Shown in pieces: positions 1 through 64,000 of a stretch of DNA of 64,000 nt. Every line of letters starts with the position of its first letter. The stretch's first letter is position 1. The notes beneath the pieces are model-generated. The model ran no database searches, had not been told where the DNA came from, and worked only from the letters and a program-made list of their open reading frames with translations. The position numbers and the translations under genes were made by a program. Origin of the DNA: Trueperaceae bacterium (lineage in GTDB: Bacteria > Deinococcota > Deinococci > Deinococcales > Trueperaceae); the NCBI GenBank assembly GCA_965215565.1, contig CBDCDZ010000004.1, forward strand, positions 3,680,001 to 3,744,000. The letters run 5' to 3'.

Positions 1-629
1 GCAAATATAGTTTCATCAATAACTTCAATTGTCAGGTTGCTTGCTTTCTGAATGGAATCGAATTGAGGTCTCCAACCATTTGCTTTACTAATAAGTGTAA
101 GTTTAGAAATTAGTTCGGGGTTCATTGTTTCTTTAGTAATTTTCCAGTCATCATGGGGATCATGATCAACTATGTAGCTATATAACGGAGTTATTCCCCC
201 ACCTCCCGGTCGATCAAAACCGTAGAAGGTATATAGCGATGTTTCCCTGCCTTCAGGTAATGTGTAGAGACAGTTTCGCGCTCTTTCCTCTAACCATTTA
301 GCCATCCAAGGATTAGAGCCATGTTCGCGCTCACTAGCAACCTTGATCAATTCCCTCAGAATACTTTGGAAGTCTTTGAGGACCCGCTGAACTAAAGAAC
401 AATAATTTAGCAGATGCGTAGCAACGGGGTAGTAGACAGTTTCTTGGATCAAATACCACGCAGCTATGTCTCCTCCCAGAACGCCATCTTCGTCAACGAA
501 CGTTTTAGCATGTCGCTCAATCATCACCGAATACATCTGTTCTAACGCCGACGCACGAGGGTACCAATCTTCATGACCTAGTTCTCTAATGTCACTAAAT
601 ACAGAATTATCTGACTCGTCAGGGATCAT
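1..629 (-). CDS. Hypothetical protein, runs off the window (>209 aa, MIPDESDNSVFSDIRELGHEDWYPRAS...)
   Basis: Translated by hand: ATG at 629 with GGGAGA upstream, open to position 1. Visibly AT-richer than its neighbours. Not in the ORF track. Confidence 0.75.
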   Translation of the reverse strand, partial: MIPDESDNSVFSDIRELGHEDWYPRASALEQMYSVMIERHAKTFVDEDGVLGGDIAAWYLIQETVYYPVATHLLNYCSLVQRVLKDFQSILRELIKVASEREHGSNPWMAKWLEERARNCLYTLPEGRETSLYTFYGFDRPGGGGITPLYSYIVDHDPHDDWKITKETMNPELISKLTLISKANGWRPQFDSIQKASNLTIEVIDETIF

Positions 630-749
630 TTCGTCTCCCAATCTAAACGTGAGAACTTAGAGTACAATATCTACAATTACAACATTTTCGCATGGTCCAA
701 TTGTTTAGGATTTCGAGAAAAGTAATACAACTATGGCAATGACTCACAA

Positions 750-970
750 GCCACTCCAAACGGTGCGGGTCGCCCGGCCCCGCAGCTCCGTAGAACGCTT
801 GCGCCTCAGCCTGCGAGGAAAAGTTGCCACAGTCGTGATCCATCCCTTGGGGGTCGCAAGTGAGGCTTGGTGGACTCGAGACCTCATCAGTAATATTCGG
901 TACGACAGGCTCAAGCTGCACCTGCTGCGTCGGTAGAGCCTCCGCCGATACCTCGTGAATCCCATCCTCC
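750..970 (-). pseudogene. 3' remnant of an MBL-Excalibur paralog (linker + truncated Excalibur Ca-binding domain)
   Basis: EDGIHEVSAEALPTQQVQLEP...[29 protein letters not shown] aligns with [20 protein letters not shown]...[29 protein letters not shown] of 11163-12194. No start, and it lacks the final DGxACE. Confidence 0.8.
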
Positions 971-1147
971 GACGATCACGAACCCGCTAAGCTCTACGCC
1001 CTCTACGCGGCAGCGAAAGCCCTGCGTGACGAGCACGAAGATACTATCTTCGACCTCGTCGCTGAGAAAGAGGTCGGGTTGACGCTGACCGTCAACTCGA
1101 GCCGCTTAGCTTTCACGCTCGCCTACTTGCTCGCAGAAAAGGAATGA
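970..1147 (+). pseudogene. 5'-truncated paralog of the 77-aa ORF at 8003-8236
   Basis: DDHEPAKLYALYAAAKALRDEHEDTIFDLVAEKEVGLTLTVNSSRLAFTLAYLLAEKE* matches the 8003 product but has no start. Confidence 0.8.
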
Positions 1148-1157
1148 GGAGCTAGAC

Positions 1158-2022
1158 TCAGTAGAACGCCTCCGCAAAGAAGATGAGCACGTCGTCCAGC
1201 GCCTCAGACCAGACCGCCCAGGTGTGTCCGCCGTCGGTGACGCGTAGTTGCGACTCTATCTCCGCTTCTTGGAGCGCAGCGTAGAACGCGGTGGAGCTCT
1301 CGAAGAAGTCGAAGACATCGTCATCACCAACCGTGATGTAGACAGGTAGGGGGTCCTCTGCTGACGCAACCTCAGCGATGAGCATGAAGGGGTTGCGTTC
1401 CTGCTATAACGTCGAGTTAAAGGGCTCCGAAGGCTCCTGCAAGCAGCTCCTCGCGGCTCAGGCCCGCGTTGTCTTGCGGTGGCACACCCTGGAACAGTGC
1501 TCCGCTCATCACTCCCACCGCCGCATAGGTATCCGGATGGCTGAACGCCAGGTACGCCGCGCCGTAACCGCCCATCGAGAGCCCGCCGATGGCGCGGGAG
1601 GTGCGCTCGGGAATGGTGCGGTAGGTCGTGTCGATGTGGTCGATCAAGTCTTCAGTGAAGGCCGTCTTAACATCGCCGAACGCCTCTGAAGGGACGTACC
1701 AACTGTTCTCTCCGTCGGGCATCACGATGATGGTTGGTGGGATGAGATTCTCGGCGATGAGCCGACCTGCTGTATGCGCCACGTCGCCGAAACGCACCCA
1801 GTCGGTGTCGCTGCCGCCGTAGCCGTGTAAAAGGTAAACGACGGGGTAGGCGCGGCTGTCACTGTCGTAGCCCTCGGGTAGATAGAGACTGTAGGTGAGC
1901 GTGTCGCCTAAGGCGTTGCTCTCAAAGCTCTGCCCCTCGAGCACCGTCCCTGCTGCCGCTCGGGAAATGAGTAGAAAAGCAATGAGGACAAAAAGAGTGG
2001 TGCGGAAGCCGTGACGTTGCAT
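1158..2022 (-). pseudogene. Secreted alpha/beta-hydrolase (Fes/S-formylglutathione hydrolase-like esterase), frameshift + in-frame stop
   Basis: Signal peptide, YPVVYLLHG, GLSMGG nucleophile elbow, C-terminal DGGHTW in a different frame. Frameshift near 1428 and in-frame TAG near 1405. Confidence 0.85.
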
Positions 2023-2336
2023 AGGTGCTCCTCTCAATATTTTAGGTTGCAGCAGGATACCGCCTCGTCCCCGACACCGCGGCCAGAGAGGACACCTCGG
2101 AGTACTCAGTCCGCCAGCCAAACATAGTCCACGTGGGTTGATTGTGCCAATCCCTTCGACCATAGGTCACGTTCGAACACGAGCGCTACCTCACCGTGTC
2201 GGAGGCGGACCTCGGAAGTAACCTTGACCTAGTCGCGTGGGGTGGCGCGCTACCGCTTGAGCGTCACAACAGAATAATTTCAGAAAGCTCACCCGAGGTG
2301 TATGGAGTTAGGCCAACCCGTACGAAGCTCGGCGGG

Positions 2337-2960
2337 TCACGCCCTCGCCTTAAAGAGCCGCAGCGCGAACTGCATCAGCGGTCCGATGAAGAGCGCGAAG
2401 AGCACCGTTCCTAAGCCGACCGAGCCGCCCAAGAGGAAGCCGGTCACGAGCACGGACAGCTCGAGCAGCGCCCGCACCTTCCGGATGCTCAGCTTCAAGG
2501 TCTGTGAAAGCCCCAACACCAGCCCGTCCCGAGGTCCCGCGCCGAGCCCCGCCGTGATGTAGAGCCCGCTCGAGAGTCCGACAAAGACGATGCCGAGTAG
2601 ACACTGCGCCGTTCCCCAGAGGAAACCGTCGGCTACCGGAAACCATCCTTGTGCCACAAAGAGATCGACCCACAATCCAACTAAGACCATATTGAGCAGC
2701 GTGCCGAGCCCCGGCTTGACCCCCGAGAGGAGATAGCCGAGCACAATAACGAGGAGTCCCGTGAGTTGCATGACCCGCCCGAACGAGAGACCCGAGCGTA
2801 AGCTGACACCCTCGTGGAAGACAGGCCAAGGACCTAAACCGACGTTCGCGGTGAGAACCAACGCAACGCCTAGAGCTAAACCGACGAGTCCGAGGTTGAG
2901 TTGCACAAACCGCCGCCAGAAGCGGCTCGAGGCGAGTCTGTTGAGAGGGAGGGTACGCAC
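2337..2960 (-). CDS. YczE/YyaS/YitT family membrane protein
   Basis: Hydrophobic; GLGPW, GLGTLLNMVLVG, AGLGAGPRDGL, GLGTVLFALFIGP motifs. Confidence 0.85.
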   Translation of the reverse strand: MRTLPLNRLASSRFWRRFVQLNLGLVGLALGVALVLTANVGLGPWPVFHEGVSLRSGLSFGRVMQLTGLLVIVLGYLLSGVKPGLGTLLNMVLVGLWVDLFVAQGWFPVADGFLWGTAQCLLGIVFVGLSSGLYITAGLGAGPRDGLVLGLSQTLKLSIRKVRALLELSVLVTGFLLGGSVGLGTVLFALFIGPLMQFALRLFKARA

Positions 2961-3149
2961 GGCTGACAGTCTAAACCGTCGGGGCGCAGCGCGATGTGCC
3001 GGAGTAAGTTAGCAGCGACCCAGGGAAAGCCGATGCGTTTCACCCTACAAGGGGTCTCCGGCGTTTGGGGTCTGCTCGAGCCGACGTTGCGCTCGCTATC
3101 TTTTAGCTCTGCGCCTGCCCCAGTGCTACCCTGAGCCGAGGAGGAAAAC

Positions 3150-3905
3150 ATGGCAACGTATGATTTTGCGAACAAAGTCGCCCTCGTTACGGGCGCAGGC
3201 TCGGGCATCGGCGAGGCGTGCGCACTAACCCTGGCACGAGGTGGCGCGAAGGTTGTTGTAAGCGATGTCGACGCGACAGGCGGTGAGCGGGTGACGCAGG
3301 CAATTCGAGAGGGCGGAGGCGAAGCGACGTTCGTTAAGACCGACGTGTCCGACCCGGAGCAGGTCGAAGCGCTGGTGCAGCAGACCCTAGACAATTACGG
3401 TCAGCTCGACATGGCGGTCAACAACGCAGGCATCGGCGGCGAGTCCAAGCCGACAGGCGAGTACAGTTTGGAGAGCTGGCATCAGGTTATGGGCGTCAAC
3501 CTGCACGGCGTCTTCTACGGGCTGCGCTATCAGCTTCCCGCCATGCAAGAACGTGGCGGCGCGATCGTGAACATGGCGTCGATACTCGGCAGCGTCGGTT
3601 TTGCGCAGTCGCCCGCCTACGTCACCGCGAAGCACGGCGTCGTGGGGCTCACCAAGAATGCGGCGCTCGAGTACTCCGCGCAAGGAATTCGGGTCAACGC
3701 GGTCGGTCCCGGTTTTATCAAGACGCCACTCTTAGACGAGAACTTGGACGACGAGACCCAGAAGATGCTCGCCGGGATGCACCCCATCGGGCGCATGGGT
3801 ACAGCGCAAGAGGTCGCCAATTTGGTCGCCTTCTTGTGCTCGGACGACGCCTCGTTTGTGACCGGGAGCTACTACACGGTGGACGGGGCGTACACGGCGC
3901 AGTAG
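3150..3905 (+). CDS. SDR family oxidoreductase
   Basis: TGAGSGIG, NNAG, YVTAK, RVNAVGPG; RBS GAGGAGG. Confidence 0.95.
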   Translation: MATYDFANKVALVTGAGSGIGEACALTLARGGAKVVVSDVDATGGERVTQAIREGGGEATFVKTDVSDPEQVEALVQQTLDNYGQLDMAVNNAGIGGESKPTGEYSLESWHQVMGVNLHGVFYGLRYQLPAMQERGGAIVNMASILGSVGFAQSPAYVTAKHGVVGLTKNAALEYSAQGIRVNAVGPGFIKTPLLDENLDDETQKMLAGMHPIGRMGTAQEVANLVAFLCSDDASFVTGSYYTVDGAYTAQ

Positions 3906-5120
3906 CTACTCGATGATTTCTAGCACGTCCTTAGGCTCAATCTTGCCCTTAAACCAGATCACCTTGGCGCGGGTCTTGCTCACGTCCACACCCGCACCCT
4001 CGAGGTTGAGCCGTTCGGAGACCGCCAAGACCAGGTCGTCCCTGCCCGACTTCTCCACCTGCATAAACTTTTTGCGCAGATACTCAGGACGCCAGTAGCC
4101 CACGATCTCGAAGAGAAAACTGCGTCCATCGGGGTGGACCAGGCGGAAGTCTGGGATCATCACACTGCCGGGGATGGGGACGAGGTCGACTTCGCGCTCC
4201 AAGCGCCACTCGGTCTGTTGGGTGTCCCAGCGCTTGGACAGGGCTTGCTCGAGGATGGAGTCGTAGACCTTCCCCTTCTTGTAGTGGGAGACCAAGCCAC
4301 TGTTGGGCTCGAGTGTATACCTCGCTTCTTCGGGCACACCGTCGTAGGTCTGCTTAGGATTCAAGACTGCCGTCATCTGCCAGCGGGTGACATGTAAAAG
4401 GGCGGGGAGGAACTTGGCCAAGTCCACACCATAGCGCGTGGAGGCTTTGAACAAACTATTCGGACCGTCCACTGTAATGGTGAAGCCGTGCTCAGGGTCG
4501 CCCTCAATATAGGCGAGTAAGCGAAAGAGCTTCAGGTAGCGGAAGAGCTGCTTGTACTCGCCGGGGTCGTTGCGATACGCCGTTAGGACGAGCTCGCTGG
4601 CGCGGTAGAGGACGCCCTGCGCTTGCGAGAGGTTGTAGCGGTGGATGAGGGCGTCAGGGGTAGGGGACTCGAAGCTCACCATGATCTGGTTCTCCGCTAG
4701 GTCGGCATAGAGTCCGGCTCTGACTTGACTGGGTTCGACGTGGGTCTCGAGTTCTCGGCTCAGGGCGTCGGCGACTTCGCTGTGAATAGCCGTCTCCACC
4801 GCTTCGTCCGGTGCTTGCCTTGCAGCCAAAGCGAAGGCCCGCTCCCTAAGCTCTTCCGGTTCTAAGGGGCTGACCGTCTCGAACTCAGCAAAGCCGGAGG
4901 TAAGGAGATGGGCCAACCCTCGTTTGACCCGGTAGTCCGTCTCTTCCCCCTCGAGCAGTTGCAACTCGGTATCGAGCACGTGACGCGGCTTATTCAAGCA
5001 AGCACAGAAGACCTGAATGAGTTCTTGCGCCGTCGCCAGGTTCCCTTTACTCAGCTCGAGCCACTTGGGGACGATCTCCTCACCGTTGTAGCGGTGCATC
5101 AACAGCTCGCTCGGCAGCAC
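3906..5120 (-). CDS. DUF790 family protein (Bax1-like PD-(D/E)XK endonuclease)
   Basis: MLPSELL start, LYADL, RYNLSQAQG, TVDGP, RYG, YDS.LE, C-terminal IPDF...FEIVGYWRPEYLRKK. Confidence 0.85.
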   Translation of the reverse strand: MLPSELLMHRYNGEEIVPKWLELSKGNLATAQELIQVFCACLNKPRHVLDTELQLLEGEETDYRVKRGLAHLLTSGFAEFETVSPLEPEELRERAFALAARQAPDEAVETAIHSEVADALSRELETHVEPSQVRAGLYADLAENQIMVSFESPTPDALIHRYNLSQAQGVLYRASELVLTAYRNDPGEYKQLFRYLKLFRLLAYIEGDPEHGFTITVDGPNSLFKASTRYGVDLAKFLPALLHVTRWQMTAVLNPKQTYDGVPEEARYTLEPNSGLVSHYKKGKVYDSILEQALSKRWDTQQTEWRLEREVDLVPIPGSVMIPDFRLVHPDGRSFLFEIVGYWRPEYLRKKFMQVEKSGRDDLVLAVSERLNLEGAGVDVSKTRAKVIWFKGKIEPKDVLEIIE

Positions 5121-6565
5121 TACAGATCCTCGAAGCTCAGACTATCTTGGATTGGCACGTGCTCCATCACTGCTTTAGTCGGCTTCTTGAGGGGTTGCCC
5201 TTCACCCCGCCTGCGCCTTGAGACCCCCTCCTCGCTGGTGTTCTCGGCGATGACCTCATATAAGACCGCGAGCTTGCCCTCACCCTTGCGCAGGATTCTA
5301 CCTAAGCGCTGCACGTACTCCCGTGTCGTGCCCGTCCCCGACATCACGATGGCGACGTTGGCTTCGGGTACGTCAACGCCTTCGTTCAGAACCCGCGAGG
5401 TCACGATACGCGGGTAAACCCCTTCTTTGAACTTCACTAAGGTGCTGTGCCGCTCTTTAACCTTCGTCTGATGCGTAATCGCAGGAATCAGATAGGTCTG
5501 CGACACCTTGTAGACCATCGCGTTGTCGTCTGTAAAGACAAGTACCCTATCGTGTTCGTGCCGTTGCAGCAGCTCAAGCAACACCCTCAGCTTCCCTTCA
5601 GTTCCAAACGCAATCGAACGTGCCTCGCGGTGCGCCAACATCGCCGCCCGTCCCTCTTTACTCCTCGCACTCTCCCTGACGAAGCGTTGCCAGCCCTCGA
5701 GCGTCCCGAGACGGATACCGCGTCCTTGCAGGAAGTTGTTCCTCAGCTCCATATATGCGTCGTAACGCTTGCGTTCGTCGTCCGTCAGCTCGACCTTGAT
5801 CTGCTCGATGCGGTGCTCGGCTAGGGCGTGACCGGAGAGTTCTTGCGGTGTCTTGCTGTGAACAACGGGGCCGACGAGCGTTTTTAGGTCCTCATGCTTA
5901 CCGTCACCACGCTCTAAGGTCGCGGAGAGCCCTAAGCGGTAGGGTGCGAGTGAATACTCGGCAATCACTCGGGTGAAGTCCGCCGGTAGGTGGTGACACT
6001 CGTCGAAGATGAGTAAGCCGTAGCGACTACCGAGCTTCTCTGCGTAGATGGCGGCGCTGTCATACGTCGCCACTAGAATCGGACTCTCGTCTTTACTGCC
6101 GCCACCAAGCAATCCTATCTCCGTCTCCGGGAAGGCGACCTCGAGCCCGGCGTACCACTGGTGCATGAGGTCCAACGTCGGCACAACGATGAGCGTACTC
6201 CTGGGCGTGGCTTGCATTGCCAAGTAAGCGACGAAGGTCTTGCCTGCGCCTGTAGGTAGCTCAGCGATACCTCGGCGTCCTGCCCTGAGCCAGGCGTCTA
6301 AGGCATCTTGCTGGTGCTCGTATGGAGCGTGTTCGCTGATTAGCTCGAGATTAAGCTCGCTCCAGCCCTTCGCCTTGTCGTTCACCTCTATCCCATCGCG
6401 CTTCATCATTTCCAAAAAAGCACGGTACTGCATAGCGGGCAGGCGGAACTTCTCGATGCGGTCGTCCCAGGTGACAAAGTCGAGCCAGGCTCTGCCCTTG
6501 GGCGGGGGATGCAGGATCAAGGTGCCGCGGTCAAAGGTCAGGGTAGAGGTACGGGTGCGTGCCAC
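5120..6565 (-). CDS. XPB/Rad25(SSL2)-like SF2 helicase
   Basis: LPTGAGKT, DECHH, GLSAT, EGVDVP, QRLGRILR. Stop overlaps the DUF790 start. Confidence 0.92.
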   Translation of the reverse strand: MARTRTSTLTFDRGTLILHPPPKGRAWLDFVTWDDRIEKFRLPAMQYRAFLEMMKRDGIEVNDKAKGWSELNLELISEHAPYEHQQDALDAWLRAGRRGIAELPTGAGKTFVAYLAMQATPRSTLIVVPTLDLMHQWYAGLEVAFPETEIGLLGGGSKDESPILVATYDSAAIYAEKLGSRYGLLIFDECHHLPADFTRVIAEYSLAPYRLGLSATLERGDGKHEDLKTLVGPVVHSKTPQELSGHALAEHRIEQIKVELTDDERKRYDAYMELRNNFLQGRGIRLGTLEGWQRFVRESARSKEGRAAMLAHREARSIAFGTEGKLRVLLELLQRHEHDRVLVFTDDNAMVYKVSQTYLIPAITHQTKVKERHSTLVKFKEGVYPRIVTSRVLNEGVDVPEANVAIVMSGTGTTREYVQRLGRILRKGEGKLAVLYEVIAENTSEEGVSRRRRGEGQPLKKPTKAVMEHVPIQDSLSFEDL

Positions 6566-6619
6566 CTCGTTAGGCTAGCATTTGTAAGCGGACGGTTCGA
6601 GGGTCCGAGCAATTTCGAC

Positions 6620-7882
6620 TCAGAAAGTTTCTGTAACAAGCTCCGCTATCTCACAAGGAATAGTTGCCGCGACAATTGCGCCAAGGTTATATACTTCTTC
6701 CTCGACCCCGTCGAAGCGTTCCAAGCTGACATACCTGAGCAGCTCCGGGTCGAGGTCGCTCGCATCGCAAGCACACCCAACACCCTTATGACAGGTATAG
6801 GATCGGCTGATACAGCTATTCCCACACGCCTTACCCTTGCTACAAATTTTGCAACAACTCCTGACCTGCTGAGGCGGTTCATACGTTGGCTCAGGCTGAG
6901 GTTCGGTCATTGTTGAGGCTTGAAGCTGGTCGTAAGCCGAGGTGCCCAGGAGGGCGAGGTTCTGCGCCACGTAATCAACGGCTCGCAGATCGTCCTCGTT
7001 GCGCACGCTGGGATCCGCCCCTAGCTCGAATAGCCTGAGTACCACCTCAGGGTTGGGATTATCCCGAACCGCGTACATCAGCGCCGTCCAGCCCGCTAAG
7101 CTGGTCACGTCAAGCGCTGCGCCCGCCTCAACTAGCAGCGAGACGACCTCCGGGTCCTCGTTGCCCGCGGCGTACATCAGGAGAGTTTGCCCGTAGGCGT
7201 CGGCTGCGTTCACGTCTATGCCGGCCTGCAACACCGCGCCAACCTGCTCGCGACCTCCCTCCTTGACGAGGGTAAAGAGGTCGGTGAAGGACACGTTCTC
7301 TGTTTCTGTAGGGCTAAGCGAAGGTTCACGTGTGCCAACTTCATTTGTTGGTGTGCTCGGCGGCGAGGGTGTTAGCGTAGGGGGTAAGGACAGTCGGTCT
7401 GCTGACGGAGCTTCAACAGGTGTAGACGGAGTCAGGGCTGCTCGCGCGGGATCGCTCAATTGTGCGAGGGCTGCTGTGCCGGTCAGGGCAGTATTAGCGC
7501 TGGCGTAATCGAGGGCGCTCTGCCCTTCCTCGTTGCGCAGCGCAGGGTCCGCGCCGCCCCCGAGCAACACCAAGATCACCTCGGGGTTCGAGGCGTCGCG
7601 GGCGGCGTACATGAGGGGCGTCCAACCCGCTAAGCTCCGGGCGTTCACCTCGACGCCGTGGTCGACGAGCAGATTGACGACGTCGGGTGCGTTACTCGAG
7701 GCGGCGTACATAAGGGGCGTCTGACCATAGGCGTCCGCCACGCCAAAGTCCGCGCCCGAACTGAGTGCCAGGACCACGTCGTAGAAGCTGCCCTCTTTCG
7801 CGAGGGTGAAGGCATCCTGCGCGAGGGCGGAAGTGACGAGGCAAAGACAGAGCAGACACGACAAAAGATAGTAGCGCTTCAT
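6620..7882 (-). CDS. Secreted ankyrin-repeat protein with C-terminal Cys-rich motif
   Basis: Signal peptide; two modules of GQT(P/L)LMYAA / GWT(P/A)LMYA repeats; CCKICSKGKACGNSCISRSYTCHKGVGCAC. Confidence 0.9.
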   Translation of the reverse strand: MKRYYLLSCLLCLCLVTSALAQDAFTLAKEGSFYDVVLALSSGADFGVADAYGQTPLMYAASSNAPDVVNLLVDHGVEVNARSLAGWTPLMYAARDASNPEVILVLLGGGADPALRNEEGQSALDYASANTALTGTAALAQLSDPARAALTPSTPVEAPSADRLSLPPTLTPSPPSTPTNEVGTREPSLSPTETENVSFTDLFTLVKEGGREQVGAVLQAGIDVNAADAYGQTLLMYAAGNEDPEVVSLLVEAGAALDVTSLAGWTALMYAVRDNPNPEVVLRLFELGADPSVRNEDDLRAVDYVAQNLALLGTSAYDQLQASTMTEPQPEPTYEPPQQVRSCCKICSKGKACGNSCISRSYTCHKGVGCACDASDLDPELLRYVSLERFDGVEEEVYNLGAIVAATIPCEIAELVTETF

Positions 7883-8002
7883 GGCGTTCTCCCTAGGTTT
7901 TAGCGTTCTGAAAACTTTACCACGTCCAGGCTGTGGAAAAGTTCACATTTGGGAGAGGTGGTGCTAACCAAGAAGACCTGCGCAACCCTTATACTCTGAG
8001 CT

Positions 8003-8236
8003 ATGAAGCTCGACCTCCAGCTCGCCGAGGAGCGGCGCTTCAGGGTCCTCTTCTCCCGCGATGACCATGAACCTGCCGAACTCAACGCCCTCTACGCGAC
8101 AGCGAAAGCCCTGCGCGACGAGCACGAGGACACCATCGTGGACCTCGTTGCCGAGAAAGAGGTCGGACTGACCCTGCTCGTCAACCCGAGCCGCTTAGCC
8201 TTCACGCTCGCTCACTTGCTCACGGACAAGGGGTGA
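8003..8236 (+). CDS. Small hypothetical protein (77 aa), probably leaderless
   Basis: TATACT at 7990-7995, 7 nt before ATG; a paralog with the same reading frame lies at 970-1147. Confidence 0.7.
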   Translation: MKLDLQLAEERRFRVLFSRDDHEPAELNALYATAKALRDEHEDTIVDLVAEKEVGLTLLVNPSRLAFTLAHLLTDKG

Positions 8237-8252
8237 AGGGGAAGGGATAGGG

Positions 8253-8590
8253 TCAGTAGTACGCCTCGAAACTCTCCGCAAAAAACACCAGTACCTCGTC
8301 CAGCGCCTCAGACCAGACCGCCCAGGTGTGCCCACCGTCAGTGATGCGCAGCTCTGACTCTATCTCCGCTTCTTGCAAGGCAGCGTAGAACGCCGTCGAA
8401 CTCTCAAAGAAGTCGAACACGTCATCATCCCCGACAGTGACATAGACAGGTAGGGGGTCCTCAGCCGACGCGACCTCGGCGATGAGCCGGTCTGCGGTAT
8501 GTGCAACGTCGCCGAAGCGCACCCAGTCGTTGTCACTGCCGCCGTAGTCGTGCAGAAGGTAAACGACGGGATAGGTACGGCTAGTCTGTT
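8253..8590 (-). pseudogene. Internally deleted esterase paralog of 1158-2022
   Basis: YPVVYLLHDYGGSDNDWVRFGDVAHTADRLIAE joins directly to VASAEDPLPVYV...GGHTW; the catalytic GxSxG region is missing. Confidence 0.85.
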
Positions 8591-8854
8591 TGTCCTCTGG
8601 TACTCAGCCCATGAGCCAGACGCTGTTGACCGTAGTGTCGCCTTTAAGCTTGAGGTCACGACTCGCGATTCTCGTTCGCACCGCGTAGAGCGACGCTAAA
8701 GAATGGGTTGGAACCTGAGCTAAAGGGTATTCAGAGGCGCATAGTGGTGGTTGCAATTATTAGGGCAACGGGGAGGCTGTGCAGGCAAAACTTTATGTAA
8801 CGAAAGAGGCGAGTGAGGTTCACTCGCCTCATCAGCTTTTCTTGAGCCTTATCT

Positions 8855-10051
8855 CTATAAGTCGAGATCAACGACCATCCCGTCTCCCTCGTTGACCGTT
8901 CCTCGGATGTCGTACTCACGCTCCGGCTTGATGCACTGGTTCGCCGTCCAGGGGCTGCTGGACTCTGAGTCGCTGATGTCCCAAAGCTCCTTTCGCTCCC
9001 ACACCCGCTTGTCCTCGAACGAGTCGAATTTATATTCGCCTAGCAGCGCCCTAAAGACACGGATGTCCTCGAAGCGTGCTCCTGAGTTGAAGTCCGCTTC
9101 GAAGATGTTTCTTCCGTTTTCACGCCGCCCTTGAGCGAGGTTGATCTCCATTTTGAGGTTGATGTCGCGCCCGTCGTAGTCCCAATCGCGCCCCGAGCAG
9201 CTCGAGGTAGCGCAGACAAAGCGTATAAGACCTTCCTCGGTCTCACCACCCTCTCTAGGACCCCAATTGCCTCGCACGCTGACGACCGGATTGTCGTCTT
9301 CGTCCACATAGAACCACATCCTGACGATCTGGTTGGGTGGTAGCCGCCTCGAGTCAACGGTGTAGATGGGATCGCCCGAGGTCTTGGTAAAGAGCGACCA
9401 GTTGTTGAACCCACAGTTCCATTGCAAGCCTGCGTCGATATTTTGATAGTTGATGCCTTGCGAGTGACCCCCTAAAAAGATATAGGGCACTTCGAACTCA
9501 TCCGTGCGGTCGTTCGGGCACTCTGGGAAGTTGTCTTCCTCGACGTCAATGTCATTCTGCGCCCTAGAGGGCAGATACAGCCTTGTGTAGAGCGCGTTGA
9601 AGCCGTCTCTAGGGCTCGACTCGGTGAGAAAGAAGCAGCCGTCTCTCAGAAAAGTGCAGACAGTGAGCTTTTGGCTGGGCTGAAGTTCACTTTTTTTTTG
9701 CGCTTCTTGCTCTTGGCGAACTTGCTGGTCGCGTGCATTCAAGTAGTCGCCCAGCGTCTCGGCGCTCTCACCCGAGTTCGGCACGAGTTTTCCTTCTACG
9801 TCGCCTTGTGCCGTTGTCTCTAACCCTTCATCCGTGTAGTCGTACTCGATTAACCCTTCGTCAGTAGCGACGTACTGTGCGATAAGCATGGACTCATCTA
9901 CCGTATCCGCATCGGGGTCTATCGACATGAGGCTCTGAGCTTCTTTCAGAAAGGCTTCCTGACTCATTTCATTGTTCTGAGTAGGCACGGTTGCGCTGTC
10001 GCAGGCAGTGAACAGCAGCGGCATAAAACAGACCCAAAGCATCTTTTTCAT
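8855..10051 (-). CDS. Lipoprotein, hypothetical (possibly YrpD/neprosin-like C-terminal domain)
   Basis: Lipobox LLFTAC; acidic N-terminal region; EVPYIFLGG...IDAGLQW motif. Family call is tentative. Confidence 0.7.
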   Translation of the reverse strand: MKKMLWVCFMPLLFTACDSATVPTQNNEMSQEAFLKEAQSLMSIDPDADTVDESMLIAQYVATDEGLIEYDYTDEGLETTAQGDVEGKLVPNSGESAETLGDYLNARDQQVRQEQEAQKKSELQPSQKLTVCTFLRDGCFFLTESSPRDGFNALYTRLYLPSRAQNDIDVEEDNFPECPNDRTDEFEVPYIFLGGHSQGINYQNIDAGLQWNCGFNNWSLFTKTSGDPIYTVDSRRLPPNQIVRMWFYVDEDDNPVVSVRGNWGPREGGETEEGLIRFVCATSSCSGRDWDYDGRDINLKMEINLAQGRRENGRNIFEADFNSGARFEDIRVFRALLGEYKFDSFEDKRVWERKELWDISDSESSSPWTANQCIKPEREYDIRGTVNEGDGMVVDLDL

Positions 10052-10231
10052 ACGTCCCTCACACTCATCGTGGATTAGGGCGTGGTGATGGCGCAGTGGG
10101 CGACGCGGTGATAACGTAATAAATTTTATCCCTAAGGTGATTGTAGGGCGCTCTCATGAGCAGATGAGTAAGAAGCTGCTCCTTTGCGCTCATGAGAGCG
10201 CTCTAGGATGCTAGAGCAGAGGAGGTGCAAG

Positions 10232-10981
10232 ATGAACCTGATAAGCAAGCTCGTCTTTTTCGTGTTCCTGCTTCTAGGAGGTGCAGCCGGGGCGCAAAGC
10301 TGCCAGGCGCTCGAGGAGGCGGGTGCAACCCCCGCATTCGAATATTCGAACCTGAAAGAGATGTCGCTGGGCGACCTGCTCGAGGTTCTCACCTCCCGCG
10401 ACTTACTGGACGAGGGCGAACGCGCCTCTTTCACCTCCGACGGTGAGTTCGACCCGGACACGCTCGTCGGGGCGTCCTGTTTCGGTCCTCTCCTCTTCAC
10501 GCTCAAAGGACAAACCACATTGGTGACATACAACGTAGCCGAAGGGCGCAAGGTTTCGGAAATTGATGGTCTGAGTTATCCCGTTGAGCTGCTACCTGTG
10601 GATGGGGGGCTTTACGCCGCAACCCTGCTCGCGCCGGGCATAGGAACCGCGAGCGCAGTGCTCAACTTGACGGAGGGGCGCGTTCTGTCCGCTCCTGAAT
10701 TCGGCGCGTCCAGCAGCTCGAGCGTCGAACTCACTCTAGCCAACCGGGTGCTGGTTGAGCGCAGCTTGTTAGGTCAGGAGCAACCTTCGTCGGGTCTCGC
10801 TATATACCAAGTCGAAGAGGACGCAGTTCGGGAACTAAGTGCTTGCAGGATAGACGCGCCGCCCGCTGACGACTACGCGGTGTCAAGTCGAGGCGTTTAT
10901 GCACTCACGGAAACTTCGGAGGGCGTCGAGGGCAGGTTGCTCTCTGGGTGTCAGGAGGTGGGTGCTGCCCTGCTGAATTAA
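10232..10981 (+). CDS. Secreted hypothetical protein
   Basis: RBS GGAGGT before ATG 10232; signal peptide MNLISKLVFFVFLLLGGAAGA. Confidence 0.7.
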   Translation: MNLISKLVFFVFLLLGGAAGAQSCQALEEAGATPAFEYSNLKEMSLGDLLEVLTSRDLLDEGERASFTSDGEFDPDTLVGASCFGPLLFTLKGQTTLVTYNVAEGRKVSEIDGLSYPVELLPVDGGLYAATLLAPGIGTASAVLNLTEGRVLSAPEFGASSSSSVELTLANRVLVERSLLGQEQPSSGLAIYQVEEDAVRELSACRIDAPPADDYAVSSRGVYALTETSEGVEGRLLSGCQEVGAALLN

Positions 10982-11166
10982 GGTTCGGGCTCGAAGCGGA
11001 TGCCCCTGTCTCCTGGATAGGGTTCGCGGTGGTCGTGCTCGCCGTCTAAAATTGCATTCGGTATCCGCTCGGGAAAGGCGGCGCAGCGAGCGGAGCCGAA
11101 GTGATGAGTGCAGCGGTTACACAGCGGACTGTAGAAGGTCATGCCCTCCTCGACAATCCTGCTCAT
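10978..11166 (-). CDS. Small Cys/His-rich protein (62 aa), putative metal-binding
   Basis: CNRCTH...CAAFPERIP...[19 protein letters not shown] overlap with the upstream MBL gene. Confidence 0.75.
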
Positions 11167-12194
11167 GGCAGCGACTCACACGCCACGCCGTCGTTGTTGC
11201 CGTCAAGTCGGTGAGGGTCGCCCGCCCCAGCAGCCTCATAGAACGCTTGCGCCTCAGCTTGGCTCGAGAAGTCCCCACAGTCCCTATCCGGTCCGCTCGG
11301 GTCGTAGGTGAGGCCGCTCGAGGTGGATGTGCTTGGAGCTGAGCTGGTAGCGCTCGGCGCATCAGGCTGAGGCTGCACCTGCTGTACGGGTGACGCCGCG
11401 CTCACTTGATAGGTTCCATCCTCGTTCGCCACGACAACGACCGTCCCTTGCAAATCAGTGCGGTAGATATCAGCGTTCACTGCACTATATAGCCTGAGCG
11501 CCCTTTCTGCCGGGTGATTGTAGGAGTTGTCCAAGCCTGCCGAGATAACCACTGTCTCCGGCTTGAACCGGCTCATCGAAAGCGGCGTGTCTCCGTTCTC
11601 ACTCCCGTGGTGGCTGGCTTTGTACACATCTACGTCCTCGAGCAATTCGGGCACGTTCTCAACCCACCACGCGAACTGCGCCCGCTCCGCGTCACCCGTG
11701 AGCGCGAGCTCGAACGCCCCGTAGGTGAGGACAAGTCCTACCGAGTTGTCGTTGTTACCGAGCGAAGGAATGCCAGGCGGCGGCAAGACTTGTAACGACG
11801 CCTCCCCTAAGCCGATGCGCCGTGCCGTCGGCGGCACCTTGGCGATACCTAGCTCGTTGAGTGCGGCGTCTAAGTCTCTGTAGGCGGCGCTCCCGTAGTC
11901 GAAGCCGTTGTCCAGGAACGCCCTCGGCTGGTACGCCCGCACCACCGCCTCCAAGCCGCCGATGTGGTCGAAGTCGGGGTGGCTGGCGATGACCAAGTCG
12001 AGTGACTTGACCCCGACATCTTGGAGGTACTCGAGTACCTGCGTCTCCCTACGTCCGCCATCATAGAGAACGTTCCTACCGTCGTGGGTGCGGATCAGCA
12101 CGCTGTCCCCTTGCCCGACATCAACGAAGTGGATTTCGAGTTGGGCGGACGCGACGCTCAGCAGGAGCGCCAGGAGGACGGCGAGCCGTTTCAT
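11163..12194 (-). CDS. Secreted ComEC/Rec2-type MBL-fold hydrolase with C-terminal Excalibur domain
   Basis: Signal peptide; [50 protein letters not shown]...[12 protein letters not shown]. Confidence 0.92.
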
Positions 12195-12457
12195 AGCTCG
12201 AGGTCCCCCTCGGGTACGACGGGGCGATCCTCGCGCGACGCCCTAAGTTCCTCAAGGCGTCTTTCCTTCTCCTCTTCGTCGACGGTGAAGCTGATGCGGC
12301 TCGCCTGACCTTGAGACGCGATATCGACTTTGAGGATGTCGCCCTCCTTAGCGTCTTCGGGTAGCCAGTCCCTGGGGACGTTGAAGGTTTGTCTGTCTTC
12401 TCGTTCTAGGGCGACCCAGCCGTTGTCCTCGAAGCGGTCAATGAAAACGTGACGCAT
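12191..12457 (-). CDS. DUF3006 family protein
   Basis: IDRFED..WVALE...[11 protein letters not shown]; leaderless (TACACT 5 nt upstream); ATGA overlap with the MBL gene. Confidence 0.85.
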
Positions 12458-12755
12458 GGCTTAGTGTAGAGGGTTCATAGGAGCAGCGCCATATAACCTT
12501 CTTCATAGTCCCTACGACGAAAGGTTGCCTTTGCAGCGGGGCGTGGTAGAAAAACCCTATGTCCATCGACTCGAGAAAGCGCGTTATCGATCTGAGCAAG
12601 AAAGCCGAGGTCGAGATTCAGAAGAGCGGGCTCGCAGGCAGGAAAGCTCAAGTCGCTTTGAATATCTACATCCCCTTCATGCCCACCGTGCCGAAACCTC
12701 TATACTCGCTTCATATCACAGTCCAAAAGGGCGCTACGCCCGGGGAGGAATTGCT

Positions 12756-13520
12756 ATGGCACTACTCGAGAACAAGGTCGCACTCATCACCGGCGCAGCC
12801 AGCGGCATCGGGCGCGAGATCGCGCTTCTCTACGCCGAGCACGGCGCACACATCGTCGTCGCCGACCTGCAAGCAGAATCTCGCGAAGGCGGGGAGCCGA
12901 CTCACGAACTCTGCGAACAGAAGGGCGTCAGTGCCCGCTACGCCCTATGCGACGTGACCAAGCGAGAGAACCTCGAGAACGCTGTCGGCGCAGCCGAGGA
13001 GTTAGGCGGCGTGGACATCATGGTCAACAACGCGGGCATCTTCCGGCAGCACAACTTTTTAGAGGCGAGCGAAGACGACTTCGAACAGATGATGGCGATT
13101 AACGTCAAGGGCGTCTACTTCGGCGCTCAGGCAGCGGCGAAGCGTATGGTGGAAAAGGGCAAGGGCGTCATCATCAACCTCTCGAGCGTGGCGGGCTTGC
13201 AAGGAACCGCAGGCTTCTCTACCTACTGCGCCTCGAAAGGGGCGGTGCGGCTCCTAACCTACGCTTTAGCAGGCGAACTCGGACCACACGGGGTTCGCGT
13301 CGTCGCGCTGCACCCCGGTCTCATCGCTACCGACATGACCACTGAGGACGTGCCTATCGTCGGTACGGATACGGGCGAGGGCTACTTAGCGCAGATTCCC
13401 CTCAACCGTTGGGGTCAGCCGGAGGACGTGGCGAAGACGGCGCTCTACGCGGCGAGTGACTTAGCGGAGTACGTCACGGGCGCGTCGCTGCTGATCGACG
13501 GGGGGATGCTGCGGGTCTAG
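12756..13520 (+). CDS. SDR family oxidoreductase
   Basis: TGAASGIG, NNAG, YCASK; RBS GGAGG before ATG 12756. Confidence 0.95.
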   Translation: MALLENKVALITGAASGIGREIALLYAEHGAHIVVADLQAESREGGEPTHELCEQKGVSARYALCDVTKRENLENAVGAAEELGGVDIMVNNAGIFRQHNFLEASEDDFEQMMAINVKGVYFGAQAAAKRMVEKGKGVIINLSSVAGLQGTAGFSTYCASKGAVRLLTYALAGELGPHGVRVVALHPGLIATDMTTEDVPIVGTDTGEGYLAQIPLNRWGQPEDVAKTALYAASDLAEYVTGASLLIDGGMLRV

Positions 13521-13631
13521 CCCCAGTCTAGTAGGCGAAGGGTCTTGATGGAATGCTCCGTGGCTTTCAGCTCGAGCCTCCTCGCTGTGCGACGCTGCTT
13601 AGGTGCGATGGGACCGCGTGTGTAGGGGTAG

Positions 13632-14885
13632 CTACAGGCTTGACCGTTTCTCCTCACCAATAAGTAGTGGGTCGTTCGTCTCCTGCATCCACCCTTCGAG
13701 TCGCTCCTGGAGACCTCGAGCCGTCTCAAGCTGGTGCTCGGCAAGGTTACTTTGCTCGTAAGGATCGCTCTCCAAGTCGTAAAGCTCTTCGGCGGCGTTC
13801 GGCAAGTAGGAGCGCTCACCGAGTAGCGCGTCTGCTGAGGGGCTCTCTGCCACGTCGTCAGGTAAGTAAACCTGCGGCTCCGCTTCGAAGTGCCTGATGT
13901 ACTTCCACTTCTTGGTACGGATACCGCGCACCGGCGCGTAGCGGTCGTGCCAAGTCAGCTCACACATGAAGTGGTCACGAACTTCTTGCGTCTCGCCCCG
14001 CAGCAGCGGCAGAAAGCTCCGCCCGGCAAGCGTGGTATCTGCTTCACCGCCCGCCGCCTCGAGCAAGGTCGGCAACAGGTCGATGTTGCATAGCAGCTCG
14101 GCGCAGCGCAACGAGGCGCGAATCTCATCTGTCCAGCGGATGACGCAGGCTGTCTCTAAACCCGCGTCGTAGAGCGTACCCTTAGCTCGCGGAAAGGGGA
14201 CACCGTGATCGGTGGTGAAGATGAGCAGGGTGTTTTTTAAGCCTGCCCGGTCTAAAGCGTCTAAGATTTGCCCTAGCGCTTCGTCAACAGCCTGAATCAT
14301 GCCGTTAAAGGCAGCAACGTCGCGCCGCACCTCCGGCATGTCCGGGAGGTGGAAGGGCACGGCGACCTCCTCGGGGTTATCCGGGGTATACGCGCCCTCG
14401 GCGAGGTTGAAGGGGCGGTGCGCCTCAAAGAAGCCGACGGAGGCGAAGAAGGGCTGCGCTGAATCTCGTGACGTCAAGAACTCGAGCAGCAGCGGCACGA
14501 CTTTCCCCGTGATGTTCGGAGCTTCTGTCGCCACCGCACGGTCATACCCAAGCACCTCCGCACTTTTCGCTTCGTGCTGCAAGCCAAAGAGGTAGGTCTC
14601 GTAGCCTAGCCGCTTCAAGCGGTGCGGCAGAGCACGCTCTGGCTCCTTGAGCTGCCAGCCTAAATGAGCGAGCCCCAACATACCGTTGACGTGGGGGTAC
14701 TGCCCGGTCATCAGGCTCGCCCGGCTCGGGCTGCACTGCGGCGCGGGGCAAAAGAGGTTCTCTAGGAGCGCACCTTCCGAGGCGAGGCGCTCGACGTTGG
14801 GCGTAACTACCTTGTATCCGTAGGGGCTAAAAGCACGCCCCATGTCGTGACCGTGGACGAGCAGGATATTGGGTTTCGTCGTCAC
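13632..14885 (-). CDS. Sulfatase (formylglycine type, sulfamidase/SGSH-like)
   Basis: KPNILL, CSPSRASLMTG, TTDHG, ELYDLESDPYEQ. Confidence 0.92.
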   Translation of the reverse strand: MTTKPNILLVHGHDMGRAFSPYGYKVVTPNVERLASEGALLENLFCPAPQCSPSRASLMTGQYPHVNGMLGLAHLGWQLKEPERALPHRLKRLGYETYLFGLQHEAKSAEVLGYDRAVATEAPNITGKVVPLLLEFLTSRDSAQPFFASVGFFEAHRPFNLAEGAYTPDNPEEVAVPFHLPDMPEVRRDVAAFNGMIQAVDEALGQILDALDRAGLKNTLLIFTTDHGVPFPRAKGTLYDAGLETACVIRWTDEIRASLRCAELLCNIDLLPTLLEAAGGEADTTLAGRSFLPLLRGETQEVRDHFMCELTWHDRYAPVRGIRTKKWKYIRHFEAEPQVYLPDDVAESPSADALLGERSYLPNAAEELYDLESDPYEQSNLAEHQLETARGLQERLEGWMQETNDPLLIGEEKRSSL

Positions 14886-16153
14886 TGCGTGGGTAAGCCT
14901 GTCAGCTCCTCTAAGTCGAGCGCCAGAATCGCGAGCGCATCTTCGGCGTTTTCGTTGCCCATCAGGACGCTGTGAACTGTTGTATAAAACTCCCTCGAGA
15001 CCTGGTTGTACTGCGAGCCCGTGACCGTGGAGGGGCGCGGCACCGCGTTGGTGAAAACGTCGGCGAGCCGCCCGAAGAAAGGATTGACCTCGAGCACCTC
15101 TTCGTCCTCATACAGAGAAGCGATGGTCGGGCTCAAACTCCCCTCGACCGCGCGGTACTTCTGACTTTCTATAGAGGTGAGGTAGAGCGCGACGTCAGCG
15201 GCGACCTCGACGTTCTGGCTGTACTTAGACACCGCGAGCTGTGCGCCCCCTAAGGTCGCTGTAGGCTCGCCGCCCTCTACACCGCCTGCTGGCAGTGACG
15301 CGACCTCGAAGTTACCTGCAATGGCGCTGTCCTCGGCGTTGCCCAAGCTGTAGGCGTAGGGCCAGTTGCGCATGAAGGCGGCGTTACCTGCCTGGAAGAA
15401 GTTGCGGGCATCCTCCTCGGCGAAGCCCGTCACACCTGTAGGCGAAATCGTGCCGACCCAACCCGCCACGCGGCTCAAGATGTCGGCAGCGTTGGAGTTG
15501 TCGATGGTAATGACGCCGTCTGTACTGATGATGCGTCCGCCACCGTTGGAGTGGACCCACTCGAGCGCGTCGCAGGTCAGTCCCTCGTAGGCGTCGCCTT
15601 GCCAAACGAAGCCCGAGAAGTCAGGGTTGTCCTGCCGCTCGCCCTCTTGAATGGTCCGCGCCATCTCTTCCAGTTCAGCCCAGGTCTCGGGCGGACCGTC
15701 GTAACCGTACTCCTCTAAAAGGTCAGTGCGGTAGTAGAGCAGCCCTGCGCCGATTTGCAAAGGCATCGCGGTGAGTGCGCCGTCAACGAGATTGTTCTCG
15801 ATGAACGCCTCGAAGTGTTGGTCGATGACTTCATCTGCGCCGTAGGGGTTGAGGTCGACGACGTGCGGCGCGACGATGCCTGTCCAAATCACGTCCGTTT
15901 GCACGATGTCAACCTCGCTCGATTGCGTTTCGAAGTACTGCAAGTAGAGGGCGAGGCGGTCGTCCGCTTGATCGGGGGTCTGCACGAGGTTGATCGTCAC
16001 ACCTGGGTTAGCCTCCATGTAGCGTTCAGCCAGTGTCTGCGTAATCTCAAACTCTTCGCCGACGGTGACAATCGCAACGGTGATGGTGACATCTTCTTGC
16101 GCCCAGACGGTGCTCACGAATAGAAAAATAGCGAGAGAGATAAAGCGAACCAT
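14882..16153 (-). CDS. ABC transporter sugar-binding protein (trehalose/maltose-type)
   Basis: Signal peptide; DVIW, LYYRTDLL, YEGLTCD, FMRNWPYAY, LGGAQLAV. Confidence 0.9.
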   Translation of the reverse strand: MVRFISLAIFLFVSTVWAQEDVTITVAIVTVGEEFEITQTLAERYMEANPGVTINLVQTPDQADDRLALYLQYFETQSSEVDIVQTDVIWTGIVAPHVVDLNPYGADEVIDQHFEAFIENNLVDGALTAMPLQIGAGLLYYRTDLLEEYGYDGPPETWAELEEMARTIQEGERQDNPDFSGFVWQGDAYEGLTCDALEWVHSNGGGRIISTDGVITIDNSNAADILSRVAGWVGTISPTGVTGFAEEDARNFFQAGNAAFMRNWPYAYSLGNAEDSAIAGNFEVASLPAGGVEGGEPTATLGGAQLAVSKYSQNVEVAADVALYLTSIESQKYRAVEGSLSPTIASLYEDEEVLEVNPFFGRLADVFTNAVPRPSTVTGSQYNQVSREFYTTVHSVLMGNENAEDALAILALDLEELTGLPTQ

Positions 16154-16473
16154 AGTGACCTCTTTTCAGCGCTCCGAGTTGTGTGCTCAAGTTTAGTATA
16201 GCCTGAATAGTGGTGTACCCGCCACAATTACCCTCATCGATGCGCCCTTCGCCTTTCACCTGAACCGGCTCTGCCTAACGGCTTCGGGTGCTCCCGCTCT
16301 GGCTTTCGGAAGCTTCCGAGATATACATTACCGCTAGTAAAGGAGTCTCGCTATCAGCATAAGCGATGACCGTTGCTCGGCTCATGACTGAAGTAGAGGC
16401 GTAGAGGTTACTTCGTTAGCGCATCTAGCGTGGCGAAGAGCCGCCTCGCCTCCTCATAGGAGAGGCCATTATT

Positions 16474-16950
16474 CTACTCACGCAAAAAAGGAACGAGATG
16501 TTCCAAGGTCATGCAGGAAACACCCTTCGCCTTGCGACCTTTGACCTCGCCCGTAAAGACCAGGACTGGCATGACGAACTGTCCTTCTAGGAGGTCGTTG
16601 AGCTTATAAACCTGCCGCCATACCTGCTTGGTTACCTTATCGTTCGGCTTCTTATGCCCATGCGTGTAGAGCCCCTTATGTGTCGCCAGCACCGAGCCGG
16701 TATAGTTCTTCGCCTCGACGACGAAAACGCCTTTAGCCGACGCGACGACATGGTCGAGGTTCTCGCCGCCGATGTCCAGGTCGTGCCAGACGCGCCAGCC
16801 CTCGGGGAGCTTCTTCAGTTCTTTGCCGACCCGACGCTCGCCTTGCATCCCTTTAGAAGCCGCGTGAAAGTCTTTGTCCGAGCCGAAGAACATCGTCTTG
16901 AGCGATTTGCCGATGAGAGTTTTGCCCGCCGTTCCTCTTACGATTGCCAT
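16474..16950 (-). CDS. NERD (nuclease-related) domain protein
   Basis: GMQGERRV...WHDL...NLDHVV..KGVFVVEAKNYTG. Confidence 0.88.
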   Translation of the reverse strand: MAIVRGTAGKTLIGKSLKTMFFGSDKDFHAASKGMQGERRVGKELKKLPEGWRVWHDLDIGGENLDHVVASAKGVFVVEAKNYTGSVLATHKGLYTHGHKKPNDKVTKQVWRQVYKLNDLLEGQFVMPVLVFTGEVKGRKAKGVSCMTLEHLVPFLRE

Positions 16951-17084
16951 ACCACTAAGGGTAGAAGAGGAGAGCTTACGGGATTCTTACACCTACAGCG
17001 CCGAGAGTCGGGCATAGCGCCACAGTTCCCGGCCCGAAGTCCTGCGGTAGACTGCCTATGCTTCATCATCTCCAGGAGGTAAGT

Positions 17085-17843
17085 ATGGGTAGACTCGACA
17101 GCAAAGTAGCGCTCGTCACGGGCGCGGCATCCGGGTTAGGCAAAGCCATCGCCACACGCTTCGCCGAAGAGGGCGCGAAGGTCGTCATCGCCGACGTCGA
17201 CGAGGAGAAAGGACGAGAGGTGGCGGACTCGCTAGCGGACGCCCTCTTCGTTCAGGTAGACGTAACCAAAGCCGACTCGGTCCAAGCGATGGTAGGGGCG
17301 GCGAAAGACCACTACGGACAGCTCGACATCCTGATCAACAACGCCGGCATCGACGGCGAGCAAGCCCCGACCGCCGAAGCGAGCCTGGAGAACTGGCACC
17401 GCGTCATCGACATCAACCTGCACGGCGTCTTCTACGGCATGAAGTACGGCATCGCGGCGATGAAAGAGCGGGGCGAAGGGGGCGTGGTCATCAACATGGG
17501 TTCGACAGCAGGCCTGGTCGGCTTCGGCGACATCCCTCCCTACACAGCGTCTAAAGCCGCCGTCATCCACCTCGCTAAAGCCGCCGCCTTGGAGTACGCC
17601 AAAGACAGTATCCGCTGCTACGCCATCTGCCCGGCAGTGGTCCTCACGCCTTTGGTCGAACACTTCATCGAATCGTCACCCGACCCGGACGAGCGCCGCG
17701 CCATGTTCGAGAACATGAACCCGATGCCGGGTATGGCGAAGCCGGAGGATGTCGCCAACACCGCGCTCTTTCTCGCCTCCTCGGAGGCGCGCTACCTGAC
17801 CGGCGTGGTCGTGCCCGTGGACGGTGGCTACACCGTGCAGTGA
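17085..17843 (+). CDS. SDR family oxidoreductase
   Basis: TGAASGLG, NNAG, YTASK; RBS AGGAGGT. Confidence 0.95.
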   Translation: MGRLDSKVALVTGAASGLGKAIATRFAEEGAKVVIADVDEEKGREVADSLADALFVQVDVTKADSVQAMVGAAKDHYGQLDILINNAGIDGEQAPTAEASLENWHRVIDINLHGVFYGMKYGIAAMKERGEGGVVINMGSTAGLVGFGDIPPYTASKAAVIHLAKAAALEYAKDSIRCYAICPAVVLTPLVEHFIESSPDPDERRAMFENMNPMPGMAKPEDVANTALFLASSEARYLTGVVVPVDGGYTVQ

Positions 17844-17901
17844 GGCGTCTCGAGTGAGGAATGTAAGAACGTCGTAAGGCGCACCTTGCTAGGCTGATCG
17901 G

Positions 17902-19731
17902 ATGGAACGAGAGACGGAGACGACCGCGATGCCGACACCTCACACTTTCCCCGGGCCCGACCCGCATTACCAGGCTACCCTGGCGGCGTTAGCGGAGAGC
18001 CAGGCGCACCTGCACGAAGTTATCGGCTCGGCTGCCATCGTGCTCTACGCCCTGGATAGAGACGGCATCTTCACCCTGTCCGAGGGCAAGGGGCTCGAGG
18101 CGCTCGGGCTCGAGCCGGGTCAGCTCGTCGGTCAATCGGTTTTCGAGGTCTACAAGGACGTACCGCTCATCCTCCGCGACGCGAAGCGGGCGCTGGCGGG
18201 CGAGCGGGTCGTCTCGTTCACCGAGGTAGCCGGGATGGCGTTCGAGTCGCGCTATCTCCCCTACTTCGACGCCGAGGGGCGGGTCGAGCGGGTGGTCGGC
18301 GTGTCTCTGGACGTAACCGAACAGCAGCGGGCGAAAGAGGCGCTGCAAAGGGCGCACGACGAGTTGGAACGGCGTGTCGAGAAGCGCACCGCCGAACTCG
18401 CCGCGCTGAATGCGCAGCTCGCTCACGACGCCTTCCACGACCCCTTGACCGGTCTTCCCAACCGTGCTCTGTTCATGGACCGCCTGGGTCACGCGGTCAA
18501 GCGCAAGCGACGCGAACGCGCACCCGGTTACGCCGTGCTCTTTCTGGACCTGGACGACTTCAAGGTAGTCAACGACTCGCTGGGTCACGCGGCGGGTGAC
18601 GCGCTGCTCATGGAGGTGGGTAAACGCTTAGAGACCTGCTTGCGCCCCGGTGACACGGTCGCCCGCTTGGGCGGCGACGAGTTCGCCGTGCTGCTCGAGA
18701 ACGTGACGGACGACGCGCATTTGGAACAGATCGCGACGCGCATCGGGCGAGCCTTTACCCCCTTTACCTTGGAGGGGCACACGCTCCGCGTCACCCCCAG
18801 TATCGGCGTGGTGTCGAGCGATGTCGGCTATACGGAGGTCGCGGCGCTGCTGCGCGACGCCGACATCGCTATGTACGAGGCGAAAGCACAGGGTAAGGGG
18901 TGCTACGCCCTGTTCGACCCGGCGATGCGTGAGCGTGCGAGGACCCGGCTGACCCTGGAGACCGAACTCCGCAAGGCATTGACAGAGGGCGAACTGCGGG
19001 TCCACTATCAGCCCATCGTCGCCACCCGGACGGGCGACCTCGTCGGGTTGGAGGCGCTCGTGCGTTGGCAGCATCCAGAGCGCGGGATGATCTCGCCCGC
19101 CGACTTCATCCCCTTAGCCGAGGAGACCGGTCTCATCGTCGAGTTGGACCGTTACGTCCTCCAGGAGGCGTGTCGGCAGGTGCGGGCGTGGCAAGAGATA
19201 TATGGACGCGACCTCACCTTGAGCGTCAACCTGTCGGGTCAGCAGTTTACGCATTCAGACCTCGCGCCCTATATCCGGACCGTTCTACAAAACACCGGCT
19301 TGGACGCGCGGCAGCTTCACCTCGAGCTGACCGAGAGCTTGCTCATCGGCGGTTCGGCGCAGGTGAGCGACATTTTGGCGGCGCTACGGGCGCTGGGTGT
19401 CGAGCTCCACTTGGACGACTTCGGCACGGGCTACTCGTCGCTGTCCTATTTGCAGCGCTTCTCGGCGCACACCATCAAAATCGACCGCTCGTTCATCCGC
19501 AACCTGACCGAGAGCCAAGAGAGCGCGACCTTGGTGCGCACTATCATCCTCATGGCGGACGCGCTAGGGATGCAGGTCGTTGCGGAAGGTGTGGAGACCG
19601 AGGCGCAGTTGGCACACCTCAAAGCTCTGAACTGCGATTACATCCAGGGCTATCTGTACGGCAAGCCGCTGAGTGCAGGCGAGGCGGAGGCATACCTAGA
19701 GCAAAGGTTTCCCGAGAGCACGTTCGTGTGA
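17902..19731 (+). CDS. PAS-GGDEF-EAL diguanylate cyclase/phosphodiesterase
   Basis: PAS-like N-terminus; DPLTGLPNR, GGDEF, EALVRW, DDFGTG, AEGVE. Confidence 0.95.
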   Translation: MERETETTAMPTPHTFPGPDPHYQATLAALAESQAHLHEVIGSAAIVLYALDRDGIFTLSEGKGLEALGLEPGQLVGQSVFEVYKDVPLILRDAKRALAGERVVSFTEVAGMAFESRYLPYFDAEGRVERVVGVSLDVTEQQRAKEALQRAHDELERRVEKRTAELAALNAQLAHDAFHDPLTGLPNRALFMDRLGHAVKRKRRERAPGYAVLFLDLDDFKVVNDSLGHAAGDALLMEVGKRLETCLRPGDTVARLGGDEFAVLLENVTDDAHLEQIATRIGRAFTPFTLEGHTLRVTPSIGVVSSDVGYTEVAALLRDADIAMYEAKAQGKGCYALFDPAMRERARTRLTLETELRKALTEGELRVHYQPIVATRTGDLVGLEALVRWQHPERGMISPADFIPLAEETGLIVELDRYVLQEACRQVRAWQEIYGRDLTLSVNLSGQQFTHSDLAPYIRTVLQNTGLDARQLHLELTESLLIGGSAQVSDILAALRALGVELHLDDFGTGYSSLSYLQRFSAHTIKIDRSFIRNLTESQESATLVRTIILMADALGMQVVAEGVETEAQLAHLKALNCDYIQGYLYGKPLSAGEAEAYLEQRFPESTFV

Positions 19732-19773
19732 ACGGTATATCGCTCTAGCCGAACTTTCCACCACGAACAGCGG

Positions 19774-20073
19774 CTACTCCATCTCGGACTTGAACACGCG
19801 CCGTTTGTTTCGCTTCAGCGAGCGCGTTAGCTCCTCTTCGGTAGGGGTTCGCATCAACTCCTCTACAGGCGTTTTCAGAACCGCAGCCAGTTTGAGCAGC
19901 GTGTCCAAGGTCGGGTTGAACTTACCCCGGCCACCCTCGAACTCCTGATAGCGCCTGAGCGATATCTCGGAGCGCTCGGCTACGTCATCTTGGCGCAGCC
20001 GCCGTTTAAGCCGTATCTGCCGCAGCCGCCAGCGTATAACCCGTTTGTAAGCGTCGTTGACATCGTCGGGCAT
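19774..20073 (-). CDS. XRE-family HTH transcriptional regulator
   Basis: LRQIRLKRRLRQDDVAERSEISLRRYQEFEGG..NPTLDTLLKLA. Confidence 0.88.
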   Translation of the reverse strand: MPDDVNDAYKRVIRWRLRQIRLKRRLRQDDVAERSEISLRRYQEFEGGRGKFNPTLDTLLKLAAVLKTPVEELMRTPTEEELTRSLKRNKRRVFKSEME

Positions 20074-20163
20074 CTGCCCATCATGGCGAGCCCTCCTCCA
20101 TCTTTGTACGCCCTTATAGTGCGTGTTGTAGAGTGGGGCAGGTCATGACACATGGGAGGTTTT

Positions 20164-20649
20164 ATGACGCGACCTATTCGGTTTTCGATTCTATTCATGT
20201 TGCTCGTCGGTTGTGCTCCGGTGCTCGAGGTCTTAGAGGGAGAAAGCCAGAGCCAAGCCGAGGTTCTCTGGGCCGCTCAGGTCAGCCGCGTGGAGCGCTA
20301 CGCCGGGCAGTACCAGGGCGAGCAGGGTAGCGCCACCGTGCAGGACGGGCGGGTGCTGGAGCTGGAACTCTCAAACCGGGCCTTTGGTGGCAGTGCTCGC
20401 TTCAGCGACAGTAGCCTAGACAGCCCACCCATGCGCGTCTCCTACAGCGGAGGCGGCTTCTTCGAGGGGCAGGCTACAGCGACCTTCGAAGGTGCAGGCT
20501 TCTCGAACTACGTCTTCTTCATAGGCGAAGCTGAGCCGAATTTGGTGGCGGAAGACGGGCTCGTTACGGGTTCCTTGCGCTTCACCGGGTCGGACGATAT
20601 AGGTCAGGTCATGGATGTCGTGGTCGAGAACATCCGGGTGCCTTACTGA
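20164..20649 (+). CDS. Lipoprotein, hypothetical
   Basis: RBS GGAGGT; lipobox LLVGC. Confidence 0.75.
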   Translation: MTRPIRFSILFMLLVGCAPVLEVLEGESQSQAEVLWAAQVSRVERYAGQYQGEQGSATVQDGRVLELELSNRAFGGSARFSDSSLDSPPMRVSYSGGGFFEGQATATFEGAGFSNYVFFIGEAEPNLVAEDGLVTGSLRFTGSDDIGQVMDVVVENIRVPY

Positions 20650-20720
20650 AGGACGAGAGAAGCCAGTCTTTCGAGGTCTTTAGGGAACGACGAAACCATT
20701 CACCTGTCATGGGAGGACAT

Positions 20721-21425
20721 GTGACCCGACACTCATATCTACCGCTGTTTTTTGCGCTCGCTTTATGCTTACTTTCATCTTTTGCCTCTGCCCAACTCGA
20801 GCTGACTACCCGCTTGACCCCTTGGCCCCCCGAGGGCTGGCCCGCGAGCACTGAGGGAGAAGTGCACGCCGTCGCCGTAGCGGATGCCACCCTGGAGGAC
20901 TACAGCGAGGAGAACCTCACGACTGTGTTCTCCTTCCCCGTGAGCGAGACAGGCGAGGTGACTTACCGCCTGCCCGAGGAGTTACCGAGGAACGCCAGAC
21001 GCTTCTACCAGGAGGCGAGCTTAGACGACTTCCAACTCTGCCCTGAGGTCGCTCCCTCCTTGTCACCGCCGGGTGCCCAGATGGTCCTGCTCAAACTCGC
21101 CCTCTACGCCGATGGGCAGTTCTGGGGCATTGTAGACCTCACTGCCGAGCAGGGCGGTCTCTTCGATTATGAGTTGCGCACCCTGCTCGGGCTCCTCTAC
21201 GCACCTGAGCCCTTTCGGGTGGCGGGCAGCGGCTTCTGCGCGGGCGAGGGGTCGCAGGTGACGACCGACCTGGACTTACAAGCGGGGCTCAATTTACTCG
21301 AGGTCTCGGGATCGGCCAGCTTAGCGGGCGGAGAGATGCTCCTTACAACGACCGAGACGTTGGACCTGCCGCAGACGCCGATTGGGATAGATGTCGGTGG
21401 TGGGGTTAGTGGCGGTGCGCCTTAG
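20721..21425 (+). CDS. Secreted hypothetical protein
   Basis: RBS GGAGG before GTG; signal peptide ending ASA-Q. Confidence 0.72.
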   Translation: MTRHSYLPLFFALALCLLSSFASAQLELTTRLTPWPPEGWPASTEGEVHAVAVADATLEDYSEENLTTVFSFPVSETGEVTYRLPEELPRNARRFYQEASLDDFQLCPEVAPSLSPPGAQMVLLKLALYADGQFWGIVDLTAEQGGLFDYELRTLLGLLYAPEPFRVAGSGFCAGEGSQVTTDLDLQAGLNLLEVSGSASLAGGEMLLTTTETLDLPQTPIGIDVGGGVSGGAP

Positions 21426-21451
21426 CGCAGCGTCGCCGAGGGGAGGAGCTT

Positions 21452-22000
21452 GTGCCGAGTCAGCTTCAGAATCACCTGAGCATCCACGTCGCGAGCGAGG
21501 GGGCAAGGCAGGGCGTTTCCGAACGCTTGAAGCAACTCGACTTCGACGTGCCGGTAAGCCTCGTGTTGGATGACCGGCCCGGCTACGCCTTAAAGGTATT
21601 GAGCGCGCTCGGGCGACCTTTACCCGTCTTGCTCATCACCGCCAACCGCTCACCTCACTACCTCTTGGACCTGCTCGAGCACGAGCCGCAGGGGTTGTTA
21701 GTCACCTCGAACCTTCCTCCGGCTCGAGCTTTAGCTTTTTACCTCTCCCGCGTCGCCATCGGCGAGCACTTCTATGAGGGTCCCACACCCAGCAAAACGC
21801 CTTTGACGCCGAGAGAACGCGAGGTATTGAGGCGAACTATGTACGGGGAGAGCGTCGAGACGTTGGCCCGGTCGCTCGGCATCATCCCCTACACAGCAGG
21901 AGAGCATCTGCGGCATATCAGGGAGAAGCTCGGGGTAGAGCGCAACGCCGAACTCGTCCTAGCCTACTTCGCCGGGGACACGGCGCAGCTCGCGGTATGA
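21452..22000 (+). CDS. LuxR-type HTH regulator with degenerate receiver-like N-terminus
   Basis: LTPREREVL...GESVETLARSLGI...TAGEHLRHIREKLGV. Confidence 0.8.
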   Translation: MPSQLQNHLSIHVASEGARQGVSERLKQLDFDVPVSLVLDDRPGYALKVLSALGRPLPVLLITANRSPHYLLDLLEHEPQGLLVTSNLPPARALAFYLSRVAIGEHFYEGPTPSKTPLTPREREVLRRTMYGESVETLARSLGIIPYTAGEHLRHIREKLGVERNAELVLAYFAGDTAQLAV

Positions 22001-22019
22001 GGGGCGTCGCGGAGGGCAG

Positions 22020-22310
22020 ATGAATAGGGCGACCCGCAGTAGAGAGGTGCAGGAGTACCGCCTGGACGAGTTGGAGCGCGAGCAAGACCGGCTCGCTAAA
22101 CAGCTCTACCGCATGGCTCTGCGCCATGAAGACGTGCGGCAGGAGCTGAAAGACAGCCGCAAAGAGACGAAAGAGCATTTCGATAACTTAGGGGACTTCC
22201 TGCACAGCCGCTTCTTCTGGTTGATGCTGGCGCTCCTCGGCGGGCTTTGCATCTTAGGCATCTTATTCGTGGACTTCAGGATGGACCTGGCGCAACTGCT
22301 AGGTCCATGA
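22020..22310 (+). CDS. Small coiled-coil protein with C-terminal transmembrane helix
   Basis: Charged heptad-like stretch followed by FFWLMLALLGGLCILGILFV; RBS GGAGGG. Confidence 0.7.
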   Translation: MNRATRSREVQEYRLDELEREQDRLAKQLYRMALRHEDVRQELKDSRKETKEHFDNLGDFLHSRFFWLMLALLGGLCILGILFVDFRMDLAQLLGP

Positions 22311-22338
22311 CAATGCGTTTTATGGAAAGGGAGAATAG

Positions 22339-23445
22339 ATGAACCACTCGAGCTATAGAACTCGTCGCTTACACCTCACTTGCCTGGTCTTAGTAAGCCT
22401 TCTACTCGTCGCCTGCGGCGAGACGACCGCCACGCCTGAGAACCCGCCCGGTCCTATCGAGGTTCCGCCAGGCGAACCTACAGGCAGCTTGCAGGTGACC
22501 GTTCAAGGTTTACCCGATGGCGCAGATGCGAGCATCCTTATCGTTGGACCAGAAGAGTACAGCGCTACAGTGGCAGGCAGTCGCACCTTGCAGGACCTTC
22601 GAACCGGCTCCTACATCCTCGAGGTCGAGAGCGTCGAGTATAGAGACGCCACCTACAGCGGCGCGTTCGAGGGGAATAATCAGAGCGAGACGATCGTCGA
22701 CGTCACCGAGGACGAAACGACCACAGTCGAGGTGACCTACACCTCGGTCGGCTCGGTCGAAGAGGGCGAGATCGCCCCTGGCACAGCGAGAGAAGGGCTC
22801 GTCGCCGAGAACGCCTTCGACGACTACACCTTCAACGGTGCAGCCAACGTCCCCCTAACCTTCGACTTCACCGGGACAGGCGAGGAAAACCAGGGTAACT
22901 ACCGCATCCTTATCTTCGACACCGACGACTTGGAAGAACCGCTCTACAGCAGCAGCGTCTTGGGCACCTACGGACGTGCCCCCTTGATCGGCTTTTCTCC
23001 CACAGAGGACGGGCAGTACGTCCTGCGCATCCGGGGCGAGAACAACGTGGTGGACTACCGGGTCAGGGCGCAGTACCTGAACGGGTCGCTCGAGGAGAGA
23101 CAAGAGCCGACGATGCTCGATTACGGCGACACCGCCACAGGCGCAGTCACCGCAAACTCCTACGACGCCTACCGCTTCACAGGCTCCTTCAACGAGCCCG
23201 TCCTGCTGAGCTTCAGCTACGACGACGAGGACTCTCGCTACAACGGCCTCTACCGGGTGGAGTTCTACCGCGTCGGGCAAGACGAACCTTTGGAGACCTC
23301 CCAGACGTACGGCACCATCGGCATACCCCCTGAGATCGACTTCACGCCGCCTGAGGACGGAGACTACCTCGTCCGAGTCGTAGGGGCAGGAAGCCAAGGC
23401 AGGAGCTTGGTGAGGTATAGCTTCGTGCTGGAGAGGTTGGAGTGA
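22339..23445 (+). CDS. Lipoprotein with tandem PPC-like (pre-peptidase C-terminal) beta-sandwich domains
   Basis: Lipobox LLVAC; two repeats D.YxF.G..N.P...F...P.EDG.Y..R. Confidence 0.78.
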   Translation: MNHSSYRTRRLHLTCLVLVSLLLVACGETTATPENPPGPIEVPPGEPTGSLQVTVQGLPDGADASILIVGPEEYSATVAGSRTLQDLRTGSYILEVESVEYRDATYSGAFEGNNQSETIVDVTEDETTTVEVTYTSVGSVEEGEIAPGTAREGLVAENAFDDYTFNGAANVPLTFDFTGTGEENQGNYRILIFDTDDLEEPLYSSSVLGTYGRAPLIGFSPTEDGQYVLRIRGENNVVDYRVRAQYLNGSLEERQEPTMLDYGDTATGAVTANSYDAYRFTGSFNEPVLLSFSYDDEDSRYNGLYRVEFYRVGQDEPLETSQTYGTIGIPPEIDFTPPEDGDYLVRVVGAGSQGRSLVRYSFVLERLE

Positions 23446-23528
23446 AAGTGATCAGAACCTCCCGAGTATGGAGATTTGCGTGACAATGTAGATAAGACGG
23501 TGAAGACCCTCTACTTAACTCAGCCGCT

Positions 23529-25169
23529 TTATGTAGAGACCAGCGAACTTCTTACCAACCGTGAATCTGTTGTAAAGGCAGATTCCTGCTGCGGGGGCAG
23601 CGCTATCACTCTGTCAAAATTATGGCGAAGGTCGTGTGCGTCGTGAGCTATCACGATAAGCCCTTTTCCTCTCGTGTAATGCAGAATAGCGTCATTGACT
23701 ACCTTCCTGCCGCTGTCATCGACGTTGGCGAAAGGCTCATCTAAAATGTATAAGGAGGCAGTCTTGAGTAGTACCATCAGGACAGAAAACTTCTTTTTCT
23801 GACCTAATGATAAGTCGTCGAAGCGGTTGTCAAGGCATTTATCGAGTTTGAGGAGGTACAGTAACTTTTGCGCTTCCTCTAACCTCTCCCCAGCGATAAG
23901 CTGACCGATCGGTAGATTCGGGAAACAGACGGGTTCGACTGCGGCGCTGACCTCTCCCGACAAAGTCACCTGGCCTTCAGTCGGTTTTAGAAAACCTGAA
24001 AGGATGTTGGCCAGGGTACTTTTACCCGACCCGTTGGGACCTATGAGCAAAACTCTTTCGCCCGGTTCGAGATTGAAGTAATAATTCTCGAACACAGGTA
24101 CATCCTCGTAAGCATAACAAAGGTTCTGGACGGAGAGACGTGCCCCGGAATAAGGGAGACGTACTTGGTGTGTATCCTCCTTTCCACATAACTCCGTGAC
24201 TCGGTCGACTGAGGCCATGAGCGAGGCCAGTTCGGGCACTAAACCTATCAGCGTACTGGTAGAACTGACAACGTTCCAGAAAGCGTTCATGAAACCCATG
24301 AACCCACCGAAATTTAGCGTCCCTGTCAGTACAGCATAGCCGCCAGCGATAGTGGCTATGAATTCGATGAGGCTCATGGAGATGCCGCTCAAAGTCGCGT
24401 AAGTACTTTCGGTCTGAACCTTAGTCTTTTGAGAGTTTGCATAGGCTTGGTAGTGTCTGCGGGAATGCAACTGCACTAGAGCGCGTAGATCGAACATGTT
24501 CACGGTTTTATGAGCTTTGACGATACCGGTAACCCAACCTTTGAAGGCAGCTTCCCCTTCGTCGGTATCTCGACTTTGTTCATAAACCTTGGACGAGAAG
24601 TGTGTGGTTGCCCAGAGGAGGAAGGGAACGACACAGAGCAAGGACACTGTTAGTTGCCACGAAATGAATGTGATGACAGACAGCGCCCCTATCAGGCTCA
24701 CGATCGTCGTTACAACAGTAAGAACGCTATCGACGATAGGACGTGAGGCTTTATCCGACTCATCTACGATTCTGGACACGTAGTACCCCTCATCGCGTTC
24801 TATAGTTTCCTGGTGAGGCGTTCTCAAAAACCCTTGAAGTGCTCTTAGTGTCAGGGATTCGCCTAACCTGAGCTTCAACTGCTCGACATAGTTCATATAT
24901 CGAAGATCGAGCAGGCGTAGACCCGTAAAGAAGATGAGCGACCCCAACCCCAAAGCTACGAATAGGCTGAAGTTTCCTGCTATCACGCCTTCGTCGAACA
25001 TGTATTTGATGACGAGCGGGTTGACAACCGAGACGACAAGTGCCACCGACGATCCCCACAACAGAGAGAACAGAAAACGCTTTCTCGAATCCCCGACGAT
25101 AGCACCTAACTTCTTCACCCCACTCGCCACTTGCTGGACGGTTAGGGCCTTCCTCTTTGAGGCGCTCAC
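23529..25169 (-). CDS. ABC exporter (TMD+NBD), lanthipeptide-associated
   Basis: Several N-terminal TM helices; GPNGSGKST, LSLGQ, ILDEP; GTGA overlap with the lanKC stop. Confidence 0.88.
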   Translation of the reverse strand: MSASKRKALTVQQVASGVKKLGAIVGDSRKRFLFSLLWGSSVALVVSVVNPLVIKYMFDEGVIAGNFSLFVALGLGSLIFFTGLRLLDLRYMNYVEQLKLRLGESLTLRALQGFLRTPHQETIERDEGYYVSRIVDESDKASRPIVDSVLTVVTTIVSLIGALSVITFISWQLTVSLLCVVPFLLWATTHFSSKVYEQSRDTDEGEAAFKGWVTGIVKAHKTVNMFDLRALVQLHSRRHYQAYANSQKTKVQTESTYATLSGISMSLIEFIATIAGGYAVLTGTLNFGGFMGFMNAFWNVVSSTSTLIGLVPELASLMASVDRVTELCGKEDTHQVRLPYSGARLSVQNLCYAYEDVPVFENYYFNLEPGERVLLIGPNGSGKSTLANILSGFLKPTEGQVTLSGEVSAAVEPVCFPNLPIGQLIAGERLEEAQKLLYLLKLDKCLDNRFDDLSLGQKKKFSVLMVLLKTASLYILDEPFANVDDSGRKVVNDAILHYTRGKGLIVIAHDAHDLRHNFDRVIALPPQQESAFTTDSRLVRSSLVST

Positions 25170-27886
25170 CGCGCGACCAACCGTACCGTTCGGGATTCTG
25201 ACGTAGCAGCTTCGATAGCAGCGCGCAGAGGTTCATCTAAACAAAAGTTGAGGTTCCCGGATTGACTCGCCAATCTATGACTGAACAGGGCGATGCCCGC
25301 AGACCCCGTTGCCAAGTCCGTACTTATCCTGAGGAGGTGGTCGCCGGGGAAAGCGGTTCCTGTCTCTTTGGCTATAGCGAACAGCTCGATACCTTCGTAG
25401 ACCCTGTTGCACGCGTCCAAGGCTTCCGACTCACCTGTGAACTGGTGATAGTCGAGTAGAAAGTTTCCGAGGCCGGCGAGACCGTTGAACAGACCCGGAA
25501 AGATGGTGTATTTGCGGGTCACATCGGGTAGCAGCTTGAGGAGCATATTTCCGTACTCTGGATCGCCCGTGAAAGCGTAGTACCTGAGCAGCGTAGTGCC
25601 AACGCCGGCACTACCATAGGCCAGGTAGGGGTAAATGATTGACCTGAAGTTCGTCTCTTCGGGAAAGCTGAGGTAGTTCTCTTCGGTTAGAGTCGCATAA
25701 CTCAGATCGAATGCGAGTGCTCTACGACCCCACTGCAGATAGACGGGTTTACCCGTCGCGACATGGAGATGTAAGAAGAACAGTGCGATTCCAGACGCAC
25801 CTTGCATGTAGCCGACATAGGTGGTCCCGTCGAAGCTGGGCCAGTAGTCTCCCCGCTCATTCTCCTGCTTGAAGTCGTTCAAGGTTCGAGCTATTACTTC
25901 AGCTCTTAAAAGCGAGTTTTCATTACCTATGGCATACCACTGATTGAGGTGACTCAACCCGACCCCGGCGGCACCGGTACCTAATCCGGAGGCCTGATAC
26001 AGGAGTGGGTGATGATAGGCGTTATCCAAAAGTTCTAGCGCGTCGTCCGCCTGACCTAATACGGATAGGACCCAAGCCATACCGGATGTTCCGTTATATA
26101 GCCCTGGAACGTAATGCACAAAGTCCGGAAGACGCGAGTTTATCCAGCGCATAACGTCCTTCGGGACATTTCCTAAGAGGTGCTTTAGAACATAAACGAC
26201 ACCTAAGGCGCCGTGGTCGATGCTCAGAGGGTTTTTCGCCTCTATATCGTTTGGGAAGAGACGATCGGTTCTATCGAAACTCGCTGTGCTCAAGATGTAT
26301 TGGGCGATGCTGCGATTTAGCGAGACGAGTTTTGAAGGTTTTTGACAGTGGTGTTTAATCTCAGGTACAGTTTTGAGTGCCCGGAAACACTCGACCACTT
26401 CGTCGAGCCCAGGGCGCTCGTCCTCCTTTTCGCTCAGAAGCCGTAGAACGATCTTTTTAAGGCCGAGATCGAGGCCGAAATCCTTGAGGATCGCGTCTAA
26501 AAACTTAGCGGGCGCATCTGCGTGTAGCGGCGCGAGAATAGCTGCGGGGGTGCAAAACGCAAGGATAAGCGCACCCAGAGCGTAGAGGTCGTCCTCCAAC
26601 CGTGCCGTGTTCCGCTGACTTCGATCCTTAGGCGTGAAGCCATATGTGAACATTCCGGAGCGCTCATCCGAATCCATCTCGGAAGCGCCCTCGAGGTCGA
26701 TTAACTTGACCTCCAGCGTGCTGGGATCGATTAAGACGTTGCCCAAAGACAAATCACCGACGATAATTCCGTGAGCGTGTACGGTTTGGATCGCATTAGC
26801 GAGGTTGATCACGACACACTTAAGTTCGTTGAACCAGGCCGCCACATCTTCGGGGGTACAACTCGCTTTGAGCGTTATATCTCTTTGTCCGACGAAATCC
26901 GACAGGGTTTCGCCTTCGATAAGTTGCTGAGCTAGAAATCTATGTTCCCACTCGTAAAATAGGGATAGTGGCTTGGCGGTTAGTCCTGTAGATTTGAGTC
27001 GCTCGAGAACCCTATGCTCCTTTTCTAAGCGGTTCGTCACGTCCGCGCCGTCCATACCGACATCTATGAAGGGGCGCGCCTCTTTCACCACCACAGTCTC
27101 ACCTGTTGTAGTGTCCGTCGCTTGATAAACGCCCCCTGTGTTGGAGTAGCTCAAACAGTCGAGTACGAGAAACCGTCCGTTATCGAGCACCAGCTCCTCG
27201 TCTACGTCTTCGGTAGGAAACGGGTCCACAGCCCAAGGAGGTGGGTTGAAGTAGGGGGTCCGGATGTCTTCATACTTGCTTCCGTTCGGGGCGACTAGAA
27301 AAGACAATTCTTGCCCAGAAGGGTCCAAGGAGCTTAGCGAGGCTACGCCGCCATACCGGTAGTACAGCACTTTGCAGTCTTTGTACCGCTTGTCACTCAG
27401 GATGTAAGGGCCGCTGAAATCTTTGAGCACCTCGTAGAGCGCTTGAATAAGGTGCTTGAACGCTTCTTCGTCGGCTGGGTATACAGTCATAAATTTGCCC
27501 GACCCGCCGCGCGACCAGCGTTTCGAATTCATCTCGGAGAAGATGAAACGGTCGGCGGCGAACTTGAACGCCGTACCGTGTTGAGCGATGACCGGGATCG
27601 ACGCCTCCACAATTTCGTGCAAGTTGAGGGGCGTGGCCGAGATGTGTATTTTCCAGCCTTGGATAATCAGGTCAGATTTAGGGGGGCTACAATGTTGCCA
27701 CACATTTTCGGCTTTGATACGCCAGGTATCTGGTAGAACCTCTTCCACAAATCTGCGGATATCGTTATCCGGCCTATAGTCGCTCAACGTCTCGTAGAAA
27801 TCCGACTCGATGATCAGCGCCTCGCTCATATACTTGATCTTTCGATCCCATCGCTCTAGCCTTGCTTCTCCTTGCGTGCCTGACAT
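25166..27886 (-). CDS. lanKC: Class III lanthipeptide synthetase (lyase-kinase-cyclase)
   Basis: Lyase QGWKIHIS/GKFMTVYP/YYRYG; kinase GGVY/VVVKEAR/GDLSLGNV/LIDLE; LanC-like C-terminus PYLAYGSAG/GLFNGLAG/RISTDLATGSAG without WCxG/CHG zinc ligands. RBS GAGGAGG favours start 27886. Confidence 0.93.
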   Translation of the reverse strand: MSGTQGEARLERWDRKIKYMSEALIIESDFYETLSDYRPDNDIRRFVEEVLPDTWRIKAENVWQHCSPPKSDLIIQGWKIHISATPLNLHEIVEASIPVIAQHGTAFKFAADRFIFSEMNSKRWSRGGSGKFMTVYPADEEAFKHLIQALYEVLKDFSGPYILSDKRYKDCKVLYYRYGGVASLSSLDPSGQELSFLVAPNGSKYEDIRTPYFNPPPWAVDPFPTEDVDEELVLDNGRFLVLDCLSYSNTGGVYQATDTTTGETVVVKEARPFIDVGMDGADVTNRLEKEHRVLERLKSTGLTAKPLSLFYEWEHRFLAQQLIEGETLSDFVGQRDITLKASCTPEDVAAWFNELKCVVINLANAIQTVHAHGIIVGDLSLGNVLIDPSTLEVKLIDLEGASEMDSDERSGMFTYGFTPKDRSQRNTARLEDDLYALGALILAFCTPAAILAPLHADAPAKFLDAILKDFGLDLGLKKIVLRLLSEKEDERPGLDEVVECFRALKTVPEIKHHCQKPSKLVSLNRSIAQYILSTASFDRTDRLFPNDIEAKNPLSIDHGALGVVYVLKHLLGNVPKDVMRWINSRLPDFVHYVPGLYNGTSGMAWVLSVLGQADDALELLDNAYHHPLLYQASGLGTGAAGVGLSHLNQWYAIGNENSLLRAEVIARTLNDFKQENERGDYWPSFDGTTYVGYMQGASGIALFFLHLHVATGKPVYLQWGRRALAFDLSYATLTEENYLSFPEETNFRSIIYPYLAYGSAGVGTTLLRYYAFTGDPEYGNMLLKLLPDVTRKYTIFPGLFNGLAGLGNFLLDYHQFTGESEALDACNRVYEGIELFAIAKETGTAFPGDHLLRISTDLATGSAGIALFSHRLASQSGNLNFCLDEPLRAAIEAATSESRTVRLVAR

Positions 27887-27927
27887 TGTCTTTCCCTCCT
27901 CAGTCCTCGAATTTCGTCGGTATGACG

Positions 27928-27952
27928 GCGCGCTTGGCACTGCCAAGCGCGC
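27928..27952. terminator. Perfect inverted repeat between lanA and lanKC
   Basis: GCGCGCTTGGCA-C-TGCCAAGCGCGC, no U-tract. Confidence 0.6.
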
Positions 27953-28042
27953 ATAGTCTATCTGCGTTTAGTGGTGAAAGCTGAAAGAATCGGGGTGGAG
28001 AATGAGTAAGTTTCTCCATGCGGCTCACGCTGGTTTAAGAGA

Positions 28043-28189
28043 TCATCTCCCACGCGTGAGTGTTTTACCGCCGATCTGACAACCTCCAGTGGACCTAGCC
28101 GAGCAAGTACCACTTTGTGTGCTTCTGAACAGCAAAGGGCTGGGCGCGGTAGTACGCGAAACGTTCTGCAGCGACAATACTTTTCTCAT
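28043..28189 (-). CDS. lanA: Class III lanthipeptide precursor, 48 aa: MRKVLSLQNVSRTTAPSPLLFRSTQSGTCSARSTGGCQIGGKTLTRGR
   Basis: Translated by hand. GGAG RBS 7 nt upstream, VLxLQ leader motif, two S-x2-S-x2/3-C motifs, directly upstream of lanKC. Confidence 0.92.
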   Translation of the reverse strand: MRKVLSLQNVSRTTAPSPLLFRSTQSGTCSARSTGGCQIGGKTLTRGR

Positions 28190-28394
28190 GATTCATCTCC
28201 TGGAGCTAGATTTAGGTTGCAACGTTACTAGTAATTCAACTGATCATGATCCGCTAGCAACCTTGCTTAATTAAAGACGTTGTAAGGTTCGACTTCGGTA
28301 CCGTAATATTTGGAACCTGCTTGGAACCTGGAGCAGGCAACACTATTTCTATAAAGTGGATATTATTCGCAAGGATGACAATGAAATACTTTCA

Positions 28395-28883
28395 TTAACC
28401 TTGTTTCGTAACACGCGCTACCCCAAAGACCTCTACCCACCCCTCCTTCACCGCCTGCATCCCCATGAGCTTCTCCGGCTCCTCGCTGACGACCATCAGG
28501 ACAGCATTCTCCTCCCTAAGTCTCTCTTTGAGGGTTCTCACTCTACGGGCTACGATGACCCTGCCGTACTTGCCATGCCCGCAGAGTAAGTAATACTTCT
28601 TGCCTTCGGATGAACACAAGCTAATGAGCGAAGGACCCTCCTTCTGTATATAGGTCCAGCCTCGAGCCTCGAGCATTTCTCGCGCTCTGCGCCTGATGAC
28701 ATGTCCAGCAGCGGCGCTAGATGTGGAGTACCCTTGATTTACGCCGAGTGCACTTCTGCCTCTCGTTGTGAGCAAGACCAACTCACCCGAGGAGCTGTCC
28801 AGAGTCGTGAGGTAGCCTCTGCCGATCAAACGCTTCAAATCGACGACGCGCCTCGCTCGCGATATCCATACGGTCCGCACCAT
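28395..28883 (-). CDS. Basic hypothetical protein (162 aa) coupled to tniQ; possible winged-helix N-terminus
   Basis: ATG 3 nt after the tniQ stop; LKRLIGRGYL...VLLTTRGRSALG resembles a wHTH C-terminal motif. Confidence 0.7.
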   Translation of the reverse strand: MVRTVWISRARRVVDLKRLIGRGYLTTLDSSSGELVLLTTRGRSALGVNQGYSTSSAAAGHVIRRRAREMLEARGWTYIQKEGPSLISLCSSEGKKYYLLCGHGKYGRVIVARRVRTLKERLREENAVLMVVSEEPEKLMGMQAVKEGWVEVFGVARVTKQG

Positions 28884-28886
28884 GCT

Positions 28887-29993
28887 CTAAGAAGTCGCGC
28901 AAGTCGGACCTGTTTGCTCACTCAGGTCACGATAGGGTCCGAGCAGCGCTCGATGCTCCTCTTCGAACCGTATTCTGGCGCTATGCGCTTTCGAGATGGC
29001 GGCCTCGAGCCAGGCGGGAACCTCGGACCAGATAGTCAGCAGCTTAGGCTGAGTCATCCCCGTCTGCGCGTAAGCTTGAATAAAGCGCTCGGGCCAGCCC
29101 TCCATGAGCCACGCCAGCATCGTCATAACTATGTGACGATGCTCGGAAGGCTGGTACTCGAAGTCGTTCGACGTAGCTTTGAGGTCGAAGTCGACGTGAC
29201 CCAGCCCGACACGCTGGGCGACGTAGGTGCTGAAAGGGCGTGTATAGCGCAAACCCATGAGCGTCGTGACGAGGATGCGCAGTCCGTCGAAGTAGGCAAC
29301 GCTCGAAAGGTCGCCGTCGTCGGAAAGGGTGACGGAGCCAGCATCTAGCACGCTCAACAGATGAGCTTGAAACGCGCTTACGCTCGTGTCTGCTTTCTCT
29401 AAATGCGAGACCTCGACTGCGCTCAGGTCTGCGCCGCATTCGTAACAGCGATTGATAGGTATACCGGAGGGAACGCGGCTCTCCGTGTGAGCGCCCACAT
29501 CGACTTTGTAAGGGGCGATAGGCGCGTCGCAACTCGGACAGTGGTCACGCAGGGGCGTATCGTGCTCGGGGCACACGGTGACAAAGGCGAGCCGCCATAT
29601 CCGCCGAAAGTAGAGCGGTTCTTGTGCCAGGCATAGGGGACAATATTGTAAACCGTATCGTCTGCTCCTTCGGCGTATATGACCCACACGCAAGGTCCAG
29701 CGGTTGCTGTTACTAGGGTCGTGCTCGGCGTAGAGCCGACCCGCATAGGACCAGAGGGTCGCTCGGTAGAGGCGCTCGACGCTTACACCGGATTTGAACG
29801 ACAGGGGGAGGAGCAACCGTAGAGAAGCCGATTTGTCGATGTCACGCCACCACACCTCCAAATCCGCGACGGCGAGCGTCGTGAAGTTCTGGAGCTTCTG
29901 CTTGTTTCCCTTCGCCGAGCGTATGAGCCAACTGCTGAGCAGCTCGTCGGGTAGGGGCTGCGGATGGACCGGCCAGAGGTTACCCGAGAGCAT
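28887..29993 (-). CDS. tniQ: TniQ family target-selection protein (368 aa)
   Basis: PQPLPDELLSSWLIR, YCPLCL..YFRRIWR..VCPEH..LRDHCPSC...RCYECG, plus a C-terminal extension. Confidence 0.93.
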   Translation of the reverse strand: MLSGNLWPVHPQPLPDELLSSWLIRSAKGNKQKLQNFTTLAVADLEVWWRDIDKSASLRLLLPLSFKSGVSVERLYRATLWSYAGRLYAEHDPSNSNRWTLRVGHIRRRSRRYGLQYCPLCLAQEPLYFRRIWRLAFVTVCPEHDTPLRDHCPSCDAPIAPYKVDVGAHTESRVPSGIPINRCYECGADLSAVEVSHLEKADTSVSAFQAHLLSVLDAGSVTLSDDGDLSSVAYFDGLRILVTTLMGLRYTRPFSTYVAQRVGLGHVDFDLKATSNDFEYQPSEHRHIVMTMLAWLMEGWPERFIQAYAQTGMTQPKLLTIWSEVPAWLEAAISKAHSARIRFEEEHRALLGPYRDLSEQTGPTCATS

Positions 29994-29995
29994 CC

Positions 29996-30916
29996 CTAAA
30001 GAAGCTTCTCGACTTCCGCGCGACGCTTGGACACGGGAACCCACTTGAGGGCGTTTAGCGCGTCCTCGTCGATACGCTCCGTGCCCGTGCGGATCGCGAT
30101 GACCGCTGAGCGCGTCAGGATTTTGGAGAGTTCGCCGAGGAGCCCCTCGGACATGGTGAGGAGCCGCGTTGCCATGTCGTTCGCTGTGAGGTTCGAAGGC
30201 TTTGCGAGCGGAAGGGTTTTCTCAAAGCTCACGAGGAGCCGCCCGTACTCCGCGTCTTTCTTCCAGTTGGGCAGGACTTCTTTGTCGAAGCGGCTGTCGA
30301 GGTGAGGGTCGCTTCGCAGAAAGCGGAGCGCTTCTTTCGTCCCTAAGGCGACCAGGGGAATTTTCAGCTCGTTCCCGATATATTTGATAACGTTGCGCAC
30401 CTCCCCCTGCTTCCGCGCCGTGCCGGTCAGTAAGTGGTGGAACTCGTCGATCATCAACATCTTCGTGCCGGTCTCTTGGAGGATGCCGATAGCCTGGTCC
30501 TGCTTCTGGCTCGCCTTGTCCGTCTTGCGGTAGGGGGCGAACAGGACCTTGAGAATCTCCTCGTAGAAACGCCCTTCGTCGGCGACCGAGGGCGCGTGGA
30601 ACGAGACGACAGGCGCGTAGATGGTCTCGCCGTCTGCGTTGTCGCGGGCGGGGAAGTCGCGCTGGAAGCGCCTGGCGAGCTGCGTCTTACCGTTAAACGT
30701 GTTGCCCACGATGAGCAGATTCTGGGCGCGTCCCCGGTCGTAGTGGGGCTCGGTCGGGTCGCCGAGCAGGTCCTCGAGCCGGTCGCGGATTTCGCGGGCG
30801 CGGGTGTAGCCGATCCAGCGGAAGGTCTTGATGTAGCGGATACGCTCCTCGTCGCTCCAGGTCAGAATCTCGCGGGCGCGTTCGGTCAGGTGGTCTTGAG
30901 ACACCGCAGAACCCAT
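29996..30916 (-). CDS. tnsC: TnsC/TniB family AAA+ ATPase
   Basis: RWIGY, GNTFNGKT, MLMIDEFHH, LVALGT, DPHLDSRF, SEGLLGEL. Confidence 0.93.
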   Translation of the reverse strand: MGSAVSQDHLTERAREILTWSDEERIRYIKTFRWIGYTRAREIRDRLEDLLGDPTEPHYDRGRAQNLLIVGNTFNGKTQLARRFQRDFPARDNADGETIYAPVVSFHAPSVADEGRFYEEILKVLFAPYRKTDKASQKQDQAIGILQETGTKMLMIDEFHHLLTGTARKQGEVRNVIKYIGNELKIPLVALGTKEALRFLRSDPHLDSRFDKEVLPNWKKDAEYGRLLVSFEKTLPLAKPSNLTANDMATRLLTMSEGLLGELSKILTRSAVIAIRTGTERIDEDALNALKWVPVSKRRAEVEKLL

Positions 30917-32788
30917 CTAACCCTCCTCGAGTTCGTCGAAGGGCTCCAAATCGTCGAACATGAACGGGGCCTCTTCATCCGGCGTGTCGTCGGTCTTGGT
31001 GGTCGTCTCCGCGACGGGCGCGTCCTCAGCAGCCTTGGCGTGATCGGAACGGCGCTGGACGTTGCGGCGGGCCGACTTGGTTTTGCGGGCTGCTTCGCTC
31101 TCGATGCGCCGCATCTCCGCGATGGCTTTGAACAGGGCGTCCTCGTCGACCTCCTGCTGGAGCACCTTCTTGATGTGTCTGATCGCCCGCTTGACCTCCC
31201 AAATGGACACGGGCGGGTGGAGCGCGTTCCCGTAGGGGATTTCGAAGTAGGTGTCCAGGTCTGGGTCGAGGAAGTAGATGCGGCTCAGGTCCCTGGGGTC
31301 GTAGCGGAAGGTGAAATAGCGCGGTTCCTTAGGGTGGTCGGGGTCTCGTGCGCCGATCCAGGGGTGGAGCACGTCGCTGTAATACTCAATGTAGTTGAAG
31401 GCGATGCCGTAGCGCTGGACGCTGTGCTTATTGTCGTAGGGCATGAAGTCGAGACGAAGGCGCATCTCGTCCGTCGCCTTCTCGGGCAGACCGCGCCCGA
31501 GTTCGGTCTTCGTGCCGAAGATGCCGCGCTTGTACTTCGCCGCCGGGGTGCTCATGATCCCCATGTGGGGGCGGTTGTGATACTTCATCAGCAGGTTCGC
31601 GAACCACGACTCGAACTCGGAAAGCGTCATGATGGCCTTTTTCTCCGAATCGTACTCGCCCTTGTCCTTGTAGTTGCTGAAGGTCGTACCGGGCAGCTTC
31701 TGAATATCGGTGGCGAAAGTGCCCATGAGTCGCTCGATGTGTGCGCCGTGCTTGGGCTCCCCGTTGCCGCGGAAATCCGAGATGATGTCGTACTCCTCGC
31801 AGGCACGCTCAAGCATCTTGCCGCGGAACTCCTTGGCGTTGTCCGCGTGGACCGCCTCAGGGAAACCCCAGCAGTCCCAGGTCGCGTCCACCCCGAGCTG
31901 CTCCAGCCAAGCGTGTTTAGGCAGAATAGCGCGGTACAAGCACATTCCGACGGCATTGGCGTTGGGTGGGTCGAAAGAGATGTAGAAACCCAGCCCGACG
32001 CGGCTGTAGACGTCGATGGCGACGGTCGCATAGGGTCTGCCGATGGGCAGGCGGTAGATGTCGTCGACCAGCTCAACGTCGAAGGGCGTGTGGTCGATCT
32101 GGACGGTCTCCAAGGGAAACGTCGCGTTCGGGAACTTGCCGACTTGCGGCTCGTAGTCGGCGGCGGCTTTTCTGCCCCGGCGACGCAGCGCTTTCGTGCG
32201 GTCGCTGATCTCGGTGATGCGGTTGCGTACTGTATTGGGGTGGGGCGCTTTGAGTTTGGCGGCTTTGCACCTACTGACGACCTCGTCGCACGTGTCCTTC
32301 ACCGAGAAGCGTTGGTCTGAGAGATAGACCTCCTTAATGGTCTCCTCGATGATGGTTTCGACCTCGGGTACCAGGCGGTTACCTTTAGGCCCCGACTTGG
32401 CGGCGAGCAGGGCACTCGTCGTTCCTTCACTCTCGTGCGCCTTGAGCCAGCGGTAAAGGGTGGCGGGGTGCACGCCGACCTCCCGCGCCCGCGTCTCGAT
32501 GTCGGCGCGGCTCCGCCCTTTCAGGTCGAGAAGCGGTTTGATCGCCGCGAGGCGTTTGGACGCCCGCTCCCAAGCGTCGTCGCTCGCGGTGACGGTCGCG
32601 GTGTGGACGAATGGGTCGGCTTCGCCTACGCCTGCGGGTTTCAAACCGTGCAAGGGAAGACGTGTGACCTTGTCCGAGCCTGCGGGGTTTGCCAGTACGG
32701 TGTCCATGTCGACCACGTGGGTGACGATATAGGGTCGCCCGTCGTAGCTGACCTCGGTTTTCTCCTCTATGCTGAAGCGTACGTTCAC
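30917..32788 (-). CDS. tnsB: TnsB/TniA DDE transposase (Mu-like C-terminus)
   Basis: HTH (ATLYRWL), QIDHT, GRPY..VAIDVYSR, HADNAKEF, HIERLMGT, YHNRPH, RYDPRDLSRIY. Confidence 0.95.
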   Translation of the reverse strand: MNVRFSIEEKTEVSYDGRPYIVTHVVDMDTVLANPAGSDKVTRLPLHGLKPAGVGEADPFVHTATVTASDDAWERASKRLAAIKPLLDLKGRSRADIETRAREVGVHPATLYRWLKAHESEGTTSALLAAKSGPKGNRLVPEVETIIEETIKEVYLSDQRFSVKDTCDEVVSRCKAAKLKAPHPNTVRNRITEISDRTKALRRRGRKAAADYEPQVGKFPNATFPLETVQIDHTPFDVELVDDIYRLPIGRPYATVAIDVYSRVGLGFYISFDPPNANAVGMCLYRAILPKHAWLEQLGVDATWDCWGFPEAVHADNAKEFRGKMLERACEEYDIISDFRGNGEPKHGAHIERLMGTFATDIQKLPGTTFSNYKDKGEYDSEKKAIMTLSEFESWFANLLMKYHNRPHMGIMSTPAAKYKRGIFGTKTELGRGLPEKATDEMRLRLDFMPYDNKHSVQRYGIAFNYIEYYSDVLHPWIGARDPDHPKEPRYFTFRYDPRDLSRIYFLDPDLDTYFEIPYGNALHPPVSIWEVKRAIRHIKKVLQQEVDEDALFKAIAEMRRIESEAARKTKSARRNVQRRSDHAKAAEDAPVAETTTKTDDTPDEEAPFMFDDLEPFDELEEG

Positions 32789-32796
32789 GTTCTCTC

Positions 32797-33448
32797 CTAC
32801 CGGAGCGACCAGAGAGGGCTGTCTACCGCCAGCTTCTCGGTGAGGTCTACGCCGACTTGTCGCAAAGCGATGAGCTGATAGAGGACAGGCAGGTATTTGG
32901 CGCGTTCCAATTCCGTTTTAGCGAGCGCGGCGAGGAGGTCCGCGGGTGTCGCCTCTCCCAACTTGTCCAAGATGCTGAGAATCATCCGAATACGCCCGTC
33001 GTTAGAGGGTGTCTTCATGTAGCGACGTAGGAACTTGGCGTTATCCAGGTAAGGCGTGCGAATCTCTTCTTCGGTGACGATCTCGAAGTCCATGTTCCGC
33101 GCTTCGGCGTAGACAGTAGCTTCCGCGAATTTAGGGGCGTACGCTTCGGCGTGCAGCTCGAGGAACTTGCGTGGCTTGACCTCGACTAAGCTGGGGCGCA
33201 TCTCCCTGGCAGGCATGATGTCGCGCCGATAGTGGACGAGGAAGTCGGGCGTATACTCGTGCTCGTCGCCTTCGGCGTCCTTGTAGGGGATAGTGACGGG
33301 CTGCTCCTCGAAGGTCTCGAAGGTCGAAGCGGAGCAAGATCATGTAGTCGCGCTCTAAACCCGACTCGTAACCGCGCATCCCGCCGTCACCTGTCGGGAC
33401 GCGACCCGAGGGTCTGTTGGATTTACCGACGACATCTCGTTGGGGCAT
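32797..33448 (-). pseudogene. tnsA: TnsA endonuclease split by a +1 frameshift near 33320
   Basis: Frame 1: YESGLERDYMILLRFD. Frame 2: ETFEEQPVTIPY...YTPDFLV...LVEVKP...FEIVTEEEIRTPYLDNAKFL. Confidence 0.88.
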
Positions 33449-33475
33449 GAAGATAAAACCTTCCTATCTGAAAAC

Positions 33476-33598
33476 AGTCGCACGAATTATTGTGGGTTTG
33501 CAAGACAGTCGCATAGATTATTGTATACAGTCGCACGGATTATTGGTTGAAACAGGATGAAAAGGGGGTCTGAGTCGCATAGACTATTGTATCTGACA
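33476..33598 (-). repeat. Tn7-like transposon end: 5'-TGTCAGAT terminus + four putative TnsB-binding sites
   Basis: Plus-strand AGTCGCACGAATTATTGT (33476-33493), AGTCGCATAGATTATTGT (33507-33524), AGTCGCACGGATTATTGG (33529-33546), AGTCGCATAGACTATTGT (33573-33590), then ATCTGACA (33591-33598). Confidence 0.93.
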
Positions 33599-35161
33599 GC
33601 GCCCCGGCAGCCGCACGAGCACGCTATCGCCCTGCCCGACGTCGAGAAAGATCAGCTCAGACGCGCCTCTGTCCGCCGTAACCGCTGAGCTAAGCACCGC
33701 GACGGTGACGACGAGCAGACCGCGCCAAGGGCGCATATATCCCCTGACCGCAAGTACAAAGGCTAGCGCACCAACCGCATAAAAAGCGTAACCAAGTGTT
33801 GAAATCTCGCCCCAGGTGAGCACGGGAAGCCCTGCTGCCGCGTCCGCCAAGCGCAAGAGGTTCGTCGCCAAAAGGCCCGTGATGAGGTTGAGCGCGCCCG
33901 CCAGCGGGAGCGAAACCAGCCCGAGCAGCCCCGATAAGAAACCGAGCGGCACGAGCAGCGTCGCCAAAGGAATCGCGACGACATTGACGAGCGGGCTGAA
34001 GAGCGGCACGCTGCCAAAGGTGCTCGCTACGAGAGGTAACGAGAGCGCTTGCGCGGCGATACTGACAACGACGCTACCCAAGAGGAGCGTTTTAGGATGC
34101 CACCAGGAGGGGTGCGCGCCGAGGAGACGTTTGGTCAGCGGCTCGGTGAGGAGCAGGATGCCGGTGACGGCGAGGTACGAGAGCTGAAACGAGAGGTCGA
34201 AGAGCCAAGCGGGGTGCCACAACAGGGTGACGAGCGCTGCGAGCGACAGCGCCGACCACGGTTCAATACGTCCGCTCCCGAGCCAAAGTGACGCAAGCAC
34301 CGCGCCGACCATCAAGCTCGCCCGCAAGACGCTCGGGCTCGCGCCGACGAGCAAGACGAAACCGACGAGCAGGAGCATCATGACCGGGTAGCGGCGCTGT
34401 CCTAGCGGGCGAAGAGACCAGCCGACTGCGCCGACCAAAATGCCCACGTGCAGACCCGAAAGCGCCAATATGTGCGCCAGCCCGGAGACGGCGAAGACCT
34501 CACGCAACTCGCCCAGCCCGTCACGAATGCCGAGCGTCATCGCCTGCATCAGCGCGGCGCTCCGTTCGTCCAAGTTCGCGACGACGCCCCGGCGCAGCCG
34601 TTCTTTGAGAGAGGTCGTCGGAGCGGATTCGGTGACCTCTTCGACGAAAAGCTGGGCTTTGACGCCTCGCCTCATCAGGTAAGAACGGTAGTCGAAACCG
34701 CCGGGATTGCGCTTGCCCGAAGCTTCTTGCAAGGTGCCGCGCACCGTCACCTGCCCCGCGCCGACCTCATTAGAAGGGGAGAGGACGACGCGCTCCCCCT
34801 GGACCTCTTCGGGCTGCTCGAGCCGCAAATACCGCCCGTCGCTCACGCCCGAGAAGGTCATCTCTTCACCCAGTAAAGGCGCTAAAGGATTCGGCTGCGC
34901 CTCCCATACAGTGTAGCGGACGCTGCCGAGGGGCGCGAGAAGCATCAGCACGGCGAGCAGCACATGACCTCTCGAGAGACCGAACGCGGCTGCAAGCCCC
35001 GAGCCGATGAGCGTGAGCCAAAGCGGTACGCCCAAGCCCGCTAGCGCGACGCCTCCGCCCAGAAGGAGTGCCGCCGGGATGGACCAGGGCGCGAAAGGTT
35101 GAACCTCTTCCGCCGATTCGTCGTCTACACGCTCATCTCGCGCCGAGTACGCCGCGCTCAC
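33599..35161 (-). pseudogene. comEC: ComEC/Rec2 DNA uptake channel, interrupted at the start of its MBL domain
   Basis: [53 protein letters not shown], then transposon-encoded CQIQ* (stop at 33584). Confidence 0.93.
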
Positions 35162-35658
35162 AATTTGACCCAAGGACGAAGTTTTTCCAGCGTCGCCGCG
35201 CCGATGCCCGAAACGTCCAAGAGGTCTTCGACGCTCGAGAAAGGTCGCGCCGCTATAATGCGCTTCGCCAAGGCGGGACCGATGCCCGGTAAGCGGTCTA
35301 ACTCGCGTTCGCTCGCCGAGTTGAGGCTAACGCGCATCTCACCCGTTTCAGTTCGTTTGCTCGGAACAAAAACTGCGCTCCCCGCCGTGAGCGGCGCGGC
35401 AGGATTGATGAGGGTTTCTTCGGCGTCCTCTGAGAGACCGCCCGCCGCTGCGATAAGGTCTTGGAGCCTCGAGCCCCACGCGAGCGTATACACCCCAGGC
35501 GAACGCACCGCGCCCGCTATCGACACCGTGATGTCGGGCTGCACCCGCTCAATCTGAACGCGCTGCACGGTGAGCCGAGGCGCGAGGTTGAGCCCGACGA
35601 GCAGCGCACAGAGCGCCACGAGGCTCCAGGTAACGAGGGTTTCTTGACGCGGCGTCAC
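35158..35658 (-). CDS. comEA: ComEA DNA-binding protein (SLBB + HhH)
   Basis: GAVRSPGVY, LNSASERELDRLPGIGPALAKRI, VSGIG. Confidence 0.93.
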   Translation of the reverse strand: MTPRQETLVTWSLVALCALLVGLNLAPRLTVQRVQIERVQPDITVSIAGAVRSPGVYTLAWGSRLQDLIAAAGGLSEDAEETLINPAAPLTAGSAVFVPSKRTETGEMRVSLNSASERELDRLPGIGPALAKRIIAARPFSSVEDLLDVSGIGAATLEKLRPWVKL

Positions 35659-35780
35659 CAGAGAAGTTTACGCGGCTAGGAGAGGCCTAGCCGCGAAATA
35701 TTTGGGTTGAAATCCGGTGAGAGACTCGAGTGAAGTTGCTGACACGCTGCCCAACTTCAAGTTTTACGCAAATCTCTTCA

Positions 35781-35897
35781 GGGTAGTTACTCCATTTGAA
35801 ATGACGCGGACGCTAAAGCAAGGGGCTAAAACCCCTTGTTTGTCGTGTGGAGACAGCAGAAGGAGCATATGGTAGCGTTCGATCTAGGACCACCACC
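35781..35897 (+). repeat. MITE-like repeat family B, copy 1
   Basis: Aligns with 63846-63977 and with the reverse complement of 62747-62900; central CAAGGGG..AACCCCTTG palindrome. Confidence 0.75.
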
Positions 35898-35985
35898 TTT
35901 TTTGGAAGTAAAACTGAAGGATGAAGACTCGAGAGCTGTTCTCTTCAGCAGAGTAGCTAAGGCGTATCTCGCGCTGCAAGCAATG

Positions 35986-36013
35986 AAAAAGGCTCGAGTT
36001 CTCGAGCCTTTTT
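35986..36013. terminator. Intrinsic (bidirectional) terminator after sodA
   Basis: AAAAAGGCTCGAG-TT-CTCGAGCCTTTTT. Confidence 0.85.
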
Positions 36014-36029
36014 CCAGAGTATTTAAGAC

Positions 36030-36626
36030 TTACTTAGCCGCTTCGTAATACTCCGCGACCTTATCCCAGTTCACCACGTTCCAGAAATTGCTCACGTACT
36101 CCGGGCGTTTGTTCTGGTACTTGAGGTAGTAGGCGTGCTCCCACACGTCTAAGCCTAAAATGGGCGTTTTGCCTTCCATGAGCGGGCTATCTTGGTTGGG
36201 GGTGCTCATGACTTCGAGCTTGCCCGCGTTCACCACGAGCCACGCCCAGCCTGAGCCGAAGCGCCCTGTCGCGGCGCTCTCGAACTGCTCTTTGAACGAA
36301 TCGAACGAGCCGAAGTCGCGCTCGATGGCTTCGCTGAGGTCACCGCTGGGGCTGCCGCCGCCGTTGGGTCCCATGATTTCCCAGAAGAGGTTGTGGTTGG
36401 CGTAGCCGCCGCCGTTGTTGCGCACCGCTGTGGAGAGTTTATCCACGCCTTGGGCTAGAATCTCCTCGATGCTCATACTTTCCATCTCGGTGCCTTCGGT
36501 GGCGTTGTTGAGCTTCGTCGTGTAGCCCTGGTGGTGCTTGTCGTGGTGGATTTCCATCGTAGTGGCGTCGATGGTGGGCTCTAGGGCGTCTTTTGCGTAG
36601 GGTAAGTCGGGTAGATTAAAAGCCAT
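36030..36626 (-). CDS. sodA: Superoxide dismutase, Mn/Fe family (probably Mn)
   Basis: [38 protein letters not shown]. Confidence 0.95.
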
Positions 36627-36981
36627 GTGTGACTCCTCTCGAGAGTTAATACCTTCACTTCGTGTACTCCCAGAGTGTAGCAAAGGTGTCCCGCATAACC
36701 TTCTCTGAGCTTACACTTGAGGTCAAGGTCACGGTGCTTGCGACGCTTCGCCGCGCCGCAACCAAGTCAACTTTAACCTCTCATCTACGCATCCTCTTCA
36801 GCCCAACGCCTTACACCGCATAAGACTTTAGGCTTAGCAGTACGTGTGGCACGTTTACATCAGTTGAATTATTACTTCGGCTGTAGTTTATAAGTTGCTG
36901 AGTGCTCGAGAAGCGCTTGGCCCAATCGTTATAGAAAATCCATAAGACCTCTTGCGCTACGCTTGTACGCGGAGGTTCACC

Positions 36982-37230
36982 ATGCATCATGTTCAGTTCA
37001 CCATCCTACCTACCCCTGCACCCATTCTCGCCGGGCAAGACGCCCTGTCAGAAAGGCAGCTCGAGCTGAGCGGCTGGCACATCTTAGGCAAGATGGAAGG
37101 CGAGTTTTACGGCTCGTTCGAGCGGAAGCGCGAGCGCCTTCAGCAGACACTGAGTCACGCGGAAAGAATCAAACCGCTGCCCGTTGTTAAGCTAACGCAC
37201 CAGGACGTTGCTCATCAGCGAGCGGCGTAG
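36982..37230 (+). CDS. Small hypothetical protein
   Basis: RBS GGAGGT before ATG 36982. Confidence 0.6.
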   Translation: MHHVQFTILPTPAPILAGQDALSERQLELSGWHILGKMEGEFYGSFERKRERLQQTLSHAERIKPLPVVKLTHQDVAHQRAA

Positions 37231-37253
37231 AGTGTTTCCTTCGGCAGTTGCGT

Positions 37254-38087
37254 TCAGTCCCTATCGTCTATCTTAAACGCAGCTTCCAGACGTTCATCCA
37301 AACGCTGCAAAAGCTCATCGGATAAAGGAAAGCCGTGAGACGTTTCGAGCGTACGCATGAGTTCTGTGCCCCACATCCAAGCAGCTTTGTAAGCTCGTTC
37401 TAGCGAGGAGAGGTCGCTCGTACACGCCGCGAAACGCGCGTACGCTTCACTCGAGAGGTCAGCCTCGAGCCGCTTCGAGGGCGTAAGCCAGTGCTCCTTC
37501 GTTTTATCTTCAACTGCTCTAGCCAAGTAGAGAAGTGAGCGGTGTACGTGACTGAGCACCTCTAGTGCTCGCGTCCGTTCGCCCCGCGCCAGCACGTTGA
37601 ACCCTAAAAGCCACCAGTTGATGAACGTGTAGCAACGTGTTCCTAACTGCTCAGAAGAGGTACGCTCGAGTTCGGCGTTTTTCAGAGTCTCGAGATGTTC
37701 TCTAAGTGCTCCCGTCCGGTCTAAGATGAGCATCGTGTCTATATCCAGCGCTTCACCCCCGAGCGGCCACGCCCGCACCTCTTTCATGTTGGCGGCAGGC
37801 TCGAAATGAAATTCGCCCCGCACCAGATTGTCGAAAATTGCAACTTTCGTACCAAACTCGTTCGTGAAAAAGACCGTTAGTGGTGCGACTTGCGAGGTCC
37901 ACGCCGCTTGGTCCAGCGCGTCCAGTTCACCGTCTCGAAAGAAGAGGTGAAACTCGATGTCGGATAAGGCGTCCCCTTCGCCCTGCGTGAACGAGCCGTA
38001 CATCAGCGCGGCGACTAGGCGTTCGTCCTTTTGGCAAAGTTGCTTCACCTTGCGAATCATCGTGTGTTGTGGCAGTTGTGGCATCAA
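37254..38087 (-). CDS. LinB/Lnu(B)/Lnu(F)-like nucleotidyltransferase
   Basis: DERLVAALMYGSFTQGEGDALSDIEF, NEFGT..AIFDNLVRGEFHF, GERTRALE, HWLTPSKRLE. Confidence 0.85.
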   Translation of the reverse strand: MMPQLPQHTMIRKVKQLCQKDERLVAALMYGSFTQGEGDALSDIEFHLFFRDGELDALDQAAWTSQVAPLTVFFTNEFGTKVAIFDNLVRGEFHFEPAANMKEVRAWPLGGEALDIDTMLILDRTGALREHLETLKNAELERTSSEQLGTRCYTFINWWLLGFNVLARGERTRALEVLSHVHRSLLYLARAVEDKTKEHWLTPSKRLEADLSSEAYARFAACTSDLSSLERAYKAAWMWGTELMRTLETSHGFPLSDELLQRLDERLEAAFKIDDRD

Positions 38088-38231
38088 AGCGCTCCTAATA
38101 CTCGAGATAATTCCTAAGACCTCTTGAGTTCGTATGTTCTGGAACGCTTTAGTACTTACTGAGCACGTGTTGCTCCTGTTGATGACAAAGTTGGATCAAC
38201 CAGCAGAGATCAAAAGCTAAGACAGCTAAGT

Positions 38232-38663
38232 CTATTCGTAGGAGATGACCTCGAGCGTAGCGGTGCATTTGCCCCACTCGAGCGCCTGTTCTGTTGAGGG
38301 CAACCATATATCGACTTGGTTGGTCTTTTCGGCGCTCATGGTGTCTTGCACTTCTAGAACGCCTGTGTCAAAGCCGCCGCAGCCGTTCTCCTCAGTTTGT
38401 AGATTGATAACTCTGACCTTCGTACCGTAAGGGAGTTGGGTCTCTAAGAGGTCGCGGCTCACCGCGACGATGCCCTCACGCACCTCTGCGCCCGTCGCTG
38501 TGATCCTCGGCGTGCCGTCGGTCTGGGCTTCGGTGGAGGAGTAGGCGGTTATGGTGACCTGCAAAGTGTGTTGCGCAGGGGTGAACGCGATAAGAAGACA
38601 CGAGAAAAGGATAAGGGTAGAAGCAGAGATTTGTAGAGACGTAAAACGTAGCGCAAAACGCAA
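38232..38663 (-). CDS. 3D (Asp-Asp-Asp) domain secreted protein
   Basis: TAYSS...TDGTPRITATG...VAVSRDL..LPYGTKV...VQDT...VDIW. Confidence 0.85.
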   Translation of the reverse strand: MRFALRFTSLQISASTLILFSCLLIAFTPAQHTLQVTITAYSSTEAQTDGTPRITATGAEVREGIVAVSRDLLETQLPYGTKVRVINLQTEENGCGGFDTGVLEVQDTMSAEKTNQVDIWLPSTEQALEWGKCTATLEVISYE

Positions 38664-38914
38664 GAGAAACCTCCAAACGTCACCGCCGCAGCGCGGCGCT
38701 ATGACCTGTTCACAACTCGGACTTGCAAACCAACTACCCTCACTTGTGTATATAACACATAATGAGTAAAGATAGTAGCATAGTGTGAAATTTAGCGCAT
38801 CTCACGACGATTCTAAAGTTAGGCGCTGTGAAATACGCTATAGTTGTGCCTGCAGCGTAGCCAATAGTACAACTATACCTATCTTCTCACACGCGCCGCG
38901 CTTAGTATGAAAGG

Positions 38915-38984
38915 ACCACCGGGAGCGTAGTCGGGTGTTTCAGGGGAGGCGAAGGGCTCGCTTAGAGAGCGAGCCCTTTCTTTT
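38915..38984 (+). ncRNA. Candidate small RNA
   Basis: TAGTAT at 38903-38908; plus-oriented terminator AAGGGCTCGCT-TAGAG-AGCGAGCCCTT-TCTTTT; both flanking genes are on the minus strand. Confidence 0.35.
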
Positions 38985-38998
38985 GCCCATTTTTAATA

Positions 38999-39349
38999 TT
39001 AGCCGCCCATCTTGACGAGCGGTCTGTATTCGGGGTGACGCTGGATGTACGCCTTGACGAAGGGGCACAGAGGCGCAGTGGTCATGCTGTTGTCGCGGAC
39101 GTACTCGAGCCCCGTCTTCGCCAACGCGCCGCCGATACCCCTTCCTTCTAAGCTTTCGGGCACTTCGGTATGCGTAAAGATATAGGTGTTGCCGACTTTC
39201 ATGTATTCCAGCACGGCGGTCTGTCCCTCGATTTGCGCCTCGAAGCGGTTGTTGTCTTCGTCGTGTGTGACCTCGACCTCTTGCGAGGTCTTATCCACGT
39301 GGTCGGCGAGTTTCTCGCTCTGCTCAGCTTGTTTAGGGTTGTCGCTCAC
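38999..39349 (-). CDS. GNAT acetyltransferase, YjdJ-like
   Basis: FTHTEVPESLEGRGIG, PLCPFV..YIQRHPEY. Confidence 0.9.
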   Translation of the reverse strand: MSDNPKQAEQSEKLADHVDKTSQEVEVTHDEDNNRFEAQIEGQTAVLEYMKVGNTYIFTHTEVPESLEGRGIGGALAKTGLEYVRDNSMTTAPLCPFVKAYIQRHPEYRPLVKMGG

Positions 39350-41249
39350 GGTTCACCTCCGTAGAGGCTATCTTACTCGTTTCTAGTCCGCTCGTTTCCG
39401 GCGAGGTGTCTTCCAACACGTAGAGCCCGCCGTTGCGGTCCGAGGCGTAGATAAAAGGAGAGCCGGGCAGTTTATGAATACCCCACACATCCTGCACGCC
39501 GCCGTTCTTCGCTTCGAACGTTTCGTCCGCACCTTTGAAGCGCGCGACTTCAACCGGGTTGTAGGGATCGCTGATGTCGATGACGAGCACGCCCTCGGCG
39601 TACCAGGAGACGTAAGCCTTATTCCCTTCGATGATGAGGTTGTGGCTCGAGTAAATTCCTTCTGAGTTGCAAGTTTCTCCGTCCGGGTAGGCGCTGCAGC
39701 GGGTGTTGAAGGTAGACGCCAACACGGGGTTCGCCGGGTCGCTGTAGTCCCAGATGCGCAAGCCGCTCCAGCCGCTCGCGCTCGTGCCTACCGTGACCTC
39801 TTGACCTGTCATGCCGACTTCTAACTCACTTACGTCATTTACCTGGGCTAGCTCGAGCCCCACGCTGTGACCCACGAACGCGCCGGAGATGTCCGTGGGC
39901 GCGTCGCCGCCCATCTGCACCAACGCTTCGCCGTCCGCTTTGGTATTAAAGACGATGACGCCCGCATAGCCCGCTTGCTTCGCCATCGTCGTCTTAAAGG
40001 TAAAGGTGCAGCCGCCGCGCAAGATGAGGGCGAGCTGAGCGTCGGAGCTAGCCTCGGGCATCCCCTCACAGCCCCTTCCTACATAGACCGTCGGACCTGA
40101 GAGCGTTTCACCGGGCAGTGACGCGATAGGCGTAAGGATGGGACCTTCGACGCTCATGAAGGTGCTGCTCTCAGTTTGAACGGTGGTGCTGTAAGGATCA
40201 AAGTCCTCTTCGCCCTCCACGACGGTGGTACCGTCCGCCGTCGTCCAGACCGAGTGGCTGTTGACTTCGCCGTCTTCGCTTAGGGGCTCGAGCGCCACGC
40301 TCACGACTCGGGGGTTCGCGATGTCCGAGAGGTCGAGCCGGATGAGGCCCGCGTCCCAGTGGGCGAGGTACGCCGTCATACCGTCACCGGTGATGTAGTG
40401 ATCGTGCAAGTAGCGGTTGGCGGACTGACCGAAGCCATCACTGAGATAAGCTCGAGCCTCGTCGAAGAGGTCTTCATCCGTTTCGCTGACCCAATCGACG
40501 CCGGGGAACTCGAGCACTTCCGGTCCGAACGAACTCACGAGCCGCGCGTTCTCAGGCTCGGTGATGTCGAAAATCTGGAAGTTACCCAAAAAGGTGTAGA
40601 CCTGCGCGGCGACGTAGTCGCGCCCGTCACGGGAGAAGAGGTAGAGGTTGTGCACGCCCTCGTCCTGATGATCGGGGTCTTCTCGTAAGGTCTTGTTGAC
40701 GACGTCGGTCCGCACGTGCGCGAGGTGAACGGGGTTTAGGGGATCGTCTACGTCGTAAATCTCGAAGCCGCCCGCGCCGTCACGCGCACAGCGCTCGTTC
40801 GAGTGAACGAGGATGTCGCCGCCGTTCATCGCCGCGACTTTCACGTCGTTGACGCGGCTGCCTTTGACCGACGGCAGCGAGCCGACGCGCCCGATTGTTT
40901 GCGGGTCACGCACGTCGAAAACCTGCACGCCCGCCTCGCCGACTTCACCGTCGCCGCACGGGTCCATAAAGGTGCCGATATAGGCGTAATCGCCGTGCAC
41001 CCAAACGTCGGTCGTGGCGTTCGCCCGCACACGCTCGCCGCGCCCGGCGAGCTTCAGTTGGCTCCTCCACGCGCCCTGCGGACCGTCACTCACTACGTCG
41101 AAGCGGATGTCGCTCGTCGGCACGAGCGGCGCACCCAAGTTGACCGCGATACCGCCGTCCTCAAACGTGATTTCGTCGTGCGCCGAGGCGAGGCTCAAAA
41201 GGAGCAAAACCGCGCCTATCCATCCGTATTTCGCGCTAAAATAGTTCAT
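39333..41249 (-). CDS. Secreted LVIVD-repeat protein with inserted PA domain
   Basis: DVWVHGDYAYIG, repeated IYDVDDPLNP-type motifs, ALILRGGCTFTFK..A..AG, SDRNGGLYVL. Confidence 0.85.
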   Translation of the reverse strand: MNYFSAKYGWIGAVLLLLSLASAHDEITFEDGGIAVNLGAPLVPTSDIRFDVVSDGPQGAWRSQLKLAGRGERVRANATTDVWVHGDYAYIGTFMDPCGDGEVGEAGVQVFDVRDPQTIGRVGSLPSVKGSRVNDVKVAAMNGGDILVHSNERCARDGAGGFEIYDVDDPLNPVHLAHVRTDVVNKTLREDPDHQDEGVHNLYLFSRDGRDYVAAQVYTFLGNFQIFDITEPENARLVSSFGPEVLEFPGVDWVSETDEDLFDEARAYLSDGFGQSANRYLHDHYITGDGMTAYLAHWDAGLIRLDLSDIANPRVVSVALEPLSEDGEVNSHSVWTTADGTTVVEGEEDFDPYSTTVQTESSTFMSVEGPILTPIASLPGETLSGPTVYVGRGCEGMPEASSDAQLALILRGGCTFTFKTTMAKQAGYAGVIVFNTKADGEALVQMGGDAPTDISGAFVGHSVGLELAQVNDVSELEVGMTGQEVTVGTSASGWSGLRIWDYSDPANPVLASTFNTRCSAYPDGETCNSEGIYSSHNLIIEGNKAYVSWYAEGVLVIDISDPYNPVEVARFKGADETFEAKNGGVQDVWGIHKLPGSPFIYASDRNGGLYVLEDTSPETSGLETSKIASTEVNRERQP

Positions 41250-41430
41250 AAGATACTGTTTAGTGTACTCGAGGTAGTGTGCTCAGCGCGCGCGTTTGGG
41301 TCACAGAGGAGAAGCGAGTCAGCATAGGCGAAGGCTAAGAGCCTTTGAGCTTTGCTCTAACCTGTGTCAGCACTTCAAGTTTTTAGGTTTTCCTGGCTTG
41401 CTGAAACGCTGACAGGCTGACACGCTTTCC

Positions 41431-42261
41431 TTACCGCGCAGGCAAGAGGTCAAACACTGCCAGTTCTGCCGGGCAGCGCAGCCGCGCCGGGAAGATCACG
41501 GTGCCTAGACCTCTCGAGACGTATGCGAGAGGTAGCGCGCGCTCCTCCACCCAGCCCGACGCGAACCGCTGACCGTGCGCCGACGAGGTGAAGACCGGAC
41601 CCCAGCCGGGCAGACGGACCTGCCCACCGTGCGTGTGCCCGCAGAGCGTGAGATTGACCTCTTGCGGAACATCCGGGATGAAGTCGGGGTTGTGGGCGAG
41701 GAGCAAGCAGGCGGCATCTTCGGGGCGGTTGCGCAGGGCGCTGACAATATCGGGCGCACCTCTTTGGGCGTCGTCCACACCTGCAAGGTAGAGGTCACTG
41801 CGGAGCTTGACGCCCCGGTTATTCAAGATGTGGACGCCCGCGCGGTTTAAGGCGGACTCGAGCCCTCGCAAATCTGCGAAGCGCGCGTGATCGTGGTTGC
41901 CCCACACGCCCCAGACCCCGAGCGGCGCGCGCAGGTCGAGCAGCGTACGTTCTAGTTCCTCTAAACTGCGCCCGAACCAGTGATCGACGAAGTCCCCGGT
42001 GGCGACGATAAGGTCGGGCTGCTGCGCGTTCGCCGCGTCTACCCACTCGCGGACGGCGGCGTAACCGACGAAGGGTCCGGTGTGAAAATCGCTGAGGTGC
42101 ACCACGCGGAGCGGCTGGTTCAACTTAGGCAGAGCGCGGCGGTGACGCGTCACCTCGAAGCGGTAGGCGTTTTGAACGACGCGAGCAGCGAGATAGGTTA
42201 CGGTGAAGCTCGCTACGCCCGATAAGGCACGCTGTAACGCGAGTTTAAGAGGTCGTTTCAT
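41431..42261 (-). CDS. Metallophosphoesterase (YkuE/YaeI type)
   Basis: SDFH, TGDFVD, GNHD, AHNPD, GHTHGGQ, SRGLG. Confidence 0.92.
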   Translation of the reverse strand: MKRPLKLALQRALSGVASFTVTYLAARVVQNAYRFEVTRHRRALPKLNQPLRVVHLSDFHTGPFVGYAAVREWVDAANAQQPDLIVATGDFVDHWFGRSLEELERTLLDLRAPLGVWGVWGNHDHARFADLRGLESALNRAGVHILNNRGVKLRSDLYLAGVDDAQRGAPDIVSALRNRPEDAACLLLAHNPDFIPDVPQEVNLTLCGHTHGGQVRLPGWGPVFTSSAHGQRFASGWVEERALPLAYVSRGLGTVIFPARLRCPAELAVFDLLPAR

Positions 42262-42431
42262 CAGACAAGCTTAACGCGAAGCGTCGCTTATACTGCTTCG
42301 TTTGTGCGCCGTGGCGGTCCTTGTTGCGCTGCACATCTCCACTACCTAAGCCAATACGGTTCGTTCGGGCTGTGGCTGGCTCGAGCCTTCCCAAAAAATA
42401 TCAGTAACCAAAGTTCAACAAGAGGTCACGA

Positions 42432-43742
42432 ATGAAAACGAACCCTGCACGCCCCATGACCGAAGCCGCGCAGATGGAGCGGGTGCTCCAAGCTGACCCG
42501 CAGCGCAGCCGAGTCATCGAACGTACGCCCTTCTACTACGGCTGGGTCATCCTGCTCGCGGGCACCTTCGGCATCATGATGACGACGCCGGGGCAGACGG
42601 TGGGCGTGTCCGTCTTTCTGGACAAGATCATCGCCGACTTGGGCTTGCCGAGGGCGACGGTCTCGCTGCTCTATACCGTCGGCACGCTCATCGGTTCCTT
42701 CTCGCTGCCGTTCGTCGGGCGCTTCATCGACCGGCGCGGGCCGCGCTTAGCTGTCATTCTCATCACCTCACTCTTCGCGCTGGCGTGCGTGTGGATGGGT
42801 TTTGTGAGTGGGCTCGTGGGGCTGCTCGTCGGCTTCATCCTGATTCGCGGCCTCGGGCAAGGGGCGCTCTCGCTCGTCAGTTTGTACGTCATCAACATCT
42901 GGTTCGTGCGGCGGCGCGGGCTCGCCATCGGGCTTTCGGGGCTTGGGATGGCGCTTGCGACGAGCTTCTTTCCGCTCTTGATTGAATACTTGCTCGCGCA
43001 GTTCGGCTGGCGCACCGCCTACATGATGCTGGGCGGGCTCGTCGCGCTCACTATCTTGCCCGTGGGCGCACTCCTCTTCCGGGCACACCCGGAGCGCTTC
43101 GGCTTGCAGCCCGACGGCACCTCGCAACCGAGCGACGCGCCCGCCGAGGTCAGCTACAGCTTGGCGGAGGCGCGGCGCACGCTGACCTTCTGGCTCTTCG
43201 CGCTCGGCTCGGTCTGCGTGTCGGCGCTCGGGACGGGGCTTATTTTTCATCACTACGACATCATGGCGGCGCAAGACGTCACGCGGGTCGTCGCCGCGAC
43301 GATGTTCGTCCCCTTCGGGCTGGTGATGGCGGGCTCGAACCTGGTCACGGGCGTGCTCGTGGACCGCTTGCGCCCCAGGCTCTTGCTGAGCGCGATGCTG
43401 CTCCTTTTGTGCGGGGCGCTCGCCCTCGCGCCGCAGGTCGGCGGACCTCAGATGATGCTCGCGTACGGCGGGCTCTTCGGTTTTTTACAGGGGATGCAAG
43501 GGGCGATTCAGGGAAGCGTGTACGCGCACTACTTCGGGCGCGAGCACATCGGCTCGATCAAGGGGTTTGTCACGACGCTCTCGGTGGCGGGGACGGCGTT
43601 CGGACCGTTTCTGTTCGCGGTGGGGGTAGGGGTGCTTGGCAGCTACGCGCCTACCCTTTTGCTCTGTGCTCTCTTACCTCTTGTGGTGGCGGTGGCGGCG
43701 CTCTTTATCAAACCGCCTCGAGCCGCGCTTGCCTCCGGCTGA
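42432..43742 (+). CDS. MFS transporter
   Basis: FYYGW, GRFIDRRGPR motif A, WFVRRRGLAIG, ~12 TM helices. Confidence 0.92.
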   Translation: MKTNPARPMTEAAQMERVLQADPQRSRVIERTPFYYGWVILLAGTFGIMMTTPGQTVGVSVFLDKIIADLGLPRATVSLLYTVGTLIGSFSLPFVGRFIDRRGPRLAVILITSLFALACVWMGFVSGLVGLLVGFILIRGLGQGALSLVSLYVINIWFVRRRGLAIGLSGLGMALATSFFPLLIEYLLAQFGWRTAYMMLGGLVALTILPVGALLFRAHPERFGLQPDGTSQPSDAPAEVSYSLAEARRTLTFWLFALGSVCVSALGTGLIFHHYDIMAAQDVTRVVAATMFVPFGLVMAGSNLVTGVLVDRLRPRLLLSAMLLLLCGALALAPQVGGPQMMLAYGGLFGFLQGMQGAIQGSVYAHYFGREHIGSIKGFVTTLSVAGTAFGPFLFAVGVGVLGSYAPTLLLCALLPLVVAVAALFIKPPRAALASG

Positions 43743-43751
43743 GACGCTTCT

Positions 43752-45023
43752 TTAGCGCTTCAGCAGCGACAACATCTCAATGTGATGGGTCTGCGGGTAG
43801 AAGTCGAAAGGTTGAAAGCGTCTCAGGATGAGCCCTTGAGCCTCGAAGTGCGCGACGTCCCGTGCCCACGTCGCCACGTCGCACGACACGTAGAGGAGGC
43901 GCGACGCCGAAGAGGTCAGGATGGCTTCGCGCACGCCCTTCGCGAGCCCCGCCCTGGGCGGGTCTACGACGATGAGGTCCGCGCTCGGAAGAGGTCCGAG
44001 TTTTTTCGCGTCGGCGCGTATAAAGCTCAGATTCTGGACGCCTAGACGCGCCGCGTCGCGTTCGCCGCGCACCACGCTGCTCTTGTCCACTTCCAACGCG
44101 GTGACGCGCCCGAACCGCTCCGCTAGATGAAGCCCGATGATGCCCGTCCCTGCGTAGAGGTCCAAAGCCGTTTCGCCGGAGCCCGCCCAGTCCTTTAGCT
44201 CGGCGTAGAGGAGGCTCGCCGCCGCCGGGTTCGGCTGCGCGAAGCTCGTTGCCGACACGCTCACCGCGAAGTCGCCGTAGCGCTGCAAAAGGGCGCGCTC
44301 GCCCGCTAAACGTTCGGAGCCGCTGCGGAACCTGCCGCGCGGATCGTAAGGCGCGTAACTGACGCCGACGACGCCGACGTCCCTTTTTAAGAGGTCGTGC
44401 GCAAAAGGGAGGTAGTTTTTGGGCGACGCGCTCGCAACGAGCGACATAAGCGTTTCGCCTGCGTCGTTACAGCGGAAGACGACCTCGCGGATTCCTTTTG
44501 GCACGCCTTTGGGTGCGCCCTGCCACCTCTCCCACACGCGGTTGATACTTTCGTGCGCAACGGGGTCAGCGGGAAGCGTAATGATCTCTTGTTCTCCCGG
44601 TTTCCTGTAGCCAAGCCCACCTCTTGTCACCGCAGGTTGAACCGTATGGCGGTAGTGCAGAGCGCTAGGTGCAAGAACAACTTCGGGAACCTCAACCTCT
44701 CGCTTCAAGCTGCGCGCTAGGGCGTCCGCTGTGACCTCCCGCTTGAGCGCCAATTGACGCTCGTAGGTGGCGAAGCTGTAGTCGAGACCGGGGTGCGGGC
44801 TAGCCGGAACGCGCTCGGGGCTCGCCTCGAGCACCCGAGCCACCTCGCCTTGCAGCACGCCGGAGCGCATTTCCAGAACGGCTTCCACCCGCTCGCCCGG
44901 CAGCCCGCCGCGCACGAGGGCGATGCGCCCGTCCGCCAAGCGCGCCAAGGCTGCGCCGCCGTGGACCATCCGCTCGAGCCTCAACGCTTCTTTCACCGGT
45001 CTATTCAAAAGCTTTTTATTCAC
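43752..45023 (-). CDS. RlmD/TrmA family RNA m5U methyltransferase
   Basis: TRAM-like N-terminus, SFAQPN, LDLYAGTG, VDPPRAG, YVSCD, DFYPQTHHIE. Start uncertain (45023 or 44996). Confidence 0.9.
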   Translation of the reverse strand: MNKKLLNRPVKEALRLERMVHGGAALARLADGRIALVRGGLPGERVEAVLEMRSGVLQGEVARVLEASPERVPASPHPGLDYSFATYERQLALKREVTADALARSLKREVEVPEVVLAPSALHYRHTVQPAVTRGGLGYRKPGEQEIITLPADPVAHESINRVWERWQGAPKGVPKGIREVVFRCNDAGETLMSLVASASPKNYLPFAHDLLKRDVGVVGVSYAPYDPRGRFRSGSERLAGERALLQRYGDFAVSVSATSFAQPNPAAASLLYAELKDWAGSGETALDLYAGTGIIGLHLAERFGRVTALEVDKSSVVRGERDAARLGVQNLSFIRADAKKLGPLPSADLIVVDPPRAGLAKGVREAILTSSASRLLYVSCDVATWARDVAHFEAQGLILRRFQPFDFYPQTHHIEMLSLLKR

Positions 45024-45065
45024 GAGGTCATCACGGCTCAAGTCTAACGTGTCAGCGCTGCATGA

Positions 45066-45180
45066 AATAGCAGGTATCATCTGGTTTGAGACACTCTCAC
45101 TATGCAAAGCGGTGTCTAGCACGCACATTCGGAGATGATATCTGCGCTCATCCGTCTCAGTATGTCTTGGAACTGCTAAA
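45066..45180 (+). repeat. MITE-like repeat family A, copy 1
   Basis: ATAGCAGGTATCATCTGGTTTGAG...GATGATATCTGCG...CAGTA; matches 48037 and the reverse complements of 50603 and 61347. Confidence 0.82.
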
Positions 45181-45398
45181 ACGTCCCTAAATGTCGGTCA
45201 AGTTGTGCCGAAAGGGATGGCGAGAAGAGAGCCTCTCCCTTTCTCGCACCACCTTCGCCCTACCCACTTTTTGGCTCATAACCCCTGTAAGGGAACTGCC
45301 TCAAAAAGCCATACCTCACTCGCAAAACTGATTTGAGTCACAATTTGGCACTGCGCCCCTAAACACGTGTGAAATTTCCTGCTATACTGCGCAGCAAT

Positions 45399-46496
45399 AT
45401 GAAACGTTCTCTACAGGAAATTGTCGAATTGGTCGTCTTCGGTCTTATCGCCCTCGTCGTCGCCACGGGCCTTCTCTGGGTCTTCGGTCAGATCATCGTC
45501 TGGGTCGGCGTGCTCTTCAAGCTGCTCGCCGGGCTGCTCTGGTTCTTGCTCAAGTACATCATCCCCGTCGTGGTCATTGTCGGCGCGGTCTACGCGCTGG
45601 TGAAGCTCATCCAGCGGCAGCAAAGCCAAAGTAGCGCGGTGACGGTTGGAGCCGGTGGCAATAGCCCGGCTGCATCTTCAACGAGCCCTTCTTCTATGAG
45701 TGCGGGTTCTACAAATACGGGCAGCAGCGTAGCCGTCGCACCTACCTCGCCCGCGCAGCCCGTCGAAGCGGAGCCCGTCGAAGAGTCTAAGTCAACCTCG
45801 ACGAGCCAGCCCTCAGACAAGCCCGTCGAAACAGTTGAGGCGGAGCCCGTCGAAGAGTCCAAGAGTGGCAGCTCGACAAGTCAAACTGGCGGTAGTGGCG
45901 CGTCAAGTTCGGCGAGCAGCTCGAGCGCAGGCAAGTCGAGTGGCGACACATCCGGTAGCGGTGCATCAAGTGATAGTACGCCGAGTGGCAGTACGTCGAG
46001 CGGCAGTTCAGCGAGCAAGAGCGGCGACGCGAGCGGTAGCGGCTCGAGCAGTGGTTCGTCCGGTGGCAAATCGAGCAGCGCTTCGACCAGTGCGAGCGGT
46101 AGCAGTGCAGGCTCGAGTAGTGGCGCGGGTAGCAAGGGTGGCGCATCAGATAGTGCTTCAAGTCAAACCGACGACGATGAGAGTGTAACGTTTAGAACGG
46201 GCGGCGCGTCAACCAAGGAGGGCGGAAGCGTGAAGACCAGCGAAAAGGACGGCGCTTCGGGGGCTAGTACGCCAGACAGCAGCTCGTCGAGCGGCAGTGA
46301 GGTGAGCCAAAAGCCTAAAGATAGCGACGCTGGAGCAGAGCGGAACTGGGCGCAGAATAAAGACGAGAGCGGTGCATCGAACTCAGGCAAGGGACAAGGG
46401 AGCAGCGCTTCAGGCTCGAGTAGTAACCAAAGCAAGAGTGACCAAGGTAAGGGCAACCAGAGCAAGGGTAACCAAGGTAAGAACAAGAAAAACTAA
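45399..46496 (+). CDS. Membrane-anchored Ser/Gly-rich low-complexity protein
   Basis: N-terminal TM segments, repeated VEAEPVEESKS, long S/G/A tail, GNQ repeats. Confidence 0.8.
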   Translation: MKRSLQEIVELVVFGLIALVVATGLLWVFGQIIVWVGVLFKLLAGLLWFLLKYIIPVVVIVGAVYALVKLIQRQQSQSSAVTVGAGGNSPAASSTSPSSMSAGSTNTGSSVAVAPTSPAQPVEAEPVEESKSTSTSQPSDKPVETVEAEPVEESKSGSSTSQTGGSGASSSASSSSAGKSSGDTSGSGASSDSTPSGSTSSGSSASKSGDASGSGSSSGSSGGKSSSASTSASGSSAGSSSGAGSKGGASDSASSQTDDDESVTFRTGGASTKEGGSVKTSEKDGASGASTPDSSSSSGSEVSQKPKDSDAGAERNWAQNKDESGASNSGKGQGSSASGSSSNQSKSDQGKGNQSKGNQGKNKKN

Positions 46497-46533
46497 CAGT
46501 TTAGGTTGAGGAACACGCCTTGGGTGTAAATCG

Positions 46534-46564
46534 AGTCCGTCAGAGCAGCCTCTGACGGACTTTC
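46534..46564 (+). terminator. Intrinsic terminator-like hairpin
   Basis: AGTCCGTCAGAG-CAGC-CTCTGACGGACT-TTC. Confidence 0.7.
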
Positions 46565-46662
46565 TCCTTGTTTGAGGGTTAAGCGCCTGCTACTCTATGA
46601 GTACACAGCGCAGCCTAGAAGCGTCTAGTTTGTTACACTAATATGGTGAATTGAGGTAACCC

Positions 46663-47856
46663 GTGACCATTGCACCAACATCCACCCAAACAACCTCTCA
46701 CCTCCAAGACTTCTACGACTTGGAACCTCTTTATACGGGTGAGGAGAAGCGCCTTCGCGACGAAGCGAGGGCGTTCGCTGCCGAGGAAATTTTGCCGCAC
46801 ATCGGCGCGTGGTGGCAGGAGGGTCACTTTCCCGAGCATCTACCTCGTCAGTTTGGTAAGCGCGGGCTCTTAGGCGTGACGCTGCCCAAGAGGTATGGCG
46901 GCGCGGAGGCGTCCGCCACGGCGTACGGTCTCGTCAACCGAGAGGTAGAGTACGGCGACTCGGGGATGCGCTCGTTCGTCAGCGTGCAGTCAAGCTTGGT
47001 GATCTACCCGCTTTACCGCTACGCTTCTGAGGCGCTGCGCCAAAAATGGCTGCCGCGACTCACCAGCGGCGAAGCGGTGGGCTGCTTCAGCCTGACGGAG
47101 CCGCACGGCGGCAGCGATCCCGCGAACATGAAGACGACGGCGCGGCGCGTCGGCGACGAGTACGTGATCAGCGGTCGTAAACGCTGGGCGACAAGCGGGC
47201 TCATCGCGGATATCGCTATCATCTGGGCGAAGGACGAAGAGACGAGCAAAGTCGCGGGCTTCGTCGTAGATACGGATACGCCTGGCTTTAGAGCGGTCGA
47301 GATTGCCCAGAAAGCCTCCATGCGGGCGTCCATCAGCGCGGAGCTTCATTTGGAAGAGGTCGCCGTGCCCGTCGAAAACAGGCTCGAGGTAGAAGGTCTG
47401 CGCGGTCCCTTGTCCTGCTTGAATCAGGCGCGTTTCGGTATCTCTTACGGCGCTCTCGGCGCAGGGTTCTTTTGCTTCGAGGAGGCGGCGGCGTACGCGG
47501 GGGAGCGCGAGATGTTCGGCGTGCCCTTGTCGAGCAAGCAACTCGTCCAGGCGGAACTCGCCAACATGCTCGCAGACCTCACCAAAGGCAGTCTCCTGGC
47601 GTACCACCTGGGGCGTCTCAAGGAGCGCGGCGAGGACACGCCCGCGAGGGTTTCGCTCGCCAAGCGCGACAACGTGCGCGCAGCCCTGAACGCCGCGCGG
47701 CGTGCGCGCGACATCTTAGGCGGCAACGGCATCACGACGGAGTACGGCAGCATCCGGCACATGTTGAATTTAGAGACCGTCTCTACATACGAAGGAACCG
47801 ACAGCGTGCACACCTTAGCGCTCGGGCGCGAGATCACGGGGCACAGCGCTTTTTAG
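46663..47856 (+). CDS. Acyl-CoA dehydrogenase (glutaryl-CoA dehydrogenase-like)
   Basis: DSGMRSFVSVQSSLV, CFSLTEPHGGSDP, SLAKRDNV, ILGGNGI, TYEGT. Confidence 0.92.
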   Translation: MTIAPTSTQTTSHLQDFYDLEPLYTGEEKRLRDEARAFAAEEILPHIGAWWQEGHFPEHLPRQFGKRGLLGVTLPKRYGGAEASATAYGLVNREVEYGDSGMRSFVSVQSSLVIYPLYRYASEALRQKWLPRLTSGEAVGCFSLTEPHGGSDPANMKTTARRVGDEYVISGRKRWATSGLIADIAIIWAKDEETSKVAGFVVDTDTPGFRAVEIAQKASMRASISAELHLEEVAVPVENRLEVEGLRGPLSCLNQARFGISYGALGAGFFCFEEAAAYAGEREMFGVPLSSKQLVQAELANMLADLTKGSLLAYHLGRLKERGEDTPARVSLAKRDNVRAALNAARRARDILGGNGITTEYGSIRHMLNLETVSTYEGTDSVHTLALGREITGHSAF

Positions 47857-48036
47857 CGCGTGCGAAAAGCGAGTTGGTTGAAGTAATACGAGGAGAATTC
47901 AGACTACGAGGTGCTGGCTTACTCCGGCGTAATAGCCGCGTAACAATAAGGGGTTGCAACCCCTTGTTTACCTTTGACCTATCACAAGTATAGAAGGAGA
48001 GGGCAGAATGTGAGGAATAGCGTTCCTTCTGTGTTC

Positions 48037-48151
48037 TATAGCAAGTATCATTTGGTTTGAGCCAGTCTCACGCTGAAGAACATCGACGAGCACGCACATT
48101 CTTAAATGATACTTGCGCTATTCCAATTCAGTACTTCTGTGAATTGCTTTA
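48037..48151 (+). repeat. MITE-like repeat family A, copy 2
   Basis: TATAGCAAGTATCATTTGGTTTGAG...CAGTACTTCTG...; the end overlaps the udk stop codon. Confidence 0.75.
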
Positions 48152-48799
48152 GTCCTCTCGAGCCCTCTCCGCCTGGTAGCCCTCTACAAAGCTCCTTACG
48201 AAGGTGCTCAGCACCTCTAGCGCCACCCGGTTCTTCCCGCCCTCGGGGATGATGAGGTCGGCGTGTTGTTTGGTGGGCTCGACGAAGAGGTCGTGCATCG
48301 GCTTAACGCTTCGTCGGTATTGGTCGATGACGCTCTGAGCGCTCCGCCCCCGCTCCCGTACGTCACGTTCTAAGCGCCGGATGAAGCGCTCGTCGGGCGG
48401 CGCGTCCACGAAGATGCTGAGCGAAAAACGTTCGCGCAGAGGGGGCTCGTGCAAGACGAGGACGCCCTCGACGACCATCACAGGTGCGGGCTCCAACCTT
48501 ACGGTGTCCGCCGAGCGGTCGTAGCGCGAGAAGTCGTAGACGGGCTGCGCCACGCTCTCGCCGCGCAGCAGCGCGTCGATCTGCTCGACTAAGAGGTCGG
48601 TATCAAAGGCGCTCGGCTCGTCGTAATTGGTGCGCTGCCGCGCCTCGAAAGGCAGCTCAGGCAGCGCGTGATAGTAAGCGTCTTGCGGCAAGGTGACGAC
48701 GCGCTCCGCCCCGGCTGCTCGCGCGATGGCCGCGCTCACCGTCGTTTTCCCCGAGCCCGTGCCGCCCGCGAGCCCGATCACGAGAGGTTTGCGCGCCAC
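48149..48799 (-). CDS. udk: Uridine kinase
   Basis: GGTGSGKTT, QDAYY, VVEG, RRLERDVRERGRS, FVEPTKQHADLIIP. Confidence 0.95.
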   Translation of the reverse strand: MARKPLVIGLAGGTGSGKTTVSAAIARAAGAERVVTLPQDAYYHALPELPFEARQRTNYDEPSAFDTDLLVEQIDALLRGESVAQPVYDFSRYDRSADTVRLEPAPVMVVEGVLVLHEPPLRERFSLSIFVDAPPDERFIRRLERDVRERGRSAQSVIDQYRRSVKPMHDLFVEPTKQHADLIIPEGGKNRVALEVLSTFVRSFVEGYQAERARED

Positions 48800-50478
48800 T
48801 ACGTAGGGGCGGCAGGCCCTAGCGCCGCGCCCGCCCTCTCTCGCCGCGCCTCGCGGTAGCGCACCGCCGCCGCGATAAAGCCTCTAAAGGGTGGACTCGC
48901 GCGCATCAAGCGCGTGTTGAATTCGGGGTGAGACTGGAGCCCCAAGAAGAACGGATGTCCCTCAAGCTCAACCGCCTCGACGAGCCCCGCGCCGCGCCCC
49001 TTCATCCCCGGCGTGACGCCTGAGACGGTGAGCCCCGCGTCCTTGAGCCGCGCCACATACGCCGGATTGACCTCGTAGCGGTGGCGGTGACGCTCTAGAG
49101 CGACGCCCTCTTTGTCGAGCAGGGATTCGTAAAGCCTTGCCAGGCATGTGCCCGGCGTGACCTGCATGGGCCAGTCGCCCAAACGCATGGTGCCGCCTAA
49201 GCCGGCTACCTCGAGCTGTTCGGGCATCAGCCCAATCACAGGATGCGGCGTGTAGGTGTCGAACTCGGTGGAGTTCGCGCCCTCTAAACCCGCCTCGTGC
49301 CGTGCGAACTCGATGACGGCAACTTGCATCCCCAAGCAGATACCCAAGTACGGTACGCCCTCGGTCCGCGCGTAGCCCGCCGCCAACACCTTCCCCTCGA
49401 TGCCGCGCACGCCGAAGCCACCCGGTACGAGCACGCCGTCTAAGTCACTCAACGTATCCAACTGCTGCTCCAACAGGTCTTCGGCGTTGACCCATCTGAG
49501 CGCGACGTGCGCGTGGTTGGCGATGCCCGCGTGCTTCAGGGCTTCCATCAAGCTGAGGTAAGCGTCGGGCATCGCGACGTATTTGCCCACGACGCCTATG
49601 GTGACCTCTTGCTCAGGCTGCCGCAGCACCTTGACCGCCTCGCGCCACGCGCGAAGCTCGGGTGTGACCTTCTCCAGAGAGAGTCTGCGCTCGATGAAGC
49701 GCCCGATGCTCTGCTGCTCCAAAATTTCGGGCACCGCGTAGACGTGGTCGGCGTCGTGCGAGTTAAAGACGTCTCTCGCCTCGACGTTGGTAAAAAGCGC
49801 GATTTTGCTGCGCACCTCTTCGGGGACCGGACTCTGCGAGCGCAAGATGATGCCGTCGGGCTGAATGCCCACACCGCGCAGCGTCGCCACCGAGTGCTGC
49901 GTCGGTTTGGTCTTGAACTCTTCGCTGGTGCCCAAGTAGGGTAGTAAAGTCACGTGGAAGTAGAGCGTGTTCTCGCGGCCCTCTTCGAAGCGCATCTGGC
50001 GAATCGCCTCCAAGAAGGGTAACGACTCGATGTCGCCCACCGTGCCGCCCACCTCGACTAGAACGAGTTCAGCGCCTGCCTCTTTTCCTGCCGTGCGGAT
50101 GCGCTCCTTAATCTCGTCGGTGACGTGCGGGATGACCTGCACGGTCTGCGAGAGGTATTCGCCGCGCCGCTCCTTCTCGATGACGCTCTGGTAGACCTGC
50201 CCCGTCGTGACGTTGTTGCCGCGCCCCAAGTTGATGTCTAAAAAACGTTCGTAAGTGCCGACGTCCAGGTCGGTCTCCGCACCGTCCGAGGTCACAAAAA
50301 CCTCGCCGTGCTCGTAAGGGCGCATGGTGCCCGCGTCCACGTTGATATAGGGGTCTATCTTAACTGCGGTGACGCGGTAGCCGCGCGCGCGCAGGAGTGC
50401 GCCGATGCTCGAGGTGGCGATTCCCTTGCCCAAGCTCGAGACCACGCCGCCCGTGATGAAGATGTAGTTGGTCTGCAT
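48799..50478 (-). CDS. pyrG: CTP synthase
   Basis: GGVVSSLGKG, KTKPTQHS, VPGGFG, GICLGMQ, RHRHRYE, QSHPEF. Confidence 0.98.
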   Translation of the reverse strand: MQTNYIFITGGVVSSLGKGIATSSIGALLRARGYRVTAVKIDPYINVDAGTMRPYEHGEVFVTSDGAETDLDVGTYERFLDINLGRGNNVTTGQVYQSVIEKERRGEYLSQTVQVIPHVTDEIKERIRTAGKEAGAELVLVEVGGTVGDIESLPFLEAIRQMRFEEGRENTLYFHVTLLPYLGTSEEFKTKPTQHSVATLRGVGIQPDGIILRSQSPVPEEVRSKIALFTNVEARDVFNSHDADHVYAVPEILEQQSIGRFIERRLSLEKVTPELRAWREAVKVLRQPEQEVTIGVVGKYVAMPDAYLSLMEALKHAGIANHAHVALRWVNAEDLLEQQLDTLSDLDGVLVPGGFGVRGIEGKVLAAGYARTEGVPYLGICLGMQVAVIEFARHEAGLEGANSTEFDTYTPHPVIGLMPEQLEVAGLGGTMRLGDWPMQVTPGTCLARLYESLLDKEGVALERHRHRYEVNPAYVARLKDAGLTVSGVTPGMKGRGAGLVEAVELEGHPFFLGLQSHPEFNTRLMRASPPFRGFIAAAVRYREARRERAGAALGPAAPT

Positions 50479-50602
50479 AAAACCATCCTCTCCGGGGTTT
50501 CATGCTACCACGCTGGAGAGGTGCAAGGAGAAGGGGCGGCTTTTGGGGCCGCCCTTAGTTGGATGGAGACTGAGTAGCGTTTGCTGCTAGGGCTCAACTA
50601 TG

Positions 50603-50740
50603 TATAGCGGTTATCAGAAGTACTGAGCTTGAATCACGCAGATATCATCCCTTAAAGTGCGTGCTGCTTACGCAGTTTTCACGCAGTGAAACGATGTTCT
50701 ATCTTGTGAGATTAGCTCAAACCAGATGATACCTGCTATA
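50603..50740 (-). repeat. MITE-like repeat family A, copy 3
   Basis: Ends TATAGCGGTTATCA ... TGATACCTGCTATA form imperfect terminal inverted repeats. Confidence 0.8.
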
Positions 50741-50742
50741 GT

Positions 50743-53532
50743 TTAAGGCTGGCAGTCTTGAGGTCCCTCGTATGAAACAGACACACTACGCGCCGTCAGT
50801 TTATCGATGTTAGCCAGGTCCTCACTACCGAGGCAAAGATTGAGAGGATTATCAAACAAGGATACGTTGGGGGCGTCTCCATCATTCTTAATCCCTTCGT
50901 TGGCAACGAGCGGCTCGAGGTCGCTAATCTTGTTGTCGCTTAGATCTAAAGAAATGAGGTCAGCAAAGTTTGGAAGGGGGTTAAGATCGCTAATTTGGTT
51001 GTTGCTAAGTGTCAAATTGCTAAGCCCAGTGAGGTCTTGGAGCGGGCTAATGTTACTAATCTTGTTAACGCTGAGGTTCAAAGAGGTGAGGTTCGTAAGG
51101 GTTTGAAGTGGACTGAGGTCGTCAATCTCGTTGCCGTCAAGTTCTAAAGCAGTGAGATTCGTGAGGCTTTGAGGTGAAAAGGTGCTAATCCTATTGTATC
51201 CGAGCGATAGTTCAGTGAGGTTAGTAAGGTTTTGAAGCGCACTAAGATCGCTGATCTGGTTGCCGCTGAGATTCAACGTACTAAGACCTGTAAGGTTTTG
51301 AAGTGGGCTAACGTCACTGATCTCGCTATAACCGAGTCTTAAAGAGGTGAGATTCGTGAGGTTGCGAAGCGGTTCGATGTCGCTGATGCCGCCGCTATCA
51401 ATTCGTAAGCTCGTAAGGGTCGTAAGACTTTGAAGCGGACTTAGGTCGTTGAGCGTGAAGAAGGAGAGGTGCAAGTCGGTGAGCTTAGCGAGGTTGCGAA
51501 GCTGGCTCAGGTCCACGGTAGGTCTGACAACATCGTCCTCGAGTCGTTCGCCGGCTAGCGACTCGAGCCTTAGAAACTCTAGTTCGCTCAGATTCTCTAA
51601 AAAGGAGAAATCGTCCTCCTCGTTCTCTAAAAGCGTCAAACCGAGCCTCTTGAGTTTGGTGAGGTTGCGAATCGGCGCAAGTTCATCTGCAGAGAAAGTT
51701 ACATCAAAGGTAAAGAATTCCTCTAAGTTGACCGCGTACTGCAAGCCCTCGAGGTTATCCACGAAGCCCGAATCGAGGGGGTTGAGCCTGAGTTCCACTA
51801 ACTCAGCTAGCTCTTCGCAGGTGATCGCGCTTCTGTCAGCGACGTCGACAGTGAGGTAAAGCAGAATTGCCTGCCGTAACCCCTGGTCGGGAATATTCAC
51901 GGGGTTCGTGCAGGTTTCTCCGTTGCCGCTATCCCCATCACAGTTTTCAGGCTCATCAAAGCGAACGAATACACCGCGCTCAATGAGCGCCTCGATGTCT
52001 TCGCGTCCTTGTGTGCCGGGGCAGGTCTCGAGGGGATTGTTCGTTAAAGTAACCGTGTCATCGACTCCTGGTGCGTCGGCGTTGGGTCCTAAACCTCCAT
52101 TGTTGACGAGTGGCGAGAGGTCGGTAATCTGGTTGTAACTAAGCCCGAGACTCTCCAAGTTGGTCAAACCCTCCAAAGGGGAGAGGTCGCTCACCTGGTT
52201 GCCGCCGAGGTCGAGGTCGGTTAAATTGATGAGATTTTGCAGTGGCGAGAGGTCACTAACAGCGTTGCTGTCGGGGCTGTTATCACCTAGCGAGAGGGTC
52301 TGTAGCGCCGTCAGATTCTGCAGAGGCGAGAGGTCGCTCACCTGATTGTCGATGAGACCGAGGTAGCGCAAAGAGGTCAGGTTCTCGAGCCCACCCAGAT
52401 CACGAATCTCGTTGCTCGAGAGTTCGAGCCTCTCTAAATTCGTGAGGCTTCGTAGCGGCGAGAGGTCGCTGACGCTGTTCGCGTTGAGCGTAAGCTCCGT
52501 AAGGTTGCTGAGACCGGCTAACGCGCTGAGGTCGCTGATGGCGTTGCCTCTAAGCTGGAGGCGCTCGAGGTTGACGAGACCGCTTAGCGGGCTGATGTCT
52601 TCTATGTTTCGATCTTCAGTCTCGATGTCGATTTCACGCAGTTGCGTCAGGTTAGCCAAGGGCGAGAGATCGCTGATGGAGGTGCGGGTTTGACGCTCAT
52701 CGTCGATACGCAAACTGATAGCTTCGAGGTTAGTCGCGTACTGCACACCTTCGAGGCTGCTCACGCCGTCAAGCTCGCCGGAGTAGGTAAGTCTCTCGAG
52801 CGTCTCTAGGTCTTCGCAAGTGATGGCGCGTTCGGAAAACTCGAGGGCGAGAACGTCGCGAAGAACCGCTCTGAACGCCTCATCGGGTATCTCCACTGGG
52901 TCCGTGCACACCACCGGCTCCGGCTTAGGTTCCGGCTCTTCCGCCTCGTCACCTTTGACTACTATATACGCCCGCAACGCCTCATCCGAAGTCACACCCG
53001 CTGCGTTGGTAGCTTCGCTGGTAAAGGTGTACGCAAATTCACCTTGCGCCCCCTCGAGTTCGCTCACGTTCACCGCATCTTCAGCTACTTGAATCTCATA
53101 GATACACGTAACTTCGGCGTCCTCACCCGTCAATTCACAGCCGCCGCCAGGCTCACTGATACTGGTAGGCGCACCTAGGGTAAAAAAGCTCTGCGTTGGG
53201 TCTAAAGGACCGGCTAAGCCTTCGGGTGTGGTGTTGACTAAACTCACGGTGATGTCGGTGATACCTACTAAGCTCTCGTAGACGGCTCGAGCGTAGAACG
53301 TGCCGCCTGGCTCGACCTCGAGGATAGGTGCATCGGCAGGGTCAGCGACGGGGTTATCTACACCGAGATAGGGACCACTAAAGGTCTCGCTCACTCCGAA
53401 GGCACCTTCGGGGGGACGCTCTGGCTGGTTGATGTTGCCTGCGCTTTCTAGGTCACCGCAGGCGGTGAGGAAGAGGAGGAGCGCAACGCTCCAGGTTAGA
53501 AGTAGTTGATATCGCCTACGTACGTCATTCAT
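50743..53532 (-). CDS. Internalin-like leucine-rich-repeat lipoprotein (two LRR modules)
   Basis: Lipobox FLTAC; many LxxLxLxxNxISDLSPL 22-aa repeats; duplicated caps. Confidence 0.92.
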   Translation of the reverse strand: MNDVRRRYQLLLTWSVALLLFLTACGDLESAGNINQPERPPEGAFGVSETFSGPYLGVDNPVADPADAPILEVEPGGTFYARAVYESLVGITDITVSLVNTTPEGLAGPLDPTQSFFTLGAPTSISEPGGGCELTGEDAEVTCIYEIQVAEDAVNVSELEGAQGEFAYTFTSEATNAAGVTSDEALRAYIVVKGDEAEEPEPKPEPVVCTDPVEIPDEAFRAVLRDVLALEFSERAITCEDLETLERLTYSGELDGVSSLEGVQYATNLEAISLRIDDERQTRTSISDLSPLANLTQLREIDIETEDRNIEDISPLSGLVNLERLQLRGNAISDLSALAGLSNLTELTLNANSVSDLSPLRSLTNLERLELSSNEIRDLGGLENLTSLRYLGLIDNQVSDLSPLQNLTALQTLSLGDNSPDSNAVSDLSPLQNLINLTDLDLGGNQVSDLSPLEGLTNLESLGLSYNQITDLSPLVNNGGLGPNADAPGVDDTVTLTNNPLETCPGTQGREDIEALIERGVFVRFDEPENCDGDSGNGETCTNPVNIPDQGLRQAILLYLTVDVADRSAITCEELAELVELRLNPLDSGFVDNLEGLQYAVNLEEFFTFDVTFSADELAPIRNLTKLKRLGLTLLENEEDDFSFLENLSELEFLRLESLAGERLEDDVVRPTVDLSQLRNLAKLTDLHLSFFTLNDLSPLQSLTTLTSLRIDSGGISDIEPLRNLTNLTSLRLGYSEISDVSPLQNLTGLSTLNLSGNQISDLSALQNLTNLTELSLGYNRISTFSPQSLTNLTALELDGNEIDDLSPLQTLTNLTSLNLSVNKISNISPLQDLTGLSNLTLSNNQISDLNPLPNFADLISLDLSDNKISDLEPLVANEGIKNDGDAPNVSLFDNPLNLCLGSEDLANIDKLTARSVSVSYEGPQDCQP

Positions 53533-53594
53533 AAAGATTCCCCTTTTTGAGCTGTTTTTACTGAAGTTTTCCCCAATGCTTTTCGTGCTGCGCT

Positions 53595-53663
53595 ATACCT
53601 GTACACGCCCGTACAGGTCCATCCCCCTTCATCAACTAAAGCGCACACCCGATACCTGTACAC
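53595..53663. promoter_or_regulatory. Candidate operator upstream of the LRR gene
   Basis: ACCTGTAC-N6-GTACAGGT (53597-53618); ATACCTGTACAC repeated at 53595 and 53652. Confidence 0.45.
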
Positions 53664-53984
53664 CTCGATGCGAGCAGAACGGTGCCGCCCCAACCCGGTG
53701 TACGCTGGTTACTCGACTGTTCACCTTGACCGTTGCCGCTAAGATAGCAGGTCACTCTCGCTACAATCTAGTAAGGTAAATCACAATTGAGCTTTGTTAA
53801 AGGTTGGGTTAATTGAGGCTGAAAGGGAGGTTGAGTAAAGAAATAAGGCGACACTGAGGGTTGAGAAATTCTTGCTCATATTGCGAGCTGCACCGTTTCC
53901 CGGTACAATCCTCCGAATGAGGACGATTTCAAGAGACTGCGGCGGGCGCGGCGTTCGCGCCTTTAGCCCCCTGAGGTGACCTAG

Positions 53985-54653
53985 ATGTTTGTACATGAGT
54001 GGATGACGCAGAGCCCGCAGACGGTCAAGCGCACGACGCCCGTGATGGAGGCGATGCAGATGCTCCGGGAGGGCGGCTACCGCCGCTTACCTGTGGTCGA
54101 GGGCGCGCGGCTCGTCGGCATCGTGACGGACCGAGACCTCAAGGACGCGACGCCCTCGAAGGCGTCAACGCTTTCGGTCTACGAACTCAACTACTTGCTG
54201 AGCAAGCTCGCCGTCAAAGAGGTGATGAGGTCGCCTGTCATCTCGGTGGGTCCCGGTGATCCGGTGGAGCGCGCCGCGCTCTTGATGGAGACGCACAAGA
54301 TTTCGGGCCTGCCCGTCGTCGAGGGCGACGAGCTAAAAGGCATCATCACCATCACAGACATGCTCCGCGCCTTCGTCGCGATGTTGGGGCTGCGCGAAGG
54401 GGGCACGCGGGTCACAGTCAATTTGCCCGACGCACCGGGCGTGCTTGCGCAGGTGGCTCTAGCGGCTGCGCCCTCGAACATCATCGCGGCGGTTACGGCG
54501 GGCGTGCAGCAGGGGCAGCGCCGCGAGTTGGTGGTGCGCGTGGTGGGTGAGGGTGCGTCTGAGTATCCCGAACGGTTGCGAGAGGGAGACCTGGACGTAG
54601 TGGACGTGCGCCACGACGGTACTCAAGAGGATGCGGGCGACCCGAGTGGCTGA
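53985..54653 (+). CDS. CBS + ACT domain protein (AcuB-like)
   Basis: RRLPVV..LVGIVTDRDL...SKASTLSVYELNYLLSKL, ISGLPVV, DAPGVLA. Confidence 0.9.
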   Translation: MFVHEWMTQSPQTVKRTTPVMEAMQMLREGGYRRLPVVEGARLVGIVTDRDLKDATPSKASTLSVYELNYLLSKLAVKEVMRSPVISVGPGDPVERAALLMETHKISGLPVVEGDELKGIITITDMLRAFVAMLGLREGGTRVTVNLPDAPGVLAQVALAAAPSNIIAAVTAGVQQGQRRELVVRVVGEGASEYPERLREGDLDVVDVRHDGTQEDAGDPSG

Positions 54654-55341
54654 GGACCTATTTACCTCTTTGCGCAAGGCGGCGCTGGGTGGGCGGGTCA
54701 AGAGCACGCCGTTTTTGGAGCCCGACGACGCGGCGAGCTTGGCGGCGAAGCTGCGCGAGGCGGGCGTCGGTGTGCATTCGGACGGCGGCTACACCGGAGC
54801 GCGGCGGCGCGTTGTGACGGCCTTCCCCGAGCACATCCCCGAGGCGAGCGCGGCGTTCGCGGCGCTCTATTACGAAGGGGTAGCAGAGGACGACTTGCGC
54901 GTCGCGCTCGGGCGCACAGGTCTGGCTGAAGGGTCTTTGGGGGACGCCTTAGAGCACCAGGACGGCGTGACCTTCGTCGTGCTTGCCGCCGACAAAGAGA
55001 GCGCCTTAGCGCCCGTGCACGTCGCGGGTCAGCGCGTCGCGCCGCAAGAGGTGGATCCGGCGCATCTGGGGCGCGGCTCCAACAAATCGCAGACCGTCGT
55101 GGTGCCCTCCTTGCGGGTGGACGCGCTGGGCGCGAAAGCCTTTAAGGTCTCGAGGTCGTACTTCAGCAAAGGCGTCGCGGGCGGGCGGGTGCGCGTGAAC
55201 GGTTTGGCGGCTGGCAAGTCGAGCAGCGCCGCGCTAGGCGACGAGGTTTACGCGGAGGGGCTGGGGCGCTTCACCGTGACCGAGGTCTTGGGCGAGACGA
55301 AGAAGGGAAACCTCAAGGTCACTTTAGAGATCGAGCGCTAG
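54646..55341 (+). CDS. YlmH/Sll1252-like S4 domain RNA-binding protein
   Basis: TPFL, GGYTGARR, SLRVDAL...SRS, GRF...ETKKG. Confidence 0.85.
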   Translation: MAEDLFTSLRKAALGGRVKSTPFLEPDDAASLAAKLREAGVGVHSDGGYTGARRRVVTAFPEHIPEASAAFAALYYEGVAEDDLRVALGRTGLAEGSLGDALEHQDGVTFVVLAADKESALAPVHVAGQRVAPQEVDPAHLGRGSNKSQTVVVPSLRVDALGAKAFKVSRSYFSKGVAGGRVRVNGLAAGKSSSAALGDEVYAEGLGRFTVTEVLGETKKGNLKVTLEIER

Positions 55342-55346
55342 CTTGC

Positions 55347-56219
55347 CTACGTATCAGCGGGCGCGCTGTTAACGTCCAACTCATCGTAACCAAACGCCAC
55401 ACCGTCCTTAGCGCCGTGCTTGACAAGGTACATGAGCTTGTCGACGCGCTGCACCATGCCCGCGACGCTCTCGGGCGGCTTGCGAAAGGTGTAGACGCCG
55501 ATGCTGACGGTGACGGGCCACCCTCTTTCCCGCATGGCGTCCAAGAGGAGCGTCCTGAGCTTGTTGACCGCAGATTCAGCCTGGTGCGGGTTCGTCTCGG
55601 GCATCAAAACGACGAATTCGTCGCCGCCCATGCGTGTGACGGTGTCCGTCGCGCGGACGTTGCGCTGCAAGGTGCGCGTCACGATCTGCAAAAGCTCGTC
55701 GCCGACAGGGTGTCCGAAGCGGTCGTTGACCGCTTTGAAGTTGTCCAAATCGAAGTAGACCACCGTTGTTGCGCTGCTATAGCGCTCCGAGCGCTCCAAC
55801 TCGCGCTGCGCTACTTCGTAGAAAGCCCTTGCGTTTGCCGCGCCCGTCAGGGGGTCCGTGCGCGAGAGCGCCGCTTCGCGCTCCAAGCCGTCTTTGAGCC
55901 TGAGGAGGAGCACGGTAAAGGCGTAGAGCAGCCCGATGCGAATGAGCAGGTTCCAGAGCAGCGCCAAGAGCGACGAGGTGGTGGAGAGAAAGTCCGAGAA
56001 CGTCCAGAGACCCGCTGTGAGGAGGATGATGCCCACGCCCGCCGCCCGCCCCAGATACCAAGCGGTGAGAAAGATGGGCAAGAGGTAAAAGAGCGACAGC
56101 GATAGCTCTTGGCTGATGCGCGCGTCGAACAGCGCGACGAGAGATATAGACACAAGGCTAGCCAGAAAGAGGTTGACCTTGCGCTGAGTTTTAAGCGACT
56201 CGAGTAGTGGACTTTTCAT
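55347..56219 (-). CDS. Membrane-bound diguanylate cyclase
   Basis: N-terminal TM helices; DPLTG, DLDNFKAVND, GGDEF. Confidence 0.93.
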   Translation of the reverse strand: MKSPLLESLKTQRKVNLFLASLVSISLVALFDARISQELSLSLFYLLPIFLTAWYLGRAAGVGIILLTAGLWTFSDFLSTTSSLLALLWNLLIRIGLLYAFTVLLLRLKDGLEREAALSRTDPLTGAANARAFYEVAQRELERSERYSSATTVVYFDLDNFKAVNDRFGHPVGDELLQIVTRTLQRNVRATDTVTRMGGDEFVVLMPETNPHQAESAVNKLRTLLLDAMRERGWPVTVSIGVYTFRKPPESVAGMVQRVDKLMYLVKHGAKDGVAFGYDELDVNSAPADT

Positions 56220-56496
56220 AGCGTAATAGGACCTAGTAGAATTTGGCGTAGAAAGGCGTGTTGAGATCGTCTACAGGACCAAGGCTATCATGAAGAGAGC
56301 TTTTGGGAGACCAGAGTCGCTCGGGGAGAGCGAAAACCTGAGGGCGTTCGCGGCGACTATATTGACTCGAGAGGGCTTAGGGAGAGAGCATAAAAAAGAG
56401 GACATAGAAAAATTGCCATCCTATGTCCTCTTCTGTCTTACTACCCGTCTACACGCTCTTCTTGGTTCACCGCTCTTTACGCGCTAGGGTAGCGCT

Positions 56497-58830
56497 TCAC
56501 GACGCCGCTTTTCCTTTGGGAGCCCGCGCCTTGCGGCTCCGCTCGGCTTGGAGCGCCTGCATTCGGCGGCGATACGAGCCGTATTCGATGATGAATGCGA
56601 CTAGGTTGACGAGGTAGATGACGCCTAGCGCGATGTAATCGGTGCGCTCGCTGAAGCCCATGTCGATACCCCAATTAGCCAACTGCGCGATGATGTCGAG
56701 GCTGACGATCGCCCACGGCACGATGAGGAAAAAGCCCCAGGCCTCATCCGCCAAGCCGCTGCCCGGCACGAGCACCGCGAGCACCTGATAGAGAAGCGTG
56801 CGCGGCGCGTTGCGGCCACTTCTAGCGCGCGGCATGAAGAGGAAGACGACGTTGAAAAGTAGCAGCAGGAAGAACAGCACGATGAAGAGCGTCCAGAGGA
56901 GCGGCGAGAAGAGCGCAGGTCTAGCGCCTCGCAACTCACCCCAGGGGTTGGTGAAAGCGCCCGCCAAGGCGTCGTTCCAGGTGCCGCTCACCGCGTTCCT
57001 GAAGTCGTCTTGGGACGGGGTGGCGAGCAGCGCCTGGTCAGGGCGGTAGCGCTCTTGAAACAAAAAGATCGGGTTTTCGTTCTGCGGCTCGCCCAGGTTG
57101 TAACGCGCCTCAGGTAGGTTGGGCTCTAAGTCTACGGCTTGCTGAAAGAGGTCGGCGTCCTCAGTCAACACGCCCAAGTTATTGATCGCGGGCGCGTAAC
57201 CCGCCGCCGTTTCGTAGTCCGCTTGCGCGTCTCTCGCTTCGCCTGCGATCTGCTCGGCGTAACCGCGAATGAACGCGCCGCGTACGTCTATCAGCTCGGC
57301 GCGCTCCAAGTAGGCGAGCGCCTGCCGGTTGGCGAGCGTGCCCGACTCGGTGGCTAGGGGCAAGCCCGCGCTGCGGTCGTTCCAGCCCGCCAGCCCGACG
57401 AGCGCAATGACAACTAGAAACATCAAAATCAGCACGAGCTTTTCGGTGATGGTGTAGTAGCGAGGGACTAGAAGCCGCGCCACTTGGCCTCCCCTACCCT
57501 GCTCCGCGCGCTGGCGTCTGATGTCGCCGCTCTGCGGAATCCAGTACTTAAAGAGCAGCGTGAGGTGCAGTAGTAAGATAGCGACGAACACGGCTAGGGC
57601 GGCGTACCAACCGATGTTGCCCAAGGAGCCCGCCAAGCCGTCTAAGCCGCTCAACCCAGTGGTGACGGTGCTGCGCGACTGGCTGCGCCAATAGTTAGCC
57701 TCTTCTAAACTCACCTCGTCCTCGATGAGGTTGGCGTAGGAGGCGAACGCATCACTCGCGCCCGGCACGTAAGGTGCGGCCAAAAGCAGCTTTTCCGCCC
57801 AGAAGTCCGCGCTGATGACGTTCTCGTTCCTGAGAGCCTCTTGCAGCGGGTTGAGGGGGAAGTTGTACGCTTCTTGCATGGTGAGGTCTGTTAAGAGCCT
57901 TGGATCGTACCCTCTAGCGGCGAAGTCTTCTAGAGCCCTCGTGAACGCCTCTTCTGCTAGGTTACGCTCGCCGTTCTCCTCTAAAACCTGTGCGAGCCCG
58001 GCGAGGTCGTAGAAGCTCTGCGCGACTTCGACGCCCTGCGCTAGAATCTCTTGCGCGGTGTTCGGGTCAGCTTCCGCTAAACCGACGGCTAAGTAGAGCC
58101 AGGGGTTCGTCGGGTCTTGCTCCAAGCGGGCAGCGGGGTTCTCTACCAGGGCTTCTTCTTGCAGATAGGTGAAGATTTCTGTGGCGAGCCCGAAGCGCAC
58201 CGGGTTCTGCAGGTTGCCACTGCGCAGCGTGAAGCGCTCGCTCAGGCCCTCTTCGTGTTCGACGGTCATCGAAATCGTGTTCTCGTTGACCCGCTCGACG
58301 CTCTCGACTTGACCCGACACGAGCCAGCGCGCTTCGACTGCGCCCGTCTCTGGGTTTAGCTGCAAGACGCTGTTGCCGTGCCCGACGTAGAGTTCGCCTT
58401 CAGACTCTAAAAGCCCCTGCGTCGCGCCGCTCCCTTCAGGAAAAGGGAGCCGCCAGACGGGGCTGCCGCCGCTCGTTGCCACGACGGTGTCACCTTGCAG
58501 GGCAAACTCCAGGGTGCTGGGATCGACTGGAGAGCGGTTGAGGTCGGTGTTGCCCTCAGCTTCGCTCTGCACCGCTTCGGTAGGCTCAGGTGTCGGGTTC
58601 GTCGCGCCGACACTGCCCGTGGCCTCCGACTCGTCCGGTGGAGGCTGCGTGACCTCGTCCTCTGCTTCCCCTTCTAAAGCGTCCTCTTGTGCGACTTCTT
58701 CGCTCGTCTCCTGAGTTGCCCCGTCTTGTTGCATTGCCATCAAGGCGCTTGAGAGGGTAGTAGAAGGCGCAGCCTGAGTGACGCCGCTTAGCGTAGCGCC
58801 TACGAGCAGCGTGAGGAAAATACGGACCAT
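56497..58830 (-). CDS. Large membrane protein with TPR-like segments
   Basis: Signal peptide, acidic linker, several TM helices, AINNLG / EARYNLG. Confidence 0.75.
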   Translation of the reverse strand: MVRIFLTLLVGATLSGVTQAAPSTTLSSALMAMQQDGATQETSEEVAQEDALEGEAEDEVTQPPPDESEATGSVGATNPTPEPTEAVQSEAEGNTDLNRSPVDPSTLEFALQGDTVVATSGGSPVWRLPFPEGSGATQGLLESEGELYVGHGNSVLQLNPETGAVEARWLVSGQVESVERVNENTISMTVEHEEGLSERFTLRSGNLQNPVRFGLATEIFTYLQEEALVENPAARLEQDPTNPWLYLAVGLAEADPNTAQEILAQGVEVAQSFYDLAGLAQVLEENGERNLAEEAFTRALEDFAARGYDPRLLTDLTMQEAYNFPLNPLQEALRNENVISADFWAEKLLLAAPYVPGASDAFASYANLIEDEVSLEEANYWRSQSRSTVTTGLSGLDGLAGSLGNIGWYAALAVFVAILLLHLTLLFKYWIPQSGDIRRQRAEQGRGGQVARLLVPRYYTITEKLVLILMFLVVIALVGLAGWNDRSAGLPLATESGTLANRQALAYLERAELIDVRGAFIRGYAEQIAGEARDAQADYETAAGYAPAINNLGVLTEDADLFQQAVDLEPNLPEARYNLGEPQNENPIFLFQERYRPDQALLATPSQDDFRNAVSGTWNDALAGAFTNPWGELRGARPALFSPLLWTLFIVLFFLLLLFNVVFLFMPRARSGRNAPRTLLYQVLAVLVPGSGLADEAWGFFLIVPWAIVSLDIIAQLANWGIDMGFSERTDYIALGVIYLVNLVAFIIEYGSYRRRMQALQAERSRKARAPKGKAAS

Positions 58831-58886
58831 CAGAAGCCTCCGGCTAGTGAGCTTAAACGAGCTTGGTTGCGTGCGTACCTGCTTTT

Positions 58887-58931
58887 CATAAAGGTAATTT
58901 GCACAAAGGTGACTTGCATAAGGGTGAATAT
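58887..58931. repeat. Three imperfect 15-bp tandem repeats in a divergent promoter region
   Basis: CATAAAGGTAATTTG / CACAAAGGTGACTTG / CATAAGGGTGAATAT. Confidence 0.6.
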
Positions 58932-59091
58932 ATCAGAGACCATAACAGTGCATTATATGAGGTATCGCCCGGTGCTTGCATGACAGGTTCGTCAAAAAGA
59001 TTTTCTGTTTGCCTCAGTGCGTACAGGGGGGGCAACACAAAGGGAATTTTTACGCCATACTTCCGGGGCAACTTGGTATACTGAGCGCGTA

Positions 59092-59802
59092 ATGGGTCAA
59101 GACACCTGGACAAGCCTCGCCCAACCCTTTTCCGAGAGCGCCTTGGAGTGGCGCGTGCTGCGCTTAGACGACGAGGGGTTGCAGGCGCAGGCGCGCCCGC
59201 AACTGCGCGTAGACGCCGTGCTGCGCCGTTTGGATGAGACGGTAGGCGTCGCGAACTGGTCCAACACGCTGACCGCGCTCGGCTCAGCTACCGAGGTGCT
59301 CGCGCTCGCGTGCACGCTTACCGTCGAAGGGGTGAGCAAGTCCGCCGCGGCGACGCTCGGACCGGGCGCGAGCGCGTCGGCTCTGGCTGACGACGCGCTC
59401 GTCTACGCCGCTGAAAGGTTTCACATGGTGCCGCCCGCTGATACCAACCTCAGCTACTGGGTGGATTACGACAAAGAGAGCGGGGCGATGCTCTACGAGC
59501 CGGGTACCCAGGAAACGCTCGCTGCCGCAGAAGTGGGCGCGCCGGCGGCTACGACTATGCCGGCTGCGACTACGCCAGTTACGACCGCAGCGGAGACCGC
59601 GCCGCTGGACGCGCCGAGCCCGCCCAAACCCAAGTCGGCGGGTCAGCAGGCTATAGACCGCCTGGTGGAGCGGCTTAAAGCGGAGGGGCAGGGGCTCGAG
59701 GTGGCCAAGCTCATCAACGCTTATGGCGGCTACGGCACCGATCCTAACGCCGCCCGTGAACTCTACGCCAAGCTGCGCGAACTGCTGCGCGGGGGCGCGT
59801 GA
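59092..59802 (+). CDS. Rad52/Rad22-family (DdrA-related) protein
   Basis: LAQPF..LEWRV...VDAVLRRLDETVGVANWS...CTLTVEGVSK; helical C-terminal domain IDRLVERLK...YGGYG. Confidence 0.75.
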   Translation: MGQDTWTSLAQPFSESALEWRVLRLDDEGLQAQARPQLRVDAVLRRLDETVGVANWSNTLTALGSATEVLALACTLTVEGVSKSAAATLGPGASASALADDALVYAAERFHMVPPADTNLSYWVDYDKESGAMLYEPGTQETLAAAEVGAPAATTMPAATTPVTTAAETAPLDAPSPPKPKSAGQQAIDRLVERLKAEGQGLEVAKLINAYGGYGTDPNAARELYAKLRELLRGGA

Positions 59803-59832
59803 AGACATGCCAGAACAGATGACAGGTACGTT

Positions 59833-60582
59833 ATGATCAAGGTGATTTCACTCGGGGATGTGCACGGCCAGTGGGCTGAGGTGTGGCGGGCGCTCAAGGC
59901 GGCGTCCGCCGCAGACAACCTCTTTGAGCCCACGGACCCCGTCACAGACGGACGCTACCAGATAGTTTTCGTCGGCGATCTCGTCCACTACAAAGACTTT
60001 GACACCTACGCGCAAGTCGTCGGCGCTGAATACTACAACCCCGAAGATGCCAAACAGCTCCGCCGCGCCGCCAAAGCGCAGATTCGCGAGCTGTACCGCT
60101 TCAAAAACTACGTAGATAAAGCGAACGGCAACGTCACCGTGATCTTAGGCAACCACGACGAGTCAGCGCTCACCCACAAATACGACCTCAGCACGCGCGG
60201 CGGCTTGGCGCATAACGAGTTCGACGAGAGCAAAGGCGGTATGGCGCTACCCGAAGACCTGGCCGAGTGGTTCAGGAGTTTTCCGCGCGAAAAGCTCCTC
60301 TTTGACGTGCAGTTCGCCCACGCGGGTCCGCTGCCGGGGATGCAATTCTTCGATGACTTCTTCTACCACGATAGCGATACGAAGCACTGGTGGCATAAGA
60401 AGCCCGAACTCGCCAAACACACGAGCTACCGCTTCGGCGTCTACGGTCACACCTCGATGAAAGACGGCATCCATGTGGACAGTGAGAACTGCTTCGCGAT
60501 GATCGACGCCCTGTCGCACTGTCAGTTTTTCGAGATGATCTTGTCCGAGGACCGCTTGGACTACCGCGTGATGAAGTTTTGA
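59833..60582 (+). CDS. Metallophosphoesterase
   Basis: GDVHG, GDLVH, GNHD, AHAG, YGHT. Confidence 0.88.
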   Translation: MIKVISLGDVHGQWAEVWRALKAASAADNLFEPTDPVTDGRYQIVFVGDLVHYKDFDTYAQVVGAEYYNPEDAKQLRRAAKAQIRELYRFKNYVDKANGNVTVILGNHDESALTHKYDLSTRGGLAHNEFDESKGGMALPEDLAEWFRSFPREKLLFDVQFAHAGPLPGMQFFDDFFYHDSDTKHWWHKKPELAKHTSYRFGVYGHTSMKDGIHVDSENCFAMIDALSHCQFFEMILSEDRLDYRVMKF

Positions 60583-60667
60583 GTTTTTGGCTGATGTTCT
60601 AAACCCCTCTTAGCTTGCAGACCTCTTCTTATCTCTACCGTTATAACGAGCTAGGAAGAGGTGAAGG

Positions 60668-61153
60668 ATGCAAGACGACCACAAAAAACTTTGGGACAAA
60701 ATTAAAGACATCCGCGTGACGATGATGACGACGATGGAGGCGGACCACACCCTGCGCAGCCGCCCGATGTACACCCAGCAAGCTGAATTTGATGGGCAAC
60801 TCTGGTTTTTCACCAAAGACGACGCGCCAAAAACGGACGAGATCGAGGGCGATAGGCACATCAATTTGGCCTACGTCAACCCGGACGACGACACCTACAT
60901 CTCTGTATCGGGTATCGCCAAACTCGTGCACGACAGACAAAAAGCCGAGGAGATATGGAACCCCGTCGTCAAAGCGTGGTTCCCGGAAGGGCTGGACGAC
61001 CCGCAGTTAGGCCTTCTCCGCGTCGAGCCGACGCAGGCGGAGTACTGGGATGCGCCCTCGAGCAAAATGGTGCAGCTCTTCAAGATGGGCAAAGCTGTGG
61101 TGCAGGGCGAAGAGGCGGGCAACTTGGGCGACAACGAGAAGCTGAGCCTGTAG
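60668..61153 (+). CDS. Pyridoxamine 5'-phosphate oxidase-like general stress protein
   Basis: LRSRPM, LWFFT, AWFPEGLDDP, AEYWD. Confidence 0.9.
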   Translation: MQDDHKKLWDKIKDIRVTMMTTMEADHTLRSRPMYTQQAEFDGQLWFFTKDDAPKTDEIEGDRHINLAYVNPDDDTYISVSGIAKLVHDRQKAEEIWNPVVKAWFPEGLDDPQLGLLRVEPTQAEYWDAPSSKMVQLFKMGKAVVQGEEAGNLGDNEKLSL

Positions 61154-61218
61154 GGTTCGGAGAGGTCAGTTCAGCGTTCTGTAGCGGCCTCGGCATCAAA
61201 AACGAGCATACGAATTCA

Positions 61219-61247
61219 GTAGGGTCAGGTTTCAAACCTGACCCTAC
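61219..61247. repeat. REP-like GTAG palindrome
   Basis: GTAGGGTCAGGTTT-C-AAACCTGACCCTAC, perfect 14-bp arms. Confidence 0.7.
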
Positions 61248-61346
61248 GCTGCGCTGTATACGCTTATAGGTTGAATAGCGCTGCCCCACACGAAACGTCG
61301 TAAACTGCTGCGTGAACCGTTTCCGCACCTATGTCTAGCCTGTATC

Positions 61347-61462
61347 TAATAGCACTTCCAAAACATACTGATACAAAGGGGCGCAGATATCATCTCATAA
61401 TGCGCGTGTTGAACAGTGTTTTTTATAGTGAGAGTGTCTCAAACCAGATGATACCTGCTATA
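61347..61462 (-). repeat. MITE-like repeat family A, copy 4
   Basis: Reverse complement aligns end to end with 45066-45180. Confidence 0.82.
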
Positions 61463-61615
61463 AACGCCTGATTGTCCAAGTACTGCGCTTCATTAAACCT
61501 TTAGACGTGCATCCAAATTCCTTTGCAATGCGTAAAATTTAACAGAAAGCCCACAACTCTACCTTTTCACTTCCAAGGTGGGCCGCTTCACTTGGGGACA
61601 CAGTATGGAGGACAC

Positions 61616-62683
61616 ATGGACATTAAAAAAGTTCTAAACGCCAAGACGGACCGCCGCCGCTTGCTCGGCAACTTAGGCATGATGGGTGCGGGTGCGGTGC
61701 TAACCGCGTGCGGCACGAGCGTCGTCGGTCAGGCTGACCAGGAGACGCAGCAAGCCGCCGGACCGGATGTGGACGCCGCCATTCTCAACTTCGCGCTGAA
61801 CCTGGAATACTTGGAGGCGGCTTACTACCTCGCCGCCGTCGGGCGCTTAGGCGAACTGCCGGGCTACAGCCCCGACAAGGTCATCTTGCCCGAGGGTTAC
61901 GACGGCACGGACCCCAGCACCTCGCTCTACGCGCCCGAAGAACTCTCCTCTCAGACCGTCACTAAAGTGACCAAGCTCGTCGGCGAGTTCGCCAACGAAA
62001 TTGCCGAGGACGAGCTTAGCCACGTGGTTTTCTTGCGTACGGTCCTGGATAGCATCGGTGCGCCCGTCGCTGAGTTGCCTGTTCTTAACCTGAGCACATC
62101 CTTCGTCGCGGCTGCGACCGCTGCTGATAGTCTCGCGGACGGCGGACTCGGTTTCGATCCGAACGGCTTCAACCCCTTTGCGAATGACACCTTCTTCTTA
62201 CACGGTGCGTTCATCTTTGAGGATGTCGGCGTCACGGCGTACAAGGGCGCAGCGCGTTACATCACCAACAAGGACTATTTAGAGGCTGCCGCTGGCATCC
62301 TCGCGGTCGAGGCGTACCACGCCGGTGAAGTGCGCAGCTTCCTCTACAGCTCTGACGAGCGCCGCGAATACCGCTACGGCGGCGTGGACATCTGGAAGGT
62401 GACGCAGGCGATTTCGGATGCGCGCGACTCCTTAGACGGCACCAGCGACCTCGATCAAGGCGTCGCGAACGGTCCCAAGGGGCTGACCGCCAATATCACG
62501 CCCACCGACAGTAACGCCATCGTCTTTAGCCGCACGCCGCTCCAAGTTGCCAAGATCGTTTACCTCAGCCCGGACGCAGCCGTGAGCGACGCGAGCTTCT
62601 TCCCGCAAGGTATCAGCGTCCCAGCGGGTTTAGCGGACACCTTTGGCGTGCTCCTCAGCCCCGACTTCCCGAACAACCTCTAA
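61616..62683 (+). CDS. Ferritin-like desiccation-related protein (DR_B0118/pcC13-62 type), Tat-lipoprotein-like leader
   Basis: DRRRLL...LTAC; LNFALNLEYLEA, DELSHV, FEDVGVTAYKGAA, ILAVEAYHAG. Confidence 0.9.
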   Translation: MDIKKVLNAKTDRRRLLGNLGMMGAGAVLTACGTSVVGQADQETQQAAGPDVDAAILNFALNLEYLEAAYYLAAVGRLGELPGYSPDKVILPEGYDGTDPSTSLYAPEELSSQTVTKVTKLVGEFANEIAEDELSHVVFLRTVLDSIGAPVAELPVLNLSTSFVAAATAADSLADGGLGFDPNGFNPFANDTFFLHGAFIFEDVGVTAYKGAARYITNKDYLEAAAGILAVEAYHAGEVRSFLYSSDERREYRYGGVDIWKVTQAISDARDSLDGTSDLDQGVANGPKGLTANITPTDSNAIVFSRTPLQVAKIVYLSPDAAVSDASFFPQGISVPAGLADTFGVLLSPDFPNNL

Positions 62684-62690
62684 CCTCTTT

Positions 62691-62724
62691 TGGGGTCCGG
62701 TATTCGGACCCCACTCTATTTTTT
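62691..62724 (+). terminator. Intrinsic terminator-like hairpin
   Basis: TGGGGTCCG-GTATT-CGGACCCCA followed by CTCTATTTTTT. Confidence 0.7.
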
Positions 62725-62746
62725 GGTGACTTATCGCTTGAAAGTT

Positions 62747-62900
62747 GGGCAGTAGGTACAGGTCGAATGCCGACGGGTACGTCTTGCGACGTTTCTATGT
62801 GATGAACGTTCCCGTATAACGAATAAGGGGTTGCGTGTAATGAACAAGGGGTTGCAACCCCTTGTTTAACCTCTGCATCATTCCAAATAGCGCCACTACC
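62747..62900 (-). repeat. MITE-like repeat family B, copy 2
   Basis: Reverse complement GGTAGTGGCGCTATTTGGAATGA...CAAGGGGTTGCAACCCCTTGTT...GGCATTCGAC aligns with 63846-63977. Confidence 0.78.
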
Positions 62901-62940
62901 TAGAAGCGCAGCCTCAAATCCCAAGATAGGACGACAACGA

Positions 62941-63816
62941 ATGAACCGACCTCTTCTTTTGCTCTTGTCATTACTCACGGCTTGCGCGTTCCAGGGCGAT
63001 CTGGTGGAGGAGCCCGCGCCCGAACTCACCTTGAGCGCGTCGGTGACGGAAGGGGTTGCGCCGCTCGAGGTCACCTTCTCCGCGCAACACACGCCCGCGT
63101 CGGCTGCAGCTACCTACACCTGGACGCTCGCCGGGCAGCCGCTGAGTAACACTACTTCTAAGCTTACCCACACGTTCGACGCACCGGGCGTCTACGTCGT
63201 CACGATCAAGGCGGAGACGCGCTCAGGAGCCGCTGCCGACAGCGCGACGGTGCGCGTGACGCGAGCGGACGCGCCGCCCGAGCCGGGTCCGGTGGGCGAG
63301 GGGACGCTCAACGTCATGAAAACCCCCGGCGGACCCGCACCCTGGGCGGTGCGCTACACCGTTCAAGCGGAAGGCTACAGTGACAACAGGCAGATCAGGG
63401 TGCGCTGCTCCGCTGACGGCGATCTCAGCTATGAGGTGAACGAGGGCGCAGCGTGCCTCCACACAACCGCCACCGAGGAAGCGCAAATAGACGTCTTAGT
63501 TGAGGATGAGGTAGTGGACAGCGTTACGGTGGCGTCTGAGGTGACGCCGCCACAAGAAGAGGTCGCTTTTCTGGGAACGTGGCGCTACGACTCGAGAGGC
63601 ACGAGCGAAACGTTCGATATTACGCGCGGCACGCCCACGGCCGGGGAGAGCGGCGCGGGCGACTTCAAGCTCTTTCTCATCAAGTTGGACGGACGCGACA
63701 TTGCTGAATTTACTTTTGGAGGCAGGACGGTTGTGTTGGAGCCCAATCCCGAAGTGGACGGACGGCAGGTTTATTTCGCCGACGTCTACGATCTGCGCTT
63801 GGTGCGCTTAGACTGA
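62941..63816 (+). CDS. PKD-domain lipoprotein
   Basis: Lipobox LLTAC; GVAPLEVTFSA...YTW...THTFDAPGVYVVT. Confidence 0.85.
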   Translation: MNRPLLLLLSLLTACAFQGDLVEEPAPELTLSASVTEGVAPLEVTFSAQHTPASAAATYTWTLAGQPLSNTTSKLTHTFDAPGVYVVTIKAETRSGAAADSATVRVTRADAPPEPGPVGEGTLNVMKTPGGPAPWAVRYTVQAEGYSDNRQIRVRCSADGDLSYEVNEGAACLHTTATEEAQIDVLVEDEVVDSVTVASEVTPPQEEVAFLGTWRYDSRGTSETFDITRGTPTAGESGAGDFKLFLIKLDGRDIAEFTFGGRTVVLEPNPEVDGRQVYFADVYDLRLVRLD

Positions 63817-63845
63817 ACGCTGTCTCGCTCAACTGTTATTACATA

Positions 63846-63977
63846 GGATAGTGGCTCTATCTGGAATGACGTCGATATCAAAACGAGGGGTGTCAAAGCA
63901 AGGGGTTGAAACCCCCTGTTGTCGCGTGGAGACGGTAGACGAAGCGCGTGGCGGCATTCGACTTAGGACCACTACAC
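63846..63977 (+). repeat. MITE-like repeat family B, copy 3
   Basis: TAGTGGCTCTATCTGGAATG ... CATTCGACTTAGGACCACTA, imperfect terminal inverted repeats. Confidence 0.78.
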
Positions 63978-64000
63978 TCGAGTCGGGCTGGAAGCTCACA

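Follow-up and report, generated by a model that had tools for sequence, protein, structure and literature searches.

The stretch of DNA analyzed here, a 64,000-nucleotide window of contig CBDCDZ010000004.1 from a Trueperaceae bacterium, contains the tnsA-proximal part of a Tn7-like element of 52,120 bp (C4:3661479-3713598) that splits comEC. The element fills window positions 1..33598 (no strand assigned); upstream of the window lie its left end with the adjacent ORF, the 3′ part of comEC, and a dpd-like cluster. The tnsA-proximal (right) end (33476..33598, minus strand) was present as first described, with TGT at 33598-33596 and, after a terminus of 8 bp, four repeats of 18 bp, the predicted TnsB sites (33590-33573, 33546-33529, 33524-33507, and 33493-33476, minus strand), which begin 9, 53, 75, and 106 bp inside the end. 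The other end, expected upstream of the window, was located 18.5 kb ahead of the first window position, at C4:3661479; it has a TGT and three 18-bp repeats, and the rest of comEC follows past it as anticipated. Both TGT...ACA ends carry arrays of predicted TnsB sites; a search of the 4.49-Mb genome that allowed up to 3 mismatches returned these 4 + 3 repeats and no others, and the end pattern gave 0 matches in viral contigs. The interrupted 5′ part of comEC (33599..35173, minus strand) encodes the DUF4131 and Competence domains together with the beginning of the MBL domain, and a comEA-like host gene (SLBB + HhH; 35158..35658, minus strand) lies upstream of it.

The target-site duplication is GCGC, a 4-bp palindrome at 33599..33602 (no strand assigned), whose partner copy precedes the left-end TGT in the far junction sequence GATGCGC|TGT. 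Removal of these 4 bp alone restored a 758-aa ComEC, and the sample also contains an empty comEC allele whose sequence runs on in the predicted way. The far junction and the empty allele together rule out the 5-bp duplication GCGCC that the initial annotation had predicted. Loss of a base in assembly was likewise ruled out, because short-read contigs cross both junctions gap-free. True loss of 1 bp after the insertion is conceivable but improbable, because both comEC halves are otherwise intact. A 5-bp duplication is given as a feature of Tn7 relatives in two reports (PMC11406308, PMC11014353). The sister element in the same genome (see below) and the elements G020 and L032 have 5-bp duplications, so it is this insertion, or this element, that departs from the rule with its 4 bp. 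By its gene content and ends the element nonetheless belongs to the Tn7-like family.

The operon tnsA-tnsB-tnsC-tniQ, recognized at the outset, was confirmed on the minus strand by Pfam matches to TnsA N+C, Mu-transpos_C, TniB, and TniQ. It comprises tnsA (32797..33448), tnsB (30917..32788; 623 aa, 55% identity to the sister element), tnsC (29996..30916; a TniB-type AAA+ protein of 306 aa), and tniQ (28395..29993; about 530 aa, a TniQ core plus a C-terminal extension, discounting assembly indels near 28851 and 28915). The tnsA gene had been read as broken and TniQ as a 368-aa protein, and neither reading survived. The frameshift near 33320 in tnsA does not recur in the sample's own short-read contigs, which supply the missing letters, and the 368-aa ORF and a 162-aa ORF are one gene of ∼530 aa, like P0002-P0005 and P0008. 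Because the same-sample contigs restore the tnsA letters and correct both tniQ indels, the breaks are assembly errors and the interpretation as a dead element is ruled out; the Tn7-like gene set of tnsA, tnsB, tnsC, and a TniQ-family gene is complete, with frames intact in the short-read contigs. Downstream of tniQ there are only short ORFs and then cargo encoding a class III lanthipeptide synthetase, LanKC, and an ABC transporter (23529..27946, minus strand). A conserved ORF with homologues in related loci lies directly inside the left end; it is TnsE-like by position only and had no match in Pfam, NCBIfam, PDB, Atlas, or plasmid searches. In the assembly this ORF carries a frameshift.

The C-terminal extension of TniQ, noted earlier, makes it a TnsD-sized protein and is predicted to form a winged helix and a nuclease-like fold. 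In structure comparisons that used a homologue model of pLDDT 81 (the single-sequence P0002 model, pLDDT 36, was unusable), the extension matched a MarR-like wHTH (Z 8.6, rmsd 3.1, 65 aligned) and a restriction-endonuclease-like (REase-like) domain (Z 9.4, rmsd 2.8, 98 aligned). TnsD-type selectors combine a TniQ core with a long C-terminal extension, as described in PMC10293859, and TniQ shares that size and layout, with a putative DNA-binding extension. The extension domain resembles DUF5697/Replic_Relax (score ∼0.9). Six other Deinococcota genomes encode it on its own, as a protein of 175-220 aa, apparently within conjugation gene clusters. TniQ differs at 10 of 70 family-conserved columns, as does the sister TniQ (likewise 10/70), and its G-V-Y-H-R segment before the zinc finger is altered. 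A TnsF-like gene after tniQ is absent from both the element and its sister; TnsF-like ORFs cluster only with other relatives.

The closest mapped relative is this sister element, which occupies the usual comM site of the same genome and has a TniQ 58% identical to that studied here; the placement nearest to a comM-inserted relative has a value of 99* in the tree. Among 102 usable mapped relatives, 50 flank comM and 51 are scattered in unrelated genes. Because its closest mapped relative is at comM and 50/102 mapped relatives flank that gene, the element belongs to the comM-targeting (Tn6022-related) lineage. A metagenome scan (best 80 of 401) and a genome scan (56 loci) yielded TniQ relatives of only 25-52% identity. 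The closest TniQ proteins are P0003-P0008, P0121, and P0123; the TniQ tail is 80% identical in P0121, which is encoded on a contig of 152,942 bp. A left end with five differences in 110 nt was found in run X1, from another sample; its flank belongs to neither comEC nor comM and lacks a G000 homologue. From runs X1 and X2, which account for small shares, contigs alone were used. The initial annotation had counted close TniQ homologs at unrelated loci as evidence against its reading, and on this point the closest mapped relative is in comM, and the near-identical X1 left end has a non-comEC flank. An independent insertion at the same comEC base was found neither in 364 genomes of the phylum nor among 156 related loci, and the end DNA gave 0 matches in 127 family genomes, all three being collections from which close relatives are absent. 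The only other Tn7-like insertion in comEC, that of G020, is ∼140 bp downstream, faces the opposite way, and has no supported grouping with the element in the tree.

The comEC DVGQGD codons (33626..33643, minus strand) lie 28-45 bp from the element end, the distance first reported. Among comEC windows compared across 28 relatives, conservation of the tnsA-side flank ranked in the top 1.5% (28-45 bp), 4.7% (23-58 bp), and 7.5% (20-50 bp), respectively; the opposite side of the insertion was about equally conserved (top 1.9-12.9%). On the plus strand, positions 33626-33640 match the comM-site consensus at 12 of 15 positions, in register (offset 0) and on the side that comM elements also use; the signal is weak (p 0.0012, or 0.035 corrected for windows). 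None of seven other non-comM sites showed such a match (p 0.22-0.90), one of the other 13 side/offset tests of the consensus reached p 0.048, and, compared over the whole site, the comEC and comM targets were nowhere more alike than background. Two element alleles in one sample, unphased, diverge at several positions, the outermost of which is 19 bp into the left end, and both reach the same gap-free comEC junction; no difference was seen across ∼400 bp of comEC among the X4 contigs listed. Two alleles at one junction fit two arrivals at one base, and this unphased signal could also be recombination after a single insertion.

The explanation we favor, tentatively, for this intact 52-kb element of the comM lineage in comEC is that its single long TniQ was probably re-aimed from comM to the DVGQGD codons, forming a dedicated pathway. 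TniQ would contact comEC some 25-55 bp beyond the tnsA-proximal end, around the DVGQGD codons, whose antisense strand appears to resemble the E-I-T-L-A-H codons of comM. There it would load TnsC, and cut-and-paste insertion by TnsAB would follow at a fixed distance. The TnsE-like protein of the left end may provide a second, site-independent route. Breakage of comEC would stop DNA uptake, and the element would therefore be protected from curing by transformation. Of the original proposal that TniQ reads the conserved MBL-motif codons, the unusually conserved flank and its in-register resemblance to the comM site are in favor, and the tests meant to refute it gave mixed results. We hold as unlikely, though worth stating, a more specific scheme in which TniQ captured a conjugative wHTH-nuclease-fold domain and moved from comM to antisense DVGQGD via the 15-bp look-alike, with protein-guided insertion and reproducible 4-bp duplications.

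Two other explanations draw on the same observations. A one-off untargeted insertion, by TnsABC alone or by a TnsE-like route, and seen in comEC as uptake knock-outs escape curing and persist, is possible but somewhat doubtful. It is consistent with the 51 relatives in unrelated genes, the differing flank of the X1 end, the atypical 4-bp duplication, and the conserved left-end ORF, which lies where Tn6022 carries TnsE according to PMC10293859. Other elements interrupt comEC as well, and in other genomes the gene is broken at differing places where Tn7 genes are lacking (no Tn7 genes lay at a break in 18 comEC stretches of Deinococcaceae whose frames were short or partial). The 11 usable non-comM Deinococcota sites included one in comEC and one in a comF-like gene, at unrelated positions. 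However, so conserved a flank occurs at only 5-9% of random comEC positions, the in-register comM resemblance and the shared two-allele junction would both have to be coincidence, and the identity of the left-end ORF as TnsE lacks a profile match. Alternatively, TniQ may still recognize comM, with comEC a look-alike secondary site used possibly while the sister occupied comM. The 12/15 match on the tnsA side and the comM-inserted sister are in line with this, and an imperfect complex could account for the 4-bp duplication, but p 0.0012 corresponds to roughly 10,000 equal-scoring genome positions, so comEC is not singled out; whole-site similarity is poor, the X1 flank is not comM, and the Tn6022 determinant, according to PMC10293859, is the Walker B codons bound by TnsF, another stretch. 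We consider this look-alike explanation quite unlikely.

Compared with Tn6022/AbaR, the element shares the operon of TnsA, TnsB, TniB-type TnsC, and TniQ, the inactivation of a competence gene, and a left-end gene where TnsE lies. It differs in having no tnsF after tniQ, in its single ∼530-aa TniQ with a wHTH + REase-like tail, and in its insertion into comEC, where the tnsA end points toward the gene's 5′ part and the duplication is 4 bp instead of 5 bp; the comM att site is occupied by the sister, whose comM motif region is the one that TnsF-bearing relatives use. Long-TniQ relatives that lack TnsF and sit at comM suggest that comM can be targeted without it. As in Tn7 TnsABC+D at attTn7 (glmS), a long TniQ-family protein is paired with conserved coding sequence tens of bp from the tnsA-proximal end, the TnsD footprint being about +23 to +58, but here the gene is disrupted rather than left upstream of the insertion and the C-terminal domain is different. 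The fusion of a TniQ core to a captured C-terminal domain recalls the TniQ-TnsF fusions and modular TnsD-like selectors described in PMC10293859, although the captured domain of this TniQ is not recombinase-like. If the pathway is dedicated, it would provide a protein-guided attachment site in an essential DNA-uptake channel (loss of comM only reduces transformation, according to PMC12378983) and a matched TniQ pair in one genome, 58% identical and aimed at comM versus comEC, in which the change of selector specificity could be mapped. A 4-bp stagger, if reproducible, would break the 5-bp rule stated for Tn7 relatives, and a one-off insertion would add a further mobile element that persists by disabling competence.

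The comEC site had been put forward as undescribed for Tn7-like elements. That claim held in part: we found no protein-guided comEC site in the literature, but comEC is a published spacer target of a cyanobacterial type I-B1 CAST (PMC9881144, Fig. 8), an element likewise in comEC but spacer-guided, whereas the present element has neither an array nor a matching spacer. That precedent counts in favor of a re-aimed TniQ; together with the type I-E arrays and Cascade-TniQ locus in this genome, it would also suit an insertion RNA-guided in trans by a host-genome CRISPR system. A crude repeat finder placed two arrays in the genome, both outside the element, bearing out the initial annotation, and the cas profile scan, which covered part of the cargo, left no CAST-like combination of cas effectors and a matching spacer. 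The best of 18 array spacers matched the empty comEC site at 21/32 positions, the spacer being mostly repeat, and the Cascade-TniQ mini-array spacer matched ruvC only. RNA guidance is largely refuted as far as present-day spacers go and, even by a spacer since lost, is highly improbable. Elsewhere in the genome there is a candidate type I-E CAST aimed at ruvC.

The tnsA, tnsB, tnsC, and tniQ genes all lie on the minus strand within the window, and the right (tnsA-proximal) end consists of TGTCAGAT followed by four 18-bp repeats. Annotation and a genome repeat search confirmed the operon and TGT end described initially; the seven copies of the end repeats were the sole genome matches at three or fewer mismatches. 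The left end was located at C4:3661479 (C4, the source contig), giving an element length of 52,120 bp. Judged from named relatives, the host belongs to Deinococcota. The 5′ part of comEC adjoins the tnsA end, and its MBL-domain part flanks the far end, where the 3′ half of the gene had been predicted. The junctions read GATGCGC/TGT and ACA/GCGCCCC, and excising 4 bp regained a 758-aa ComEC; excising 0, 3, 5, or 6 bp did not. Short-read contigs of the same sample cover the right junction with zero differences (run X3, record 23) and also run gap-free across the left one (X3, record 12, and X4, record 20). The empty comEC allele of a related organism in that sample runs on exactly as predicted, and comEC is intact in the same-genus genomes G257 and G258. 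On the basis of these observations, the target-site duplication is 4 bp rather than the 5-bp GCGCC proposed in the initial annotation. The available text of two reviews gives 5 bp for Tn7 relatives (PMC11406308, PMC11014353), as was found in all three relatives checked; a narrow phrase search returned no relevant literature match for a 4-bp duplication in such elements. An ORF just inside the left end is kept in related elements and occupies the position of TnsE in Tn6022, according to the accessible part of PMC10293859, and no library gives it a name.

The element had also been credited with a 368-aa TniQ and a tnsA in need of repair, neither of which held. The nearest TniQ homologs are 530 to 539 aa long and align across both the 368-aa ORF and a 162-aa ORF, the TniQ relatives P0121 and P0123 read continuously across the break, and the same-sample contigs correct the tnsA frameshift along with the two indels in tniQ. 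Judged from these sequences, tniQ and tnsA are intact. We conclude that this is a real Tn7-like element and apparently a functional one. A model of the TniQ tail (P0121, 7-row alignment, pLDDT 81) predicted a MarR-like winged helix and, after it, a restriction-endonuclease-like fold, with modest Z-scores of 8 to 9 and a fold likeness that shows no function. Six of the 363 other genomes of the phylum encode the tail domain by itself, as a separate ORF; on inspection, the three contexts read resemble conjugation clusters. Two TniQ homologs, P0002 and P0008, are near-identical over their C-terminal ∼190 aa and strongly different in their N-terminal cores, which suggests that domains may have been swapped between TniQs.

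An intact 46-kb sister element in the same genome (C4:2978269-3024607; L003, L244) shares 55% (TnsB), 57% (TnsC), and 58% (TniQ) identity with the comEC element and was its sole supported neighbor in a quick TnsB tree (104 rows, 12 duplicate loci left out). It encodes a 539-aa TniQ, lacks tnsF, and is inserted in comM at G-G/N-I-P-R-P-G-E with a 5-bp duplication. From 156 related loci, 45 without tnsA or tnsB and 9 with short flanks were set aside; the remaining 102 (duplicates included) divide into 46 that face the comM 3′ part (including 3 at a second position), 4 that face the comM 5′ part, 1 comEC insertion, and 51 at other sites. The flank frames scanned in 47 of these 51 included none that was ComEC-like and one PRTase, which we take from a motif to be ComF. 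By inspection, comM elements carry either TniQ plus TnsF or a tailed TniQ, and many scattered elements carry a tail-less TniQ of ∼335 aa. The comEC element is of the Tn6022 family, but it has no tnsF and its duplication is of another length. According to the accessible portions of PMC10293859 and PMC11014353, Tn6022 depends on TnsF and on the comM Walker B codons; the TnsF-free sister and many TnsF-free relatives at comM suggest that TniQ alone can target this gene. TnsB of this kind was present in 21 of 364 genomes of the phylum, and the 20 loci fetched of 22 matches outside the source genome comprised 7 in comM, 1 in comEC, 1 in a comF-like gene, 9 at other sites, and 2 that were unusable. 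A Deinococcaceae clade with TniQs of 480 to 516 aa (L032, L034, L038; L035) uses a second comM position that lies ∼140 codons further downstream than the usual one, and one member is inserted in a comF-like gene. The other comEC insertion, in genome G020 (L031:5900-6400, L235), follows the HADTDH motif ∼140 bp downstream of the site studied here, in the opposite orientation, with a 5-bp GAGGG duplication, 42% TnsB identity, and a 384-aa TniQ; it is independent.

Our leading explanation, held tentatively and inferred at each step, is that the long TniQ descends from a comM-reading ancestor and has since drifted, and that it would bind the conserved DVGQGD region of comEC, load TnsC, and so direct TnsAB to the gene. 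Conservation of the comEC flanks was ranked over 28 relatives. The tnsA-side flank fell in the top 1.5% at 28 to 45 bp, the post hoc window of the initial annotation, the top 4.7% at 23 to 58 bp, which is the TnsD footprint, and the top 7.5% at 20 to 50 bp; the corresponding values for the opposite flank were 12.9%, 4.3%, and 1.9%. The 5′-side flank of the G020 site ranked in the top 0.6 to 2.2%. That comEC is instead a comM look-alike site appears quite unlikely: in a matrix built from 23 comM sites, the best score in the genome was that of the sister site, and the comEC site scored poorly overall. Bases 28 to 42 on the tnsA side of comEC nonetheless match the comM consensus at 12 of 15 positions at offset 0 (p = 0.0012; 0.035 window-corrected), a match absent at 7 other non-comM sites; 1 of 13 other side/offset tests reached 0.048, and ∼10,000 genome positions are expected to score as well.

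Run X4 contained two left-end alleles (depths 9.2 and 6.5). At 19 and 27 bp in from the end, its junction contig (depth 14.6) departs from the source genome (G000) and the X3 junction contig agrees with it; the listed comEC contigs show no differences. These data suggest two arrivals at one comEC base, although these contigs are not phased, and a single insertion followed by recombination fits as well. No CRISPR spacer matching the comEC site was found. Recognition of the DVGQGD codons by TniQ gains from the conserved tnsA-side flank and the in-register comM likeness, but an end in run X1, with 5 differences across 110 nt, adjoins DNA from neither comEC nor comM, which a TnsE-like route could explain; a second X1 end has too little flank to judge. 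Unrelated DNA also disrupts comEC. In G359 (L219:8700-9500), phage-like genes lie in comEC just upstream of VFLDVGQGD, with the comEC 5′ part not adjacent, and some of 18 selected Deinococcaceae comEC stretches are broken at varied positions, with no Tn7 genes at the break. Selection against competence is therefore a real alternative, and we consider untargeted insertion retained by selection rather unlikely but a stronger contender than the look-alike site. Together, these two alternatives slightly outweigh reading of the DVGQGD region by TniQ; targeting of comEC by protein guidance is plausible yet unproven. Mobile elements inside comEC are already known (PMC12378983, PMC12955456), and comEC is the target of a type I-B1 CAST spacer (PMC9881144). 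The last paper was the sole match for comEC with Tn7 and TniQ or TnsD in a search of mostly non-subscription papers, and supplementary element tables could list comEC sites.

The cargo includes a dpd-like cluster upstream of the window (L001:18182-20000 and L002:2182-9942) with a TGT-family protein, a DpdJ-like helicase, a DpdK-like PLD, QueC, and a Vut_1 transporter. A class III lanthipeptide synthetase and an ABC transporter are encoded at window positions 23529-27946. At 11163-12194 lies a gene for a secreted-looking, ComEC C-terminal-like protein of the MBL fold that itself contains a DVGQGD motif; the gene is carried by an element that itself breaks the comEC MBL domain; no transposon end was seen beside it.

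Outside the window, a candidate Tn7-like type I-E CAST (L004:5887-15017; C4 ∼1,548,900-1,558,017) encodes tnsA, tnsB, tnsC, cas8e, cas11e, cas7e, cas5e, and cas6e, together with a mini-array of one spacer and a tniQ in convergent orientation; its tnsB is interrupted by an IS-like transposase ORF. The sole genomic match of the spacer within 9 mismatches is ruvC (24/32, AGG PAM). This match stops 36 bp away from a TGT end, which adjoins the ruvC start and provides an in-frame TTG; the other transposon end was not found. The candidate has tniQ and no cas3 was seen in this stretch, whereas the published I-E CAST, as described in the source text available, is without TniQ and retains cas3. No close TnsC was found in the 363 other genomes, and this candidate is possibly more novel than the comEC insertion. 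Two additional, distant TnsB-like matches lie in the same genome at C4 ∼827,000-832,000 (L005).
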